Assembly: GCA_964187785.1 (NCBI GenBank)
Contig: OZ076409.1
Location: 62,188,001-62,252,000 of the forward strand
Origin: Amphiscolops sp. MND2022
Taxonomy: Eukaryota
Reading direction: 5' to 3'
DNA: 64,000 nt
The notes under the pieces are model-generated. The model did not search any database. It was not told the origin of the DNA and saw only the letters and a list, made by a program, of their open reading frames with translations. Below are positions 1 to 64,000 of this stretch, piece after piece; the stretch's first letter is position 1; the number at the start of each line of letters is the position of its first letter. The translations under genes were made by a program, and so were the position numbers.

Positions 1-927
1 ACGTATTAACATTAGTTATAGCTGAGCAGCGGTGGTTGACGGAGAGAAAGCGAAGAGCGTAAGCAGTTTCATTCTCTTTCTTAGTTAGTCGGCGTTGCTA
101 GGGGCAACCGAGTACAATTCTTTTGGCTTGAGCTCAAAGAATTCTTTTAAGAAATGACGCTATTGGTCCGTAAAAATAGAAACACCGGTTACTCGCTTAG
201 TTGAGTGACGCTGTCATATCGTTGTAAACATTAAATTAAAATCACTTGACTGGGATTTTAAGTGGATATTAACAACTACTCTAATCCTGGGAAACAATTC
301 CCCTATACTATTTTGTATGTTCTTTCACTTTAGATTGTATGAGTTCCGTTGGGATCACGGAATTAAATATTGGTGTTTTCATTTTAGTGTGGAGAAGAAA
401 GAATTGATCCCATTTCAGAAGATGTTTTCAATTAAGTGTTTAGATTATTATAAAAAATCCAGAAGACGAAACCGGAAATAAGAAATAGCGTTGCACGTGG
501 AAACATTAGACCGGAAGTTTTAGTTAGTCCAAAAGCATTTCTGAAAATATTTCGTAACGCTTACGTCGTATTTTGTAACTGAAAAATTATCTACAAATAA
601 TTTATCTGTGCTGTAAGTAGAATTATATTAACTTACTCATTATCGTTAGTTTGGTACTTCGGTTCTAGTTGTATTTGCAATACCCTCATCCTCTGCCTCT
701 TCCCAATACGTAACAAAAGTCACAACCACGACCGGAAGCGGGACCAGACAGTAACAATGCAGCTAATTTTTGATTGGAGGCTGTTTTTAAAACCCCGAGT
801 TGAAAGTTAAGAAATAACACAGGATGCTACCAAAATGCTGGAGACTCAATTTCGTTTACAAAAAATCTAATTCGCGATAAGTTTTCACATATTCAATTGG
901 CACAACATTACGATACACATGCCGGTA

Positions 928-953
928 CGAACTAGCAGGATCCTGCTAGTTCG
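928..953. repeat. Perfect 26-bp palindrome CGAACTAGCAGGA/TCCTGCTAGTTCG
   Basis: Read directly: 13+13 nt perfect inverted repeat with no spacer. Confidence 0.9.
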
Positions 954-1249
954 ATTTTTGTCCAATCAGAGCGCGAATATTTTTTTTGGAAGTTTTACAC
1001 TTTTCTCACATTACGCGCATTGATAGGCCGTTACACTCGTTGATTTTGCTACGTACGTTGACTAGTTTACACCATTGGAATTTTCCCTAATTTCGATCAG
1101 AATTACGTTTTTTTTGTTGTTTTTCCACAAAGTTTGCCAAGCTCCAAAATTATATCCAAGTTAAAGTGTTTCACTCAAAACATTCAATTGACGTAAAGTT
1201 AAAGTCATGCAATATGTATTTGTAGACATTTTTGGATTTTTTGGTTGAC

Positions 1250-2700
1250 CCAAAGACCCGAAAAATGACAAAAACTGCCATTTTTTTCAATTTTTAGCAT
1301 TTCTATGCAATTTTTGTCAAACCTTCGATAGATTTCGTGGCTTAGAATGTTAAAACTGTTCAAACGGGAAAGCATTCGTGGTTCAAGAGGCTATTTAGTT
1401 GAAATAAATGCAATTTTTATATGAAAAAATGCATCAAATTGAGACCGAGTATGACAAAAGTTCCAGAAGGCAGATGCAGATCTTCGACGTTTTTATGCAA
1501 CTTATATTAAATTTTCGATAGACTGGCTGGTCTAGAAAGCTACAAACGTTCAACAGGGAACAAAAAAATTCGTTGTCCAAGAGGCTTCTTCGAAAAATAA
1601 ATGCGTATGTTATGGAAAAATTTCCCAAATTCGGACGAAATTTGACAAAGTTTAAATTCCAAAAAAACTCAGCTTTTCAACAATTTAAATTGAATTTTGT
1701 CAAATTTTTGAAAGACTTGGCGGCTTAGAATGATGGAATCACCCAAAAAGCAAAATTTAGTTGTCCGAGAGGCTTTTGTGAAGAAGTAAACGCGCTGTTT
1801 CAATTGAAAAAGAGTCAAAATGTTACCGAAAAAGACGCAAACGCCAATTTTTACAGATATTCCACGTTTTTAAGCGACTTTTATATCAAATTTCCAGGAA
1901 ATTTAGTGGATAAGAAGGTTGAACACGTTCGACAACAAAAAAACTCGTTGTCCAAAGAGTTGTTTGGGGAGATAAATGCAGTTTTGTGAAAAAATATTGC
2001 CACAATGACCCCAAAAAAGTCAAAAAATCCTTGATTTTTGATTTGCTAATGCAACTTCTGTAGATTTTCAACGTTTCCAAAGATTAGGACTCTGAAACTG
2101 TTCTACGAGATTTGAATTCGTTGACCAGTATGACTTTTGATGGCATAAATGCAGGTTTTTGATACAATAAGGCTTTAATTTGACACTAAAACTGTCGATC
2201 TGGCTAAAAAGATTCGAACACTCAAAATTGATCAAACTAGCTATGCTGTTTGTTTTTTTTGAATAGAGAGCTACAGTTTTTTGCATCTAATGTCTTCAAA
2301 ACAAACCCGATGAGTGACATGTGAAAATCCAAATTCAACGTTTCTCGTGCAATTTTTCCGAATTTGTTGACAAGTTTCCATCGTTGGAAGAATGAAAACA
2401 ATCAACAGCGAACAAAAATGCGTTATCCAGTAAGTTTTTCGAAGGTCAATTGCAGTTCCAGGTTGCAAAATAACGTCGGAAGTTCTTGAAGAATTTTGTT
2501 TGTAAAAAGTTCCTCAGAACAACTTAAAACAATCGAAAAATCCATTTTTTTGTTTTCGAAATTATTGTAAGCCTTTCGAGCATTTTGTTATTCAATAACG
2601 ACTGAACCCGGTAACCAATGAGTGTTCTTTAGAAAATATCTGCAGTTTTTGAGAAAAGTTCCTCCAATGACCGCAAAGTTGTCGAAAAATCAAAATTTTC
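1250..2700. repeat. Degenerate ~190-bp tandem (satellite-like) repeat
   Basis: A motif like TTCGTTGTCCAAGAGGCT...ATAAATGCA recurs at ~1376, 1569, 1757, 1944 and 2117, with a weaker copy at ~2420. Spacing is about 173-193 nt. Boundaries approximate. Confidence 0.6.
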
Positions 2701-4099
2701 CAAGATTTGACGTTTTTAGCGACTCTTCGTGCAAAATTCTAAAAATTGGTTGGTTAAGTTTTGGTATCCACACAGATCGACAAAAAAACAAGGAGGTGTT
2801 TAGTGTGTTCTTGAAGTGTTTTCTTGTGAAATGGGATGGCATTACTCAGAAAGTGTCAATTTTTTCATCAAACATCTATGCGTTTTCATTGTGCAATCAA
2901 TGTCTACTCTTGACCCTCAAAAATATGTCGTTGCTAGAACAGTTTGGACGGACAATATCCTGCTGGTCAGCGGACGTCTTGTTTTGAAATCAAACAAACA
3001 TTACGGAAGTTATAATTCGCTTCTTTTTGATTTTGGGCATTTTCCAAAAAATTCATCATACAGTATCTCGAAAACCGCTGTTTGTAATAAAAAAAGGAAT
3101 GCAACAAACCTTGTACCTTCGACTAGAGCTCTAACTTTCTATTTTAACACTTTTCTGAAATCTCCCTCCTTTTGAATTTACATCGCAAAATGATCACAAT
3201 GAGCCAAATGTTCAAGTTTTAATCCGTAAAGGATTAATTAATCCGTCAGTGTTTTTTTTAAAAAAATAGCAACTGTTTTTGGTTGTTCAGCTTCTGAGAG
3301 AGCTTTTTCATAAAAAGTGAAAGACAAAAAAAAGAACAGTGTCAAGGCTACAAAAATGATCGAATGTGATTTTTCTACGGACCAGCAGTTTTGGAGATAT
3401 TGTGTAAAATAAGTTTCGAAAAATTCCAAAACTCAAATTATTTTGTAATATATCTTTCATCATTTTGTTTTCCACTTCGAAGCAAAAAACCGTTGCAACT
3501 CTGATTAAATTTGAGATTTTTTTGCCACTTAGGTTTTTAGGAAAAAAGATGAAAAGCCTTTATTGTAGTTACAAAGTAAGTTCGAACTTAAAATATTGCT
3601 AACGTTCAAAGTCACTGAAAGGTATTTAAACCGTATAAAAAAATTGTGCCTTATCAGATAATCATTGGTTGTAACTATTGAAAGTGTTAATGAACGTTCA
3701 TCAATTCAGTGCATAATACTATCAGTCTCTTCAATACGGGAAATAGTTCTGAGCCTAATGATAATGTATCAAAATTCTAGCAGCTGTGATCGTGCTAGTT
3801 GAACATCCTTGCTGCGTACCTGCAAAGTTTTCCGCAGGATGGTCTGTTTCAATTCAGATTTTGAAACGTATACTGCTTTTTCTGAGACACCACAAGGTTT
3901 CCGAGGCTTTCGATAGTGTTTCGAGTCAAAAGTACGCGACAAGCTGGAATTGTTCAGCATATCCAGTCAGATCAGACATTCATGATCAAGATCGTTCAAA
4001 AAATCATAAACAAGGACTCCATGTAATTGTCAATCACTTAAAAACTACTGAAAAGCAGAAAACCAATATTTGCTTCGGAAGTTCTAATTTGGGCTCTAA

Positions 4100-4950
4100 A
4101 CTATTGCTTCAAAATTATTGACGAGCTTTGACAAACCCAATCATTGATGATCAATGCCTTCCAAGGTACTGATTGTTCTCCGGACGATTTACAGCGAGCG
4201 CATGTTGTTCCAATTTTCCGGAAATGAACTTTTGAAAATCCAACTGGTTTTAATTTAAACCCAGATAGGTTGTTACAGCGTTTTCAAAAACTTCTAAAAT
4301 TAATGTCAAAGGTCAGTGTTTTGAAAACCTCAAGAAAACAAACTTCTCAGTTCAGGCAAATTTCGATTACGACTTGGATTTTCGACAACAGATGCCCTGC
4401 TTTACGGATCTGAAATATCGAAATGGTTTAGTAGCAAACAACATGCGACAATGGCTTTACTTGATCTGTCAAAAGCTTTTCATTCGATATTCCATATTTT
4501 AGCATTGACAAAGCAGAAACATCCAGTTTCGAGTTTAGTTCAAGCGCACAAAAAATTATCGAACAAATCGCACAGAGGAAGTAGATCTCAACTCTTATGA
4601 TCGATATCTGTCAAGAAGTTTCGCAATGAATTTTCCTAAGTCCTTTCTCGTTTTTCATAAAAGTGGACAAAACTTAACCTTGACAGTGGTTTCGTCCTCG
4701 AATGAGGACAGCCATTTTTTCAAAATCAATAAAAAATTACCAATCACAAAAAACATATAAGGAAAATGAAAAGTTGTCTTTCTTTTTGACATTCTATTGG
4801 ACTAACTGGAGTGAGCTGTTATTTGATTTGTGTGAATATAGTTTTTTCCGAGCCACCGTCAAAAAAGTTACCAAAAAACTGAAAAGTTTACATTTCAAAA
4901 AATTTGTATTTTCTCAATAACTGAACACTTGTTTGATAAGTTACAGTCCC
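4100..4950 (+). pseudogene. Heavily decayed non-LTR (LINE) reverse transcriptase fragment
   Basis: 4451-4489 translates to MALLDLSKAFHSI, matching the LINE RT motif DLSKAFD. An HVVPIFRK-like remnant lies at ~4201. Many stops and frameshifts. Confidence 0.6.
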
Positions 4951-5679
4951 ACTCTAGTAACACAGTAGGCCACCATTAAAAACGCGTAAAAGCCACCATT
5001 GAAAATTTTTTCAAGCTTCAGCAATGAGTACGACTGGCGCTTGAAAAGCCCGGCGCAGCAAAAGATGTATGCTTGCAAAGCGGTCTAATTCTGTTAAAAC
5101 TCAAAGGGGTCCCTTCGGTTAAAACTCATTCAGAAATGTCGCATAATTCCGAAAAGACCCGAAGGGATGCTCCTCTGGTCTTTCCTGTACCTCTACAAGC
5201 CTAAAAATTATCGTCTCGCGAGGGATTCGATTCAGCGTACTGCGCAGAGGATCTCACTCGCCACGAAGAGAAACTCACGCTAACATCCAGATCAACAAGC
5301 AGAATAACACATGAATTACAGAAAACTTTCAGAAGTTATGGCAGAAACTGGTGAAAAGTCCCTGTCTAAAACTAAAGTTTCGCTTTCGTTTAGTTTCCAT
5401 AAAATTTGACGACTTCAAAAATGTCTGTGTTGGAAATAAAATCAAAAAAACAGAAGAAAAGCAGTATCATATAACTTTTGTAAAATCTCCCTTTAAAAAA
5501 CGCCTGTCATTCGCCGTTTCACTTGTTGCATATTGATGCTGTTTGTAAATGTTTATAAATATTGATTTCTGGTTTCAGTTACTTATCCGGCAAAAATATT
5601 GTTATTTTCAGAAGAAAGTTTTTATCGCATCAAAACAAAATTCAATATGATGCAAAGTTCCTTTGATGTAGAATACAGC

Positions 5680-5938
5680 AATCTTGGCGGTTAGCTTGAA
5701 ACATTTCATTAATGCATGACGAGCTCAAAGTCTTGACTGGACTCAGATTGAAAAGTATAAACATCTGAAGATTATTGGAACTTCCTAGTTACTGTGTAGC
5801 CGAAAAGTAATCTTGGCGGTTAGCTTGAAACATTTCATTAATGCATGACGAGCTCAAAGTCTTGACTAGACTCAGATTGAAAAGTATAAACATCTGTTGA
5901 ATAATGGAACTTCCTAGTTATTGTGTAGCCGAAAAGTA
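5680..5938. repeat. Direct tandem duplication, 2 x ~129 bp
   Basis: AATCTTGGCGGTTAGC...GCCGAAAAGT occurs at 5680 and again at 5809 with few mismatches. Confidence 0.92.
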
Positions 5939-7469
5939 TGCACTGAGTAGCGAGGGCAATGAATCGAAACAATGTACAAATTGTTGGTGGGTACCATCTT
6001 TGGATCTTCATTTACTGTACTGCTGACCGGTTTTTACCAATATTTGCCGATTGTAAAAAAATTTCTTCCACACGCTCCAGATTAGTAAGAATAAAAATAA
6101 ATAAATAAAACAACAATTACTAATAATAATAATTACTTATTTAGTAAAAATAATAATCAATTCTATGTTTCTCTGAGATTTTTAAACTCGAATCAGCGCA
6201 TAACTCCGAGAATGGAAAATTTCAAAGTTCGACCTTCATATCAATTACTATACGCTGATTCGAATTCGAAAATCTCAAAAGATAAGGAGCTTGGTTTTTC
6301 TATTAGAAAGTCTGCACTTGGTCTTTTCATTATCCGCCATATTCCACGTGTAAGGAAAATTTGTCTCTCAGTCGGCGTTTTATTTTGTTCAAAAGCTTGC
6401 TCTAGTTTAATTTTATGCTCTTCTAGAGAAGCTGAAGACGACATAGTTAGGCTCGTAGCATATGTATTTTTGAAAAAACTGAAAATATTTCGAAAAAAAA
6501 TTAGTGATTGAAAAAGTTTTGTGTGGAACATTTTATGGAAGTTTTGTGGAAATTCAGAATGCTATGATCTACACGAAAATCAACTTAGTTCAAAAAAAAA
6601 TTGTTTCCTATTCATTCTTTACCGAAACAAAATCTGAAACTTTTCTTTTCAACAAGCGGCTAAAATGAAGCAAGAAGAAACCAAAAGTGTCGAAGTTCTC
6701 AATTTTTTGAAATTTTCGAGGTAGTTTCGAATTGCTCCGTTCATATAACTCTATTGGCTACGATAGAGCTTCAAAGAAAAGTTGTTGCCAAAAAATTGAT
6801 GATGGAAAACATGCCGGTGCTTAGCGGGCGTCTTGTTTGAATAAATCTGATGATCTCATCAAAAACATTGGGAATTATTTTCTATTAACGAATTTATCTT
6901 CTGTCGGTGGATTTTTTTGGAATTAGCTTTGTTCCTACTTAATTTGAAAATTTTGAAAAACTGTCGAAAAAGCTCCGGAGATGCATAATGAACGTTTAAG
7001 GTCAATTATCTTAAAAACAAACGTCTCAATTTGACACAAGAGTTTTTTTCAACATTATTTGCCCGGAACGTTTTTTTCAATTGGAATAGACGTTACCTCC
7101 AATTTCCCCGTGTGGTAACGGGGCCTGGGAACAAGGAGTGCCGGTTCGAGTTGCACGCTAAGTCAACTTTTTAATGCTTGCGGACGTATAAGGAAGAACC
7201 TTGTTCTTTTTGGAACTGTGCGGAAATGTTTCTCCGAAAATTGTGTTTTTTTTAAATTTTCTAATTGAAGAAAACTGTTTTTTTTTAGTCTCATGGTTGA
7301 TCTTTTTGGTTATATTTAAGTAGAGTAAGATTGAAATAAAGTGTTCTCAATAAGTGGTTTAGAGAAAATTTATTCTATTTCAGTCTTGAAAAGAACGACC
7401 ACTTGAGCTGCTACAGGCTTGTTTCCAGGCTTAACAACTCCGTTCTTTAAGCGTAAATGGTTCCGTTTT

Positions 7470-8110
7470 TCCTTTTCGGAACTGCGAGCTTTTCTTCGAA
7501 AATTGAAGAATCGAAAAACTTATTTATATATTTGTTTTTTTTTGTGATAGGTCAGGATAATTCCAAAAGAAAATCTACAGTGCACCCAGGGACACCGAAG
7601 GGCTTTCTTTGGACCTGTAGCATTCGAAACTAAGTTTGTGAAAAAGCAAATCTCCAATGAAATCTATTTGACGCTGAGCGACATTTGGGAGAGGTTTTGC
7701 TGTCACTAGGTGGTCTCCCTTCAGTTTTTTTCTGATGTTTGCAAGAGCGAAAACGAGTCCTTTATGTCCCCCTTGAATATAATTGTGGGAATTTGTAATG
7801 AAGCAAATTTTCTTGAAAGGTCTCACTTTAAATTTTTGAGAATTTTTTAATTGAATGTTTTTTTGTCAATCAGGAAAGGTTCCCTGTTGTGTTTTCCGAC
7901 TTTGTACGCTTTTTTATAGTTGTTTTTCTCAATTCAGTATTTTGAGAGCTGGATTTGGTATGTCATCTTGTCAATGTTTTTTTCAATTGAAATATGTTAG
8001 TTCCGCTTTCCGAAATTACGCCTTTCGAGATGAAAATAACGCAATATCCGAATGATTTGAAAAATGTTCTTGATTTTTTCCCGATCATTTAACTTTATTC
8101 CCGATTCAAA
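7470..8110. repeat. Interspersed repeat; a second diverged copy (13465-13585 + 30214-30690) is split by element A
   Basis: Shared blocks, e.g. GTAGCATTCGAAA...TTTGT | AATGAAATCTATTTG(A/G)CGCTGAGCGACATTT...GGTGGTCTCCCTT, and TTACGCCTTT(C/T)GAGATGAAAATAACGCAATA. Confidence 0.8.
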
Positions 8111-8111
8111 T

Positions 8112-11100
8112 TGTGCGAGAGGAGAGTTAGGTTAGACTGTTGAGCTAACCCCACCTAATTGAAAAGACGTGTGGTTGTTGACAACATATATTAGAAGTGT
8201 TTGCAAACAGAGCTGAACCGAACGGTTCAATCAGAGAGATCATTCACTATATGGTCTTCATAGCGTTCAGTAGTAAACGATTGTCAACGTTATTCTTCTC
8301 TCTTTCTTGAGAACAGCATTAGATAACAGTTACGTTTTAACATGGCGCTGGGAGGTTTACCAGACTCGGGCGTTAAGCCAGGGTCCAACGGGTCATCAGC
8401 TTGGCTCGGCAGGACTGCCAATATATTGGGATGTGCCAAAGTATTCACCTAATACTCAATGGGAAAAATGGCGGGATCTGCTCTCCATGGCGGTGAACGC
8501 TGAATACTCCATGTCAGTTCTATAGCTAACAAGAACTCCAACTGAACAGCAGCCACGACAGGCAGCACTAATAAACTACTTGAACGAACAAGCGACTTGT
8601 GAGAAAATGTGAGTATACTGTTCTCATCCTTGGGATCAGCAGGAATGAAGAAGAGCTACCTTGAGAGAAATCCCACAAAACTATGGAAATTGTTTTGTGA
8701 AGCCGCGGAACAGAACCCCGGACAGGTTTAAAGAGTTTCAAGAATGCAACAGCAAAACAAATCTCTCAGGACTTTCTGGAATGTCCTTACAGGACTAGCA
8801 GCAAAATGCAGATTCGGAGATCTGACAAAAAGCATAGTAATGGATGCCCTTTTTCAAAACATGATTTTTGAAACAGTATAAGAACGGCTGTGCACAGGCC
8901 AAAGGGTAAACGCGAAGAAGCATTGACATTCGTTTCTGGCATTTGAAGGAGACATTAGCCAACAGTAGAGCTTCGCAGGAGGCCAGGATATAGGAACTGA
9001 ATCGGTGTGAACCAAAAGGAACGACCAAAAGTTCCATGTACAAGATGAGGGACAGAATACACAACAAACCAAGTACCACAAGACGCCCGCTAAGCGCCGG
9101 GATAATTTCCGCCTTCGTCGCCTTCACTAACTGAGCGACGTTGGTGAAATGAGCTAACTTCACTAACTGAGCCTAGCTATTTTGGGAGGGGGGAATAGGA
9201 TTTAAAGTATAAGATCTAAAATTTAGTGATTTCAGATCCTATTCCCTTTAGATATTTTTCCCGTCTTGTAGTTTCAGATCTTATTCCCTACGGCTTTAGA
9301 TTCTCTTCGCATTTTGATTTTAGATATTGTTCTCCCCTCTAAGCAGTTTTAGTAACTTGACTATTTTAGTTACTAAGTGAAGTCAGAGAATGTAGAGAAG
9401 AGTGAAGAGTAGAGCTATGGCTGATTTTGGAAAAAAACGCAACACAGGTCTTGATTTTATTGCTGCGTTTATGTGGGCGGAAAACAAAAATACTAAAGCC
9501 ATAAAAGAGCAATTCCGGAGTTGTGGAGAAGGTGGATCGTTTCGCACGAATGTGCAGACGGATGAAAAATGCCATTTTCAGAGGACCTGGCAAAGCCGTG
9601 AATAGAGGCGGCACAATAAGAGTACAGCACTGAAGTAGAAAACCTAGTTTTGAGTGTGGAAGGAAACGGAGCACCTCTATTCGTACTGAAAGGGAAGATC
9701 AACAAGGAACAGTTTTCTTCAAAGATCGATTCTGGGTCTCCCATGACAATATTTTCACAAACCGACTCGAAAAAATATATGAAACTGGACTCAAAATTTG
9801 AGAGAATACTACCTAAAGGTGAAGAATTAGTGGATTACAAGGAGCGACAACTGATTTGATTGGGCAGGTCATGAAGAAGACGGGAATAGTGACAATACGT
9901 GATGGGGAAAAATCAAACATCTGTCGAGGTTGTTTGACAAAACTAAGCTTCAGTGTAGCCCAATCAAGCTAAATTAGTGAGTATAAAAACAGTATACATA
10001 ACATAAAAAGTACCAGAACAGAAGGAAATGCCCCCTGTACTAGATAGAATAAAACTAAAGTTTCCTAAATTTTTTAATAGCAAAGAAAATTTGTGGGCCA
10101 CATATGTAAAATAGAATTCAAGGATGGAGCGAAAGTAACACAACAGAAGCGAAGACAAATCCTCTACCACTACAAGAAGCAGTAGTTGCAGAATTTATAA
10201 AAGTACAGACGGCTGGACATATTGAACATGTTGACAAAATCCACGATGAGTTGTTTCTACAACCAATGGTCATAACAGTCAAAAGAGGGCGGAGTTTCAA
10301 AATTGAACAAGGTGCCAGATCGCTCAAACATGCCATATTGAAAAACGACAAGTATCAGATGTCAAAACTGCAGGGTTTATTTGAAAAGGTGCGACCGGGA
10401 AACAAGAAAAAGATGCATTTTTTACATGATTAGACATTCTATATTCATATGGACAAACAACAATATACCCAGAAACAGCAAAACTTTGCAAGCTAAAAAT
10501 CATAGGAGCATAGGAGGTGAGACAACATGTACGAAAGTATTTACAACAAGCTATGGATCTACAAAAACGCCGCAAGAGTTCCAGAAATATCTGGATAGAA
10601 TATTACACAAAGGAACAACACATTCCCATTCGTAGTTGATATCTTGATTGTCCCTAAAGGAAAAAGGGGAAAAGGAGGACCACATGAAAAAAGTTGAAGT
10701 CACAATAAAGGCAATGGCCAACGCAGGAGTCAAACTAAAATAGGAGAAGTACAAAATTGCCAAAAAACGGAGTGTCTGGGCTATCACTTATTGGAAAACG
10801 AAAATTAACCCGTATAAGTGAAATGCACGCGATAACAGCAAAATTGCGGCCTACAAACTTGAAAGACCTCAGCTCTTCTATGGGGGATAATTCAGATCAA
10901 CAAGTTCATAACCAATTTGGCTAGTCTATGTCCTAAAGCCAGATGGAGACTGAAAAAGAAAGAAGGAATACGAGCAAACCTTTGAGACATTAAAAGAGTC
11001 AAAACTGAAATGGCAAGACTCAAACATTTCAAACGAAACTCGTCGATTCGCATCAACTGTGATGAAAGTAAGGAAGGCTTAGGATGGGTACTACAACAAA

Positions 11101-13462
11101 ATCGGAGGAAGGTTTGGAAACAACACACTTTGCATCTCGATTTTAGGAGAACTTGAGTACAAACGATCTATAAGCAAATTAGACTCACTTGCTTTTTGTG
11201 GTCTATTGAAAATTTCTCGAACTACGTATATGGAACAGAATTCGAAGTGGTTTCGGACAACAAGGCATTATTGACAGTATTAAAAGACAATTGGGCTGAC
11301 TTAAACGAAATTCTCCAGACTGACCATTTGTGTATGAAGACACCTGCCATTTCAGTTTAAGGTTATCCATGCTCCGGGTAGAACAATCTGAATGGCTGAC
11401 TATTTCTTCAGCCATTCCTTACAAATTAACAGTAATGGCAGTAAAACAAGAGCAGAGGAGTTATGGCATAACTGATTTAAAGTATACAAAACTACTAGAA
11501 TTGAGTTCGGTTTGGCAAAATACGGGTAGCAGAACTTAGCGGAGCAGCGAATCAGAGCGAAGTTGGCCATTAGGTACATGATGTACCGAAATGAGAAATT
11601 GACAAGTGGAGCTAGAAGTGCTAATGTAGATGAACAAACAATTAAAGAGGTAGTGGCAGCAAATTAATTAGCATCAACGAGTGAAAGTATGCAAAGTTGG
11701 ACTGTCACGCTGAAATGAGTAATCAACTAATTGAAGCGGCGACTCTGCTACACATGAGAACACGTCGCAATGTGAAACTGACAATTTTCTACGAAATATC
11801 AATGGAGTACATTGTCCGAAAAAGAAAGCCATCCAGTAGTAGCAATTAATTTTGCCGGGTTTTTACAAAACGCCATAAATGAAAAAAAATCTATTAGTTT
11901 TGGTCGATCACTTTTCAGGACAACCGGAAGCAAAATTTCGCATAAAGCCGACAACCAAGAAAGTTCTGTAGTTTCTGAAGAAATATATAGCCAGAATTGA
12001 TACACCAAAACCAATAAGAATGGACCCTGCAAAAATATTCCGAAGTAAAAGTATCGGAGAATTTTGTACATAACGATTATTCCAACACATAGACTGTTCA
12101 ATAAGCGATACCCGTGGGAACAGAAAAACAGAAAGGTTAATTATAACAATCACCGAAAGATGACGAGCAAATAGGAAAAAAGTTGTAAGCAGAAATAATT
12201 CAGGCTTATCGGAGAAACTATGTGCACTGGGAACGTACCCATAATCTAAGGGGAAATCACCCTGTGGGAAACACAGACAAGAAGCCGAATACTATAAAGA
12301 AGCTTGTAATCGATCCTTACGGTGTTTTTTTAAAATTGCAACAATGCATCTAAACGATACATATTTTGAATCCGGAGAAGCTTCAGCTGTCCTCGTTTGG
12401 GAGAAGACAAGAGGCACTAAGCTGTCGGGTGCATTCAAGAAAAGAAAAAAATTTGGAGCAAACAAATTACATATTTTTTTGCCAGCAGGAAGTAACCGAG
12501 CAACAGTTTTATCCAAAATATATAGGCAACAGTGTTAGTAATTCGCGCTGATCAAGAGAAGCAACAAGAATAAACGCGAGATGCCAGATTCAAGCAAGCA
12601 GACGAGCAACAGCGATCAGTCAACTGCCAGTGAAATGCCAGCTGAACAAACAATGAATGTCGAGCCAAATCAAACGGAAAACCAGTTAAAAGTTAACACC
12701 AGTAACCTCAAAACAGAAAGAACCTGCCACAAAGATCGAAAGAAGAAGGTGCGAAAAATGAAGAATCGGAGGCGAAGGATGCAACCGGCAGAACAAGGCG
12801 AAACATGAATCGAGTCGGATGGAGATCAATATGTCACAACAGCCAAAATTTAAAACTGAAAATGATGAGTCAGAAAGTGACGCGACGACATTGCCAGCAT
12901 ATCAGGCAAATCAGATCGCAGAACCAATTAGAGAGAGACAACATTCTGAGCCACCAAGACGCGGAATGAGAGCACGGCCAAATACAAACAACGTCAGTTT
13001 AACCTTTTGGTCACAAGCATAGCAACTCCGGCAGATGAAAACGATGAGGAAACCTAATCGAGGAAACAAAAAAATCAAACATGGGAAAACTTTAAATCAA
13101 TGAAATTTGCTACTTTGTACAATAAAACTGTGTTACTCTTTGTGTATCCGTTTAAGTTGCTCATCCATTATTTTGATAAAACCCTAACATCATGTAAACG
13201 TGTATTACAAGAATATTGTTTATTGCTAGTTCGAGGAGAAAGGTGTGAGAGAGCTAAGTTATATATTCGAGGTAACCTCACTTAAAGAGAAGATGTTTGG
13301 TTGTTGGCAACATTTATAAGAATTGTTCACAAACAGAACTGAATTAAAAGATAAAATCAGAGAAATAATTCACGATGTGATCTTCATAGCGTTCAGTAAC
13401 AAACGATTGCCAACGTTTTATATTCTCTCTTTCTAAAGAACAGCGTTAGATAGCGCTACCTT
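8112..13462 (+). mobile_element. Old, decayed Ty3/Gypsy LTR retrotransposon with ~230-bp LTRs
   Basis: Diverged direct repeats at 8112-8342 (TG...CA) and 13244-~13462. PBS-like TGGCGCTGGGAG at 8343. Purine tract GAGGAGAAAGG at 13233-13243. Broken gag (WEKWRDLL), protease (KIDSGSP, ~9722), RT (FLQPMVITVKR; PQEFQKYLDRIL) and RNase H (NCDESKEGLGWVL) remnants. Confidence 0.85.
9084..9479. mobile_element. Possible MITE-like insertion inside the decayed Gypsy gag region
   Basis: Imperfect terminal inverted repeats: CGCCCGCTAAGCGC...ATAATTTC versus the reverse complement CGCCCACATAAACGC...ATAAAATC. Interior is non-coding. Confidence 0.35.
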
Positions 13463-13585
13463 TCTTCTTTCGGCACTGTGAGAGTTTGTTTTTTGAGGTG
13501 ATGGGTCAGGAAAGTTCCCAATTAAAATCCATGGACACCAAAAGGCTTCCTTTGATCCCGTAGCATTCGAAATTATGTTTGTAGA

Positions 13586-16500
13586 TGTAGGATTTTTGAC
13601 TTTTCGCTCATGATTTGGTGTTTATTAAATTTTAGTTCATCAGCAAGGTAGATTTTACGGGGTGATATCGTATAAAAGTAAAGATTACAATAAGTACTTC
13701 AAGTACCTCACACTATTGTTTAATGTCAATAATATTGTCTTTAGTCTCGCGGACAACTAAAATAACCATTCTTAACTGCTATGAAGCGGCCGCACAACGT
13801 ATTAATGCAATAAGACGGCCGCCACCACCTAAACCTATGTAAGAAAATTCTAATCGGAACGAAACTTTAACATTGATTTTCTCGATACCTATTGCGAATA
13901 TAAGAAAAATTAAACCACCAAAATGCTCCTTTTCGACCTGACTACGTGTTGAGTAAACATTTAAGAACTTTTCAGTAACGAATTTTCACAGAAAAAGCAT
14001 TAGAAGTCATAAAATACTGTGAATAGAAATTTAGTCAAATTACTATGTTAATACATGTGTTTGAGGGTAAGCGAGAGTGAAAACTCCGCTGTGTGCGTAA
14101 ACAGCATAGAATGCAACTCAGCTAAGCGTGTCAGAAAGCGAAAGGAATGAAATTAAGAACGCGCTGTGAGTGGCTGTACGCATAGCTAATAAGAAAACGG
14201 CCGCCGCACACTTTGAATTAATCCCCCCTCTTAATAGAAATTAAAAATCAAAACCCGATTTCTCGAAGATGAAAAAAGATAGCAACAAACGGTTTTCAGC
14301 ATTCAAAAGCCCATCCAAAGGAGAGCTTAAGTTGAGAATATGAGCGTTGTGCGACCCCGGGAACATATCGGGGAGACGCTTTGAAAATAAGTGCATTGAA
14401 AATTTTGACGATTTTCCAAAATTGAGTTTCCTTTAAAAATTTCGTGTGATCGCTACAGTTGTCAGAAAATGTTCGGATATGGCTTAAATTAAAGATAAAT
14501 GGATGCCCTAACTTGTGTTAATTGGAAAATAAATAATATTCAGTAGTTTTTGAGAACTGAGCCAGCAAACGTTAAAAACAGCCCTAAAATGGCCTAAAAA
14601 GCCGTTTTTCGCATGTTATCGCTTAGTACTCAACGTGTAAGCGCACAATAGCCGCCCCCTTCACAGCGTACTTGAGAATTGAAGTGGAGGAGTGAATAGA
14701 ATAATAAATAGAGTGCTGCGGTGCGCTAGCGAAGAACCCCCAAGAATTTAAAGTTGTGATTTCTTTCAGCCGATAGGGATGTCGACCTACCAAAATGCGA
14801 ACCCCCCCCCGCACGTTTTGGGCGATATCGAGCTGAAACTTTCAGGGTAGACGCACAAGACCCAGGCGCACAGCGTTTAGCAGAAGCGTTTTTCCGAAAA
14901 ATGCCCTGGTTTCGAGATATTGGCCTCCAAAGTTGAAAGTCCAGACATAAAAATCGGGAAAATGACTACTTTCAGAAAAAGTACTATCAAATTTTGTTGA
15001 GAAAAGATAGAGACCTCATCTAAAGTGCAAAATACTCCTAATGGCTTGGGCTAACGATGTATATAAGCCCCCAGCCTGTATCTTTCAAATTGACTGAGTA
15101 CTAGCACTCCAAATTTGAGATTTGTGTGAAAACCGATGGGTGATTTTTGACTACCAAACTTTAAAGGCGTTTTTCATAGTGAAGGAGTTGAAATAGAAAG
15201 AAAACCATGGAGTAAGCTTTTGTAGCCCTTGAATTGTATTTTCAAATGGTGTACTTGGTTTTTGCCTCCCGTGATCGGAACACCTTGTTTTTGCTCTTAG
15301 AAGTTGTAACACGAAAATCGACTTTTTTAGATATGAATTGAAATCGCCTTTTAGGTCATTGTAAATTGTAGAAAATTGTTTCCTTCAGCCATTTTTAGCT
15401 GAAGAGAGTTGTCAGGAACCGCGTGAGAAAAAGAGACCTGGCAAAGAGTGCAAATGTCAATCAGTAAGCCGAAGTTCAAGTCGTGCTTACAAAAGTGGGA
15501 AACACTGAGTCAGTAGCACCACCCCTTAAATTCTATTGAAAACGAAGTAAAACCATCAGTCATGATTGACAAGGAGGTGGAACTAGGACCGACTCGTGCT
15601 GAGAAAATGTACTTCTAATGAACTTTCAGTACCGAAGTAGGAAAAAACTGTATTGCTCAACACTTAGTCAGAACCCGAAAAAGGAAAGATGATAAACTAT
15701 GAATAATGATATGACTAAACTGCCGAAAAAGTAACTTAGGCCGAAGTGTGCGCCATTTTAGCGACACACAAAGTGAGTTGAAATCTAGAGAACGGTTTGC
15801 TGCTTTGCGTCCGATAGCATCCCGCATCAGACACCGGACTATCGAAATTGCAGATTTACTTCGTCTGGCCGGTTAGCCCGTGCCTTCAGCCTAACAACCT
15901 GAAGTTGCCTGATTTGTTGCTACCCCGCTTTTCGCTAGTACGGATTTCGACCCGGGAGTAGGGCGGACTGCTGGTCTATCGTATTACATGTAAAAGAGCC
16001 TAAGTGGGCTGATAATACACGGTTGAGCCTAAGTGGGCTGATAATACACGGTTTAAGCCTAAGTGGGCTGATAATACACGGATTGTTGTTTTCACTCCAA
16101 GACCGATAGAGATTTTGCGGCGAGTTGATTCTTCCGATATCTTCGATATCACCCCCATCCTTACGGATACAAAAACTTAACCTTGCTGAAATTCTTGTTT
16201 ACTGTTCTCTTGTGTTATATGCCTCCTAATATGCCTGCTAATATACTCCGTAATATTCTCCGCTATTATCGATGTTATTATATTATTCATTCTATTATTC
16301 GTGGATGTGAAATTGTATTTGTGTCTATTACTCGACTTATTTATTTGATGTATAGTAATTAAAGTTCAACCTGCTTCTTTTCATCAGCGAAAAGATAATT
16401 TCAAACAGTCCAAGAGTAGCGAGACAAACCCCTGAAAGAGGGAAAAATAGCAAAGTTGTAAAGATCGTGATTTCCTTGTCACACTTACCCCCACCGCCTT

Positions 16501-16658
16501 CGATTTAGTTGATTCGTCTCTTCTTCGGAGTTAATAAAAATTTATGTAGATACTCAGCCAGTCCTTGTCTCGTGCATGGTACCTACGGGTTTAATTGAGT
16601 TGTAGTGGAGCTATTCTCAACAAATAGTTAAAGCTACTGGAAAACTAAAAATCTTACA
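13586..16658 (+). repeat. 5' LTR of element A (3073 bp)
   Basis: TG...CA termini; direct repeat of 27041-30213; AATAAA at 16533-16538. Confidence 0.97.
15996..16082 (+). repeat. 29-bp tandem repeat in the 5' LTR (3 copies)
   Basis: Unit GAGCCTAAGTGGGCTGATAATACACGGTT. Confidence 0.95.
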
Positions 16659-16659
16659 T

Positions 16660-16677
16660 TGGCGCTCCTGGGTGGGC
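16660..16677 (+). promoter_or_regulatory. Primer-binding site, tRNA-Asn type
   Basis: TGGCGCTCCTGGGTGGGC, 1 nt after the LTR end. It is complementary to the conserved 3' end of animal tRNA-Asn(GUU) as recalled from memory. Confidence 0.8.
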
Positions 16678-16770
16678 TTTCTTTGCGTCTTTGTTATTTC
16701 CTCTTTCTTTGCTTACTTCTTTCCCATACCTTCCCTTCATCCCTTGTGAGTTGCTGAACCCTTCTTGACG

Positions 16771-18165
16771 ATGTCTGGAGACGACGACAACGATCAGCAG
16801 ATTTCCCCCGTCACCCAAGAAGACCCCAACGGCACCCATACTCCCGTCACAGGTGGTAGTAAGCCACTCCTCAGTAAGTCCACTAAAATTTCCTTCGTAG
16901 GATTGGCCGACGCGGAAAAGGAGTGTAAAAGAGATGCTTATCGGCGATTGAAAGAAATGGAAAAAGAAATTAAAAGATTCAAAATCGAAGCAGACCTAGA
17001 TTCTGACGACTCCATGGTCCTTGAAAATAAATCTAGAAAAAGACAAAAACCCCTGTACGAAAAATCGCCAATAAAACCAGAAAAGTTCCCCAGCAAAGAT
17101 TACAACCGCTGGGAAAATTGGGTAAAACACTTCAAAGCAGTTGCCAAAGCCAATGGGTGGAATGATAGTCAAAAAATTGCTGCAATACCTACTTGTTTAA
17201 CATCTTGGGCTATTGAAGAATTTGAAACTGTCCCCAAAAGATATATTGAAAAAGAACCCGGTTCTTACCCCCCACGTTTTGATGAACTCCTTGAAATTTT
17301 GAAACCCAAAATGCAGCAATATCGCAGCCAGCGAGCTACGCGGTCGGAATTTAAAGCAGTTAAACAGTGGGAAAATGAAGACCTAAGAGACTACTCGAGA
17401 AGAGTACGTCAACTCGCTGATATAGCCTTTCCTGAAAAATCGCTCCGGGAAAGAGAACGCGATATGAGAGATCAATTTATTGAAGGGCTTTTTGATTCGC
17501 GAATACAACTTAGTTTGTATGAAGACGAGCGTGACCGTGATTTCGGGGAAACTTTGCAACGAGCACAGGAACTCGAAATAATCCACAAGACTCATGAATC
17601 AAAAAGAGAGCGGAAACTTGATAAATTGCGCTATTCGTATGACGAATATGAGGATCCCGATCTAGTGAGAGCTGGCTATGCGAATAATAGTCAAATAGAA
17701 GAAAAATTCGCCGCCATTCAAACATCACTTACCAATGTGGCAAGTCGCTTTGATCGATTTGAAAATTCCATCTGTCAGCAAATATCCAAGCAAACCGATC
17801 AAATAACGAAAAACTTAGAACAAAGTTCCTCGAAACAAGTCGAAATGATGACCAGACAAAACGAAATCCTAATGCAGGGTATGAAAGACATGTCATCTGC
17901 GATCGTAGGAGCGTTAGGAAGTTCGCAAAGGCCGGTTGGTGGGCAGCCTCAGAGTTGGCAAGCTCCCCGTTTTCAAGCCCCTTTCACTCCTAGTTATCGT
18001 GCGCCTCTAAATAGGGCAGGATCGTCGGGTCAGCTAAATGTTTCGCACCCTCCCCCCGAAGAAGCGGAATGTTTTAATTGTAAGGCGATAGGTCACTACG
18101 CTAAGCAATGTCCAAGTCTTCCACAGTCTAATTCTTTAAACTACCGACAGCCGAGTATGCAGTAG
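16771..18165 (+). CDS. gag: Gag of element A
   Basis: ORF track 16765-18165, first ATG at 16771. Retrotransposon capsid-like core (WENWVKHFKAVAKANGW...DQFIEGL) and C-terminal CCHC knuckle CFNCKAIGHYAKQC. Confidence 0.93.
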   Translation: MSGDDDNDQQISPVTQEDPNGTHTPVTGGSKPLLSKSTKISFVGLADAEKECKRDAYRRLKEMEKEIKRFKIEADLDSDDSMVLENKSRKRQKPLYEKSPIKPEKFPSKDYNRWENWVKHFKAVAKANGWNDSQKIAAIPTCLTSWAIEEFETVPKRYIEKEPGSYPPRFDELLEILKPKMQQYRSQRATRSEFKAVKQWENEDLRDYSRRVRQLADIAFPEKSLRERERDMRDQFIEGLFDSRIQLSLYEDERDRDFGETLQRAQELEIIHKTHESKRERKLDKLRYSYDEYEDPDLVRAGYANNSQIEEKFAAIQTSLTNVASRFDRFENSICQQISKQTDQITKNLEQSSSKQVEMMTRQNEILMQGMKDMSSAIVGALGSSQRPVGGQPQSWQAPRFQAPFTPSYRAPLNRAGSSGQLNVSHPPPEEAECFNCKAIGHYAKQCPSLPQSNSLNYRQPSMQ

Positions 18166-18185
18166 CAGGCTCTACTCGCGCTTGG
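18135..18185 (+). promoter_or_regulatory. -1 programmed ribosomal frameshift signal: U UUA AAC plus downstream stem-loop
   Basis: TTTAAAC at 18135-18141 is in the correct gag phase (TCT TTA AAC). The -1 frame is open from there into pol. CGAGTA/TACTCG can pair downstream. Confidence 0.85.
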
Positions 18186-21100
18186 GATTCCATCCCTTCC
18201 CCAGCTGCTACAAATTTTCCACAAACAAGTCAGCGTGTTCGTTCTAGGTCTAGGAGTAACGATAGCCATTTGCGACAGCGCAATCGCAGTAGGCGGATCG
18301 ACCCCGAAACTTGGAAACAAATGTGTGATGAGTTTAGCCCGGGAGGTTTTTTCCCAAAAGAATGCCATACCCTTGTTGTAAATAGTCCCCCAATACAAAA
18401 TCTTTTTGAGGATAAACAAGCGGAGCCTGGCTCCGTGAAAATTTTGTACAAGAAAGAGTCAGAATTTCCAAATCAGGCCCGGTCTGATGAGGTAAAATCG
18501 AGAAAACTTACCCATAGTCAATACATTCCAGGGGCCACGCTTTTAATCCCCTATGAAGTAGAAAGCCTACGGTGTTGGGCCATGATAGACACTGGTGCGA
18601 GTAGAAGTTTGATGAGTTTGGAATTGGCTAAGACTATTGGTAACCCAATAGCTCCCAATCCCAGTCGTTTAACAGGCCCAATAGCCAACGAGATGCCTAC
18701 CAAAGGTATCGTAAAAGCAGAAGTTAAAATCGGAACGTGCGTTGCTTCCGATGAATTCGTGGTTGTAGAAGATCTCTACCCTGAGATCATGATTGGCTTA
18801 AAATTAATGATGGAAAATCAATGCTCGACTGACTTAGTCGAACAAAAACTAACGATCCCCAAAGATGATGGTTTCATCATCAAAATACCCATGCAAGTCC
18901 TAAGCGGTCATGTTCCCCCGCCGGAAGATGACGCATTTGTTTGCGAGACGGTACCCGGTCCTGACACAGTATCAGCGGCCTCCGAAATAAACGAAAAACT
19001 CGAACAGGAAGTTGACGAAATTTTAAATTTAGCCACCCCTGGACTCGAGAACGCCGAAATAAAGGAAAAATTGCGAGATTTGATTCGTGATTACAGAGAT
19101 GTGTTTTTACTGCCTTCAGACCCGTTAGGAACCGCTGTAGGAGTAGAACACCGCATAGACATAGGCGATGCGAAACCGTTCAAAATTTCGCCCTACAAAA
19201 TTGCTCCGCATAAATTAGAAGCCGTTCGTGAAGAAATTCGCGAGATGCTTGAGAAAGGAGTGATCGTACCGAGTAAAAGTCCTTTCAGTAGTCCCATAGT
19301 AATGGTACCTAAGAAAGATGGCTCAAACCGAATGTGTATAGATTATCGAAAGTTGAACGACCTTACCGTAAAGGACGCGTATCCGTTGCCCCGGATCGGT
19401 CAAACGATTGATGCACTGCAAGGGGCGGGAGTCTTCTCGTCTCTCGATTTAGCAAGTGGCTATTGGCAGATTCCAGTCGCGGCCGAAGACCGGCACAAAA
19501 CGGCGTTTTGTACTCCGGATGGAGGATTATTTGAGTGCTTGAAAATGCCGTTTGGCTTAACGAACGCCCCGCCAACTTTCCAAAGGAACATGAACGACAT
19601 TTTTAAAGAAGATCTATATAAACATGTGCTCATATTCCTAGATGATGTGCTAACGTTTAGCAAAACTCCAGAAGAACATTTGGAGCATTTAGAAAAGGTG
19701 TTTATAGTTTTGCGCAAAGCCGGTTTACGTCTTAAACCGAAGAAATGCAACTTATTCCGCACCGAGGTCCACTATCTAGGTCATGTGATTAACAAGGAAG
19801 GGATCCAACCGGATCCGAAAAAGTTAGCGGCAGTACGCGAATGGGAGCCTCCGACCGACGTCACCGGAGTTCGCTCATTTGTTGCCTTCTGCAACTATTA
19901 TCGGAAGTTTGTCCAAAATTTCGCCGAAGTGGCTCGACCACTTTATTTGTTGACGAGCAAAGGATTAAAATTCACATGGACCGAAGAACATGATAAAGCG
20001 TTCCGAACGCTGAAGAAAAGATTGTTAGAAGCTCCAATTTTGGCATTTCCAAATTTTGAACTTCCGTTCATTATTGATACTGATGCTAGTGATACGGCGC
20101 TCGGCGCAGTTTTGTCGCAAGTGATCGATGGGATAGAGTATCCAATTGCCTTTGAGTCGCGAGTTCTAACTAAAACAGAGGTAAATTATGCAACAACCAA
20201 AAGAGAAGCGCTAGGTGTAGTTCAAGCCGTCCAGTGGTTCAGACCGTACATTTACGGATCCAAATGCATTATCCGCACGGATCATGCAAGTCTTCAATGG
20301 TTGTTTAGGCAAAATGCGGATGGAATGACTTTTCGAATGGTTCAGAAACTTCAGGAGTATGACTATCAAATAGTACATCGTCCAGGTGATAAACATTGCA
20401 ATGCGGACGGTCTTAGTCGACGACCGAATGACGTACCCCAATGGCTCCCCGGCGAAGAAGATGCGTTAAGGGGACCGATCCCCGAATTCACCGAATTTGA
20501 TAGTGCTTTGTTTGAAGCCGAACGCGATCTTCGAGCCGCCCGAACCAAAGCTCGTGAGAAATTGGAAAACTCAGAGGATGTAGCTCGGCATTTGAAAATG
20601 CAAATTTCTCACCCACCTAGAGAGGTAGTCCGTTATCGAGAAGGGGATTTTTTCGAATCCCCCGATTCCTTAGTATTGTGTGTATCTGCCGACATGAGAG
20701 TAGCCACTGCTCCCATGAAATCGTTTGTGAAAAAATATTCCCATTTACCACCTCTCGCAGAGTCGGTAAACCGTGTTGGAGGTTTTCTAGTGTACCAAGA
20801 TGTTGAAAAAGGACGTTATGTGTACATATTGATCACCAAGCATTGTAAAGGAGAAGTTGCCAAATACGATGTATTAAAAGAAAGTCTATTGAGAGTGAAA
20901 GAACATGCTAGTTCCCATGGAATTTCCAAACTTGCAATGCCTAGAATAGGTTGCGTCGACGACGAACTAGAATGGATAAATGTAGCTATTTGTCTAGAGG
21001 TTGTGTTTCAAGATTCGTATTTTACGATCTCCGTGTATACACCGAGAGACCAAGAGCATCTGTACCCTTCGAGTTCGGCAAGACGAGGTACCCCGCGTTC

Positions 21101-22964
21101 ATCAAGTGTAGATTCCGCCTGTTCCGTCGTTACCCCTGAAGAAATGTTAGTATCAGAGCAAGTGGGGGGGCATATCTCATGGACTAGATCAGATAGCGAC
21201 CTAGCGTATGGTCAGAGAATGGATCGTAGTACGGGATTACTATTCCGTGAAATGGTTAGACGTGGAATTCGGATAGATGGTACATTGGAAGATTTAGGGC
21301 CCAACCCCATCCCCAGAGAAGTAGCATTAGAATGGAGTTGTCCAGAGGCGTTAGAACTTTGGAGTAATTGGGATCAGCTAGCGCTGGCCAATCGAGTCCT
21401 TTATCGAAAATGGAAACCTAGCAATCGTGAACGTGAAATATGGCAGGCAGTCGTTCCTTCGACTATGAGAGCCGAAGTGTTACATCAGTTACATGACTCC
21501 CCTCTTAGCGGAGGTCATTTTGCAGCCGAGAAAACGTTATCAAGGATTAAACAGAGATTTTGGTGGCCTGGTCTCAGGTCAAGTGTAGAAAAGTATATTG
21601 CAAAATGCACGCGTTGCGCGGCTAGATCAACGGCGGGAAAAGGTCGAAAAGCTCATTTGCAAACAATCGAAGCAAAGGCGCCGTTTCGTATTGTTGCAGC
21701 AGATATTTTGGGACCCGTAACGCTAGCGAAAAAGTCACAGGCGCGATACATTTTAGTTATATCCGATTTGTATACAAAGTATGCGGTTGCCGTTCCTTTG
21801 AAAGACATGACGGCTAAGACGGTGGCCACGACTTTAGTCGAAGAGTGGATTTTGAAATTTGGAGCTCCCGATACTTTACATACGGATCAAGGAACTAACT
21901 TCAACAGCGAAGTAATGAAAGATATTTGCCAAGTTTTCATGATCGATAAAACTAGGACTTCTCCGTATCATCCCCAAGGAAATGGTCAAGTAGAAAGGTT
22001 CAATAGAGTCATTGCCGATACTATCTCTAAGTATTGTGCCGAAAAACCGCAGGAGTGGGATCTCTACTTGCCCCACGTCAATTTTGTGTACAATACCACC
22101 GTACATAAGACCCTCGGTACGACCCCGTTTTCGATGTTGTACGGGAGAGAAGCACAATATCCGATCGACTTATTCTATCCAAAACCTCCTGGCGACCCCC
22201 GTTTAGAATTAGGCGAGGTAGGAGCCGAGTTGAGTGATAAACTATTCGAAGTACATAGTCATGCGCAACTGACTATGGGGAAAGAACAACGTCGTCAGAA
22301 GGATTATTATCAGAAAAAGGTCCATGGAAAAAGTTTTAAAACAGGAGACCGAGTGTGGTTATTCGAGCCACACAAAGCGAAATCCCGAAAGTTCCATCTC
22401 CCTTGGCACGGTCCATACGAAGTATTGAGTCAGACCAGTGAAGTGAACTATCAGATTTGCAAGCCAGGTTGCCCGGAAAATTGGCAGAATATCCATTTTA
22501 ATCGTCTTAAACCGTATCTTGGCGAATCCCTCCCGAAACGATCCGAACGAGAGGCGACAAAAACGCTTCCGAGTTATGAAGAAGTCGCAGATGAATCCGA
22601 TTCATCCGACCAAGAGACCGAAAATAGACCGTATCATGTGTTCCGCCCTACTTCGGCGGAAATCCAAGCCAATAAAAACCGGCCGCACGTGTCATTTCAT
22701 GACGTTCCCCGCGTGATAAGCGCCGAAAACGACGAAGAGACTACTCTGACTAATTGCCCGTTGTATATAGACGTCCCCGCACCGTCAGAGGAGTCTTCAT
22801 TTCCTGTTTATGAAGAAATAAACGACAATAGAAATACTTCGCCTCCTTCAGACGAGGAGGACAACGAAAGCGAACGTTCAGATTCGCTGATAATCGAAAC
22901 GACACGGAATCGTCGACCGCCAGTACGCTTCGGCATAGACGAACACGTGGTAAAGCCAAAATAA
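18135..22964 (+). CDS. pol: Pol of element A: protease, RT, RNase H, macrodomain, integrase
   Basis: MIDTGAS (PR); KMPFGL and IFLDD (RT); DTDAS and TDH (RH); TARG1-like segment at ~20625-21041; H..H..CTRC zinc finger, D-D-E core and GPY motif (IN). Uninterrupted ORF. Confidence 0.97.
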   Translation, partial: FKLPTAEYAVAGSTRAWDSIPSPAATNFPQTSQRVRSRSRSNDSHLRQRNRSRRIDPETWKQMCDEFSPGGFFPKECHTLVVNSPPIQNLFEDKQAEPGSVKILYKKESEFPNQARSDEVKSRKLTHSQYIPGATLLIPYEVESLRCWAMIDTGASRSLMSLELAKTIGNPIAPNPSRLTGPIANEMPTKGIVKAEVKIGTCVASDEFVVVEDLYPEIMIGLKLMMENQCSTDLVEQKLTIPKDDGFIIKIPMQVLSGHVPPPEDDAFVCETVPGPDTVSAASEINEKLEQEVDEILNLATPGLENAEIKEKLRDLIRDYRDVFLLPSDPLGTAVGVEHRIDIGDAKPFKISPYKIAPHKLEAVREEIREMLEKGVIVPSKSPFSSPIVMVPKKDGSNRMCIDYRKLNDLTVKDAYPLPRIGQTIDALQGAGVFSSLDLASGYWQIPVAAEDRHKTAFCTPDGGLFECLKMPFGLTNAPPTFQRNMNDIFKEDLYKHVLIFLDDVLTFSKTPEEHLEHLEKVFIVLRKAGLRLKPKKCNLFRTEVHYLGHVINKEGIQPDPKKLAAVREWEPPTDVTGVRSFVAFCNYYRKFVQNFAEVARPLYLLTSKGLKFTWTEEHDKAFRTLKKRLLEAPILAFPNFELPFIIDTDASDTALGAVLSQVIDGIEYPIAFESRVLTKTEVNYATTKREALGVVQAVQWFRPYIYGSKCIIRTDHASLQWLFRQNADGMTFRMVQKLQEYDYQIVHRPGDKHCNADGLSRRPNDVPQWLPGEEDALRGPIPEFTEFDSALFEAERDLRAARTKAREKLENSEDVARHLKMQISHPPREVVRYREGDFFESPDSLVLCVSADMRVATAPMKSFVKKYSHLPPLAESVNRVGGFLVYQDVEKGRYVYILITKHCKGEVAKYDVLKESLLRVKEHASSHGISKLAMPRIGCVDDELEWINVAICLEVVFQDSYFTISVYTPRDQEHLYPSSSARRGTPRSSSVDSACSVVTPEEMLVSEQVGGHISWTRSDSDLAYGQRMDRSTGLLFREMVRRGIRIDGTLEDLGPNPIPREVALEWSCPEALELWSNWDQLALANRVLYRKWKPSNREREIWQAVVPSTMRAEVLHQLHDSPLSGGHFAAEKTLSRIKQRFWWPGLRSSVEKYIAKCTRCAARSTAGKGRKAHLQTIEAKAPFRIVAADILGPVTLAKKSQARYILVISDLYTKYAVAVPLKDMTAKTVATTLVEEWILKFGAPDTLHTDQGTNFNSEVMKDICQVFMIDKTRTSPYHPQGNGQVERFNRVIADTISKYCAEKPQEWDLYLPHVNFVYNTTVHKTLGTTPFSMLYGREAQYPIDLFYPKPPGDPRLELGEVGAELSDKLFEVHSHAQLTMGKEQRRQKDYYQKKVHGKSFKTGDRVWLFEPHKAKSRKFHLPWHGPYEVLSQTSEVNYQICKPGCPENWQNIHFNRLKPYLGESLPKRSEREATKTLPSYEEVADESDSSDQETENRPYHVFRPTSAEIQANKNRPHVSFHDVPRVISAENDEETTLTNCPLYIDVPAPSEESSFPVYEEINDNRNTSPPSDEEDNESERSDSLIIETTRNRRPPVRFGIDEHVVKPK

Positions 22965-23339
22965 CAATGATGTCTTCGGGTGATGGTCAGGTGAGTTGAG
23001 TCATCCGAAGTAATGAAGCTCATCATTCGTTTAGCCGTTCGTGAGCATGACTAATCGAATTAACGTAAGCTCGAACAGTCCGTCACGAGGTGCTGAGTCA
23101 GAAAAAGAGCGTCATCCGTGTCGCTATCGACTCTGCTTCATTCCGTAATTTAACCTCAACTTAGCCAGTCGCTAGAATAGAAAAATTGTAATTATCAACT
23201 CTACAATCAATTCGATCGACTTTTGCCTTCCGTATTACGCTTTAGAAACCTTAAAAAAAACCTATTATCGTCTTGTGCTATCTTATTATACCCTATTATC
23301 AACTTTCGTCCTCTTCCGACTCGCTAGTATAGTCGCAGG

Positions 23340-25606
23340 ATGAAACTTTTGGTACTTGTTATCATTATTTTCACGGGTGATATTCGAGGAGACGAAGACA
23401 CCTTCGACCCCTTCGACTTCCAGCGGAGATTCAACCAACCCGGGTTCGTAAATGGTACTCATTCTATTTCCGGCGCGGCATTCACTCCGGAACCGCCAGT
23501 TGTACTCGTTAAGTCTATCAACACCACTTGGACTTATATTCCATTTCCCCAAATACCCCAATTGGACCCGGAACCACTGAACGAAATTTTGGACAATGCA
23601 TTAGCTCGACTAGTATCCCTTGATATCCGTATGTTCCATCATGAATGTGTTGACCCTCATTTATTCGAATATTGGAAAAGATTTTTGCGCGACAACCTTG
23701 CAGAAATTTTTCAAAGCCATAAAATGTTTCAACAAGATTGGCTAGCAATGCGGAGAGCGCTAACCGTATTTCTTAACCATACGGTAGACGACATTCCGTT
23801 AGAAAAACCTAATCGCTACTCTCGATCTATTGTTGGAACCGTAGCGGGATCGATGATCGGAAGTGAGCTAGCTCATGTCTTTCTGCGCCCGATATTTGGC
23901 TCCGTGACAGATAAAATCTCCTGCTTCGTTGATGACCTGATCCCCTTTGGATCCGTGTGCCGAAGTAAAGAACGGGAAATTATTGAAGAACTGGCCAGAG
24001 AAATTAAAGTGTTACAAGATGAGGTAGTTTATTTGAGAACGGAGCTGTTAGAAGCGATAACCGTACGCTTGCCTGCTGATGTAGAAGGCCGAAAGTTATT
24101 GACGCTAAAACAGTCCTTAGACGATAACATCAAGATGTTAAATAGCACCGTTAATGGAGTGATAGACGAAATAACGGATTATGTAGAGAAAGCAGAGTGT
24201 GTTGTTAGGCTAACTCAAGACCGACACCGTAACCCTCTAATTATAGCCGCCGCCTTCCAAAATCTAACTACTCAGTATAAAAGAATTGTGAATGATATCA
24301 ACCAGAGACGCATTTCGTTGTCCAATATGGCGTCTATGCTACAAGAAGCTATGTCATCGCTAGTCCATGGCTACTTGCCAATTTCCTTAATTCCGCCGTC
24401 GACGTTAAAGAAAATTTTAGACTCTTATCATGTTACCGGTCTTAATGAGGCTATCCCCAGGAAATTAATCGCCGCCTACTATTGGTTTGAAATTGTAAGA
24501 GATGCGTATGTGACGGATGAAGGTTTACACATGTTGCTCGAAATTCCAATGTACGCGGGACACGGAATTCATGAAGTATATCGAGCGACTCCAATCCCGC
24601 AACCGATTCCCAATTCCGAACGCGCAACGCAATATCAACTTACAAAAACACATTTGTTAATGTCTTGGGATAAAACAAATTTTGCGGAAGTAACCGAACA
24701 AGAATTGTCAAGGCATTGTTGGGGCTCCCACCGGCTTAGGCTATGTAAACAACCTTTCTCGACTACTAAATCGCAGAAAACGACGTGTCTCATCGGTTTG
24801 TTCTTTAATCTCCCTGCCACCGTACTGAAGTTGTGTGCACAAGAAGTTGTAGCCCTTCCGCAGCATCCCCAAGCCATATACTTATACGATTCAACTTATT
24901 TGTTAACCTCGGCCAAAGGCGACTTTACCATGCAAAATATGACCGGCACAATTGACTACCGAGTTCCCGGATGCCAAAGTTGTCTAGTTCGGCCTACGTG
25001 TGAAGGAAGACTGCAGCTCCCGAACGCTGGCTTGTTCTTGACTCCTGACCCGGTATCCTGTGCAACAGGTAAAGCCAGCGAAATCGTCCGAATCATGCCT
25101 ACCCCTCTACTACGTCCTTTATTCGAAAATCTGAAAGACCTAGAAGAGGTAATTCCTCCCTCTTTAATGGGAGATGTCCATCAAGAATTGTTATCTCATT
25201 TAAAATTAAACTTAGCAGGATTGCCAGACCGAGCAATTACGGAAGAAATGCTAGACGCAATTGCTAAGCCATTTTTAACTGAGGTCGAAAAGGTTCATTC
25301 AACCGTCATCAAAAAGTGTGGAAAGATATTGTGTTACCTTGTGTTGTCACATTAATTGTTTTAATTTTATTTGCACTGTTGTGCTGGGCGATCAAGAAGG
25401 GACAACTATTCCTCATGCAGCGGTGCATTCAGCGAGTACTGGGTTGGAGACGAAGAGGAGGAGACGAAACCGATGCAGACCGGCTGGCTCGCATAGCAGA
25501 GCAACTCCAAAATCTTCCCACTACATCCGCACGGGAGGAAGTGAAAACAGGGACCGGTGACTCTGTCCCAACGGAGACGAAGAAGCCAAAGCCTCATCCA
25601 AAATGA
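23340..25606 (+). CDS. env: Env (class I fusion protein); ectodomain 23340-25355, TM and cytoplasmic tail in the -1 frame 25316-25606
   Basis: Signal peptide MKLLVLVIIIFTG, furin-like RYSR followed by a hydrophobic Gly-rich fusion peptide (SIVGTVAGSMIG), heptad repeats, Cys-rich region and several N-x-T sequons. TM segment IVLPCVVTLIVLILFALLCWAI lies in the shifted frame. A CAG acceptor-like site precedes the ATG. Confidence 0.88.
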
Positions 25607-25838
25607 GAGTCTTCCCGAGAAAAACCGTGAGAATATATGTAACTTGTGCTGATTTGTACTAAACTCCACCCCCCCTGTATTTATTTGCCCTCATAACTCA
25701 ACTGATAGGTCATTCTACGGTGTTCCCCACTTGGACAAACGAGGGAAAATTTTTAAAAAGTTGTGATAAACGATATGTCAATCAATTAAATGATGGGAAA
25801 GTAAAATTTTACAAAAATAACAAAAAAAATCCAGTCAG

Positions 25839-25867
25839 TATAAAAATTGTTCCTTAACTGATCAGTC
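25839..25867 (+). promoter_or_regulatory. Putative internal promoter (TATAAAA plus TCAGTC initiator) for ORF4
   Basis: TATAAAA at 25839-25845 and TCAGT at 25862-25866, about 65 nt upstream of the ATG at 25930. Confidence 0.55.
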
Positions 25868-25929
25868 GTTTACATTTGCAACCACCTCAAAATTTATTTT
25901 CAACTTAAAGATAGAAAACACTCTTGAAA

Positions 25930-26763
25930 ATGCAATCTACGTCGTCTGCCAGTACTTACAATATTCAAGGAGGAAACTTGTCAGCCTTTGTGCCAACGCA
26001 ATTGTACAGCACCGCAAATGATGACACCCGTAATGCGAATATGCCCATGACATCAGGCGTTCTGCCGCTCACATTACGAGCAGGAAACCCACTGACTACC
26101 TACCGATTAAACAAAATCGAAACACCCGCGCCTGGCGTGGACTATATCTATTTCCACCTGGAGAAGTACTCTCCGCTGGACGCATTGTGGTATCCCCAGT
26201 GGATGAGACTGAGCTTATACTGCGAAATGACCCGGCAAATTCTGATGGCAGTAATTCAGGCCTCCATCGAAAAACCCGAACGGAGCAATTTTATGGCTAC
26301 TTTGGTAAGGATTCTTGCCTTGCCTGACGAAGGCCCCAGAGCTGAGGGGAATCCCCTCAGTACTAGATTTCACTGGAGAGCACCGATGCATCAATATATG
26401 TGGAGTTGGGTGCAGCACGGAGAATCTCCCTGGGATAGATCTTTCCAGGTCCACCCCCAGCCGCCCCACCGCCCACGAGTGGACATCAACTCCTTCCAAC
26501 GAGCTATGTTTAGACATCTAACTCTAGATAACGAAACGTCGACCACAACAACTGCAGTCTCTACGCCCACTACTGTCAGCAGCACCACCTCTGCTTCGCG
26601 CGCGGGAGCGGCGGTGTTCGATGCAGATAGCAGCGACACGGAGAGTGTAAACACTACTGCAGCCGTGATATTTCCAACACCATCAAAGAGAAAAGTCCTA
26701 CAAAAAAGGAACTCGCGAACCCGAGAGGAAAGTACTTCAATGCCATCTACCTCGGAAAACTAG
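25930..26763 (+). CDS. ORF4: accessory protein of unknown function (~277 aa)
   Basis: Intact, relatively GC-rich ORF between env and the PPT. Trp-rich central domain, Ser/Thr-rich tail and basic NLS-like PSKRKV. Confidence 0.75.
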   Translation: MQSTSSASTYNIQGGNLSAFVPTQLYSTANDDTRNANMPMTSGVLPLTLRAGNPLTTYRLNKIETPAPGVDYIYFHLEKYSPLDALWYPQWMRLSLYCEMTRQILMAVIQASIEKPERSNFMATLVRILALPDEGPRAEGNPLSTRFHWRAPMHQYMWSWVQHGESPWDRSFQVHPQPPHRPRVDINSFQRAMFRHLTLDNETSTTTTAVSTPTTVSSTTSASRAGAAVFDADSSDTESVNTTAAVIFPTPSKRKVLQKRNSRTREESTSMPSTSEN

Positions 26764-27027
26764 AAACTTCCATGAAAACCCGGTGAAAATCCGTCAACTT
26801 TTTATAAAATGGAGTACATTATTGTGAGTGAAAGTATGTTGTATCTAATTAATTTATTATCAATGTGAAGTGGTTGTAATAATAATTCAAGAGCACTTGT
26901 GTTCACAATAACCAGTAAAAAGAATTACACAAGGCAAAAATTAATGCTGACTGGATGACATTCTAGCCAATCACCTAGGACTACACTAAAATTTAAATAA
27001 ACCAACTACTCAGGAGAGTAGTAGTCC

Positions 27028-27040
27028 AAGTGGGGGGGAA
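27028..27040 (+). promoter_or_regulatory. Polypurine tract of element A
   Basis: AAGTGGGGGGGAA immediately before the 3' LTR, preceded by the hairpin ACTACTC-AGGA-GAGTAGT (27005-27022). Confidence 0.9.
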
Positions 27041-30000
27041 TGTAGGATTTTTGACTTTTCGCTCATGATTTGGTGTTTATTAAATTTTAGTTCATCAGCA
27101 AGGTAGATTTTACGGGGTGATATCGTATAAAAGTAAAGATTACAATAAGTACTTCAAGTACCTCACACTATTGTTTAATGTCAATAATATTGTCTTTAGT
27201 CTCGCGGACAACTAAAATAACCATTCTTAACTGCTATGAAGCGGCCGCACAACGTATTAATGCAATAAGACGGCCGCCACCACCTAAACCTATGTAAGAA
27301 AATTCTAATCGGAACGAAACTTTAACATTGATTTTCTCGATACCTATTGCGAATATAAGAAAAATTAAACCACCAAAATGCTCCTTTTTGACCTGACTAC
27401 GTGTTGAGTAAACATTTAAGAACTTTTCAGTAACGAATTTTCACAGAAAAAGCATTAGAAGTCATAAAATACTGTGAATAGAAATTTAGTCAAATTACTA
27501 TGTTAATACATGTGTTTGAGGGTAAGCGAGAGTGAAAACTCCGCTGTGTGCGTGAACAGCATAGAATGCAACTCAGCTAAGCGTGTCAGAAAGCGAAAGG
27601 AATGAAATTAAGAACGCGCTGTGAGTGGCTGTACGCATAGCTAATAAGAAAACGGCCGCCGCACACTTTGAATTAATCCCCCCTCTTAATAGAAATTAAA
27701 AATCAAAACCCGATTTCTCGAAGATGAAAAAAGATAGCAACAAACGGTTTTCAGCATTCAAAAGCCCATCCAAAGGAGAGCTTAAGTTGAGAATATGAGC
27801 GTTGTGCGACCCCGGGAACATATCGGGGAGACGCTTTGAAAATAAGTGCATTGAAAATTTTGACGATTTTCCAAAATTGAGTTTCCTTTAAAAATTTCGT
27901 GTGATCGCTACAGTTGTCAGAAAATGTTCGGATATGGCTTAAATTAAAGATAAATGGATGCCCTAACTTGTGTTAATTGGAAAATAAATAATATTCAGTA
28001 GTTTTTGAGAACTGAGCCAGCAAACGTTAAAAACAGCCCTAAAATGGCCTAAAAAGCCGTTTTTCGCATGTTATCGCTTAGTACTCAACGTGTAAGCGCA
28101 CAATAGCCGCCCCCTTCACAGCGTACTTGAGAATTGAAGTGGAGGAGTGAATAGAATAATAAATAGAGTGCTGCGGTGCGCTAGCGAAGAAGCCCCAAGA
28201 ATTTAAAGTTGTGATTTCTTTCAGCCGATAGGGATGTCGACCTACCAAAATGCGAACCCCCCCCGCACGTTTTGGGCGATATCGAGCTGAAACTTTCAGG
28301 GTAGACGCACAAGACCCAGGCGCACAGCGTTTAGAAGAAGCGTTTTTCCGAAAAGTGCCCTGGTTTCGAGATATTGGCCTCCAAAGTTGAAAGTCCAGAC
28401 ATAAAAATCGGGAAAATGACTACTTTCAGAAAAAGTACTATCAAATTTTGTTGAGAAAAGATAGAGACCTCATCTAAAGTGCAAAACACTCCTAATGGCT
28501 TGGGCTAACGATGTATCTAAGCCCCCAGCCTGTATCTTTCAAATTGACGGAGTACTAGCACTCCAAAGTTGAGATTTGTGTGAAAATCGATGGGTGATTT
28601 TTGACTACCAAACTTTAAAGGCGTTTTTCATAGTGAAGGAGTTGAAATAGAAAGAAAACCATGGAGTAAGCTTTTGTAGCCCTTGAATTGTACTTTCAAA
28701 AGGTGTACTTGGTTTTTGCCCCCCGTGATCGGAACACCTTGTTTTTGCCCTTAGAAGTTGTAACACGAAAATCGAATTGAAATCGCCTTTTAGGTCATTG
28801 TAAATTGTAGAAAATTGTTTCCTTCAGCCATTTTTAGCTGAAGAGAGTTGTCAGGAACCGCGTGAGAAAAAGAGACCTGGCAAAGAGTGCAAATGTCAAT
28901 CAGTAAGCCGAAGTTCAAGTCGTGCTTACAAAAGTGGGAAACACTGAGTCAGTAGCACCACCCCTTAAATTCTATTGAAAACGAAGTAAAACCATCAGTC
29001 ATGATTGACAAGGAGGTGGAACTAGGACCGACTCGTGCTGAGAAAATGTACTTCTAATGAACTTTCAGTACCGAAGTAGGAAAAAACTGTATTGCTCAAC
29101 ACTTAGTCAGAACCCGAAAAAGGAAAGATGATAAACTATGAATAATGATATGACTAAACTGCCGAAAAAGTAACTTAGGCCGAAGTGTGCGCCATTTTAG
29201 CGACACACAAAGTGAGTTGAAATCTAGAGAACGGTTTGCTGCTTTGCGTCCGATAGCATCCCGCATCAGACACCGGACTATCGAAATTGCAGATTTACTT
29301 CGTCTGGCCGGTTAGCCCGTGCCTTCAGCCTAACAACCTGAAGTTGCCTGATTTGTTGCTACCCCGCTTTTCGCTAGTACGGATTTCGACCCGGGAGTAG
29401 GGTGGACTGCTGGTCTATCGTATTACATGTAAAAGAGCCTAAGTGGGCTGATAATACACGGTTGAGCCTAAGTGGGCTGATAATACACGGTTGAGCCTAA
29501 GTGGGCTGATAATACACGGTTGAGCCTAAGTGGGCTGATAATACACGGTTGAGCCTAAGTGGGCTGATAATACACGGTTAAGCCTAAGTGGGCTGATAAT
29601 ACACGGTTTAAGCCTAAGTGGGCTGATAATACACGGATTGTTGTTTTCACTCCAAGACCGATAGAGATTTTGCGGCGAGTTGATTCTTCCGATATCTTCG
29701 ATATCACCCCCATCCTTACGGATACAAAAACTTAACCTTGCTGAATTTCTTGTTTACTGTTCTCTTGTGTTATATGCCTCCTAATATGCCTGCTAATATA
29801 CTCCGTAATATTCTCCGCTATTATCGATGTTATTATATTATTCATTCTATTATTCGTGGATGTGAAATTGTATTTGTGTCTATTACTCGACTTATTTATT
29901 TGATGTATAGTAATTAAAGTTCAACCTGCTTCTTTTCATCAGCGAAAAGATAATTTCAAACAGTCCAAGAGTAGCGAGACAAACCCCTGAAAGAGGGAAA

Positions 30001-30213
30001 AATAGCAAAGTTGTAAAGATCGTGATTTCCTTGTCACACTTACCCCCACCGCCTTCGATTAAGTTGATTCGTCTCTTCTTCGGAGTTAATAAAAATTTAT
30101 GTAGATACTCAGCCAGTCCTTGTCTCGTGCATGGTACCTACGGGTTTAATTGAGTTGTAGTGGAGCTATTCTCAACAAATAGTTAAAGCTACTGGAAAAC
30201 TAAAAATCTTACA
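27041..30213 (+). repeat. 3' LTR of element A (3173 bp)
   Basis: Direct repeat of 13586-16658. The length difference is explained by four extra 29-bp units, a 15-nt deletion and a 1-nt C-run difference. Confidence 0.97.
29435..29637 (+). repeat. 29-bp tandem repeat in the 3' LTR (7 copies)
   Basis: Same unit as at 15996; copies start at 29435, 29464, 29493, 29522, 29551, 29580 and 29610. Confidence 0.95.
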
Positions 30214-32567
30214 GTAGAGAAGAAAAGACCAAATGAAATCTATTTGGCGCTGAGCGACATTTTGGAGAGTTATTCTGTCGCTTGGTGGTCTCCCTTTAGA
30301 TTTTTCTAATGTTTGCGAAAAAACGCGTATATTTGTATCTGAAGCGTCCCTCTTCATATAATTGTGGAATCTTTAATTGAAACAAGTTTTCTTGAATGTT
30401 GCTACCTTAGATTTTCAGAGAGTTTTTAAAATGAATGATTGTGTTTCTAACTGGAAGGGTTCTCTTCTGTGTTTTCGGGTTTTGTACGCTTTTTCTATAT
30501 TTGATTTTCACAATTCAGTGTTCTGAGAGCTGGAATTGGTATGTGATCGTTGTCAAAAATTTTTCCAATTGAATTATGTTTATTTCGCTTTCCGATATTA
30601 CGCCTTTTGAGATGAAAATAACGCAATAATCGAATTAATTGATGAATGTTCGTGAATTTTTCCGAACTATTAACTTTATTGCCAATTTTCACCGAATCTT
30701 ATAAAGACAAAGGCGAGGCAAATATACTCCGCGTCAAAAAAAGTCAAAAAAGACAAAACTTAAATTGCAAATATCTCGTATTTGACGCAACCTAGAAGTG
30801 TAATATTTTACAACAAGCAAAGCCATCAACAGATAGTCAGTTATACTTAATTTAATATGGGATTACTCCTCCACGATTCGCAATACAGAGTTGTAAACGG
30901 CGGTGTATTCTTTTTGCATAGAGCATTATTTTTCTATTATTTTTCCAGAGCACTTTTGGGTGGATAATGACTGTGCAAAATTTTAAAAAATTGCAAGGTC
31001 AGTTTTTGAGAAATTCGAATTTTTCACTGAAAGATCGGCAGAAAAAAGGTACGATTGCATAAATTGTTGAAATTTTTTTTCGACTCCTCAAAAAAACTTC
31101 GAACTTTTTGAGCGGTGCGCCGAGTTGAAACCACGTTTCATTCAGCATAGTGATAAATAGTTGGTCAAAACAAAACAGATCAAAGTGTATGACCATTGTT
31201 TCACTTTTCATCAATTTATCTATTATCAAAAAAGACCCTTGAGCGTTCCGAACATACTTTATTAAACGATGAAGTTTCTTAAAAAGTAATGCTTACATTT
31301 TCTTCAGAAGAGTTTTCCTTGCATTTGCAATAACTGCGTATTCCCAATGTTAGAATTAATACTGCACTTAGTCACTAGTTCAATTGCAAAAGATATACTT
31401 TAAAAAGATTTTGAAACCAGCTCTTTTGAGAGTAAATATTGATTGTTAGCAATGCAAGTAGTGTCCGAATCGGTTGGAAAATTGTCTTCACAGATCTACA
31501 TACTTCTGGCTTCTCGTGTCGTTCTTCTTGAACTATCAACAAAATAACGTTTAAACCTAATATCATTTTCCGCAAGGAAAAAATACAAGTTGCTTTGATC
31601 TATTCGATGTTGTAATGATGTCTAGGCTATTAAAAACTTTTGCATCATATTACCGTCTGAAGGGTTTCATTCTACTTTTATTCGTGATCAGCTCTTGTAT
31701 CTACGTGTTCAATCCAAATATATTATCCAATGAGAAGTTAGTTAGCAATGATCACATTTTAAGGAATTAAACGAGGAATTGGTGTTATTGAATGCATAAA
31801 TACATTTTAAAAATTTATTACAACTGTCTTTTTGAAGTTAGGGACTTTTTTGTATGTTGCCGAATAGTAAAAATTTATAGAACGTGAGAGGAATTCAGCG
31901 GCTTTGAAAACTCGTCGTAACCATTTCTTAAATCAACCAATTGTGGCATTAAAAAACGCCTGAAATTGGCGTTCTTTTTGCGTGTAAAAATACTTACGCA
32001 AAAAGTCTACGTTACTCTAAATAATGATTTTTGATCAAAAGGAAAGATTATTTAATCAACCAATATAATATACAAATGAGCATGAACGAGAAACATCTTC
32101 TCGTATTAACAACGCTCATGACTAGAATATTTTTTGTGAGCATTGATCATCCTAAAAATCCCCCCTCTGAAAAAAGAAAACGGATAATGTCTTTCAGACC
32201 CTTTTCCCAGGAAAAGCTGCCAAGTTTCATCGCATTTTTCAGAACACATTTCAACATGCTCAATCATACAAAGATCATTGTCTTTTCCGTGCTACTCACA
32301 TAGGAACATCATGATGATATTTAGTTTTTTAAGTAACCATTTCTCAAAGATATCTTGTAAAACATGCATAATTTTGCAAGACCTTGCCGGGAAAGAAAAA
32401 ACCAATTCAAAATTAATATTATTATAACAAGACGTGAACGTATCAAGTCGTTCAAAGTTCAAAGTTCCAAAAGTGCAGAGTGTTCCAGATGTGAAAAAAA
32501 CACTGAATTCCTTGATTAAAAGATGCATCACTTTGTTTCCTTTAAAAAACGCAGTGTGATTAATAAT

Positions 32568-34303
32568 TGTCGCAGGCTGCCGCCTGTGACGGCACAAGAA
32601 TCACAACAACGACTGTTGGCCAAAATGTGGCTCCTGGGACCCTACCCATTTATTAAAAGTAAACTGAAACTTTTCTTTAAAACTTTTTCATTTCTATGTA
32701 TCTTGTTGCCTTGTTATTTTAAAACTACCCGAAAGGGCCGTACTAGGACATATTCCCTTACTCCCGAACCAAAAATGTGCTTATTACTTATTTGCAGACA
32801 ACCTTAGTTTTGAATGTTAATGATATATTAGTCTGTTAACATGGACAGTGTTGTGTTGTTGTTTTGTAAATGCAATGAAGTGTTATTCAGAGATAATAGC
32901 AATCAACTAAGAGAGAGTACGGAAACGTGTTCAAATGGTTCTCTGTACTTTCTTGCTAGCGTCACTTGCGCTCACCATATTGGCCAATCAGGTGCTTCCA
33001 TTTTGTATTCTTTATTCTCTTTTGCCGATTACGGCCGTTGTACAATTAGGACAAGTGTGCTATTAATGCTGTTCAGGCAGGCGGCCTAATCTGGCTATTT
33101 AGTCTTCAACAAGCAAAGCACTTGTATGTGGCGCTAATTGCATGTAATAATATTTATGTAATAGTAGGCTTTGATCATCATGAAGTACCAATTTGAAGTA
33201 CTATTTAATGTTTTGTTGTGTTATTAGTAAATAGTTGCCCAATCTCGCTCTAATATAGCCCTGTTGCATGGAAGTTGATGTTATTGCCCTAACAGGCCTT
33301 TTGCCATTGTACTCGCGAAAGGAATTTAGACCTAACATATTTGTTGTGCTGCCACGTGCTAAAGTATGTGTACTTATATCAACAAATACCAGTTCGATGA
33401 AAATATCTTGTCAATTTGCTATGAAATATGTAAACGATGCTTACGGTTAAATGATTGTCCCTTTGATGTGTGATATTTGAAACGGATAGCATTTATCTCG
33501 TGACCATCAAAAATGTGATCATATGATATTGTCTTGTTCATGGAATGTAAAGAATTGGAGTGTTATTCTTTCGGGGGTATAAATACCCGTGCCTCTGGAA
33601 GAGGAGTCACTTACTAATTTGCTCTCTTCTGAAAAGGACTATCATATTGAATACAAACGGTTCCACTGTTATTTTCGAGATAAAACCTAATTCAATTTTA
33701 TACTCGAAGTTTTCTCTATGCCTACTACAAGGAAACAAAAGAAGACTAGGAAGTCTCGAGGATTAGAAGTCCTTTCTGATATTGAAAACCTAGATATAAT
33801 GCTAGGAGGCAACCCTTACAATGGGACTGAAAGAGAAAGGAGTTTAGACAATAACTCTATTGAAAGGAGAGGAAGTGTCATAAGCAATAACTTGGACAAT
33901 GAAGGCGAAAGTCTATTTTCTAACTGCAGGAATGATGAACCTAGGACAAGTGCCGATTTTGGCCAAAACTCAGCTGAAGCAAACTCACTAGCTGAGATAA
34001 ACAGGTTGTCAAGCGAATTGAACTCTAGGATATCCCGTGAGATGGATGAAATGATGAATAATGTTGGGTCGCAGATCCAAAGGGCCATTAATGAGGCGAT
34101 CAGCAGTCAAGTACTACCTCAAATACAGAATATCATAATGGCCGGATCGGGCCGGGAGACAAGAAGGGGATGGGAAGTCCCAGTTGAGAGACCAGAAATA
34201 AATGCCGAAGAACAGCAGGTTCTTAACGCTAAAGCTGGTTGTAGAAATGAACAATGTGATGGGTACCGAACAAATGGACCATCTACCCGTAACGTTCATG
34301 ACA
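32568..34303 (+). repeat. 5' LTR of element B (1736 bp)
   Basis: Near-identical to 46861-48596 (only two substitutions noticed by eye). Contains TATAAAT at 33578, Inr-like TCACTT at ~33607 and the first 195 gag codons. Confidence 0.96.
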
Positions 34304-35430
34304 TGGTGACAGGAGACAACGAATCTCCACTTCAAGTTCCCGAGTTTCTCACGGGACGAGTCTCATCCAGAAACCATCTTGACAGGTCCTATGAGGACAT
34401 CAACCTTGACACAACGATCCCAGCGCAAGAGAGAAATGCTCCGGCTACTCAAAACGACCCTATTACTCGACTAGCAGATGTCTTGACAACGATGCAGAAT
34501 AGGCCGACAGCCCAACAACTCACTATACGCCCAGTCAATTCCAACACAATGACTTTTGATGGCAAAAGTGAAAAATTCGAGCTGTTCGAGGACCTGTTCC
34601 ACACGATGATCAAGATGCAACCGGAAATGACGGAACAGATGAAAATAAATCACTTCCACTCACTACTGAGGAAGAATGCTCTCCAAACCTTCCGGAACAT
34701 CAGTTCGAGCAATAGACAGACTTTAGAGGACGTATTGGTAATATTCAGACGAAAATACGTCAAACCCGAATCACAGGCGACAGCCAAACATAAATGGCAC
34801 CGTCTAGTCTTTGATCCCAACACGATGAAACTGCCAGATTTCCGTGAAGAACTAAATCAAGGGGCAGAAAAAGCATTCGGGGATCACGCACAAAAAATGA
34901 TTGACAGTTTGCTTTACGCAAAACTGCCACCGAAACTGAAGCGGTCTGTTAACATGGCCAGATTAGAAAATGGCTCATACGATGAGATAGTTGCTCATTT
35001 GGAGAGAGAATTAGAGCTTAACGCCCTCGAGGAGTCAGACGATCTACCAATAGCAACAATGACCTCCTCATCGACTAAGCCCAAAACTCCTCTGTCCACT
35101 GGGCAAATGTCAGACATTACTTGCAATTATTGCAAGGAAAAGGGCCACATGGTAAAGGACTGCGAAAAACTCAAAAAGAAAAAAGAAAAAGATGCCCAAC
35201 AAGGCAAACAGACTCAGAAAAAGACGTATCCGGAGTGTGGTACTTGTGGTAAAAAGAACCACCCCGAAGAAAGATGTTGGCAAGGAGCCGGTGCGCATCT
35301 CAAACCCAAACGCACCAGACCAGATGACGCCAATGACGGAAAGCCCAATTCAAAGGCGCAGAAACCGCAAAACAAGTCAACATCTTCAAACTCACAATCC
35401 TCATCTTCTAATGATGAGTCAAAAAACTAA
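33718..35430 (+). CDS. gag: Gag of element B (570 aa)
   Basis: Capsid-like core (TFDGKSEKFELFEDLFHTMIKM...) and two zinc knuckles, CNYCKEKGHMVKDC and CGTCGKKNHPEERC. Starts inside the LTR. Confidence 0.93.
   Translation: MPTTRKQKKTRKSRGLEVLSDIENLDIMLGGNPYNGTERERSLDNNSIERRGSVISNNLDNEGESLFSNCRNDEPRTSADFGQNSAEANSLAEINRLSSELNSRISREMDEMMNNVGSQIQRAINEAISSQVLPQIQNIIMAGSGRETRRGWEVPVERPEINAEEQQVLNAKAGCRNEQCDGYRTNGPSTRNVHDMVTGDNESPLQVPEFLTGRVSSRNHLDRSYEDINLDTTIPAQERNAPATQNDPITRLADVLTTMQNRPTAQQLTIRPVNSNTMTFDGKSEKFELFEDLFHTMIKMQPEMTEQMKINHFHSLLRKNALQTFRNISSSNRQTLEDVLVIFRRKYVKPESQATAKHKWHRLVFDPNTMKLPDFREELNQGAEKAFGDHAQKMIDSLLYAKLPPKLKRSVNMARLENGSYDEIVAHLERELELNALEESDDLPIATMTSSSTKPKTPLSTGQMSDITCNYCKEKGHMVKDCEKLKKKKEKDAQQGKQTQKKTYPECGTCGKKNHPEERCWQGAGAHLKPKRTRPDDANDGKPNSKAQKPQNKSTSSNSQSSSSNDESKN
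34304..34315 (+). promoter_or_regulatory. Putative PBS TGGTGACAGGAG, lying inside the gag reading frame
   Basis: TGG directly after the LTR-terminal CA. Resembles a tRNA-Leu-type 3' end complement; tRNA assignment uncertain. Confidence 0.65.
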
Positions 35431-38400
35431 CTTTGCCACGACTCCAATACAACGAACTGATATCCGTCCGCCAATACATCAGGTCGGATCCTCCAACGCA
35501 AACTTTCCACCAATACAATCAGCAATTGATGGGCTATCCCTCTGTTGTCTGGCAGCAACAGATGGACAAGGCTATCACCATCACCTATAACAACACTCAT
35601 TTATTCCAAAAACCAATTCCTGTTTGGGACCCTGACTATACCACTACCTTCACTACCCGGTTCAGGCCCATTCCCCTGGTAGATAATTACAATCCAACGT
35701 ACATCGACCCAGACTACGGCAGAGATCCCTATTGGGACACCGAGATTTACAACCAAGATTTACTGCAATTCCAGTACGTTCTAGATGATATCGAACATTA
35801 CAATCGATCAGTCCACGAGAATCCTCCAATCACCCACAATAAGAAGACCAGAGCATTAAATGAAAACTGGCAAATGAATGATGGCACGAACCATCCAGTG
35901 TTCCCAAACCCATTGGGGACCGATAACCATGACAACAATACTGAACCCATACAGCAATCACTACTAGATGAGAAACAATTCCAAAATGTCCTAATCACAA
36001 GGGACGGCGAACCAGACTGTATACCTTTGTCAACCAACATCAATCTCAAATGCAAGAAACGCATGTTGTATTTCCCAATGGACTTTGGGGAATTGACCAT
36101 TGATGGACTCATCGACACTGGAGCGCTGTCCAGTGCAATTCCTGAAATGGACCTCCGGAAAATCCGACTTTTATCTCCACAATCTGTTATCCGGGAAGGC
36201 CCGCCTCCGAATTTCCAAATAATGGTCGCTAATGGGCAATTGGAAACTCCCAAGAGTACCATAGAGCTCAAATTTGAAGTTGGTGACATCGAGTTTCACG
36301 AGATTTTCATAGTCATGGAACACCTGACAGGTCCGATCATTGGACTAATGTTCCTTCAACGAAATCATACAGTTCTGGACATGAGACAAGGAATACTAAA
36401 CTTCCCATTCTTTTCAATGCAGCTCAAAACAGCTGATCATAAATATTCAAATGTACTAGAACCAATTCTCAATCCCATTGAGATAACCATTCCTCCAAAT
36501 GACAGAGTCCTAATTAGGACCAATTCCCTACTGTACCCTGAGAATGCTGTCACTGGGATTTTACAACCGAGCGACCTTCTACATGAAGAAGGCGACATCA
36601 CATTTTGCCCAGCTTTGGTCACTCTGAATGATGGCAACATATCGATACCTGTGAATAATTTCACAGACCACCCCTATAAACTCAAAAAGGGACTCCATAT
36701 TGCCAATTTCTCTGTTATGACGCCAGAACAAATGAAATATGTCAAACCGGTGGACCCGGCATCAACCTGGCATCTCTTACAGAATGATCAAGAGCAGGCA
36801 GCCCACTATGTCAGCAGTCTCATCAAAACTAATAGAAATCCACAAAACTCCGAAAATTACTGGTTCCCAACCCCAGAAAATCCTGGAAATCCTGAGGAAC
36901 ATACGCCGATACAAAAACGAATCCTCCAGGAATTACAGGCCTTACAAGACCTCGAGACACTTGACCCTACTCAAGATGAAGAATCACGTACAAAGTTCTT
37001 AGAAAATTTCGATTGGAAAGATTCCACCCTTACTCCTGAAGAGAAGGAGAAAATAGAGGAATTGTTAGTGGAATTCCATGACATCTTTGCACGACACCGA
37101 TTTGATATAGGCATGAACGAAGACTTCAAGGTGAAACTGACACCTAAAGATGATTCCCCAGCCTATAGTCAAAGTCTTCCGGCCCCTATCAATTTGAAGG
37201 AAGACATCCTCGTCGAATTAGCCATGTTACACAAATATGGCATAATAACTACACTGCCGTTCTCAAAGTATGCAAGCCCAATATTCGCCCAAAAGAAACC
37301 AAATGGGAAGCTACGACTCCTGGTTGACTTGAGAAAAATCAACAACCTCATCTCGGATGATTATATAAACAATAATCACCCTGTTAGCACCCTGGTTGAT
37401 GCTGCCCAACACTTGGCAGGCAAAAAACTCTTCTGTAAATTAGACTGTTCGCAGGCATACCACTGCCTACCAATGGCCGACCAACGCTCAATCGAAATGT
37501 TAGCTTTCAATTTTGCCAGTCGCACATTTGCTTATAGACGATTGGCACAAGGCCTTAGCCGGTCACTATCTGCATTCTCAAGTTTCATGAGGGAATACCT
37601 CGACAAAGTCATCAAAGCAGATCAGTGTGCCCAGTATGTAGACGATATCGGCATCGCAGCCAACGATGTTGACCACCTCATGATGAACCTGAGAGCTACA
37701 TTCAAATGCATTCAGGAAGCAGGCCTTAAATTGACAATGCACAAATGTCACTTTGGTGCCAAAGAAATTGATTTTCTTGGACGAACAATTACCCCACAAG
37801 GCGTTAAACCCCAAAAGCAAAATGTTCAAAACTTTCTGGAAAAGACCAAATTCCCGAAGTCGAAAAAGGCTTTACAACGCTATCTGGGATTCCTAAATTA
37901 CTACAGAAATTATGTCCCAAGACTTTCAGAACGCCTTGCCCCATTCTACAAGATGCTGAAAAGTGACGAAAAAGTCCTAGTATCGAAAGAATTAGTCCAA
38001 CAATTTGAAGAAATCAACAAGGCACTTGACAAATGTTGTGATTTGGCCCTACAACAACCTATCCCAAACAAACAAATCGCACTAATGACTGACGCAAGTT
38101 TTGCTGCAGCTGGATATGCGGTCTTAATAGAAGACGATCCGAACCAGAAATTCACATCTCTCCGAAAATCCTATGCACCGGTGGCATATGGCTCAAAAAC
38201 CTTCACCCCAGCCCAGATCAAGATGTCAATATATGCCAAAGAGTTTCTTGCAATTTATTTTGCATTCAAAGAATTTGGGCATATATTCTGGGGTGCGCCC
38301 AAACCGGTCATTATCCTCACAGACAACAAAGCTGTGACGAGATTTTTTCAAACGAAAATAATACCCCCAGCCCTGTGGAATGCATGTGATTATGTGATTC

Positions 38401-40625
38401 AGTTCAATTTTGTCATAGCGCATATCCCGGGGGCACAGAACACAGCAGCTGACTATTTGTCCCGATTGGAGGCAGATCCGAAGGATAAATTAGTCATGAA
38501 AATCCGTGAAGACGTGCAAATTCTACCCATTGAAGTAAATGTCCAATCTGCGGGGGTATCACAGGAAGAACAAATATTCTATACAAATGATGAAGACGAG
38601 ACAGAGGAACAATATTGGGCAAGAAAAGAAACAATCAGGAAAAGCCCAATGACTGATGAGCCCACTGTTACCATACAAACTCTGTCAACCAATCTGGTCA
38701 GACAACAACAAGACATTCAAGTCCGATTCAAGAAAATAAACCAGATAATCATTGAGCAATCCAAAGATGCAGTATTGCAACAATTGAAGGCAAAGCTCCT
38801 TCATGAAGACTATTCAGAAAACATACTGCAACAGGATACCCGATACAGACACTATGCAAATAATCTGGAACGAATTGTACTCAAGGACGAAATCCTGACG
38901 AGGCAATATTTTGACGAAACAGGGAATGTTAAATACCATCAAATTTTGCTCCCGCAACACCTACTTCGGGAATTGCTTCAGTCCCTTCATGGAACAGCGC
39001 AAAAACATCCCGGGATTTCCAAAATGTTGCAGGAAATTAGACAGAGGTATTACTACCCTAGCATGGCTAGACACGTCAAAAAGTGGGTAGAAGGGTGCGA
39101 ACAATGTGCCAGAGACAAGCGAGTCCCTAACGCAACGATCACACCTGAACTGCTCAATTTGCCCGAATGGGACCTTGGACCTGAAGACGCCATGCAGATT
39201 GACTTACTGCCGAACCTTCCCCCAAGTGGAGGATACGAAAACGTCCTAACGGCAATCGATGTATTTTCCAGATATTTGTTTGCTTACCCTCTTACGGACG
39301 CATCAGCAATCAATGTAGCAAAAGTGCTCATTGACATCATGACCAAACATGCATATCTACCAACAACTCTTATTACTGATAAGGGTACTGCATTCACTTC
39401 TACGATTACTGCGGAGGTTACGCAGATTCTGGGCATCACACTCAAATGTGCAACGACAAAACACCCGCAAACAATTGGCAAATTAGAGCGGACCCATGCC
39501 TCATTAAAGACAAATCTCAAAATGGCATGTGGGGAATACCGCCGACAATGGCATAAATACTTGCCATTAGCAGTACTGAATCATAATACAAGTTACCATG
39601 CCAGCATCGGCTGTGAACCAACGAGAGTATTTCATGGCCGAATTCCCTACAATATCCTAGATCATAAGCTTGGAAATAACCCAAACGAAAAGATCAGCCC
39701 TACAACCGAATTTGCTGAAGAAATCCAGAACAGGACGAAAACCCTAATAGACAAAACGAAGCAAAATATCATGCAGTCATATATCAAATACAAGGAATAT
39801 TATGACCGCAAAGCGAAAGCTGCTCCATTGAAGGAGAATGAATTCTGTTTTGTCTTACAGCCGAAAGCGGACCATCAAGGATCGAAAATCCCATTCTGCG
39901 ATTATCGTTGGGTTGGTCCATTCATAGTGCAAAAAGTCCTACCAAATGAGAATTACATTGTACGACGGCTTAATACAAACAAAACCCAAATATTGCATCG
40001 AATTCGCCTTAAAAAATTTGTCCCCAATCAACCGTTAGAGGACAATTTCCGAGAGCAACGCTTGCAGCCAGACGAAGAAATTGTTATTCCGCAGGATGAC
40101 TTATACATCATAACGTGGGAAACCGACTTTGGCGAGCAGCTAACTATACGAGACAACGAAGCTATTCCGACTAGCTTACCAAATGGCGAACGGCCGAGTA
40201 CGGCACAAATTAACAATGACGCAAACGAGAGTGACGCGGATTATATAATCACGCGAGAAACGAATCAAGACAATACGGCACACAGCCGGAATGACCGCTT
40301 AGGTGACAACGTCACAAAGAGAATTGAAGATAATGATGCAAATAGAAATAAAGAATCTGATTGGCCAAATCCGGCCGCTAACCCAAATACTCAAGAAAAA
40401 TCTTTACCGAGTACAGCAAATGCACCGGAAAATCATGAAATTTTGTCAGAAAGAAATTCGCTGAATGAAAACGATGCACAAAATTCTCCAAATAGGGGGG
40501 ATGATATTATCGTGCCCGAAATATCTGAAAACGATGCTAGAAATGAAAGCCTGAGCCCTAGAGGAGGAAAATATAACCTCAGGCCTAATCCCAACCCGAA
40601 CTACTCAGAAGACTATAGATACTAG
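35421..40625 (+). CDS. pol: Pol of element B (PR, RT, RNase H, IN), reached by -1 frameshift at A AAA AAC (35421-35427)
   Basis: Slippery heptamer just before the gag TAA; the -1 frame is open into the 1730-aa ORF. Motifs LIDTGA, RLAQGL and YVDD, MTDAS and TDN, H..H..CEQC, D-D-E and GPF. Confidence 0.96.
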   Translation, partial: KKLTLPRLQYNELISVRQYIRSDPPTQTFHQYNQQLMGYPSVVWQQQMDKAITITYNNTHLFQKPIPVWDPDYTTTFTTRFRPIPLVDNYNPTYIDPDYGRDPYWDTEIYNQDLLQFQYVLDDIEHYNRSVHENPPITHNKKTRALNENWQMNDGTNHPVFPNPLGTDNHDNNTEPIQQSLLDEKQFQNVLITRDGEPDCIPLSTNINLKCKKRMLYFPMDFGELTIDGLIDTGALSSAIPEMDLRKIRLLSPQSVIREGPPPNFQIMVANGQLETPKSTIELKFEVGDIEFHEIFIVMEHLTGPIIGLMFLQRNHTVLDMRQGILNFPFFSMQLKTADHKYSNVLEPILNPIEITIPPNDRVLIRTNSLLYPENAVTGILQPSDLLHEEGDITFCPALVTLNDGNISIPVNNFTDHPYKLKKGLHIANFSVMTPEQMKYVKPVDPASTWHLLQNDQEQAAHYVSSLIKTNRNPQNSENYWFPTPENPGNPEEHTPIQKRILQELQALQDLETLDPTQDEESRTKFLENFDWKDSTLTPEEKEKIEELLVEFHDIFARHRFDIGMNEDFKVKLTPKDDSPAYSQSLPAPINLKEDILVELAMLHKYGIITTLPFSKYASPIFAQKKPNGKLRLLVDLRKINNLISDDYINNNHPVSTLVDAAQHLAGKKLFCKLDCSQAYHCLPMADQRSIEMLAFNFASRTFAYRRLAQGLSRSLSAFSSFMREYLDKVIKADQCAQYVDDIGIAANDVDHLMMNLRATFKCIQEAGLKLTMHKCHFGAKEIDFLGRTITPQGVKPQKQNVQNFLEKTKFPKSKKALQRYLGFLNYYRNYVPRLSERLAPFYKMLKSDEKVLVSKELVQQFEEINKALDKCCDLALQQPIPNKQIALMTDASFAAAGYAVLIEDDPNQKFTSLRKSYAPVAYGSKTFTPAQIKMSIYAKEFLAIYFAFKEFGHIFWGAPKPVIILTDNKAVTRFFQTKIIPPALWNACDYVIQFNFVIAHIPGAQNTAADYLSRLEADPKDKLVMKIREDVQILPIEVNVQSAGVSQEEQIFYTNDEDETEEQYWARKETIRKSPMTDEPTVTIQTLSTNLVRQQQDIQVRFKKINQIIIEQSKDAVLQQLKAKLLHEDYSENILQQDTRYRHYANNLERIVLKDEILTRQYFDETGNVKYHQILLPQHLLRELLQSLHGTAQKHPGISKMLQEIRQRYYYPSMARHVKKWVEGCEQCARDKRVPNATITPELLNLPEWDLGPEDAMQIDLLPNLPPSGGYENVLTAIDVFSRYLFAYPLTDASAINVAKVLIDIMTKHAYLPTTLITDKGTAFTSTITAEVTQILGITLKCATTKHPQTIGKLERTHASLKTNLKMACGEYRRQWHKYLPLAVLNHNTSYHASIGCEPTRVFHGRIPYNILDHKLGNNPNEKISPTTEFAEEIQNRTKTLIDKTKQNIMQSYIKYKEYYDRKAKAAPLKENEFCFVLQPKADHQGSKIPFCDYRWVGPFIVQKVLPNENYIVRRLNTNKTQILHRIRLKKFVPNQPLEDNFREQRLQPDEEIVIPQDDLYIITWETDFGEQLTIRDNEAIPTSLPNGERPSTAQINNDANESDADYIITRETNQDNTAHSRNDRLGDNVTKRIEDNDANRNKESDWPNPAANPNTQEKSLPSTANAPENHEILSERNSLNENDAQNSPNRGDDIIVPEISENDARNESLSPRGGKYNLRPNPNPNYSEDYRY

Positions 40626-40853
40626 AGAAAATTAAATTCGATTCAGGAGACTAGCCCTGAATTGTTTTGCCTTTTCTCTTTTTTATCTTTTATCTTTTAG
40701 TCCCAAGGCGATTCTTTTGAATAAATAATTGGGACAACTAACAAAACCCCTTTAGAAGAATAAATACGGGGCAAAGAAAGAACAGAAATGGAAATTCAAC
40801 AAAAGAAATAAACAAAGTTTACAGTTTGAGAGTACATATATACATATGCACAT

Positions 40854-43800
40854 TTAGTTTTTAGAACTGCTAGCTGAAGATTCGTCGGCAACAGACGAAG
40901 TCCTAGAACGCGAAATGGCCCTCTCCATTCGTCTTCGCTTGCTATCACTGGGAAGCTTTACTGCAGAAGCATCAGGGATGGAAGAAGTATCTGCTATAGT
41001 GGGACTGCGGAATTGAAACTCTGACCCTGAAAGCATAGAACGGTAAGATGTAACAAGGGTCTTGTAGATAGCGGTCCGGCCGAAACCGTCCACAAAAGGC
41101 CAAGGGTCATAATCGGCGGCGAAAGCGGATTGCCCGAAAGAAGAAGACAAATGCTGGAACTTCTCAAGCTGGGGCTCACTGCAGCAGGCCAGCAAGGAAT
41201 CAGGATCCGAAGTCAAATAACTCTGACAGGGTAAGATCACATCTGCCAAACGGGATTGAAGCCCTGTTGTATCAATTCTCCCAAAGGAAACTGGGGGATA
41301 TTCAGGACTGATGGTAGTTATGCAGGGACAGCTTAACTTAAACAGGTAACAAAGATGATCATGGGACTGGAGGAATTCCAAATTCATAAAGAAATCAATG
41401 AGATCAGGGGGATCCTTGGCTGAGCTAAATTCAGCGGAGTGATTGTTCCGGAGGTGGTCCAATAGGGCAACATACTCGTCCCGGCAAGCTGACTCGTTGT
41501 ATTCCGAGACCCAGAAACGCAGCTGGAATGTGGAGTACAGGCAATCAAAATGGCGCAAAGCAACATCCACTGGCCGTTTGAATAGAATGTATGGGTCGAA
41601 CGCTGCCAACCCCTTGATAAGGTCGGAACTTAGCTCAGTATGTTGAAGAACCTCTGACAACAGGAACTTGATGTAACTTTTGGCGCTTGACGTGAAATCC
41701 GATTTGGCTTGGTCAGCAGTCTTACTGATCGCTGCTTTACTGGACTTCTTGTTGAAGTGGAGCCCAGCTGCCTTCAAGTTGCTTGCTGTGGTGACTTTGC
41801 CAGCGATCTTGAGACGCACCAGAAAGTCCTCGTCTCCCATAAATGTGCCCTGATTGAGCTGGAAATTCATCAGTAGGAACCAGGCGTTCTCGAGTGGCAC
41901 TGTATCTGGCTGGAAGATACGGAAGCAGAGGCGGTTGATATATTTGCACAGCTCGCCACAAAGGAAGAAGGAGGCATCACGTCTCTGGCTCAAATTGGCG
42001 ACGAAGCTGGTGACATCTGAAATTCATAAATCAATGGTCCTTAAAAGGACAACAGACCAAAGGGATCTTAATAGATTGAGAATACTCACAATCGCTGACC
42101 AAACGTTGAAAAAGCTCCAATTTGACAGCAAAGAAGTTGTCCATGATGAGGGACCATTCGAAGCTCTGGACCTAGGAAGAAAGCAGTGTGAACATCTTGG
42201 AACTTACCCAACAACGATAGTACAAGAAAAGCAATTACTACGATTCCCTATGTAAAGAAAATACCACTTGAAGCTCATAACCTTATTGTGTACTCCTTGA
42301 TTCTCTTGACGAGATGAATGGGCTGTGAGATAGCGGAGGATTGTTTTCCACTTCTTCGACAAGATTCGGCAGAGTTCAGGAATTTTCCCCACTTCTAGTC
42401 TGCAGGTCGTGATTGCCTAAACAAAGTGATCCTTAGGATTGGAATTCCAACTGAAGTTACTTACCACCCCCTACCAGTGTAATGTAAACCAAGTGCGTAA
42501 ACTAGACTCTCTCGGACAAGTTCAGGTGACTCCGAAACCCAGTCTTCAGAAAGGCATCCTCCGAGTGAGACTATGAGGCTTTGGAGAACGGAAAACATGT
42601 CTATGTGCCCAAACACACTATAGTTCCTCTTGTGCATCAAGGTGCGCAAGTCGAGCAGTTCGAAGCGAAAGCAACTTTGAACCCCACGTGGGTAGGCTGG
42701 GTGATGGTCCACCGTCTTGATCAGGTCAACAGCGCAACCCGAGATCGCAACTATGTCAGGAGCAGTCGATACAACGGATAACAATCGAGATAAGGAGCCC
42801 AGTTCCTCTGTGAGTCCAGCGCCAGTGAGGCCACTTCTGCAGATGAACAGACGGCAGAGTTTCGCTCCTTTCCAGAATCGCAGGGACATAAAGCGATTAG
42901 CCCCCCTCTTCTCAAACTCAACTGCGAAATGCTGGGAGGCGGAGACCTGTTCAGCCACATCCTCCATCAGGCAATTGAAGACATGTTGGAAAATGGCCTG
43001 AAATGGAACAAAATCAGATCGTTAACATGACGTCACTTTCCTGACCCTTCCCTACCAACTAATCCAACTTTTGGAAAACAACTGAGGGATCTTACCATGA
43101 TGTGGTCCTCATTCCAATTGAAGTCCTGGAAAGCCGACTGAAACCCAGTGTAGCTTCCAACTCGCGACCACAGTTTTTGAAGCAGTGCCAGATCACCAGA
43201 ACCTTGAATGAAGTCTCCCAAGAGACATATCTGTGTTCGCAATCGGGACTGTGGAGTGATGGGAGCGGAAGTGTGGCCTTGCAGGTAATCCTCGTAGAAT
43301 GGATTTCTTTCTCCAACGTCAACGAGCTCTGTGTGCATGAATCTGGGTAGCTCATCAGCGAGTTCCTTCTTGCTAAGGATCTTGCCATTCTTCCCCCTGA
43401 CGCGATGTTGAACCTTCCCAGTAACAGGATCCACCGTCTTGAGGTGTTCATACCTCCACCTCTGGTCTCGGCGCAGATGCTTTTCGGTCCTGTGATGGTG
43501 TAGGATTTCAACGGTGCCCTTGGTTTTTATGCTGAAATTCTTTTTACACATGTGGCACCATACCATGTGTGGATTGTGGAGGGGATCAGAAGGCCCAGAG
43601 ATAAATGACCTTGTCCACCCAATTTTGGAAAGGAACTCCTCCCTCATGGGTACGCCTCGCCTGGAAACTTTTTTCACTTTGACCGGTCTTGCGGTTGTAG
43701 TGCTTTTCCGAGACCTCTGGGTGGGTGTCCTATCCCGGATCTCAGAGAGGGTAATGTCGAGGCTACTCCTTCCACCTGTCTCAGCTCCCTCCTCAGAAGA

Positions 43801-45123
43801 ATCTTGTGGCTGCGCTAGCTGAGGCGTTTGAGGAGAACCCCGGGGGTCTACAATCCCGAGAGTCTGGTTGATGAGAGCCATTTCGGTAGGACTGTCACTC
43901 TCGTTGGGATCAAGGAAATCACTGACGTTCTGGAGCAGACTCATGTCAGTTTGTGACTCGTATCCTGACCCGACTTCAGCCAAAGTTCCCTCAGAACTGG
44001 ATCCAGCAGGCAAATTGGAACCAGGAGTGGACGGTCGGTTCCGAATCTGAAATTTCTCCGTCCTTGAGGGGGCTGTTGCAGGTGTTCCCCTGACAGCTCC
44101 AATTACCATCCTTTCCATAGTCGAGCAAGTCATGTTGATGGCCTCATCGGTTAAAACCCGAAGCAAGTGGTAAACCTGTGGCTCAGTAAACGCAACGACT
44201 CTTTGGCCGACCGGAAAGGTATAAGGATCCTCAGTCTCGAAGTATTGCTTCAAGGTGGCTCAACTCCGCCCTGACAAGTTTCGCAAGGTGTCGTTTTGAC
44301 CTGATTGGTCAGCTCTGGATGTGCCGGGTTGGCCCGGATCGTGAACTTCTGAGCCTGATTCATCTCCAGTTTCTGATTGTTGTGCAGAGTCAAAAGGATT
44401 AATGGCATATAATGGTGGGCACTCGCCTTGACTAACGTTTTCTGATGTTTGATTGGCATCACTGGACTCGCCAATATCTTCAACTTGATTTTTCCTCCCA
44501 GGGAGTGGAGGAGGTTCCATGACAGAAGAGGAGGCATCCCCTTCGGACTGTAGGAACGAAACTTCAGACATCTCTTCTGTCTGATCTTGGATGACTTGCA
44601 GCTCAGGGAAACCTGTACTCATCTTCGGCGTCACTGAAAGCGAAGTTTCGAGTTGGGTGAGACTATCTACTGAAGTCCCTGGCTGATCTGGGGGATTAGG
44701 TGTACTAGATCGTACGAATTCAGCATCCTGGTCTACAATTTGGGCTAATTGGCCTTGGGCCGTATTAGGATCCTCTTCGACGTTATTAGCAGAATTGGCT
44801 TCGGCAAGTCCTTGCATGGTCTCCATCCTCTGAGACCCCTGATCTGCATAGATGACGGCACCGGCGTTGTTCGCACCATGGAAGGAAGTGTCTGCAGCTA
44901 TATGTTCAGTTTGTTCACGAGCAGCCCTGATTGGAGGGAAAGGAGGCGGTGAAGGATTAACTCCAGGAACATATCCAGACACGGAGATGGGGACTGGGCG
45001 TTGAATAGCCCCGGCGGAATTGTCAATTGTGTTGGTGGTTTGAACTTGAAGTTCATCAGGATTCTGATTATCTAAGCAGAAAGAGATGAAATTTGGCGGT
45101 AAGCTTCCTTGAAAGAAATCCAT
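40854..45123 (-). CDS. Antisense five-exon accessory gene (~1297 aa): low-complexity N-terminus, BED-like zinc finger and degenerate hAT-transposase-like body; two apparent lesions in this copy
   Basis: Exons 45123-43096, 42997-42512, 42416-42282, 42171-42090 and 42016-40854 join in frame (3894 nt). Introns of 98, 95, 110 and 73 nt end in YAG; donors are GTAAGA, GAGAGT (non-canonical), GTTATG and GTGAGT. In-frame TGA at 44262-44260. Zinc finger WCHMC...HHRTEKH. Confidence 0.72.
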
Positions 45124-46178
45124 TACGCCGCATTAGAAAACTTCCGGAAGTGTTTTGAAGAATTTGAATGAAACGACTTATCACGTGTTCATTAGTGGAT
45201 TCAGGAAGCGTTTTGTGAACAAATTCGACCCTGATCAAGTTGAACTAGTTCAAAATAGGAGAAAATCAAACCAACCTGTATTAGAAGACATTCTGTTGAA
45301 ACAGTCCACTTGGATACAGTCCCGATCCGGACGTTGTTGAAGAGGGGAATTCGAAGTGCTCGGGGATGAAGCAAGGAGAAAGAATCTGCGACGAAGCAGG
45401 ACGTGGTCCAATGCAGGCACCAAGACGAAATTGACGATGGAGATGAAGATTAAATTCTGAATGGAAGGATAAATGAAACAATAATTGGAATTGAATCAGG
45501 AATTGAATGAGTAAAGAATTACTAAAAGTTGGAGTTCGTGGCTGAAGATTATTACCAGACTAATATTATGGGATTATCTACATATTTATTCTGTACATGG
45601 AGTCTGCCAGCGAAGTGTACAAGAAACTTTGTTATTTACAGCTTACTTAGTTAGTGGCCTATTCCGGCCGTTTGACCAATTACTCTTTATCGTTTCGTTC
45701 AGTTATCTTAGTTATTCTTTATTAAAAAAATCCGCCATTTTGAATTATTTTGATTTATTATTTTCGCCATTTTATTATTTAATTTCCATTTTATCAGAGC
45801 TTAACTCTGATTGGCTGAAGCCATGTTGAAAGAATCTAGCGGCGCGTGCTGTTAATTGATCCGAAGCAAGCCGTTAATTACCCACTTGAAGAGAAGATAT
45901 TTGATATCAACAACTTGAGTGCTGCTTACATCTACATTAGTGATGGCTTAGATAAAAGACAAACACCTATTTAATCGGAGCCGCCAACCCCGTTTAGGAA
46001 TTCCATTCAGAAAAGTTTACGATGAATCGGGGCAATCAACCTGAGATTATCCCGCTAAATTAGAAACTTCGGGAAGAGTCCTAATTCGGAATTTGGGGAG
46101 GTGATAAGCTCATTCCGATTTCAAACTCGCTCACGACAAGTTGACTAGAAAACCTTCAAAATTGCGAAAAAACTAATA

Positions 46179-46949
46179 ATGGAGAAATTCAACAAAGCGA
46201 GAAAGCTCTTTGGTTCTCTTGACTTTAGCTCGGACTCATCAAACAACTCTGTAATCTATATCAGTAGCGACGAGGAAACATCCGAAGGATGGGACTCAGA
46301 TTGGTCAACGGACACGGAGGAACTGGTGAGGAGGGTTGAAACTCAAGTCCAAGCCCAGCCGATACCCATAGCAGGAAGAAGACTAACTACGGCAAGTGAT
46401 GAGCCTGGACCCAGCACTGTGTCGCCCAACAAGCAGACCACGCCAAAGTTAGACAAGAGATACTTTGATGAGAAACTTTGCTATGCTCCAACTAGAGGCA
46501 ACACAAAAAGAAGGATAGAACTGTGCAAGACAATTCTGCCAGTTCTAGAGTCTCCACTATCTCCACCTGCCCATGAGAAGGGGCCGTCAATGGACACTCC
46601 GCTACTACAGTCTGAAAACAGTGGATTCCATGCCTCTTTCCATATTCAGAATGCACTTCCTTACACGGACATCAGTACCCAGAGATGTACGAGTTGCATG
46701 GTCTGTGGAAAGTCAGTAGACGAAATAAAGGCAATGAAGGTGACTCGCTATATGGAAGCTTCGACGCCTAGGAGCGAACCGGCGTACATAACGGCTCTCA
46801 GGAAAGAAGCCTACATCAATGGTCTTAATGCAGGCAGTCTTCTCTTCATCGCACCCGCTGTGTCGCAGGCTGTCGCCTGTGACGGCACAAGAATCACAAC
46901 AACGACTGTTGGCCAAAATGTGGCTCCTGGGACCCTACCCATTTATTAA
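46179..46949 (+). CDS. Accessory ORF (256 aa) overlapping the start of the 3' LTR
   Basis: ATG-initiated intact ORF with SIM-like VIYISSDEE, an acidic N-terminus and a CTSCMVCGKS Cys motif. The last ~29 codons lie inside the LTR. Confidence 0.75.
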   Translation: MEKFNKARKLFGSLDFSSDSSNNSVIYISSDEETSEGWDSDWSTDTEELVRRVETQVQAQPIPIAGRRLTTASDEPGPSTVSPNKQTTPKLDKRYFDEKLCYAPTRGNTKRRIELCKTILPVLESPLSPPAHEKGPSMDTPLLQSENSGFHASFHIQNALPYTDISTQRCTSCMVCGKSVDEIKAMKVTRYMEASTPRSEPAYITALRKEAYINGLNAGSLLFIAPAVSQAVACDGTRITTTTVGQNVAPGTLPIY

Positions 46950-48596
46950 AAGTAAACTGAAACTTTTCTTTAAAACTTTTTCATTTCTATGTATCTTGTT
47001 GCCTTGTTATTTTAAAACTACCCGAAAGGGCCGTACTAGGACATATTCCCTTACTCCCGAACCAAAAATGTGCTTATTACTTATTTGCAGACAACCTTAG
47101 TTTTGAATGTTAATGATATATTAGTCTGTTAACATGGACAGTGTTGTGTTGTTGTTTTGTAAATGCAATGAAGTGTTATTCAGAGATAATAGCAATCAAC
47201 TAAGAGAGAGTACGGAAACGTGTTCAAATGGTTCTCTGTACTTTCTTGCTAGCGTCACTTGCGCTCACCATATTGGCCAATCAGGTGCTTCCATTTTGTA
47301 TTCTTTATTCTCTTTTGCCGATTACGGCCGTTGTACAATTAGGACAAGTGTGCTATTAATGCTGTTCAGGCAGGCGGCCTAATCTGGCTATTTAGTCTTC
47401 AACAAGCAAAGCACTTGTATGTGGCGCTAATTGCATGTAATAATATTTATGTAATAGTAGGCTTTGATCATCATGAAGTACCAATTTGAAGTACTATTTA
47501 ATGTTTTGTTGTGTTATTAGTAAATAGTTGCCCAATCTCGCTCTAATATAGCCCTGTTGCATGGAAGTTGATGTTATTGCCCTAACAGGCCTTTTGCCAT
47601 TGTACTCGCGAAAGGAATTTAGACCTAACATATTTGTTGTGCTGCCACGTGCTAAAGTATGTGTACTTATATCAACAAATACCAGTTCGATGAAAATATC
47701 TTGTCAATTTGCTATGAAATATGTAAACGATGCTTACGGTTAAATGATTGTCCCTTTGATGTGTGATATTTGAAACGGATAGCATTTATCTCGTGACCAT
47801 CAAAAATGTGATCATATGATATTGTCTTGTTCATGGAATGTAAAGAATTGGAGTGTTATTCTTTCGGGGGTATAAATACCCGTGCCTCTGGAAGAGGAGT
47901 CACTTACTAATTTGCTCTCTTCTGAAAAGGACTATCATATTGAATACAAACGGTTCCACTGTTATTTTCGAGATAAAACCTAATTCAATTTTATACTCGA
48001 AGTTTTCTCTATGCCTACTACAAGGAAACAAAAGAAGACTAGGAAGTCTCGAGGATTAGAAGTCCTTTCTGATATTGAAAACCTAGATATAATGCTAGGA
48101 GGCAACCCTTACAATGGGACTGAAAGAGAAAGGAGTTTAGACAATAACTCTATTGAAAGGAGAGGAAGTGTCATAAGCAATAACTTGGACAATGAAGGCG
48201 AAAGTCTATTTTCTAACTGCAGGAATGATGAACCTAGGACAAGTGCCGATTTTGGCCAAAACTCAGCTGAAGCAAACTCACTAGCTGAGATAAACAGGTT
48301 GTCAAGCGAATTGAACTCTAGGATATCCCGTGAGATGGATGAAATGATGAATAATGTTGGGTCGCAGATCCAAAGGGCCATTAATGAGGCGATCAGCAGT
48401 CAAGTACTACCTCAAATACAGAATATCATAATGGCCGGATCGGGCCGGGAGACAAGAAGGGGATGGGAAGTCCCAGTTGAGAGACCAGAAATAAATGCCG
48501 AAGAACAGCAGGTTCTTAACGCTAAAGCTGGTTGTAGATATGAACAATGTGATGGGTACCGAACAAATGGACCATCTACCCGTAACGTTCATGACA
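46861..48596 (+). repeat. 3' LTR of element B (1736 bp)
   Basis: Direct repeat of 32568-34303, followed by the TSD ATAAT. Confidence 0.96.
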
Positions 48597-48613
48597 ATAA
48601 TAAACATAACTAA
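48011..48613 (+). CDS. Truncated Gag N-terminal ORF (200 aa) carried by the 3' LTR, ending in flanking DNA
   Basis: Identical to Gag residues 1-195 except one N>Y change, then NNKHN-stop, the last residues coming from the flank. Confidence 0.6.
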   Translation: MPTTRKQKKTRKSRGLEVLSDIENLDIMLGGNPYNGTERERSLDNNSIERRGSVISNNLDNEGESLFSNCRNDEPRTSADFGQNSAEANSLAEINRLSSELNSRISREMDEMMNNVGSQIQRAINEAISSQVLPQIQNIIMAGSGRETRRGWEVPVERPEINAEEQQVLNAKAGCRYEQCDGYRTNGPSTRNVHDNNKHN

Positions 48614-48649
48614 TGCATCAATTATAAAATTAACTAAATCGGTAATCTC

Positions 48650-51470
48650 CAGGAATTTTCTATGTTTTTGGTTGTTCATTTCTTTCGCTATTGTATTTGA
48701 GAAATAAACTTTATATTTGCTTGTAAATGTTTCAGAGGAAATTTTTTTTGACCAGTTAAGATGGTAGGCTGTTCCACAGGGGTAGAATTCTCATGAAGAA
48801 ACTTTTTCTCATGAATTCATTAGAGATTTTGTTTTGCATACAAGTTTCTTAGTTCGACTCTGATACTTCATTCTAGATGTTGGTATTGTATTAGTACCAC
48901 TGAAGGCTGGTAGTAGGGTATTTTGATAATTCCAGAAGTAAAAACATGATTTATAGTCAAGAAGTTCTCTTATTGGAAATATTTTGTGTTTATTTTCCCA
49001 ATCACTAGATGAGTCCTGTTTCTGACGAATAAAACAGGCTTTTACACCCCAACTCAATTGTTTTTCAAGTGTTGTTAAGAAATTTTGTGAAATGCCTTGA
49101 AGCAATATTGTTGGATAACGAAGATTACTAGGAACTAGAGCATTCGGAAGTAAAAGACAAGTTTTTTTCCGGCAACAATTGTTTCACTGCAAAGATTGTT
49201 TTGATTCCACAGGCCATTTTTTTTCAAGACATGTTTTACTTCTTTCTCGTAAGTTTGATTTTGGTCTAACTAAACTCCAAGATACCTTGCAAAAGGACTA
49301 AGACTTGTGGAGTGATTTTTCACTTGTAATTTGAGATATTTTGGTAATTTGTAATGGGAATTTTTGCAGAAGACAATGAATTTGGTTTTATCCTCACTGA
49401 GATTAAGTCTATGACTTTCGAAATGCTCAACTATTTTGGCAATATTGTTTTCAAGACGTTGTTCAGCAGTATTGACGCGTTTTTCGGCAACAAAAATAAA
49501 AATATCGTCTGCATATTGGACTATTTTATATGTTTCGTCAATTATGTTCAGCATAATGTTAGCGTAAAGGTTGAATAGGAGAGGTCCAAAAACGGTACAC
49601 TGTGGAACACCTTGATATAGGCTAATCCAATCTGATGACATATTTTGAAGAAATAATTTTTGAGTTCGGCAGGTCAAACAGTTGTTAATTAGGGCAATCG
49701 CAGTACAATCAAAATGATAACCTAGATCGAGGAAGGCAGCCGCTAACATTTTATTGTTGTTCATATCTGATCCAATAAAATCAATGGCATAAAAAAGGGC
49801 ATCAGTTGTTGAGAGTTTTGCTCGAAAACCAAACTGGTTAGGACTTAATTGTTTGTTTTTTAAAGATATTCAGCCATTTGATTACGAATTACCTTTTCCA
49901 AAGATTTTGAAAGTGCCGATGTGATTGAGATTGGTGTCTAATTGTTTTGGTTCTTCGGTGTCACCGGTTTTGTATATTGGTAAAACATGTGCTCTCTCAA
50001 GATGATTCGGAAACATTCCTTGGTATAAAAACGCGTTTACTAATTAGGTGACAGGTTCAGCTATAATATTGAGACAATCTTTGAGCGCCCAAGCAGAAAT
50101 AACTGAAGGTCCGAGCGGTTTGTTTGAATTTAATTGTTTCATTATTTGCTTACATACAAAATGTGTGATGGGATTAAACTAGAATTCAGTTTTATGCCTG
50201 ATAGCTCCATCAATAGGTTTCTCCCTGAATGTTCTTATCCCACCAAAATAGTCACCCAATTTGGAAAATCTTTAGTTTAGCAGATTTGCTATTTTCGTTT
50301 GATATAATACAGTTTCGCCAAAAACATTTGTTAGAGATGTAATTATTGTTTTGGTTTTTAATGAACTTTTGGCTTCATTTATAAAATTCCATTTTTCTCT
50401 ATCATTGGATAGATCAGCCAAAGAAACATCTGTTAGATAATCATTACGATCAGATTTCAAACATTCAATAAAAATGCTCTGGAATAGTTGTATTTTGCGT
50501 CAGATGGATGTATTTTTTTGATATATTTTGATGTATTTGTTTGTAATGTTGATCAGTATTTTCAGTAACCCTTTTCTGATGTATTGTTAAGTTACTTTTA
50601 TCGTTTCGGGTGAAGACTTTTTTTCAATATTGATTTGTTTAAAAAATTTTCAACGAAATTTGAGAATATTGAGAACGCGCTTTCTGCACAACTTTGTCCA
50701 TAGAAGTACTCCCAATTGCAAATTTGAACATAATATTGGAATAGTTCTTTTTTATAGGTTTTCTTATCAAATATCGTTTTTCTAACAACATCGGTTGATT
50801 TAATCATTTGAATGTTAGTAATCTCAGACGTGGCTAGATGATCACGTGGCTAGATGGGCTTTTTGCCGATGGTACAGAGAAGTGCGTCAGAAACAATAGG
50901 TGTAAAAATGCAGCATTGCTGTGATCTGTTATGATGTAATCAATTAATGTTTTTGATGTACCCTTTATCCTAGTAATAAAATCAGTATTGCTAACTCTCA
51001 GGCGATAGGGAAGAGTAAAAGCTTCCAAATTTTGTTTTTCCCTTGCGTCGATATAATTAAAATTTTAGTCACTCATAATTGTCAGAAGTTTATTTTCAAC
51101 ATTTGCATGATCTATGCTGATTAACAATTCTTCTAAGAAATGATGATATAGACTTTTTTTCAGGTTGTAAGAAATTTTTACGAGTTGTTTTTGCTTGTTG
51201 GAAGAATTTTTATTCACACTGCATTCTATCCAAAGACTTGAAAAAATTTTTTTGTTCATGTAATTCAGATCATTGCGCACTTTAGGATTCAGACTGCACG
51301 GAATTATTAACTTTGCTCCTCCACCACAGTCTTTGGTCGGTGTGTCTCTGTCAGCCCGAAATGTTTTGAAGTTGTTTGGATTACTGTTGGTACAAATGCA
51401 AAATGCTGATCCTGATCACAGACCATCAAAATTAAGCATATTTTCAATGCCTATCATCTAAAATTAGTCA
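48650..51470 (-). pseudogene. Decayed LINE (CR1/L2-like) ORF2: APE endonuclease plus RT
   Basis: Minus-strand remnants: QGVPQCTVFGPLLFNLY and QYADD (49270-49764), PNQFGFRAK and PISITSALSK (~49820-49935), TRIKGTSKTLIDYIIT (~50930-50975), FSSLWIEC (~51220). Confidence 0.88.
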
Positions 51471-51549
51471 TTTTTTGCGACTGAAAAACTAAAAATTCTT
51501 GGTATGGAGGATAGGAATGCCAGAAAACTTTTTACTTTTGTCACAACTT

Positions 51550-52320
51550 TTTTACAAATTAATGAACGAAGTTTTCTTTGGGAAGACTATGTAAAATGTA
51601 AGAGATAGAACCAATCTAGATTTCCTTGATCTTTCTCAAATAAACCAAAAATTGAAAAGACAATCCAAGTTAGGTTTCGAAGGAATCATCAACTGATAAG
51701 AAAGGTTTAGTTTGTACAAGTATGATAAAGAAAAAACCGTTTTTATATGAACCATTTTATTTGGGCTTCACAATCTTAGAATTATCCTAGCTATTAATGT
51801 ATGAATTTCATTATAAACGTTTAGAACCATATTGGCAAAATAAAGTGCATATACAATAAATGGATACTGACAGTTTTGATCTTAATTTTGATCCAAACAA
51901 CCAAGAACTAACAAACTTTATACAACAAAACAAAGATGACTTTGATTCTAGTAAATTAGATGAAACTCATCAATTATATGATCCTATTTAAAAAAGTTAA
52001 AGGAAAATAGAAAATTGAAATAAGTCCAGATTTGGTGTTAGACAGCTTCACTGCTTTACAATCAAAGTCATATTCTTTTAGTTATAATAATACTATTCAA
52101 AGAGCAAAACAAAAAGGGAATACAAAGAGCCCCCAAATGTGAAGATTACAAGAATTCACTGTTTATGTCCGAAACAACTGATGAAACAAACTATTAAATT
52201 TGTTCAAACACACAAAAATTATCAGTTGAAAAACAAAACAAACTAGCTTTGAACCTTTTTGACGATAAGCCTATGTACTTAAATCCAATACAAAGTTTAC
52301 CATGGGATCAAGACACACAA
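51550..52320 (+). pseudogene. Protein-primed DNA polymerase B, C-terminal remnant
   Basis: LMNEVFFGKTM*NVRDR (~51560), MDTDSF (~51860), FTALQSKSYSF and ALNLFDDKPMY motifs. Confidence 0.8.
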
Positions 52321-52699
52321 CAAGGCGATTGTCCAAGTCTATTTTGTTTGAAGTTTATACTTTTATATCATAAAGAATTAACTGAAAAAAAAACAGATGA
52401 TAAAAGTTATTTTTATATATGTATTATTTTTATATATATGCTATTGGAAAGTAAAATTAACCCATCAAGAGTTTTTAACACTGAGAATTGATCGGGCAAA
52501 TCTTTTAAATTTGTATTTGATTTTATTTGTATAAATATATTTTATTTCATATACATATATAATATTATCATTTATTTATTAATATCAGAATTATTTTGAT
52601 ATCAGAGATTCCTTTTAATCGTTTTATATACAAATACTATGTTTATTATAGATTAATTTCTCATAAATTTGTTTCGTATAAATTTATTTTCCATAAATT

Positions 52700-53820
52700 T
52701 ATTTCTCATAATAAATCGAAATGCTTCTGCCCATCACTACTAATACTTATCAGCTTGGGTTTTAGTACAAGGGCATGAGGTTTAGAATCAGCCACAACAA
52801 TGGCCGCACTAAAATCACTTATTAACCGATAGAAGTTTTCTATTTCTTGATATGCTTTACAGTAGTTGTCTCTATCATAGCCACAATCACTTCCAACAGC
52901 ATATTTTTTTCTGATGCTATTTTACAAACAGCATTTGAAATAGGTAAACGATCTAACATTGCATTATCATGTGTTTGCGAATCAATTTTATCTCTACCTT
53001 GAAATCCAACTATTAAGAAAAATTGTGTTGATTCTCCCTTATTTCCCAAGTCACAAGTCGAATTATTATTAGGGTGTACACTTTTTCTAAAAACAATCCA
53101 ATCCATGTAATGCAATTCATTTGGATCTCTATTCAGTAACTGAACCATCATAGTTTGTTGGCTTTCTAAGCTAGGTGTAAAGTGTGGAATATTCCAACCA
53201 AAATCTTTTATAACAATTTTTGCAGCATCTGCCCAATTATCCCTTATAAAAGGATCGGTTTAATCATCTCGTTTTAAAGTAAGAGTATATCCTAAACCAT
53301 ATGTTACTTTGTCTTGATCAGCAAACCCAAACAAATCAATTAACTTGATGTTCACAAAGAATGTTCCTTTCTCTGTCTTATTGTTTAGTTAGTTCTTGTC
53401 TTCTGATAGTGAATGATAATTCAAACACATGCATCATTTCGCTGGTTTGTTGTGGAAAGTTAAAATTTTATGCATCAAACATATAAAGTAAAATATGTCC
53501 ACTTTTTCCAATTGATTCCCCGAACTAGTTGTCAGCTTAGCTTCACCGAATAAAGCAACAGGCCCAAAGTTAACTAGTGCTATTTGATCTTTATCTAAAT
53601 ATCTTTTAGCATTATTTTTTACTACTTCAAAATCTACTGATTTATATGAATTTTGTAAACAAACATATGCGTCTTCTCTTGGCAAACTGATTGAAACGTT
53701 TGAATTATTATTATTTTATTGTTGCTAAACTATTTGGACTATGTTTTATAAAATCAATTCTATGAATAGGTTCATCAAAAGCATATTTGTTTTTCAATGA
53801 AAATACTTCCTTTCATATCG
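52700..53820 (-). pseudogene. Polinton-type major capsid protein remnant, copy 1
   Basis: Fragments REDAYVCLQNSY...IALVNFGPVALFGEAKLTTSSG, DLFGFADQDKVTYGLGYTLTLKR and FLIVGFQ, broken by frameshifts. Confidence 0.72.
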
Positions 53821-55554
53821 AAAAAAAATAAATCTTATTTTCTAAGCTTCGCATTAGAATAAATTTTAGGCTTTCCATTAGAATAAACTCTCAGATGATT
53901 TATATTTTTGGCTGATTTTGTTTTTTACTAAGTAAGGTTAACCTAAATAGTAAACTCAGAATTTAACTTTAGTTCCATTGCTTTTATACACATCGTATGT
54001 TTGTTTTAGATTGTTGTATTCATTCAGGTGGTCTATTCTATTGACTTCCAAACATTCTGTGTGTAGCTTGTGGAAGTTATTCAAAGTTCCTCCAGCAAGT
54101 GTATATTTTTAGTATTGTGTTGTTCTTTTCGTTTTAGATACTCATCAAAAAACTTACTGAATATGCATACTACTGCACCTATCCCACTTGCGATGGGTAC
54201 ATTAACGTGCCCAACTCCGGGAACACTTAACGTGATACATGTTGAAGAAACACCCAAAATAAAACTCCATCAATAGATTGAATTAGGCCGTTTATAATTT
54301 TCATGTGTTTTGTTTAGATTTCTTTTTATATTTTTTAGCTTCATGATTATTGAAATTGTTAATGTTTTTTATATTTTGAATTGAAATAATAAAACTATTT
54401 AAATATTTCAATGGCATATCTGAACTGTCTGCCTGTAAAGTAGGATATAATATTTCGCCCAATTAATTTTGAATAAAAACTTGGTTTTAAAAAAACTTGA
54501 TTTTGAAAAATAAGAACATAGTTTTGAATTTATTCAAATAAAAACTTAGTTTAAAAAATTTTATAAAAAGTATGAAATTGAGCTCAGTACCGGTTAGTTT
54601 CATTCTATATTTAGGGTCAACAATGTCTTTGTACTGGTCTTTCTTCAAACTATTCAACACTGTTTGTCTTGTTGAATAGTCTAAGTCCGATAAATAAAAC
54701 ACACCAGCAGCTTGGCAGCATCCAAAATAATATCAACTGCAAATTATGAACTTCACATAAATGAAATGAAAAGTAGATGGTACTTTCCCCGATTTAAACA
54801 TCATTTGAGTTATTTAGCTAAGTTTGTAAACCACATCAACGGAGAAGAACATATATTTCACAAAAGGTTGAAGTCAGATTTTAAGCCAGATGCGAAGCCA
54901 GTGTTTTTATCATTCAAAAATTTGTTGAAAAATTTTACCACCTTAAACCCATGAAATAAACAAATTTCTTTTTCACTATTTTTTTTGAAAAAATACTTAT
55001 TGGAAAATTTTTAAATAAACTATTTTTTCTTCGATAAATACAAATGGAAAGTTGCAGTATTTGTCATTCTGAATAAAAAAAACCTTCAAGTCTGATCATA
55101 CTAAATCAAAAAAATATCGAGAAAAACTAAATCAAAATTATACTACAAAATGTAATTTATTTATGCCCCTATCAGATAAAGATTCTCATCTAGATTTGGA
55201 TAAACACAAGAATGAAAACAAACAAATACTTGTTTGATGTAAAGATTGTAGTAATTGTATATCTGATAAAACGAGACGTTTCCAAAGTGAAATTCACCTT
55301 TAAAAAGTCAACACAGCAAAGCTGGCTTCACATACCATCAACAAAAAACTTTGATCAAGATAATAATGCAGAATTAAGTGTGAATGAAAAAACATACATA
55401 AACTTAAAATAAATTCCACTGCAAATAATGAACATCACATGAATGAAATATTAAGTAGATGGTACTTTCGACGATTTAAATATCATTTGAGTTATTTAGC
55501 TAAGTTTATGAACCACATCAACGGAGAAGAACATATATTTCACAAAAGGGTTAA

Positions 55555-55754
55555 NNNNNNNNNNNNNNNNNNNNNNNNNNNNNNNNNNNNNNNNNNNNNN
55601 NNNNNNNNNNNNNNNNNNNNNNNNNNNNNNNNNNNNNNNNNNNNNNNNNNNNNNNNNNNNNNNNNNNNNNNNNNNNNNNNNNNNNNNNNNNNNNNNNNNN
55701 NNNNNNNNNNNNNNNNNNNNNNNNNNNNNNNNNNNNNNNNNNNNNNNNNNNNNN
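55555..55754. other. Assembly gap (200 N)
   Basis: Run of N. Confidence 1.
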
Positions 55755-56039
55755 TATATATGGTATTATTGGAAAATAAAATTAACCCATCAAGAGTTTT
55801 TAACACTGAGAATTGATCGGGCACATCTTTTAAATTTGTAAATAATTTTATTTGTATAAATATATTTTATTTCATATACATATATATTATTATCATTTAT
55901 TTATAAATAATAGAATTATTTTGATATCAGAGATTCTTTTTTATCGTTTTATATATAAACACTACATTTATTACAAATTTATTTCTCATAAATTTGTTTC
56001 GTATAAACTTATTTTTCTTAAATCTCTTTCTCATATTAA

Positions 56040-57260
56040 ATCGAAATGCCTTAGCCCATCACTACTAATACTTATCAGTTTGGGTGTTAGTACAAGGGCA
56101 TAAGTTTTATAATCAGCCACATCAATGGCCGCACTAAAATTAGATTCTAATCTAATAGGTTGACTCGAAATATCTTTATGTTTGGATAAGTCAAACACAA
56201 AAATTATAATTTGTCCTGAATTTATAAAAAAAACAATAAATGGCCTCGATAGATTAGTTTCACTTATCAACCGATGGAAGTTTTCTATTTTTTGATATGC
56301 TTTACAGTAGTTGTCTCTATCATAGCCAAATTCACTTCCAACAGCATATTTTTTCTGATGCTATTTTACAAACAGCATTTGAAATAGGTAAACGATCTAA
56401 CATTGCATTATCATGTGTTTGCGAATCAATTTTATCTCTAACTTGAAATCCAACTATTAAGAAAAATTGTGTTGATTCTTCACTATTTCGCAAGTCACAA
56501 GTCGAATTTTTAGCAGTGTGTACATCTTTTCTAAAAACAATCCAATCCATGTAATACAATTCAGTTGGATCTCTTTTCAGTAACTGATCCACCAAACTTT
56601 GTTGGCTTTCTAAGCTAGGTGTAAAGTGTGGAATATTCCAACCAATATCTTTTATAACATATTTTGCAGCATCTGCCCCATTTTCCCCTATAAAAGGATC
56701 GTTATTAACATCTCGTTTCAAAGTAAGAGTATAACCTAAACCATATGTTACTTTGTCTTGATCAGCAAACCCAAACAAATCAATTACCTTGATGTTCACA
56801 GAGAATGTTCCCTTCTCTGTCTTATTGTTTAGTTAGTTCTTGTCTTCTGATAGTGAATGATTTTTCAAACCCATACATCATTTCGCTGGTTTGTTGTGGA
56901 AAGGTAAAATTTTATGCATTAAACATATGAAGTAAAAAATTTCCACTTTTTCCAATTGATTCCCCGAACTAGTTGTCAGCTTAGCTTCACCGAATAAAGC
57001 AATAGGCCCAAAGTTAACTAGTGCTATTTGATCTTTATCTAAATAACTTGTAGCATGATTTTTTACTACTTCAAAACTTACTGATATATATGAATTTTGT
57101 AAACAAATATATGCTTCTTCTCTTGACAAACTGATTGAAAGATTTGAATTAATATTATTACATTGTTGCTAAACTATTTGAACTAGGTTTTATAAAATCA
57201 ATTTTATGAATAAGTTTATCAAAGGCATACTTATGTTTCAATGAAAATACTTCCTTTTAT
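56040..57260 (-). pseudogene. Polinton-type major capsid protein remnant, copy 2
   Basis: ORF fragments 56878-57129, 56332-56799 and 56031-56270 (IFVFDLSKHK...PIRLE...YALVL). Confidence 0.72.
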
Positions 57261-58899
57261 ATAGAAGAAACTATATCTTTTTTTCTAAGCTTCGCATTAG
57301 AGTAAATTCTAAGCTTTCCATTAGAATAAATTCTCAGATGATTTAAAATTTAGGCTGATTTTGTTTTTTACTAAATAAGGTTAACCTAAATAGTAAACTC
57401 AGAAATTAACTTAAGTTTCATGGTTTTTTTACACATCGTATGTTTGTTTTAGATTGTTGTATTCATTCAGGTGGTCTATCCTATTGACTTCCAAACATTC
57501 TGTGTGTAGCTTGTGGAAGTTATTCAAAGTTCCACCAGCAAGTGTATTTTTTTAGTATTGTGTTGTTCTTTTCGTTTTAGATACTCATCAAAAAACTTAC
57601 TGAATAATCATACTACTGCACCTATCCCACTCGCGATGGGTACATTAACGTGCCCAACTCCGGGAAAACTTAAAGCGATACATGTTGAAGAAACACCCAA
57701 AATAAAACTCCATCAAAAGATTGAATTAAACCTTTTTAAATTTTATGTGTTTTAGATTTCTTTTTATATATTTTTTAGCTTCATGATTATTAAAATTGTT
57801 AATGTTTTTTAAATTTTGAATTGAAGTATTAAAACGATTTATATCTTTCAATGGCATATCTGAACTGTCTGCCTGTAAAGTAGGATATAATTTTTCACCC
57901 ATTTAATTTTGAACAAAAAATTGGTTTTGAAAAAAACTTGGTTTTAAAAAGTAAAAACATAGTTTTGAAATATTTCAAATAAAAACTTGGTTTAAAAACT
58001 TTTATAAAGTATGAAATTGAGCTCAGTATCGGTTAGTTTCTTTCCATGTTTAAGGTCAACAATTTCTTTGTACTGGTCTTTCTTCTAACTATTCAACACC
58101 TTTGTCTTGTTGAATAGTCTAATTCCGATAAATATTACACACCATCTGATGTTTGTCTTTCCGTTCCGTCTTTTTCCGACAAGTATTGGTTTGTAAAGGT
58201 TAGAAACTCATTGAAAATTTGGTCTTTGTTTTCAAATAAATGAAGCAATCCTTTATTATATAGTAATTGAATAGTATCATTGACTGCTTCACTTTAGCAG
58301 TTTTCCAGTTTCGAAAGTAGGTTTCTCTCGAAGTAATTACCTAGAATGGTTTGTTGTTCTTCTACTCACTTGGCAGCATCCAAAATAAATTCTTTCTTTT
58401 TTTCTAATAATTTATCTTTGAGATCTTGTTCTAAACATTTCAAATTTATTTTTTTGTCTTCTACTTGCGAAGCCAGCGTTGCTGTACTTTTATTAATATC
58501 TAAGAATAACTTTGCATTGACTACTACCTTGGTTTCACTGTCGTCAAAATCAATTTTTTGTATATTTTTAATTTATCAGATCGCATTTCAATAACTTTCA
58601 TGTTAGGAAAATTGATTTGTGATTACATTTTTTCTTCCAAATTCTCAATTTTATCTTTTTGCAAGCTCTCAACACTATAACCAAACGTATGAATTGACAT
58701 TATTTATTAATATATAATCACTGGAATTTTTGGAAAATTTTCAAACTTTGTAATGTTCTGTTGTTGGATTCAAAGTTGAATACACTTCTGAGAAGTTCTT
58801 GTTCATAATACTTTACTTCTATTAGTTCGTTGTTTTCATCTATCAAACCATATGTAACATAGTTAGTTGGGTTATTTTTCTATTTTAAAAAGTTCTCTA

Positions 58900-59500
58900 T
58901 TCCAAATTGTTGTATAACGTTTACTATAGAAATTGCGCTCATCAGGAACTCTTACAGAATCTCCCACTTGGCATTTAGGAAAATTATTTGTTATTAGGTA
59001 TCAGGTAGGGTATTGGTTTAATATTATTAGTTGACATTTCAAAAAGTGTCATACGTATAGCATAATGCACAAGATCATTATACTTTTCTAGGGCAGCATC
59101 AAGATACATTGGTTCTTTTATTAGATCTAAAAATGATCTGTTGAAGCGTTCAACAAGAAACAGCTTTTAAATCTGATTTATTTGAATAAATTTGAATGTT
59201 TTGTTCTTTTGGAAAATTACAAAAAAGTTTTTAAGTAAAACTCTTTACAACTATCTGACCAAAATCAGGTTTTCTTTATGCTTTCTCAATAGGATTTTTT
59301 GATGCATTTGTTCTACTTTTTCCGGACTTATCAATGAGAGGAACCGCCCATGCATTTTCGATATGACTTTCAATTTTTATTAAAATAAAATTAAAGTGTT
59401 TATTGCATTTTGATTAGCTAGACCGGTCTATCAGATCAATTCTCCAACACTCATTTTTATAGTGAGTTTGTATTTGGATTCGTCGAAAGTTCTTAATTAC
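58900..59500 (-). pseudogene. Retroviral-type (rve) integrase remnant of the Polinton
   Basis: Minus-strand translations NECWRIDLIDRS, AWAVPL, VERFNRSFLDLIKEP and QVGDSVRVPD. Confidence 0.75.
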
Positions 59501-59899
59501 AGGAGAGAACATTTTTATCGCATTTTTTTCGTATTCATTTATTAATTTGGAATTTTTCAACTAATCGGAGATACAGCTTCGCTGGCTTTGCATACAGAAA
59601 AGCTGGCTCCGCATCAAGTTGTTGTTATACTGCTTACCGAAGGCGCTTCGCACACTGAAGGCACCGGAGGCAATTTGCGTGCTTCGAACAAACCTTTGGT
59701 TTGCAAATCTTTGGTTTGTATATATTTTTTTAGTAAATGAATAAAAAAAAGTATATAGCTTTATTGCGTGCATTTTTTATTATACTTTTATGTTTTATTG
59801 GTATTATTTTAGGCCTGAATGATAAATAAAAAATACCAAAAACTAAAACAATTCAAGGGATTCAAACATTCTCATGTCACTAATCAACCAGATAAAGAA

Positions 59900-60743
59900 C
59901 ATCAACTCACACCAACCAGTAATACAAATTACCATTTATTACTTTATGGTACTAGTGGGTCAGGTAAAACATCTTTCCTTAAGTAATTTTCAAATCAAAC
60001 TAAATCTTGTTTTATAGTATACGGTAGTGACGAAAACGAAGTCCCTGAGAAGTATGTACCTTTGTTGCAGTTAGAAAACGTTAACATTGAATCACTTGCT
60101 AAAGAAACGACAATTCTAGACGCATATATGAACCTTGAAACAGAGTAGAAGACTTATTCCGGTTTTTTGGTAGACATCGTAATATACAAGGTATTTATCT
60201 TGCACACTATGCATAGGATGTTGTCCCAATAGTGATAGAGGAATTCTTAAGTTATATATAACAAATGGCAACCCAGATAGTTTTAACGAAGCAATTACAG
60301 ACACATATTCAATCAAAGATCTCAAGTTGGAACAAGTGGATCTCAACCGTGATCAGTTAGATTTTGGTATAATTGAACATGATACTAGATCACAAAAGTA
60401 AAAAATACGCAACCAGAAGTGTCAGGTAGTATATGAAACAACTAAACATAAATGGAGTCCCGAAGATTATGTGTGTTATGAATCAGATCTCTTTACTGTT
60501 GATGATTATAATAGACTTAAAATCTTTTTGAAGGAAAAGTCGGACCAGACAATAGTGAAAACCCATGAAAAATTTGCTTATCTTTTTGTGGAGTGTTGTA
60601 AACAAAATGAAATAAAAATGAATGAATCCAAAATAGACAACTATATAGAGCGTATGCAACAACCACTAATTTTAGACAAACTTAAAGAGGAATTTAAGAA
60701 TACAATATTAGCTCAAGTGATCAGGTTTAGTAAGAGTGATTAA
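59900..60743 (+). pseudogene. Packaging ATPase-like remnant 1
   Basis: Walker A GTSGSGKT at 59948-59971; downstream frames broken. Confidence 0.55.
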
Positions 60744-61339
60744 ATAAAACAACAAAGCTGGCTTCGCAAATATATATTATTATATAATACAGCAAAGCTG
60801 GCTTCGCGTACCGAAGGTGCTTCGCGTATATAAAAATTATTAAACATTATGGATCTGATTTCTCAGTGATTTTTTTCAGTAAATTCTTTAGGCAAACTCA
60901 CTAAGAGCATATATTTTCACTAAGCTTTATTTTCTACACATAAGACGAAATGCTCTTAAAGATTAATGACTTAGTGAGTCAGTGACTTTTTACTAAATAA
61001 TTGACGTGTTTAATTAGTGGTAAAAGTAGTGACAAATCACTGTACGCTGATTGTAGTATTATAAAAAGATATAAGGACTGTAATATTTTGAAAACAGGCT
61101 TTTATAAGTATAGAAACACTAAAATATATAGTACATGCAAAGAATGTTTCAATAGAGAAGTAAAAAGCTGATTACTGTAATCGTGAATTCAATAAAAAGT
61201 GTTTATGAAAACAAATCAAGAGATGCCTCATAAAAAATATTCATTCAAATATTAATATTCATTTGAATATTTTTATGAAAGTTATAATAATTAAAATGAT
61301 GATGAAGATAATATTACCGAGGGCGCTTCGCGTATTATA

Positions 61340-61860
61340 AATAAAAGAACATTATTAGTCGGTACTTCATTTTGTGGAAAGGCCCATTTGTTTTTGTATA
61401 AATTACAAATAATTCCCTTGGATAACCCTGAACAAACAAAAATAACTAGATCTCCGGAACAAAACGAGAACATACAACTAGAAGACATTTCAGTGGAGGA
61501 AAATCTAGAAGATAGAACAATACAAGATTTTCCAAATTTTTGTGTTGTGTTTGATGATATGTTGGATAGTAATCAAAAACTAAAATTCTTTATTTTATAA
61601 GAGAAAGACATAAAAATTTGGATGTTTATTATTTATCACAGTCATACTTTGATTTACCTAAACGCACCATACCCAATAATACCTGGGTTTGATATGTTTT
61701 ATGGTGAAATCAAAGAATTATGCAGAGAGGCATGGCAAGAAAAACATAATTATTTATTATTAATAGGTTAGAAGATAAAAATGGTGAGAAATATAGGATT
61801 TGCAATGAATCTAATTCGGAGTATAAAATCATTATTCCACAAACGGATCCTTTCTAACCA
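61340..61860 (+). pseudogene. Packaging ATPase (A32/FtsK-like) remnant 2
   Basis: Walker A-like GTSFCGKA, Walker B CVVFDDML, and RHKNLDVYYLSQSYFDLPKRTI. Confidence 0.75.
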
Positions 61861-63289
61861 AATGCTGAAACACAAACCATAAATTTACAAGCTAACTGAA
61901 GGAGCTTGTGATTTTTTGGTGTTGATTTGTTGTGATGCATCCATATTCCAGGAGTTTATCAACAATTGCTATCATTTGCTCACCAAGCATAGGATTATCA
62001 TTACCTCCCTACTTTTTCTAACACGATTAGCTTGAGTTGATCTACAAGCTCATCTGCACCAGATGGGAGGAAGACATACTGTTTTAATCCACTTCCTAAT
62101 TGGAGCTGAAAAAAATTTTTACTTATCTCATATCTACTTGATTTTTTTGGTCCTTAATATAGATTATGTTTCATATCATTAAAAAAATAATTAGGTTCAA
62201 GTTTTGTATTTCTTTATCTATTTGTGTACTATTTATAAAGTATGAAAGATCTTGATTATTTACACTATGTGTTACCATTCTGGGAGTTATCGTTGAACCT
62301 TTGATTTGTACTAGTTGAGGATTTGTAGTAGAATTAACTATGAATAAGTTTGGATTAATTTCCGCAGGTTCTAATCTGAATTGACTGCGGGTGTTGAGGA
62401 GGTTGGAAACTATTTTAACGAAACTAGAATCAACTTGGTTTGAATCAACAAAATCTTTAATTAGTTGATTGTTACGGTTAGTAATTTCATCATATTCTTG
62501 TATTCCTTCTTTAATAGATTTTTGTGAATTTTTAATCAAAGCGTTATTGATTCTCTTATTGTGTTGTAGTTTGGGTAGAATCACGAAGTGCCTGTATTTG
62601 CTTTTCAGAATCTAGCTTTCGTTGGTTTTAGCTTTAACTCTGGTTTTCAAAAGATTCAGCCTGCTTCGCAGTAACGGGTTCAAAATCTTCTTCCATGTCA
62701 TAATAGAAGTATTGCTTCCCATGTTTCTCTTTCAATACTTCTTGGCGGAGTAGAGATTTTGTTTCTTTCAGTTTTTTTTAACTTTTCCAAATCATCTTGA
62801 TTATGATTTGAATACACTTATTAATCCTAATAATTTGACTTTAATTTTAAATATTGAATTTTACCCAAACACAAGCCTTTAGCCAGCAAATCTTCAGGTT
62901 TGTATAAACCCGTCCCTTGATGAACAAATTTTGTAAAATCAGGAGCAGTTGCAGCTATCATTCGAGGATTTTTACTTGCTGCTGCAGTTCCAGTATTTGC
63001 AGAAGTCACACGATCCTTCTACTGTATAGTTTGATCTGATACTATAAGTGACTTATTTCTTTTACAAGTTGAACAAGTACCTCTCAATAGTTTAACTCAC
63101 ATGCCAGTTTTTTATTTTGAGTGATATCCCCACGAACATTTGTGGTAGCGGAATAATGTTTTCCACCAACACAATATGAAATAGATTTAAATTTATTGAA
63201 GCTCATATAAATGAAAAAATTGTTCATTTTTTCTTCGCTCCGCACAAACTTTTGGTTTGTATTTTTAAAAAAATAACAAATTAATATAA

Positions 63290-63950
63290 ATCATAATAAT
63301 TTGAATTGTAAAGAATAATAATTCGCAGTTGAAACCAACTGAGTTATGATTGCTATCCTCAAGGAAAAACTGGATTTTGTTTAACCTTGTTTTGTTTTGT
63401 TTATTTTTTACACAAAATAATATTGGGTTCTTTTATAATTTTATAACCTGGAGGTGCGCTTAAATTAAAAGAAACTAAAACTTGTTCTCGTATACCATTA
63501 ACATGTGAACCATCTACACTATCACACTTTGTCTGTGGTTGTTATCATAAATGGTTTTTCTGATTTATGAGTTCCTGCTGGGTAGTCGATTTTTGTATGT
63601 CCTTAAGGGGTGTTAATTTCTGAACAAAAATGTATGTTATTAGAAGTTGTTAAAAATGATATCATTGATATTGTATCTGATTCAATGTTAACATTTAAAC
63701 CGTTTTTTTGTATTTTTGATATGCTTGATAAAAGTGTAATTTTTGTTGTATTGCTGTATTCAGATCACTTAGTTCATTTATTCCAGGTCGAAGTATAATT
63801 TCTAGTTTATCATTCGTGATGGGGAGATCAATAGTTTCGAAAATTTGAATTTTTTAAAGAAAGTCTTCACTTTCATAGTGGCTTATTATTTCCTTGATTT
63901 TTTTAAGATCCCTTTTAGAAGCTTTTTTTTCAGTTTAAATGGGGTCTTTA
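63290..63950 (-). pseudogene. Polinton minor capsid (penton)-like remnant
   Basis: Minus strand reads KCDSVDGSHVNGIREQVLVSFNLSAPPGYKIIKEPN...IQFFLED. Confidence 0.65.
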
Positions 63951-64000
63951 TGAAACTATAAACTGTTTTAATGAAATTTGTTTGGTTGGTTTTATGAAAG

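Follow-up and report, generated by a model that had tools for sequence, protein, structure and literature searches.

The errantiviruses of Drosophila have three ORFs and short LTRs. The members gypsy, ZAM and Idefix (ICTV Errantivirus) combine, like the element described here, an Env related to the baculovirus F protein with a Ty3/gypsy Pol; they differ from it by a duplicated 'pseudo' RNase H and by Ser or Lys primers (PMC13524379), and their infectivity has been shown, whereas that of the present element is putative. F-type env genes are common in invertebrate Ty3/gypsy elements and have arisen in many lineages, and Chary and Hayashi (2026, PMC13524379) describe 1,512 gypsy elements with such genes across animals; hence the presence of an F-type env in our element is unsurprising. 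The 'ancient errantiviruses' of that study share with it the gag-pol-env order, LTRs with a primer binding site (PBS), an F-type Env that has a furin site and an anchor, the presence of many near-identical copies, and a single RNase H separated from the integrase by a bridge region. To this plan the present element adds a TARG1-type macrodomain in the bridge region, a conserved fourth ORF after env and 3-kb LTRs. The bridge-region domains described in PMC13524379 do not include a macrodomain, and 'macro' occurs 0 times in its main text. Among the env-element rows listed from its table, the LTR exceeds 1 kb in 2 of 22; LTR calling was capped there at a bit score of 5,000, which by our own estimate would miss 3-kb LTRs of the present kind. 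Moreover, an Asn-type PBS is rare in that set (7 entries among the 1,151 elements with a PBS).

Outside insects, the gypsy elements Tor of Oikopleura (PMC4402516) and TelKA of bdelloid rotifers (PMC5408684) carry Env as the third gene and have TSDs of 4-5 bp and near-identical LTRs, and the Env of Tor is a cleaved membrane glycoprotein (PMC4402516). The accounts consulted of these two elements mention neither a macrodomain nor a fourth gene (PMC5408684 contains neither 'macro' nor 'ORF4', and PMC4402516 does not contain 'fourth'). In Cer1, CERV replaces env (PMC10309623), whereas the orphan ORF4 found here is additional to a true F-type env. Fish epsilon-like endogenous retroviruses have likewise captured a macrodomain (PMC4977317), but they belong to the Retroviridae and not to gypsy. 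LTR retrotransposons with ORFs 3' of env or with multi-kb LTRs have been described, and the giant gypsy elements Ogre and Burro have multi-kb LTRs and extra ORFs as our element does; unlike it, Ogre is a plant lineage, and the env of Burro lies between gag and pol in the same reading frame (PMC6431247).

We analysed a stretch of 64,000 nt, here called the window; all coordinates below are positions in it, and all features lie on the + strand. The window contains an element of 16.6 kb with two LTRs, a 5-bp TSD, a PBS, a polypurine tract, gag, pol, env and ORF4, which we regard as quite probably a recent insertion of a Ty3/gypsy retrotransposon with an env gene, an errantivirus as PMC13524379 broadly uses the term, whose family has conserved two additional modules. 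The 5' LTR (13586..16658; 3,073 bp) and the 3' LTR (27041..30213; 3,173 bp) both have TG...CA ends, and the same 5 bases stand at 13581..13585 and 30214..30218. The flanks match an older uninterrupted repeat; when both are joined they align unbroken to a copy of it at 7531-8106 (590 columns, 77%), which independently supports the insertion site. The LTRs are identical at 3,040 of 3,057 aligned bases (99.4%), with 17 substitutions and gaps of 1, 15 and 116 bases. The largest gap stems from a 29-bp array, which has about 3 copies in the 5' LTR (15996-16085) and about 7 in the 3' LTR (29435-29636). The substitutions are clustered, 12 of the 17 lying within 14737-15295, and the remainder of the LTR is ~0.2% different; none of 20,000 random draws was as high (12/17 in 560 nt, a window size picked post hoc). 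These clustered differences may come from assembly mixing of copies. The element is a recent insertion, real and young. The original prediction had described a perfect TSD, LTRs ~99% identical by eye, intact gag, pol and ORF4, and an env intact apart from one frame change; present measurements agree with each of these points, as gag, pol and ORF4 are all open and env has a single break.

A candidate poly(A) signal lies at 16533 in the 5' LTR, and the polypurine tract was read from the sequence at 27028..27040. The PBS (16660..16678) starts 1 base past the 5' LTR and is of tRNA-Asn or tRNA-Arg type; over its 19 nt it presumably fits tRNA-Asn better. The 12-nt complement is one mismatch from Asn_GUU and one from Arg_ACG (tRNA table, PMC13524379 supplement 1). 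A tRNA matching the PBS was also sought in prokaryote genomes, where 3 loci were found and 0 of the 3 were tRNAs. Codon-position bias was detected in gag (p 4e-7), pol (p 1e-25), env (p 2e-10) and ORF4 (p 0.02), and none was detected in the LTR (p 0.47).

The gag gene (16771..18165) encodes 464 aa from the first ATG, within an open frame of 471 aa from stop to stop (16750-18165), and contains one CCHC zinc knuckle (PF00098, 25.2 bits, cut-off 20.8). The pol gene (18132..22964; 1,610 aa) is in the -1 frame relative to gag, and a predicted -1 frameshift site, an X XXY YYZ slippery heptamer in the gag frame, is located at 18135..18141; when a frameshift stimulator was sought 3' of the heptamer, the structure there was no more stable than shuffles (z -0.98). 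Pol runs in the order protease, RT, RNase H, macrodomain, bridge region and integrase with an H2C2 finger and a p58-C (GPY/F) domain. A Pfam search found a single RNase H, and the bridge stretch before the integrase, the region in which the 'ancient errantiviruses' of PMC13524379 have a 'mini' domain, is conserved, with 44-57% identity in other lineages. Compared with solved structures, RT-RNase H scored best to Ty3 (302 bits), followed by the next family (194), foamy (148) and MLV (106), which is a similarity ranking and not a tree. By this homology Pol is assigned to Ty3/gypsy (Metaviridae), and the element has the features of that family, namely TG...CA LTRs, PBS, polypurine tract, short TSD, Pol order and an RT nearest to Ty3. 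Membership of the Retroviridae was rejected because by score RT-RNase H is much closer to Ty3 and Env is F-type. RT-related loci were sought in viral contigs, and none was found.

The macrodomain announced by the original prediction is real: between RNase H and integrase, at 20640..21047, Pol carries a domain of TARG1/OARD1 type with remodelled ligand loops (E 1.9e-20 to PDB 4J5Q/4J5R), to which a DarG model gave E 6e-6, far below the DarG cut-off. It is present in 8 Pol clusters from five lineages and is 58-70% identical in the four other lineages. Human TARG1/OARD1 (C6orf130; PDB 4J5Q, 4J5R) and DarG belong to the same sequence family and have the same Thr83, Lys84 and Asp125 positions; in contrast to them, the element domain has lost the GxG glycine and the glycine-rich loop, and sits inside Pol. 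In TARG1, Thr83-Lys84 and Asp125 are called catalytic (PMC6397177, PMC9967889), and the TARG1 pattern is TKx(30,35)Px[IL]GxGxD, of which GxG is the pyrophosphate-binding loop (PMC6397177). With TARG1 residue numbers assigned manually along the PDB chain, the Asp125 position is Asp in 8/8 aligned macrodomains and the Lys84 position is Lys in 7/8; moreover the spacing of the pattern is kept (33 residues), and the stretch around the catalytic Asp is near invariant in a domain that is only 58-70% identical as a whole. These retained positions, and the fact that TARG1 itself reverses DNA ADP-ribosylation (PMC9967889), are consistent with a working, altered TARG1/DarG-like hydrolase which would remove ADP-ribose from RNA, cDNA or proteins of the element and so counter a host defence by ADP-ribosylation. 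We consider such a hydrolase possible but rather doubtful: the second glycine of GxG is Val or Ile in 8/8, which breaks the pattern, other residues stand in place of the glycine-rich loop that follows Ser35 in 8/8, and the N-terminal GD has lost its Asp in 4/5 lineages. Thus the macrodomain looks remodelled and not like a canonical enzyme, and because the phosphate-loop glycine is gone, we lean slightly towards a binding or spacer module as the most likely reading. Because the macrodomain is part of Pol, it would, less surely, be packaged with RT and integrase and act on particle RNA, cDNA or proteins. A search for macrodomains in gypsy Pol outside the present family, limited to proteins sharing exact 5-residue words, found none. 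The only metagenome match was weak, in a phage-like contig and outside any listed ORF, and was dropped.

The env gene is split over two frames in the present copy. The first frame (23340..25355) encodes a hydrophobic N-terminus, R-X-X-R at residue 159, a fusion-peptide-like stretch, heptad regions and a cysteine-rich F-type core, and the second (25283..25606) encodes the transmembrane anchor and cytoplasmic tail and aligns to residues 657-750 of the natural relative P0007 (E 1e-6). The first frame breaks near window position 25,325; as far as that point, about residue 662, it matches a whole natural relative at 98%. In the relative P0001 the anchor is at residues 664-682. Signal peptide, furin site, fusion peptide and anchor are in one frame in whole natural relatives, and each of the 6 whole Env relatives examined has one R-X-X-R site, located at residue 146-162, and a hydrophobic anchor at its C-terminus. 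An Env profile matched the 'fusion protein' of PDB 9W4C/9W4D (E 5e-12 and 9e-12), and 3 of the 35 scanned relatives passed the Baculo_F cut-off of Pfam; the window's own Env had no match in Pfam, and Atlas matches to F families were of low recognition value. By these profile searches the Env-like ORF of the original prediction is an F-type glycoprotein and a predicted class I fusion protein. An AlphaFold model of P0001 (18 rows) reached a pLDDT of 38, and a fold search with it gave no usable match.

We rejected a programmed frameshift as an explanation for the env break, since in near-identical relatives the frame is uninterrupted. In the Env cluster of the window, 10 of the 15 listed near-identical members are whole (755 aa) and 5 are fragments, and 0 of 20 relatives compared have a terminus at the place of the break. 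This is also the sole break in 16.6 kb, with uninterrupted frames in gag, pol and ORF4, and a mixing of copies in the assembly may likewise account for the clustered LTR differences; an assembly error in a fully intact copy thus has nearly an even chance of being the explanation, although a real lesion is possible in a young copy. As it stands, the present copy's Env would lack its membrane anchor, and its whole relatives could make an anchored Env. The broken Env and the many fragments among Env cluster members, including those in the nearest cluster, together with the transmission route of most such elements, which according to PMC13524379 is not known, could suggest that the family is purely intracellular and that Env and ORF4 are passengers or membrane-trafficking factors without infection. 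We find this improbable: at least four subfamilies, at 65-74% identity, retain a complete Env that has its cleavage site and anchor, which needs selection, and fragments are expected among old insertions.

The fourth gene, ORF4 (25930..26763), encodes an orphan protein of 277 aa from its ATG, with a conserved core of about 170 aa and a Ser/Thr-rich tail (42%) with a basic patch at its end; by eye it has no hydrophobic anchor. Its homologues form 37 clusters, with 48-71% identity between six subfamilies. Relatives of ORF4 sought in Pfam, PDB sequences, PHROGs, NCBIfam and Atlas gave no match (in Pfam also none for 14 members), and no related locus was found in viral contigs. An AlphaFold model of the core (68 rows) reached a pLDDT of 42, and fold searches gave nothing usable. 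The idea of a PC4/Whirly-like protein had no support (Pfam 0/14 members; hhalign probability 0.4%, against a PC4 alignment of just 3 sequences from 251 genomes; poor fold model). Because these databases gave no match, a role for ORF4 can be proposed by analogy only and is a guess; the most likely one, which we suggest tentatively, may be to regulate, in the nucleus, the RNA or the transcription of the element itself, similar to CERV or Rev, and CERV is a precedent for a regulatory gene other than env in a gypsy element (PMC10309623). A contig size of 338,047 nt is common to a sister-family Env (77% identical), macrodomain Pol (67%) and ORF4 (62% over 172 aa). When contigs were matched by size only, not by DNA, ORF4 and env coincided in 7/8 for one ORF4 cluster, of a sister family, and in 3/13 for a second ORF4 cluster; in the other clusters the counts, from small listed samples of large Env clusters, were 0/14, 0/9, 0/15, 0/15, 0/9, 1/12 and 1/29. 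Some ORF4 subfamilies may occur in env-less elements.

The original prediction proposed a distinct lineage, and this is borne out by the four-gene layout and the macrodomain, which are conserved across diverged subfamilies. Its contrast with an errantivirus norm of three ORFs and sub-kb LTRs stands in part: the extras and the macrodomain are conserved, but env, ORFs after env and multi-kb LTRs were already on record (PMC13524379, PMC6431247). In the literature searched, with most subscription journals outside its scope, no gypsy element with macrodomain, env and ORF4 was found so described. OARD1-like annotations occur on gypsy polyproteins of other animals. With these annotations, with env-bearing gypsy elements catalogued by the thousand (PMC13524379) and with macro domains on record in fish endogenous retroviruses (PMC4977317, citing Basta et al. 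2009), a family of this organisation could already have been described in Repbase, GyDB, Dfam or elsewhere in the literature; this seems unlikely to us, as no such layout was found, the bridge-region domains of PMC13524379 lack it, and the close relatives of Env, ORF4 and macrodomain Pol are all unnamed ENA proteins. The parts consulted of PMC6338049, on retrotransposon accessory domains, have no passage on a macrodomain. Cargo beyond env is hardly studied in invertebrate gypsy elements, and here an orphan gene and a TARG1-type domain are kept across subfamilies that are 25-50% different in these proteins, giving two small testable proteins. ORF4 would represent a new family of accessory proteins. 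Should the macrodomain bind or remove ADP-ribose, this would point to a host retroelement defence using the ADP-ribose mark; if it does neither, a captured enzyme was turned to a new job within Pol. It is conceivable, yet quite unlikely, that an invertebrate gypsy lineage independently reached the organisation of complex retroviruses, with an infectious F-type Env, a Rev- or CERV-like regulator in ORF4 and a TARG1-type domain in Pol defending the replication complex against host ADP-ribosylation; this would point to invertebrates using ADP-ribosylation as a defence against retroelements.

By analogy with known gypsy elements, transcription from the 5' LTR would yield a genome RNA of about 13.5 kb, which would be translated to Gag and, through the -1 frameshift, to Gag-Pol. 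Reverse transcription would be primed by a tRNA in particles, and integration would generate the 5-bp duplication. Env would be made from a subgenomic RNA and cleaved by furin, allowing passage from cell to cell within the host toward the germ line. Splice-donor motifs were not enriched (8 observed, 8.7 expected). The placement of two donor-like motifs, at 16746 ahead of gag and at 22991 past the end of pol, and of a pyrimidine-rich acceptor at 23327 ahead of env is suggestive.

The interest of the env-carrying Ty3/gypsy element at 13586-30213 lies in two testable extras, a macrodomain in Pol and ORF4, and not in env. What the original prediction observed was confirmed, and how it read the element was supported in part; the predicted span was exact when the LTR ends and the flanking 5-base duplication were located. 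The LTRs are 3,073 and 3,173 bp long, both open with TG and close with CA, and five identical bases stand on either side of the pair. Because the two flanks, once joined, match an older repeat at 7531-8106 as a single piece (one continuous alignment of 590 columns, 77%), the insertion point is confirmed. The LTRs agree at 3,040 of 3,057 aligned bases, and 12 of the 17 substitutions fall inside 560 bases (14737-15295 versus the 3′ LTR), an interval whose size was chosen for the clustering test after the data had been seen; the rest of the LTRs is ∼0.2% divergent. This patch suggests gene conversion, an exchange between copies by recombination, or copies mixed during assembly, and thus the insertion may be younger than the 99.4% LTR identity implies. 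A 15-base LTR gap lies in or beside the patch. A 29-bp tandem array within the LTR, possibly an enhancer array, has ∼3 copies at 15996-16085 versus ∼7 at 29435-29636.

The PBS begins one base past the 5′ LTR, a purine tract lies directly 5′ of the 3′ LTR, and a longer PBS match presumably favours tRNA-Asn over tRNA-Arg. Against the tRNA table of PMC13524379, the PBS has one mismatch to a tRNA-Asn end and one to a tRNA-Arg end. The leader from PBS to gag (16678-16770, 93 bases) is 78% pyrimidine. Gag has a single zinc knuckle, and pol lies in the -1 frame relative to gag. Where the two overlap, the gag frame holds a canonical slippery heptamer; no notably stable hairpin was found 3′ of the heptamer. 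Protease, RT, RNase H and integrase follow one another in gypsy order, and in a similarity ranking of RT-RNase H against solved structures Ty3 scored 302 bits and every other family at most 194.

The Env of the window (two frames, 23340-25355 and 25283-25606) gave no Pfam match on its own. It has 51 close relatives, a profile from 18 relatives reached 329 proteins among 1.84 billion, and the Baculo_F cut-off was passed by 3 of the 35 relatives scanned. A 53-sequence profile matched PDB 9W4C/9W4D (‘fusion protein’, E 5e-12) across the cysteine-rich core and F0 proteins more weakly, and all six whole relatives examined carry an R-X-X-R motif at residue 146-162 and an anchor at the C-terminus. 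The Env-like ORF of the original prediction is thus probably an F-type fusion protein, a fold call that rests on profiles, the structure model being of low quality. A larger group of whole F-like database proteins (P0142, P0147 and P0189-P0286; 600-870 aa, most without a Pfam match) connects this Env family to Baculo_F. The frame break near 25,325, immediately upstream of the anchor, is private to the window copy, either a lesion or an assembly error, because 10 of the 15 listed members of its Env cluster are complete at 755 aa and not one of the 20 relatives compared has the same end point.

Pol residues 837-972, between RNase H and integrase, match human TARG1/OARD1 (E 2e-20). Searching Pol-sized proteins by exact word matches, which remote cases in other animals could escape, we found the macrodomain in eight clusters, all of them ENA proteins that also carry RT and RNase H. 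There are five macrodomain lineages, with identity to the window of 58-70% in the macrodomain versus 80-90% in RT. The catalytic residues of TARG1 are Lys84 and Asp125, according to the portions consulted of PMC6397177 and PMC9967889. We aligned the window with seven of the eight clusters (P0290 was omitted as a near copy of P0289), and the Lys84 position is Lys in seven of these eight sequences and the Asp125 position is Asp in all of them. In all eight, Val or Ile takes the place of the second glycine in the GxG pyrophosphate loop, and the glycine-rich loop that follows Ser35 has been replaced; four of the five lineages have lost the Asp of the N-terminal GD. Since the catalytic positions are mostly kept but the published TARG1 pattern (as excerpted from PMC6397177) fails at the second GxG glycine, the macrodomain is, judged from its sequence, TARG1-derived and under constraint, yet no plain member of the TARG1 enzyme family.

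ORF4 (25930-26763, 277 aa) has relatives in 37 clusters, all from ENA, and six subfamily representatives share 48-71% mutual identity in well-supported clades. It consists of ∼170 conserved core residues and a Ser/Thr-rich tail with a basic patch, it matched nothing in Pfam, PDB, NCBIfam, PHROGs or Atlas, and its structure model is poor. A PC4-like identity was unsupported by profile-alignment comparison. Linkage of ORF4 to env, judged solely from equal-sized contigs, was seen for 7 of 8 in the subfamily of the database relative P0114 and 3 of 13 in the window's own subfamily; the other seven groups gave 0/14, 0/9, 0/15, 0/15, 0/9, 1/12 and 1/29, these low-match groups being compared with the 15 listed members of Env clusters sized 472 and 206. 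Because one contig size is common to an Env (77% identity to the window's), a macrodomain Pol (67%) and an ORF4 (62%), the whole layout appears to recur in a diverged sister family.

This recurrence favours the predicted distinct lineage. In the literature searched, no gypsy element with a macrodomain, env and a fourth gene was found. Env and multicopy youth are ordinary because 1,512 env-carrying gypsy elements, F-type and gB-type and of many lineages, are recorded across animals in PMC13524379. The text of that survey describes bridge-region domains without a macrodomain, whereas the window element has one there; the survey's sequences and figures could hold a relative. Macro domains are also present in fish ERVs (PMC4977317), and PMC6431247 mentions, among LTR retrotransposons, ORFs 3′ of env and LTRs 1.9-6.5 kb long.

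Replication would proceed as in any gypsy element. Env would be made from a subgenomic RNA and allow passage between host cells, by analogy with Drosophila errantiviruses and Tor (PMC13524379 and PMC4402516, both in extract). The macrodomain would act at the replication complex because it would be made and packaged along with RT and integrase, and its function there is somewhat more likely to be binding or spacing than hydrolysis. ORF4 seems soluble, its tail is basic, and it is a tentative candidate for a nuclear regulator resembling CERV of Cer1, as presented in part of PMC10309623.

GC is 27-50% in most bins of the window, and further transposon remains are present. The region at 8122-13452, old and A-rich and flanked by 205-bp direct repeats (79%), has a remnant at 10110-10433 that looks RT-like by eye and has no Pfam match; the region is probably what is left of a decayed element, with the young element inserted nearby. 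A second young gypsy element of 16 kb (32568-48596) has 1,736-bp LTRs with two mismatches, a 5-bp TSD and a PBS-like start; its gag starts at 33691, within its 5′ LTR, and its pol (35418-40625) has the standard domains. Three to four minus-strand ORFs (389, 186, 408 and 290 aa) and a plus-strand ORF (266 aa), all without Pfam matches, lie 3′ of that pol, and no env was seen in this element. A minus-strand reverse-transcriptase fragment at 49270-49869 (PF00078, E 1e-18) is of non-LTR type by eye. Finally, at 52433-58144 there is a tandem duplication of ∼2.3 kb (90-92%) spanning a 200-base gap. It includes a double jelly-roll match at 56332-56832 that is weak and falls below the cut-off (E 0.002), possibly from Maverick/Polinton-like capsid remains.

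Follow-up and report, generated by a model that had tools for sequence, protein, structure and literature searches.

The window analysed here, a stretch of 64,000 nucleotides of Amphiscolops sp. MND2022 DNA (positions 62188001-62252000 within a 1.07-Gb assembly), contains a young Gypsy-type LTR retrotransposon at 32568-48596, delimited by self-comparison of the window. Between its pol gene and its 3' LTR, wholly inside the element, lies a multi-exon gene on the minus strand. In window coordinates the features are as follows.

32568-34303, plus strand: 5' LTR, 1736 bp, TG..CA, with the duplication ATAAT at 32563-32567 directly before it
33718-35430, plus strand: gag, open, starting inside the 5' LTR and reading through the PBS-like site
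34304-34321, plus strand: PBS-like site, TGG immediately 3' of the LTR
35418-40625, plus strand: pol, open, 1735 codons stop to stop
40854-42016, minus strand: last exon (exon 5) of the antisense gene, 1163 nt, with a basic, Ser-rich tail
42017-42089, minus strand: intron 4, 73 nt
42090-42171, minus strand: exon 4, 82 nt
42172-42281, minus strand: intron 3, 110 nt
42282-42416, minus strand: exon 3, 135 nt
42417-42511, minus strand: intron 2, 95 nt
42512-42997, minus strand: exon 2, 486 nt, with an FAVEFE segment; candidate degenerate RNase H-like core, judged by eye and position, without statistical support
42998-43095, minus strand: intron 1, 98 nt
43096-45071, minus strand: exon 1, 1976 nt, encoding about 480 Ser/Pro/acid-rich residues with short conserved islands, then a zinc finger
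43477-43617, minus strand: the C2H2 zinc finger inside exon 1, resembling the N-terminal finger of the transposase clade discussed below
45072-45275, minus strand: intron 0, 204 nt, conserved at the DNA level and containing a second in-frame start, ATG 45123
45151-45140: palindrome TTCCGGAA, within intron 0
45276-45291, minus strand: first coding exon, 16 nt, not in the earlier gene model
45292-46178: conserved non-coding spacer between two head-to-head genes
46179-46949, plus strand: orfX, a second conserved accessory ORF of 256 aa, its end overlapping the 3' LTR
46861-48596, plus strand: 3' LTR, with the duplication ATAAT at 48597-48601 directly after it

The two LTRs differ at 2 positions over 1736 bp and are bounded by the 5-bp target duplication ATAAT. 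The domain order of pol, protease-RT-RNase H-integrase, is that of Gypsy elements, and gag matches the DUF1759 (E 1.9e-5) and zf-CCHC (E 0.003) profiles, both slightly short of the cut-off. TGG directly follows the LTR in this element and in 14 of 16 sisters; a 5-bp duplication was called automatically in eight of the 16, the remainder being mis-set ends or incomplete spans. The tract preceding the 3' LTR is pyrimidine-rich in all 38 resolved near-clade copies, and 4 of 5 distant-clade copies have a short AGGGG run there. An Rfam search gave no match and a tRNA search found none. LTR pairs are 97.6-100% identical in 16/16 sampled elements, and many subfamilies have therefore moved recently.

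A reading of these letters without database searches (the sequence-only reading) had already placed a gene wholly within the LTR element and antisense to gag-pol, and the LTRs and ATAAT duplication do flank it. The four introns it proposed, of 98, 95, 110 and 73 nt with compatible phases, stand at the same boundaries, but the model was incomplete, having overlooked the 16-nt first exon, the 204-nt intron that makes a fifth, and the start at ATG 45291. Translated from ATG 45291 through the 16-nt exon, the product has 1285 residues, and some 230 nt separate the end of the gene from the pol stop. The exon lengths sum from ATG 45123 to the 1298 codons that had been claimed, but the frame is interrupted in the window copy by a stop at 44262-44260 in exon 1; in none of 40 sisters is that codon a stop. 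At 42511-42510 the donor of intron 2 is likewise non-canonical here and canonical in 40/40 sisters. The window copy is a broken allele of a real gene; the young element around it is otherwise open. A different donor for intron 2, near 42464, was set aside, since its use would break the frame and the sisters, together with locus L122, place the junction at 42512.

The start codons were checked at 60 further loci, in 57 of which the block is present: ATG 45291 is kept in 55/57 and its donor in 57/57, ATG 45123 in 56/57 and the acceptor in 57/57. Spacing is fixed in all 58 rows: the exon always measures 16 nt, and 52 nt with no stop separate the second ATG from the acceptor. Given that both starts and their spacing are conserved, it is likely that the gene makes two alternative N-termini. 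The N-terminal arm evolves fast and is rich in Ser, Pro and acidic residues; a single helical-looking island in it is conserved. A plus-strand splice donor within the conserved intron-0 block was also considered, and was dropped since it is absent from the distant clade.

That this is a gene, and not a chance arrangement of open frames, is evident from its relatives. A search of the genome with the last exon gave 7663 candidates, of which 107 were scored, most with open frames; 40 of the candidates, in the range 79-99% identity, served as near sisters, and 20 loci at 27-78% identity as a distant gene-selected set. Canonical splice dinucleotides occupy 397 of 400 sites in the 40 sisters, and all 11 frame-shifting indel events within the gene span that are common to at least three copies fall in introns, the exonic ones being single-copy. 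Between the two nearest subfamilies the N-terminal arm has a dN/dS of 0.21 and the remainder of the gene 0.04-0.18, where shifted frames give 0.68-3.25. Seventeen of the 40 sisters are free of lesions and 23 carry scattered ones. The antisense gene is real and under purifying selection, and the selection for which the sequence-only reading proposed a check in sister copies is present, with dN/dS from 0.04 to 0.21.

Intron positions are kept in the 20 distant loci, with lengths of 65-179 nt, a few rows being offset or degenerate and L120 lacking resolution at three junctions. Several introns are exactly missing with the frame continuous: intron 3 in L111 and L112, intron 4 in L122, L251 and L253, and intron 2 in L122. 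These exact absences provide a natural confirmation of three junctions, and from them and the conserved positions we infer that the antisense mRNA is spliced. Exact, stepwise loss of introns within an LTR element further suggests that spliced antisense mRNA is occasionally reverse transcribed into the element. A weak search among annotated proteins of 677-2000 aa found no full-length relative, and a metagenome scan gave no relative.

The gene belongs to the element and not merely to this copy of it. At 60/60 gene-selected loci pol adjoins the gene on the opposite strand, and the same position is kept down to 27% identity. Against selection bias, a further set was drawn by integrase, comprising 40 of 150 near matches, chosen as loci not noticed in earlier gene lists, and 20 of 150 distant-clade matches. 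The finger exon, exon 2 and exon 5 are more than 70% covered at 36 of the 40 near and 17 of the 20 distant loci (53/60); six of the seven remaining have gene remnants and one has none within 10 kb. The retention by sister copies that had been proposed thus holds both in the common layout of the gene-selected loci and in the main exons of those selected by pol, supporting the view that this is a dedicated accessory gene kept across the clade.

These data bear on whether the gene is simply a nested DNA transposon carried as neutral cargo, or a transposase that is still active. Related free hAT5/hAT6-like elements do reside in the same genome, but none of 73 candidate pairs of inverted ends around the gene is accompanied by a 5-9 bp duplication, and the TIR of the free hAT5/hAT6-like family is absent there; the expectation of the sequence-only reading that neither hAT TIRs nor an 8-bp TSD would surround the gene is borne out. 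The constancy of position, the purifying selection with saturated synonymous sites and the failure to find catalytic motifs also speak against it, and we regard this explanation as hardly credible.

The gene nevertheless probably descends from such a transposase. Compared with a profile of 16 full-length transposases (the clade reference being P0313-P0328), the last exon is matched with a probability of 92.8% and E 4e-7 over 224 columns. In comparisons with shuffle controls it scores 55.8-57.6, the shuffle maxima being 19.3-23.5. Residues 1-233 of this exon (42014-41316) correspond to the C-terminal helices of a hAT-type transposase together with the latter half of its insertion domain, and the match stops just before the catalytic Glu motif of the clade. 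The zinc finger matches that of the clade at E 1.1e-4 (score 40.6, shuffle 27.4); the two matches are collinear with the transposase, and pol and orfX controls are at background. Identity in the aligned part is about 13%, and only the finger and last exon align significantly. The middle exons gave no significant alignment to the clade, the best match of exon 4 lies at the expected place in the profile with a score within the shuffle range, and global alignments forced over the stretch after the finger, over exons 2-3 or over the C-terminal helix did not exceed shuffles.

Free relatives in the same genome (L175-L189) carry CAGGG at their ends, with duplications of 5-6 bp. The names hAT5 and hAT6 have been given to hAT families whose duplications measure 5 and 6 bp (PMC12730594, in the portion available), and the label hAT5/hAT6-like is used here for duplication length and CAGGG ends, not for phylogeny. 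Of the hAT derivation first suggested, descent from a DNA transposase is therefore upheld by profile, but the Ac/Hermes and Tip100 types are not significantly matched: no exon matched Ac-type or Tip100-type hAT profiles built from the same genome. The Pfam dimerisation region PF05699 was detected in 0/122 gene members, yet also in 0/8 donor-clade transposases; PF14291 matched nowhere, and zf-BED did not match the antisense protein. In the ESM Atlas, hAT-dimerisation clusters were retrieved at 0.92, a weak result with a recognition score under threshold, and exon 2 gave no usable match.

Alternatively, the gene could be a real accessory gene of other origin, its finger and helix matches being convergent or taken from a host gene with the same scaffold. 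In keeping with this, the middle exons do not align, five introns could indicate a host gene as the immediate donor, and structural comparisons gave no clear match: a structure predicted from a shallow 15-row alignment has a pLDDT of 35.9, Foldseek against the PDB returned nothing at E<=0.001, and PDB sequence searches were empty or gave chance-level matches. Two significant, collinear profile matches to one clade of TIR transposases are nonetheless difficult to attribute to convergence, no copy outside an LTR element occurs among the 60 gene-selected loci, and passage through a domesticated host gene would not take away the transposase ancestry; we consider this origin quite improbable.

If the gene does derive from a hAT5/hAT6-like transposase, the protein has probably lost catalytic activity. 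In the transposase clade the D, D, CxxH and E residues are invariant in 16/16 sequences and RW is present in 15/16. In the antisense protein, 151 of the 157 filled rows have Val or Ile in the column in register with the clade Glu, the register having been extended by hand, and by eye the donor FDE, SMDG, CGLH and RW motifs are without counterpart, the Asp positions being uncertain because exons 2-3 are not significantly aligned. The FAVEFE segment, zinc finger and C-terminal motifs described by the sequence-only reading are all present in the translation. Its placing of the first catalytic Asp at FAVEFE can be followed by eye, FAVEFE..RFW standing where the donor has CFDE..RFW with Glu replacing Asp, but the profile alignments there are not significant. 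The two Cys and two His ligands of the finger are invariant in 59/59 rows, and DNA-binding capacity has likely been retained.

Antisense ORFs between pol and the 3' LTR are not new. They are described for Grande, RIRE2, Retand, PvRetro13 and Boty in the available part of one account, where most are given as of unknown origin and without similarity to other TEs, and where Grande gene23 is credited with an upstream promoter of its own and a product located in the nucleus (PMC7264820); Retand TRP28 is predicted to bind DNA (PMC11963269, accessible portion). As far as these sources extend, the plant and fungal aORF-3R (maize Grande gene23, rice RIRE2, Retand TRP28/PF04195, Boty) resemble the present gene in their Gypsy host, position, orientation and presence in most copies. 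The present gene differs from them in its five introns, its length of about 1290 residues, its traceable hAT-type donor clade and its head-to-head partner ORF; it has no PF04195 match, unlike Retand TRP28, and the word 'intron' is absent from the accessible text of PMC11963269. A plant mobile domain (PMD) common to Gypsy elements, host genes and MULEs (PMC5418596), the bdelloid ORF3s, which are env-like proteins or enzymes (PMC5408684), and further cases (PMC13547354, PMC6431247) show, in the parts of these papers available, that elements carry other accessory genes.

Genes such as these, and VANC of VANDAL, a TE-encoded counter-silencing protein, are likewise accessory genes that a transposon clade has retained, some with a link to silencing, but VANC, PMD and bdelloid ORF3 proteins are unrelated to the antisense protein and PMD is not a disarmed transposase. 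Compared with the hAT5/hAT6-like transposases themselves, the antisense protein has the N-terminal C2H2 finger and the C-terminal helical half in the same order, but the gene lacks TIRs and a duplication, its catalytic motifs are not found, and roughly 480 N-terminal residues form an arm that is new. Domestication of transposases is already known for host genomes: the ZBED family, DAYSLEEPER and ZNF862 are domesticated hAT genes, finger-bearing DNA-binding regulators. Those are single-copy host genes, whereas here the gene is kept inside another transposon and selected via its replication. Neither a hAT-derived antisense gene with introns inside an LTR element nor domestication of a transposase by another transposon class was found in the open-access literature, a scope with Repbase outside it and, for the former, subscription journals too. 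The candidate for an undescribed system put forward by the sequence-only reading must thus be narrowed: the layout is already known, from plants and a fungus, and the traceable origin is new.

The gene also appears to have exchanged partners within the clade. Relative to the window copy, L196, L197, L198, L203 and L209 have integrase pS of 0.15-0.20 and last-exon pS of 0.84-0.85 with pN of 0.28-0.31; L227 and L235 share its orfX (pN 0.07), with an LTR at 78% and a distant antisense gene, and L052 shows the reverse pattern. The discordance indicates that pol, the antisense gene and orfX/LTR assort separately, a mosaicism that rests on pairwise pS/pN, with a quick integrase tree mostly unresolved. 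On these comparisons, old alleles of the antisense gene persist on similar pol backbones, and the separate assortment fits diversifying pressure on the accessory gene.

The reading we favour, at somewhat less than an even chance, is that this conserved, intron-bearing antisense gene, likely of hAT5/hAT6-like descent and likely dead, encodes what is likely a nuclear DNA-binding protein that sustains transcription of the element, as activator or anti-silencing factor. A transposase gene would have been acquired by an ancestor, at a site between pol and the 3' LTR, the transposon ends then being lost. Introns outlast retrotransposition when they are antisense to the genomic RNA, in which they are retained, and their positions here are conserved. 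The spacer at 45292-46178 is a putative two-way internal promoter, and its conservation with that of the intron-0 palindrome is suggestive of a promoter of the gene's own; it would yield a spliced mRNA with two alternative starts, as the conservation and exact intron losses imply. The protein would have kept the finger and helical scaffold (from the profile match), lost the DDE motifs (from the alignment register) and gained a long, acidic, disordered arm, and might bind element DNA and recruit or block chromatin factors in trans. Action in trans is hinted at by LTRs differing at only two positions, and open gag and pol, in a copy with two lesions in the gene.

With the same gene and origin, the protein could act instead at integration, binding cDNA ends or integrase and tethering them to chromatin or importing them to the nucleus, which we think unlikely. 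Transposase scaffolds bind element ends, the antisense protein has basic stretches that we take to resemble nuclear localisation signals, and separate assortment, which argues against one-to-one recognition of variable LTR sequence, would leave recognition intact at the LTR start TGTCGCAG, near-invariant across subfamilies. A protein made from a separate mRNA would have to enter the particle, however, and the long acidic arm seems better suited to a role in transcription or chromatin. Somewhat less probable again is that the protein, or antisense transcription, limits the element and sets the timing or tissue of its activity, like retroviral antisense products. Dead transposases can repress through binding, and the genomic RNA overlaps the antisense gene, whose end lies so near the pol stop; yet the clade is abundant, with recent activity in a large number of subfamilies, and selection at the protein level is strong, so that RNA alone would be insufficient. 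Antisense regulation is discussed for plant elements in the part of PMC7264820 available.

Extending the favoured transcriptional reading, a retrotransposon clade may have domesticated a DNA transposase, such that the spliced, dead hAT-type protein and head-to-head orfX form a two-gene counter-silencing cassette. Its ancient alleles, 27-99% identical, would number in the dozens and be exchanged through recombination between pol backbones that are almost identical. We put this forward as speculative and, taken whole, somewhat unlikely; if true, a Class I element engaged in an arms race against silencing by its host would be served by a Class II gene. Where the antisense accessory genes of LTR retrotransposons come from, and what they do, is described as an open question (PMC7264820, available text). 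To this question the present case brings hundreds of natural alleles, a donor that can be traced, a clear structure of the gene and a putative DNA-binding domain that lends itself to testing. Exons of this kind are liable to be mis-annotated as host genes or as nested hAT fragments.

The antisense gene, which lies on the minus strand between pol and the 3' LTR of the Gypsy-type element, contains a stretch of intron 0 that is better conserved than its coding sequence:
45151-45072, minus strand, block with DNA conservation above that of the exons.
Within it, DNA distance at 45123-45085 is 0.004-0.03, lower than in exons, and no fewer than 53 of the 57 loci keep the palindrome TTCCGGAA. The block and its palindrome are a candidate cis-element, or may be a binding site for the antisense-gene protein itself. 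Introns of the gene are exactly missing, inside the LTR element, in five sister copies (L111, L112, L122, L251 and L253); these absences apparently reflect stepwise loss, a direction inferred from parsimony only. The free hAT5/hAT6-like DNA transposon family of the same genome (L175-L189) has CAGGG ends, with internal deletions in most copies, and 5-bp and 6-bp duplications both occur within this one family.

A second accessory ORF is arranged head-to-head with the antisense gene, and is kept in 38/40 pol-selected loci:
46179-46949, plus strand, orfX, second conserved accessory ORF.
Its conserved VIYISS and acidic stretch resembles a SUMO-interacting motif, and its CxxC motif weakly matches the Spin-doc finger (E 0.14). 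The near-clade sequence preceding the 3' LTR (window 46830-46860) lies within orfX and is pyrimidine-rich, ending in most copies with a splice-acceptor-like CAG; a polypurine tract upstream of the 3' LTR is absent from all 38 resolved near-clade copies (38/38; L196-L235). In the distant clade, a short run of AGGGG precedes the 3' LTR. Since the gag start lies ~585 nt inside the 5' LTR, with the frame continuing across the PBS-like site (window 33718-34321), the 3' LTR holds a gag fragment:
47984-48613, gag fragment ORF in the 3' LTR.

Matches to the antisense gene recur in the genome at ~14.3-14.4 kb spacing (for example C12:39856977/39871372/39885762 and C1:79169692/79183997), which equals the element length minus one LTR and thus suggests that copies form tandem arrays with LTRs in common.

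A different, second Gypsy-type element occupies ~13585-30213, with LTRs of ~3 kb that contain a 29-nt tandem repeat. It carries two ORFs, the longer of which has no match in Pfam:
23328-25355, env-like-looking ORF, 675 codons.
25915-26763, ORF, 282 codons.
At 52433-58144, ~2.3 kb is duplicated at 90-92% identity on either side of a 200-N gap (55555-55754); this may be an artefact of the assembly or else a tandem duplication.
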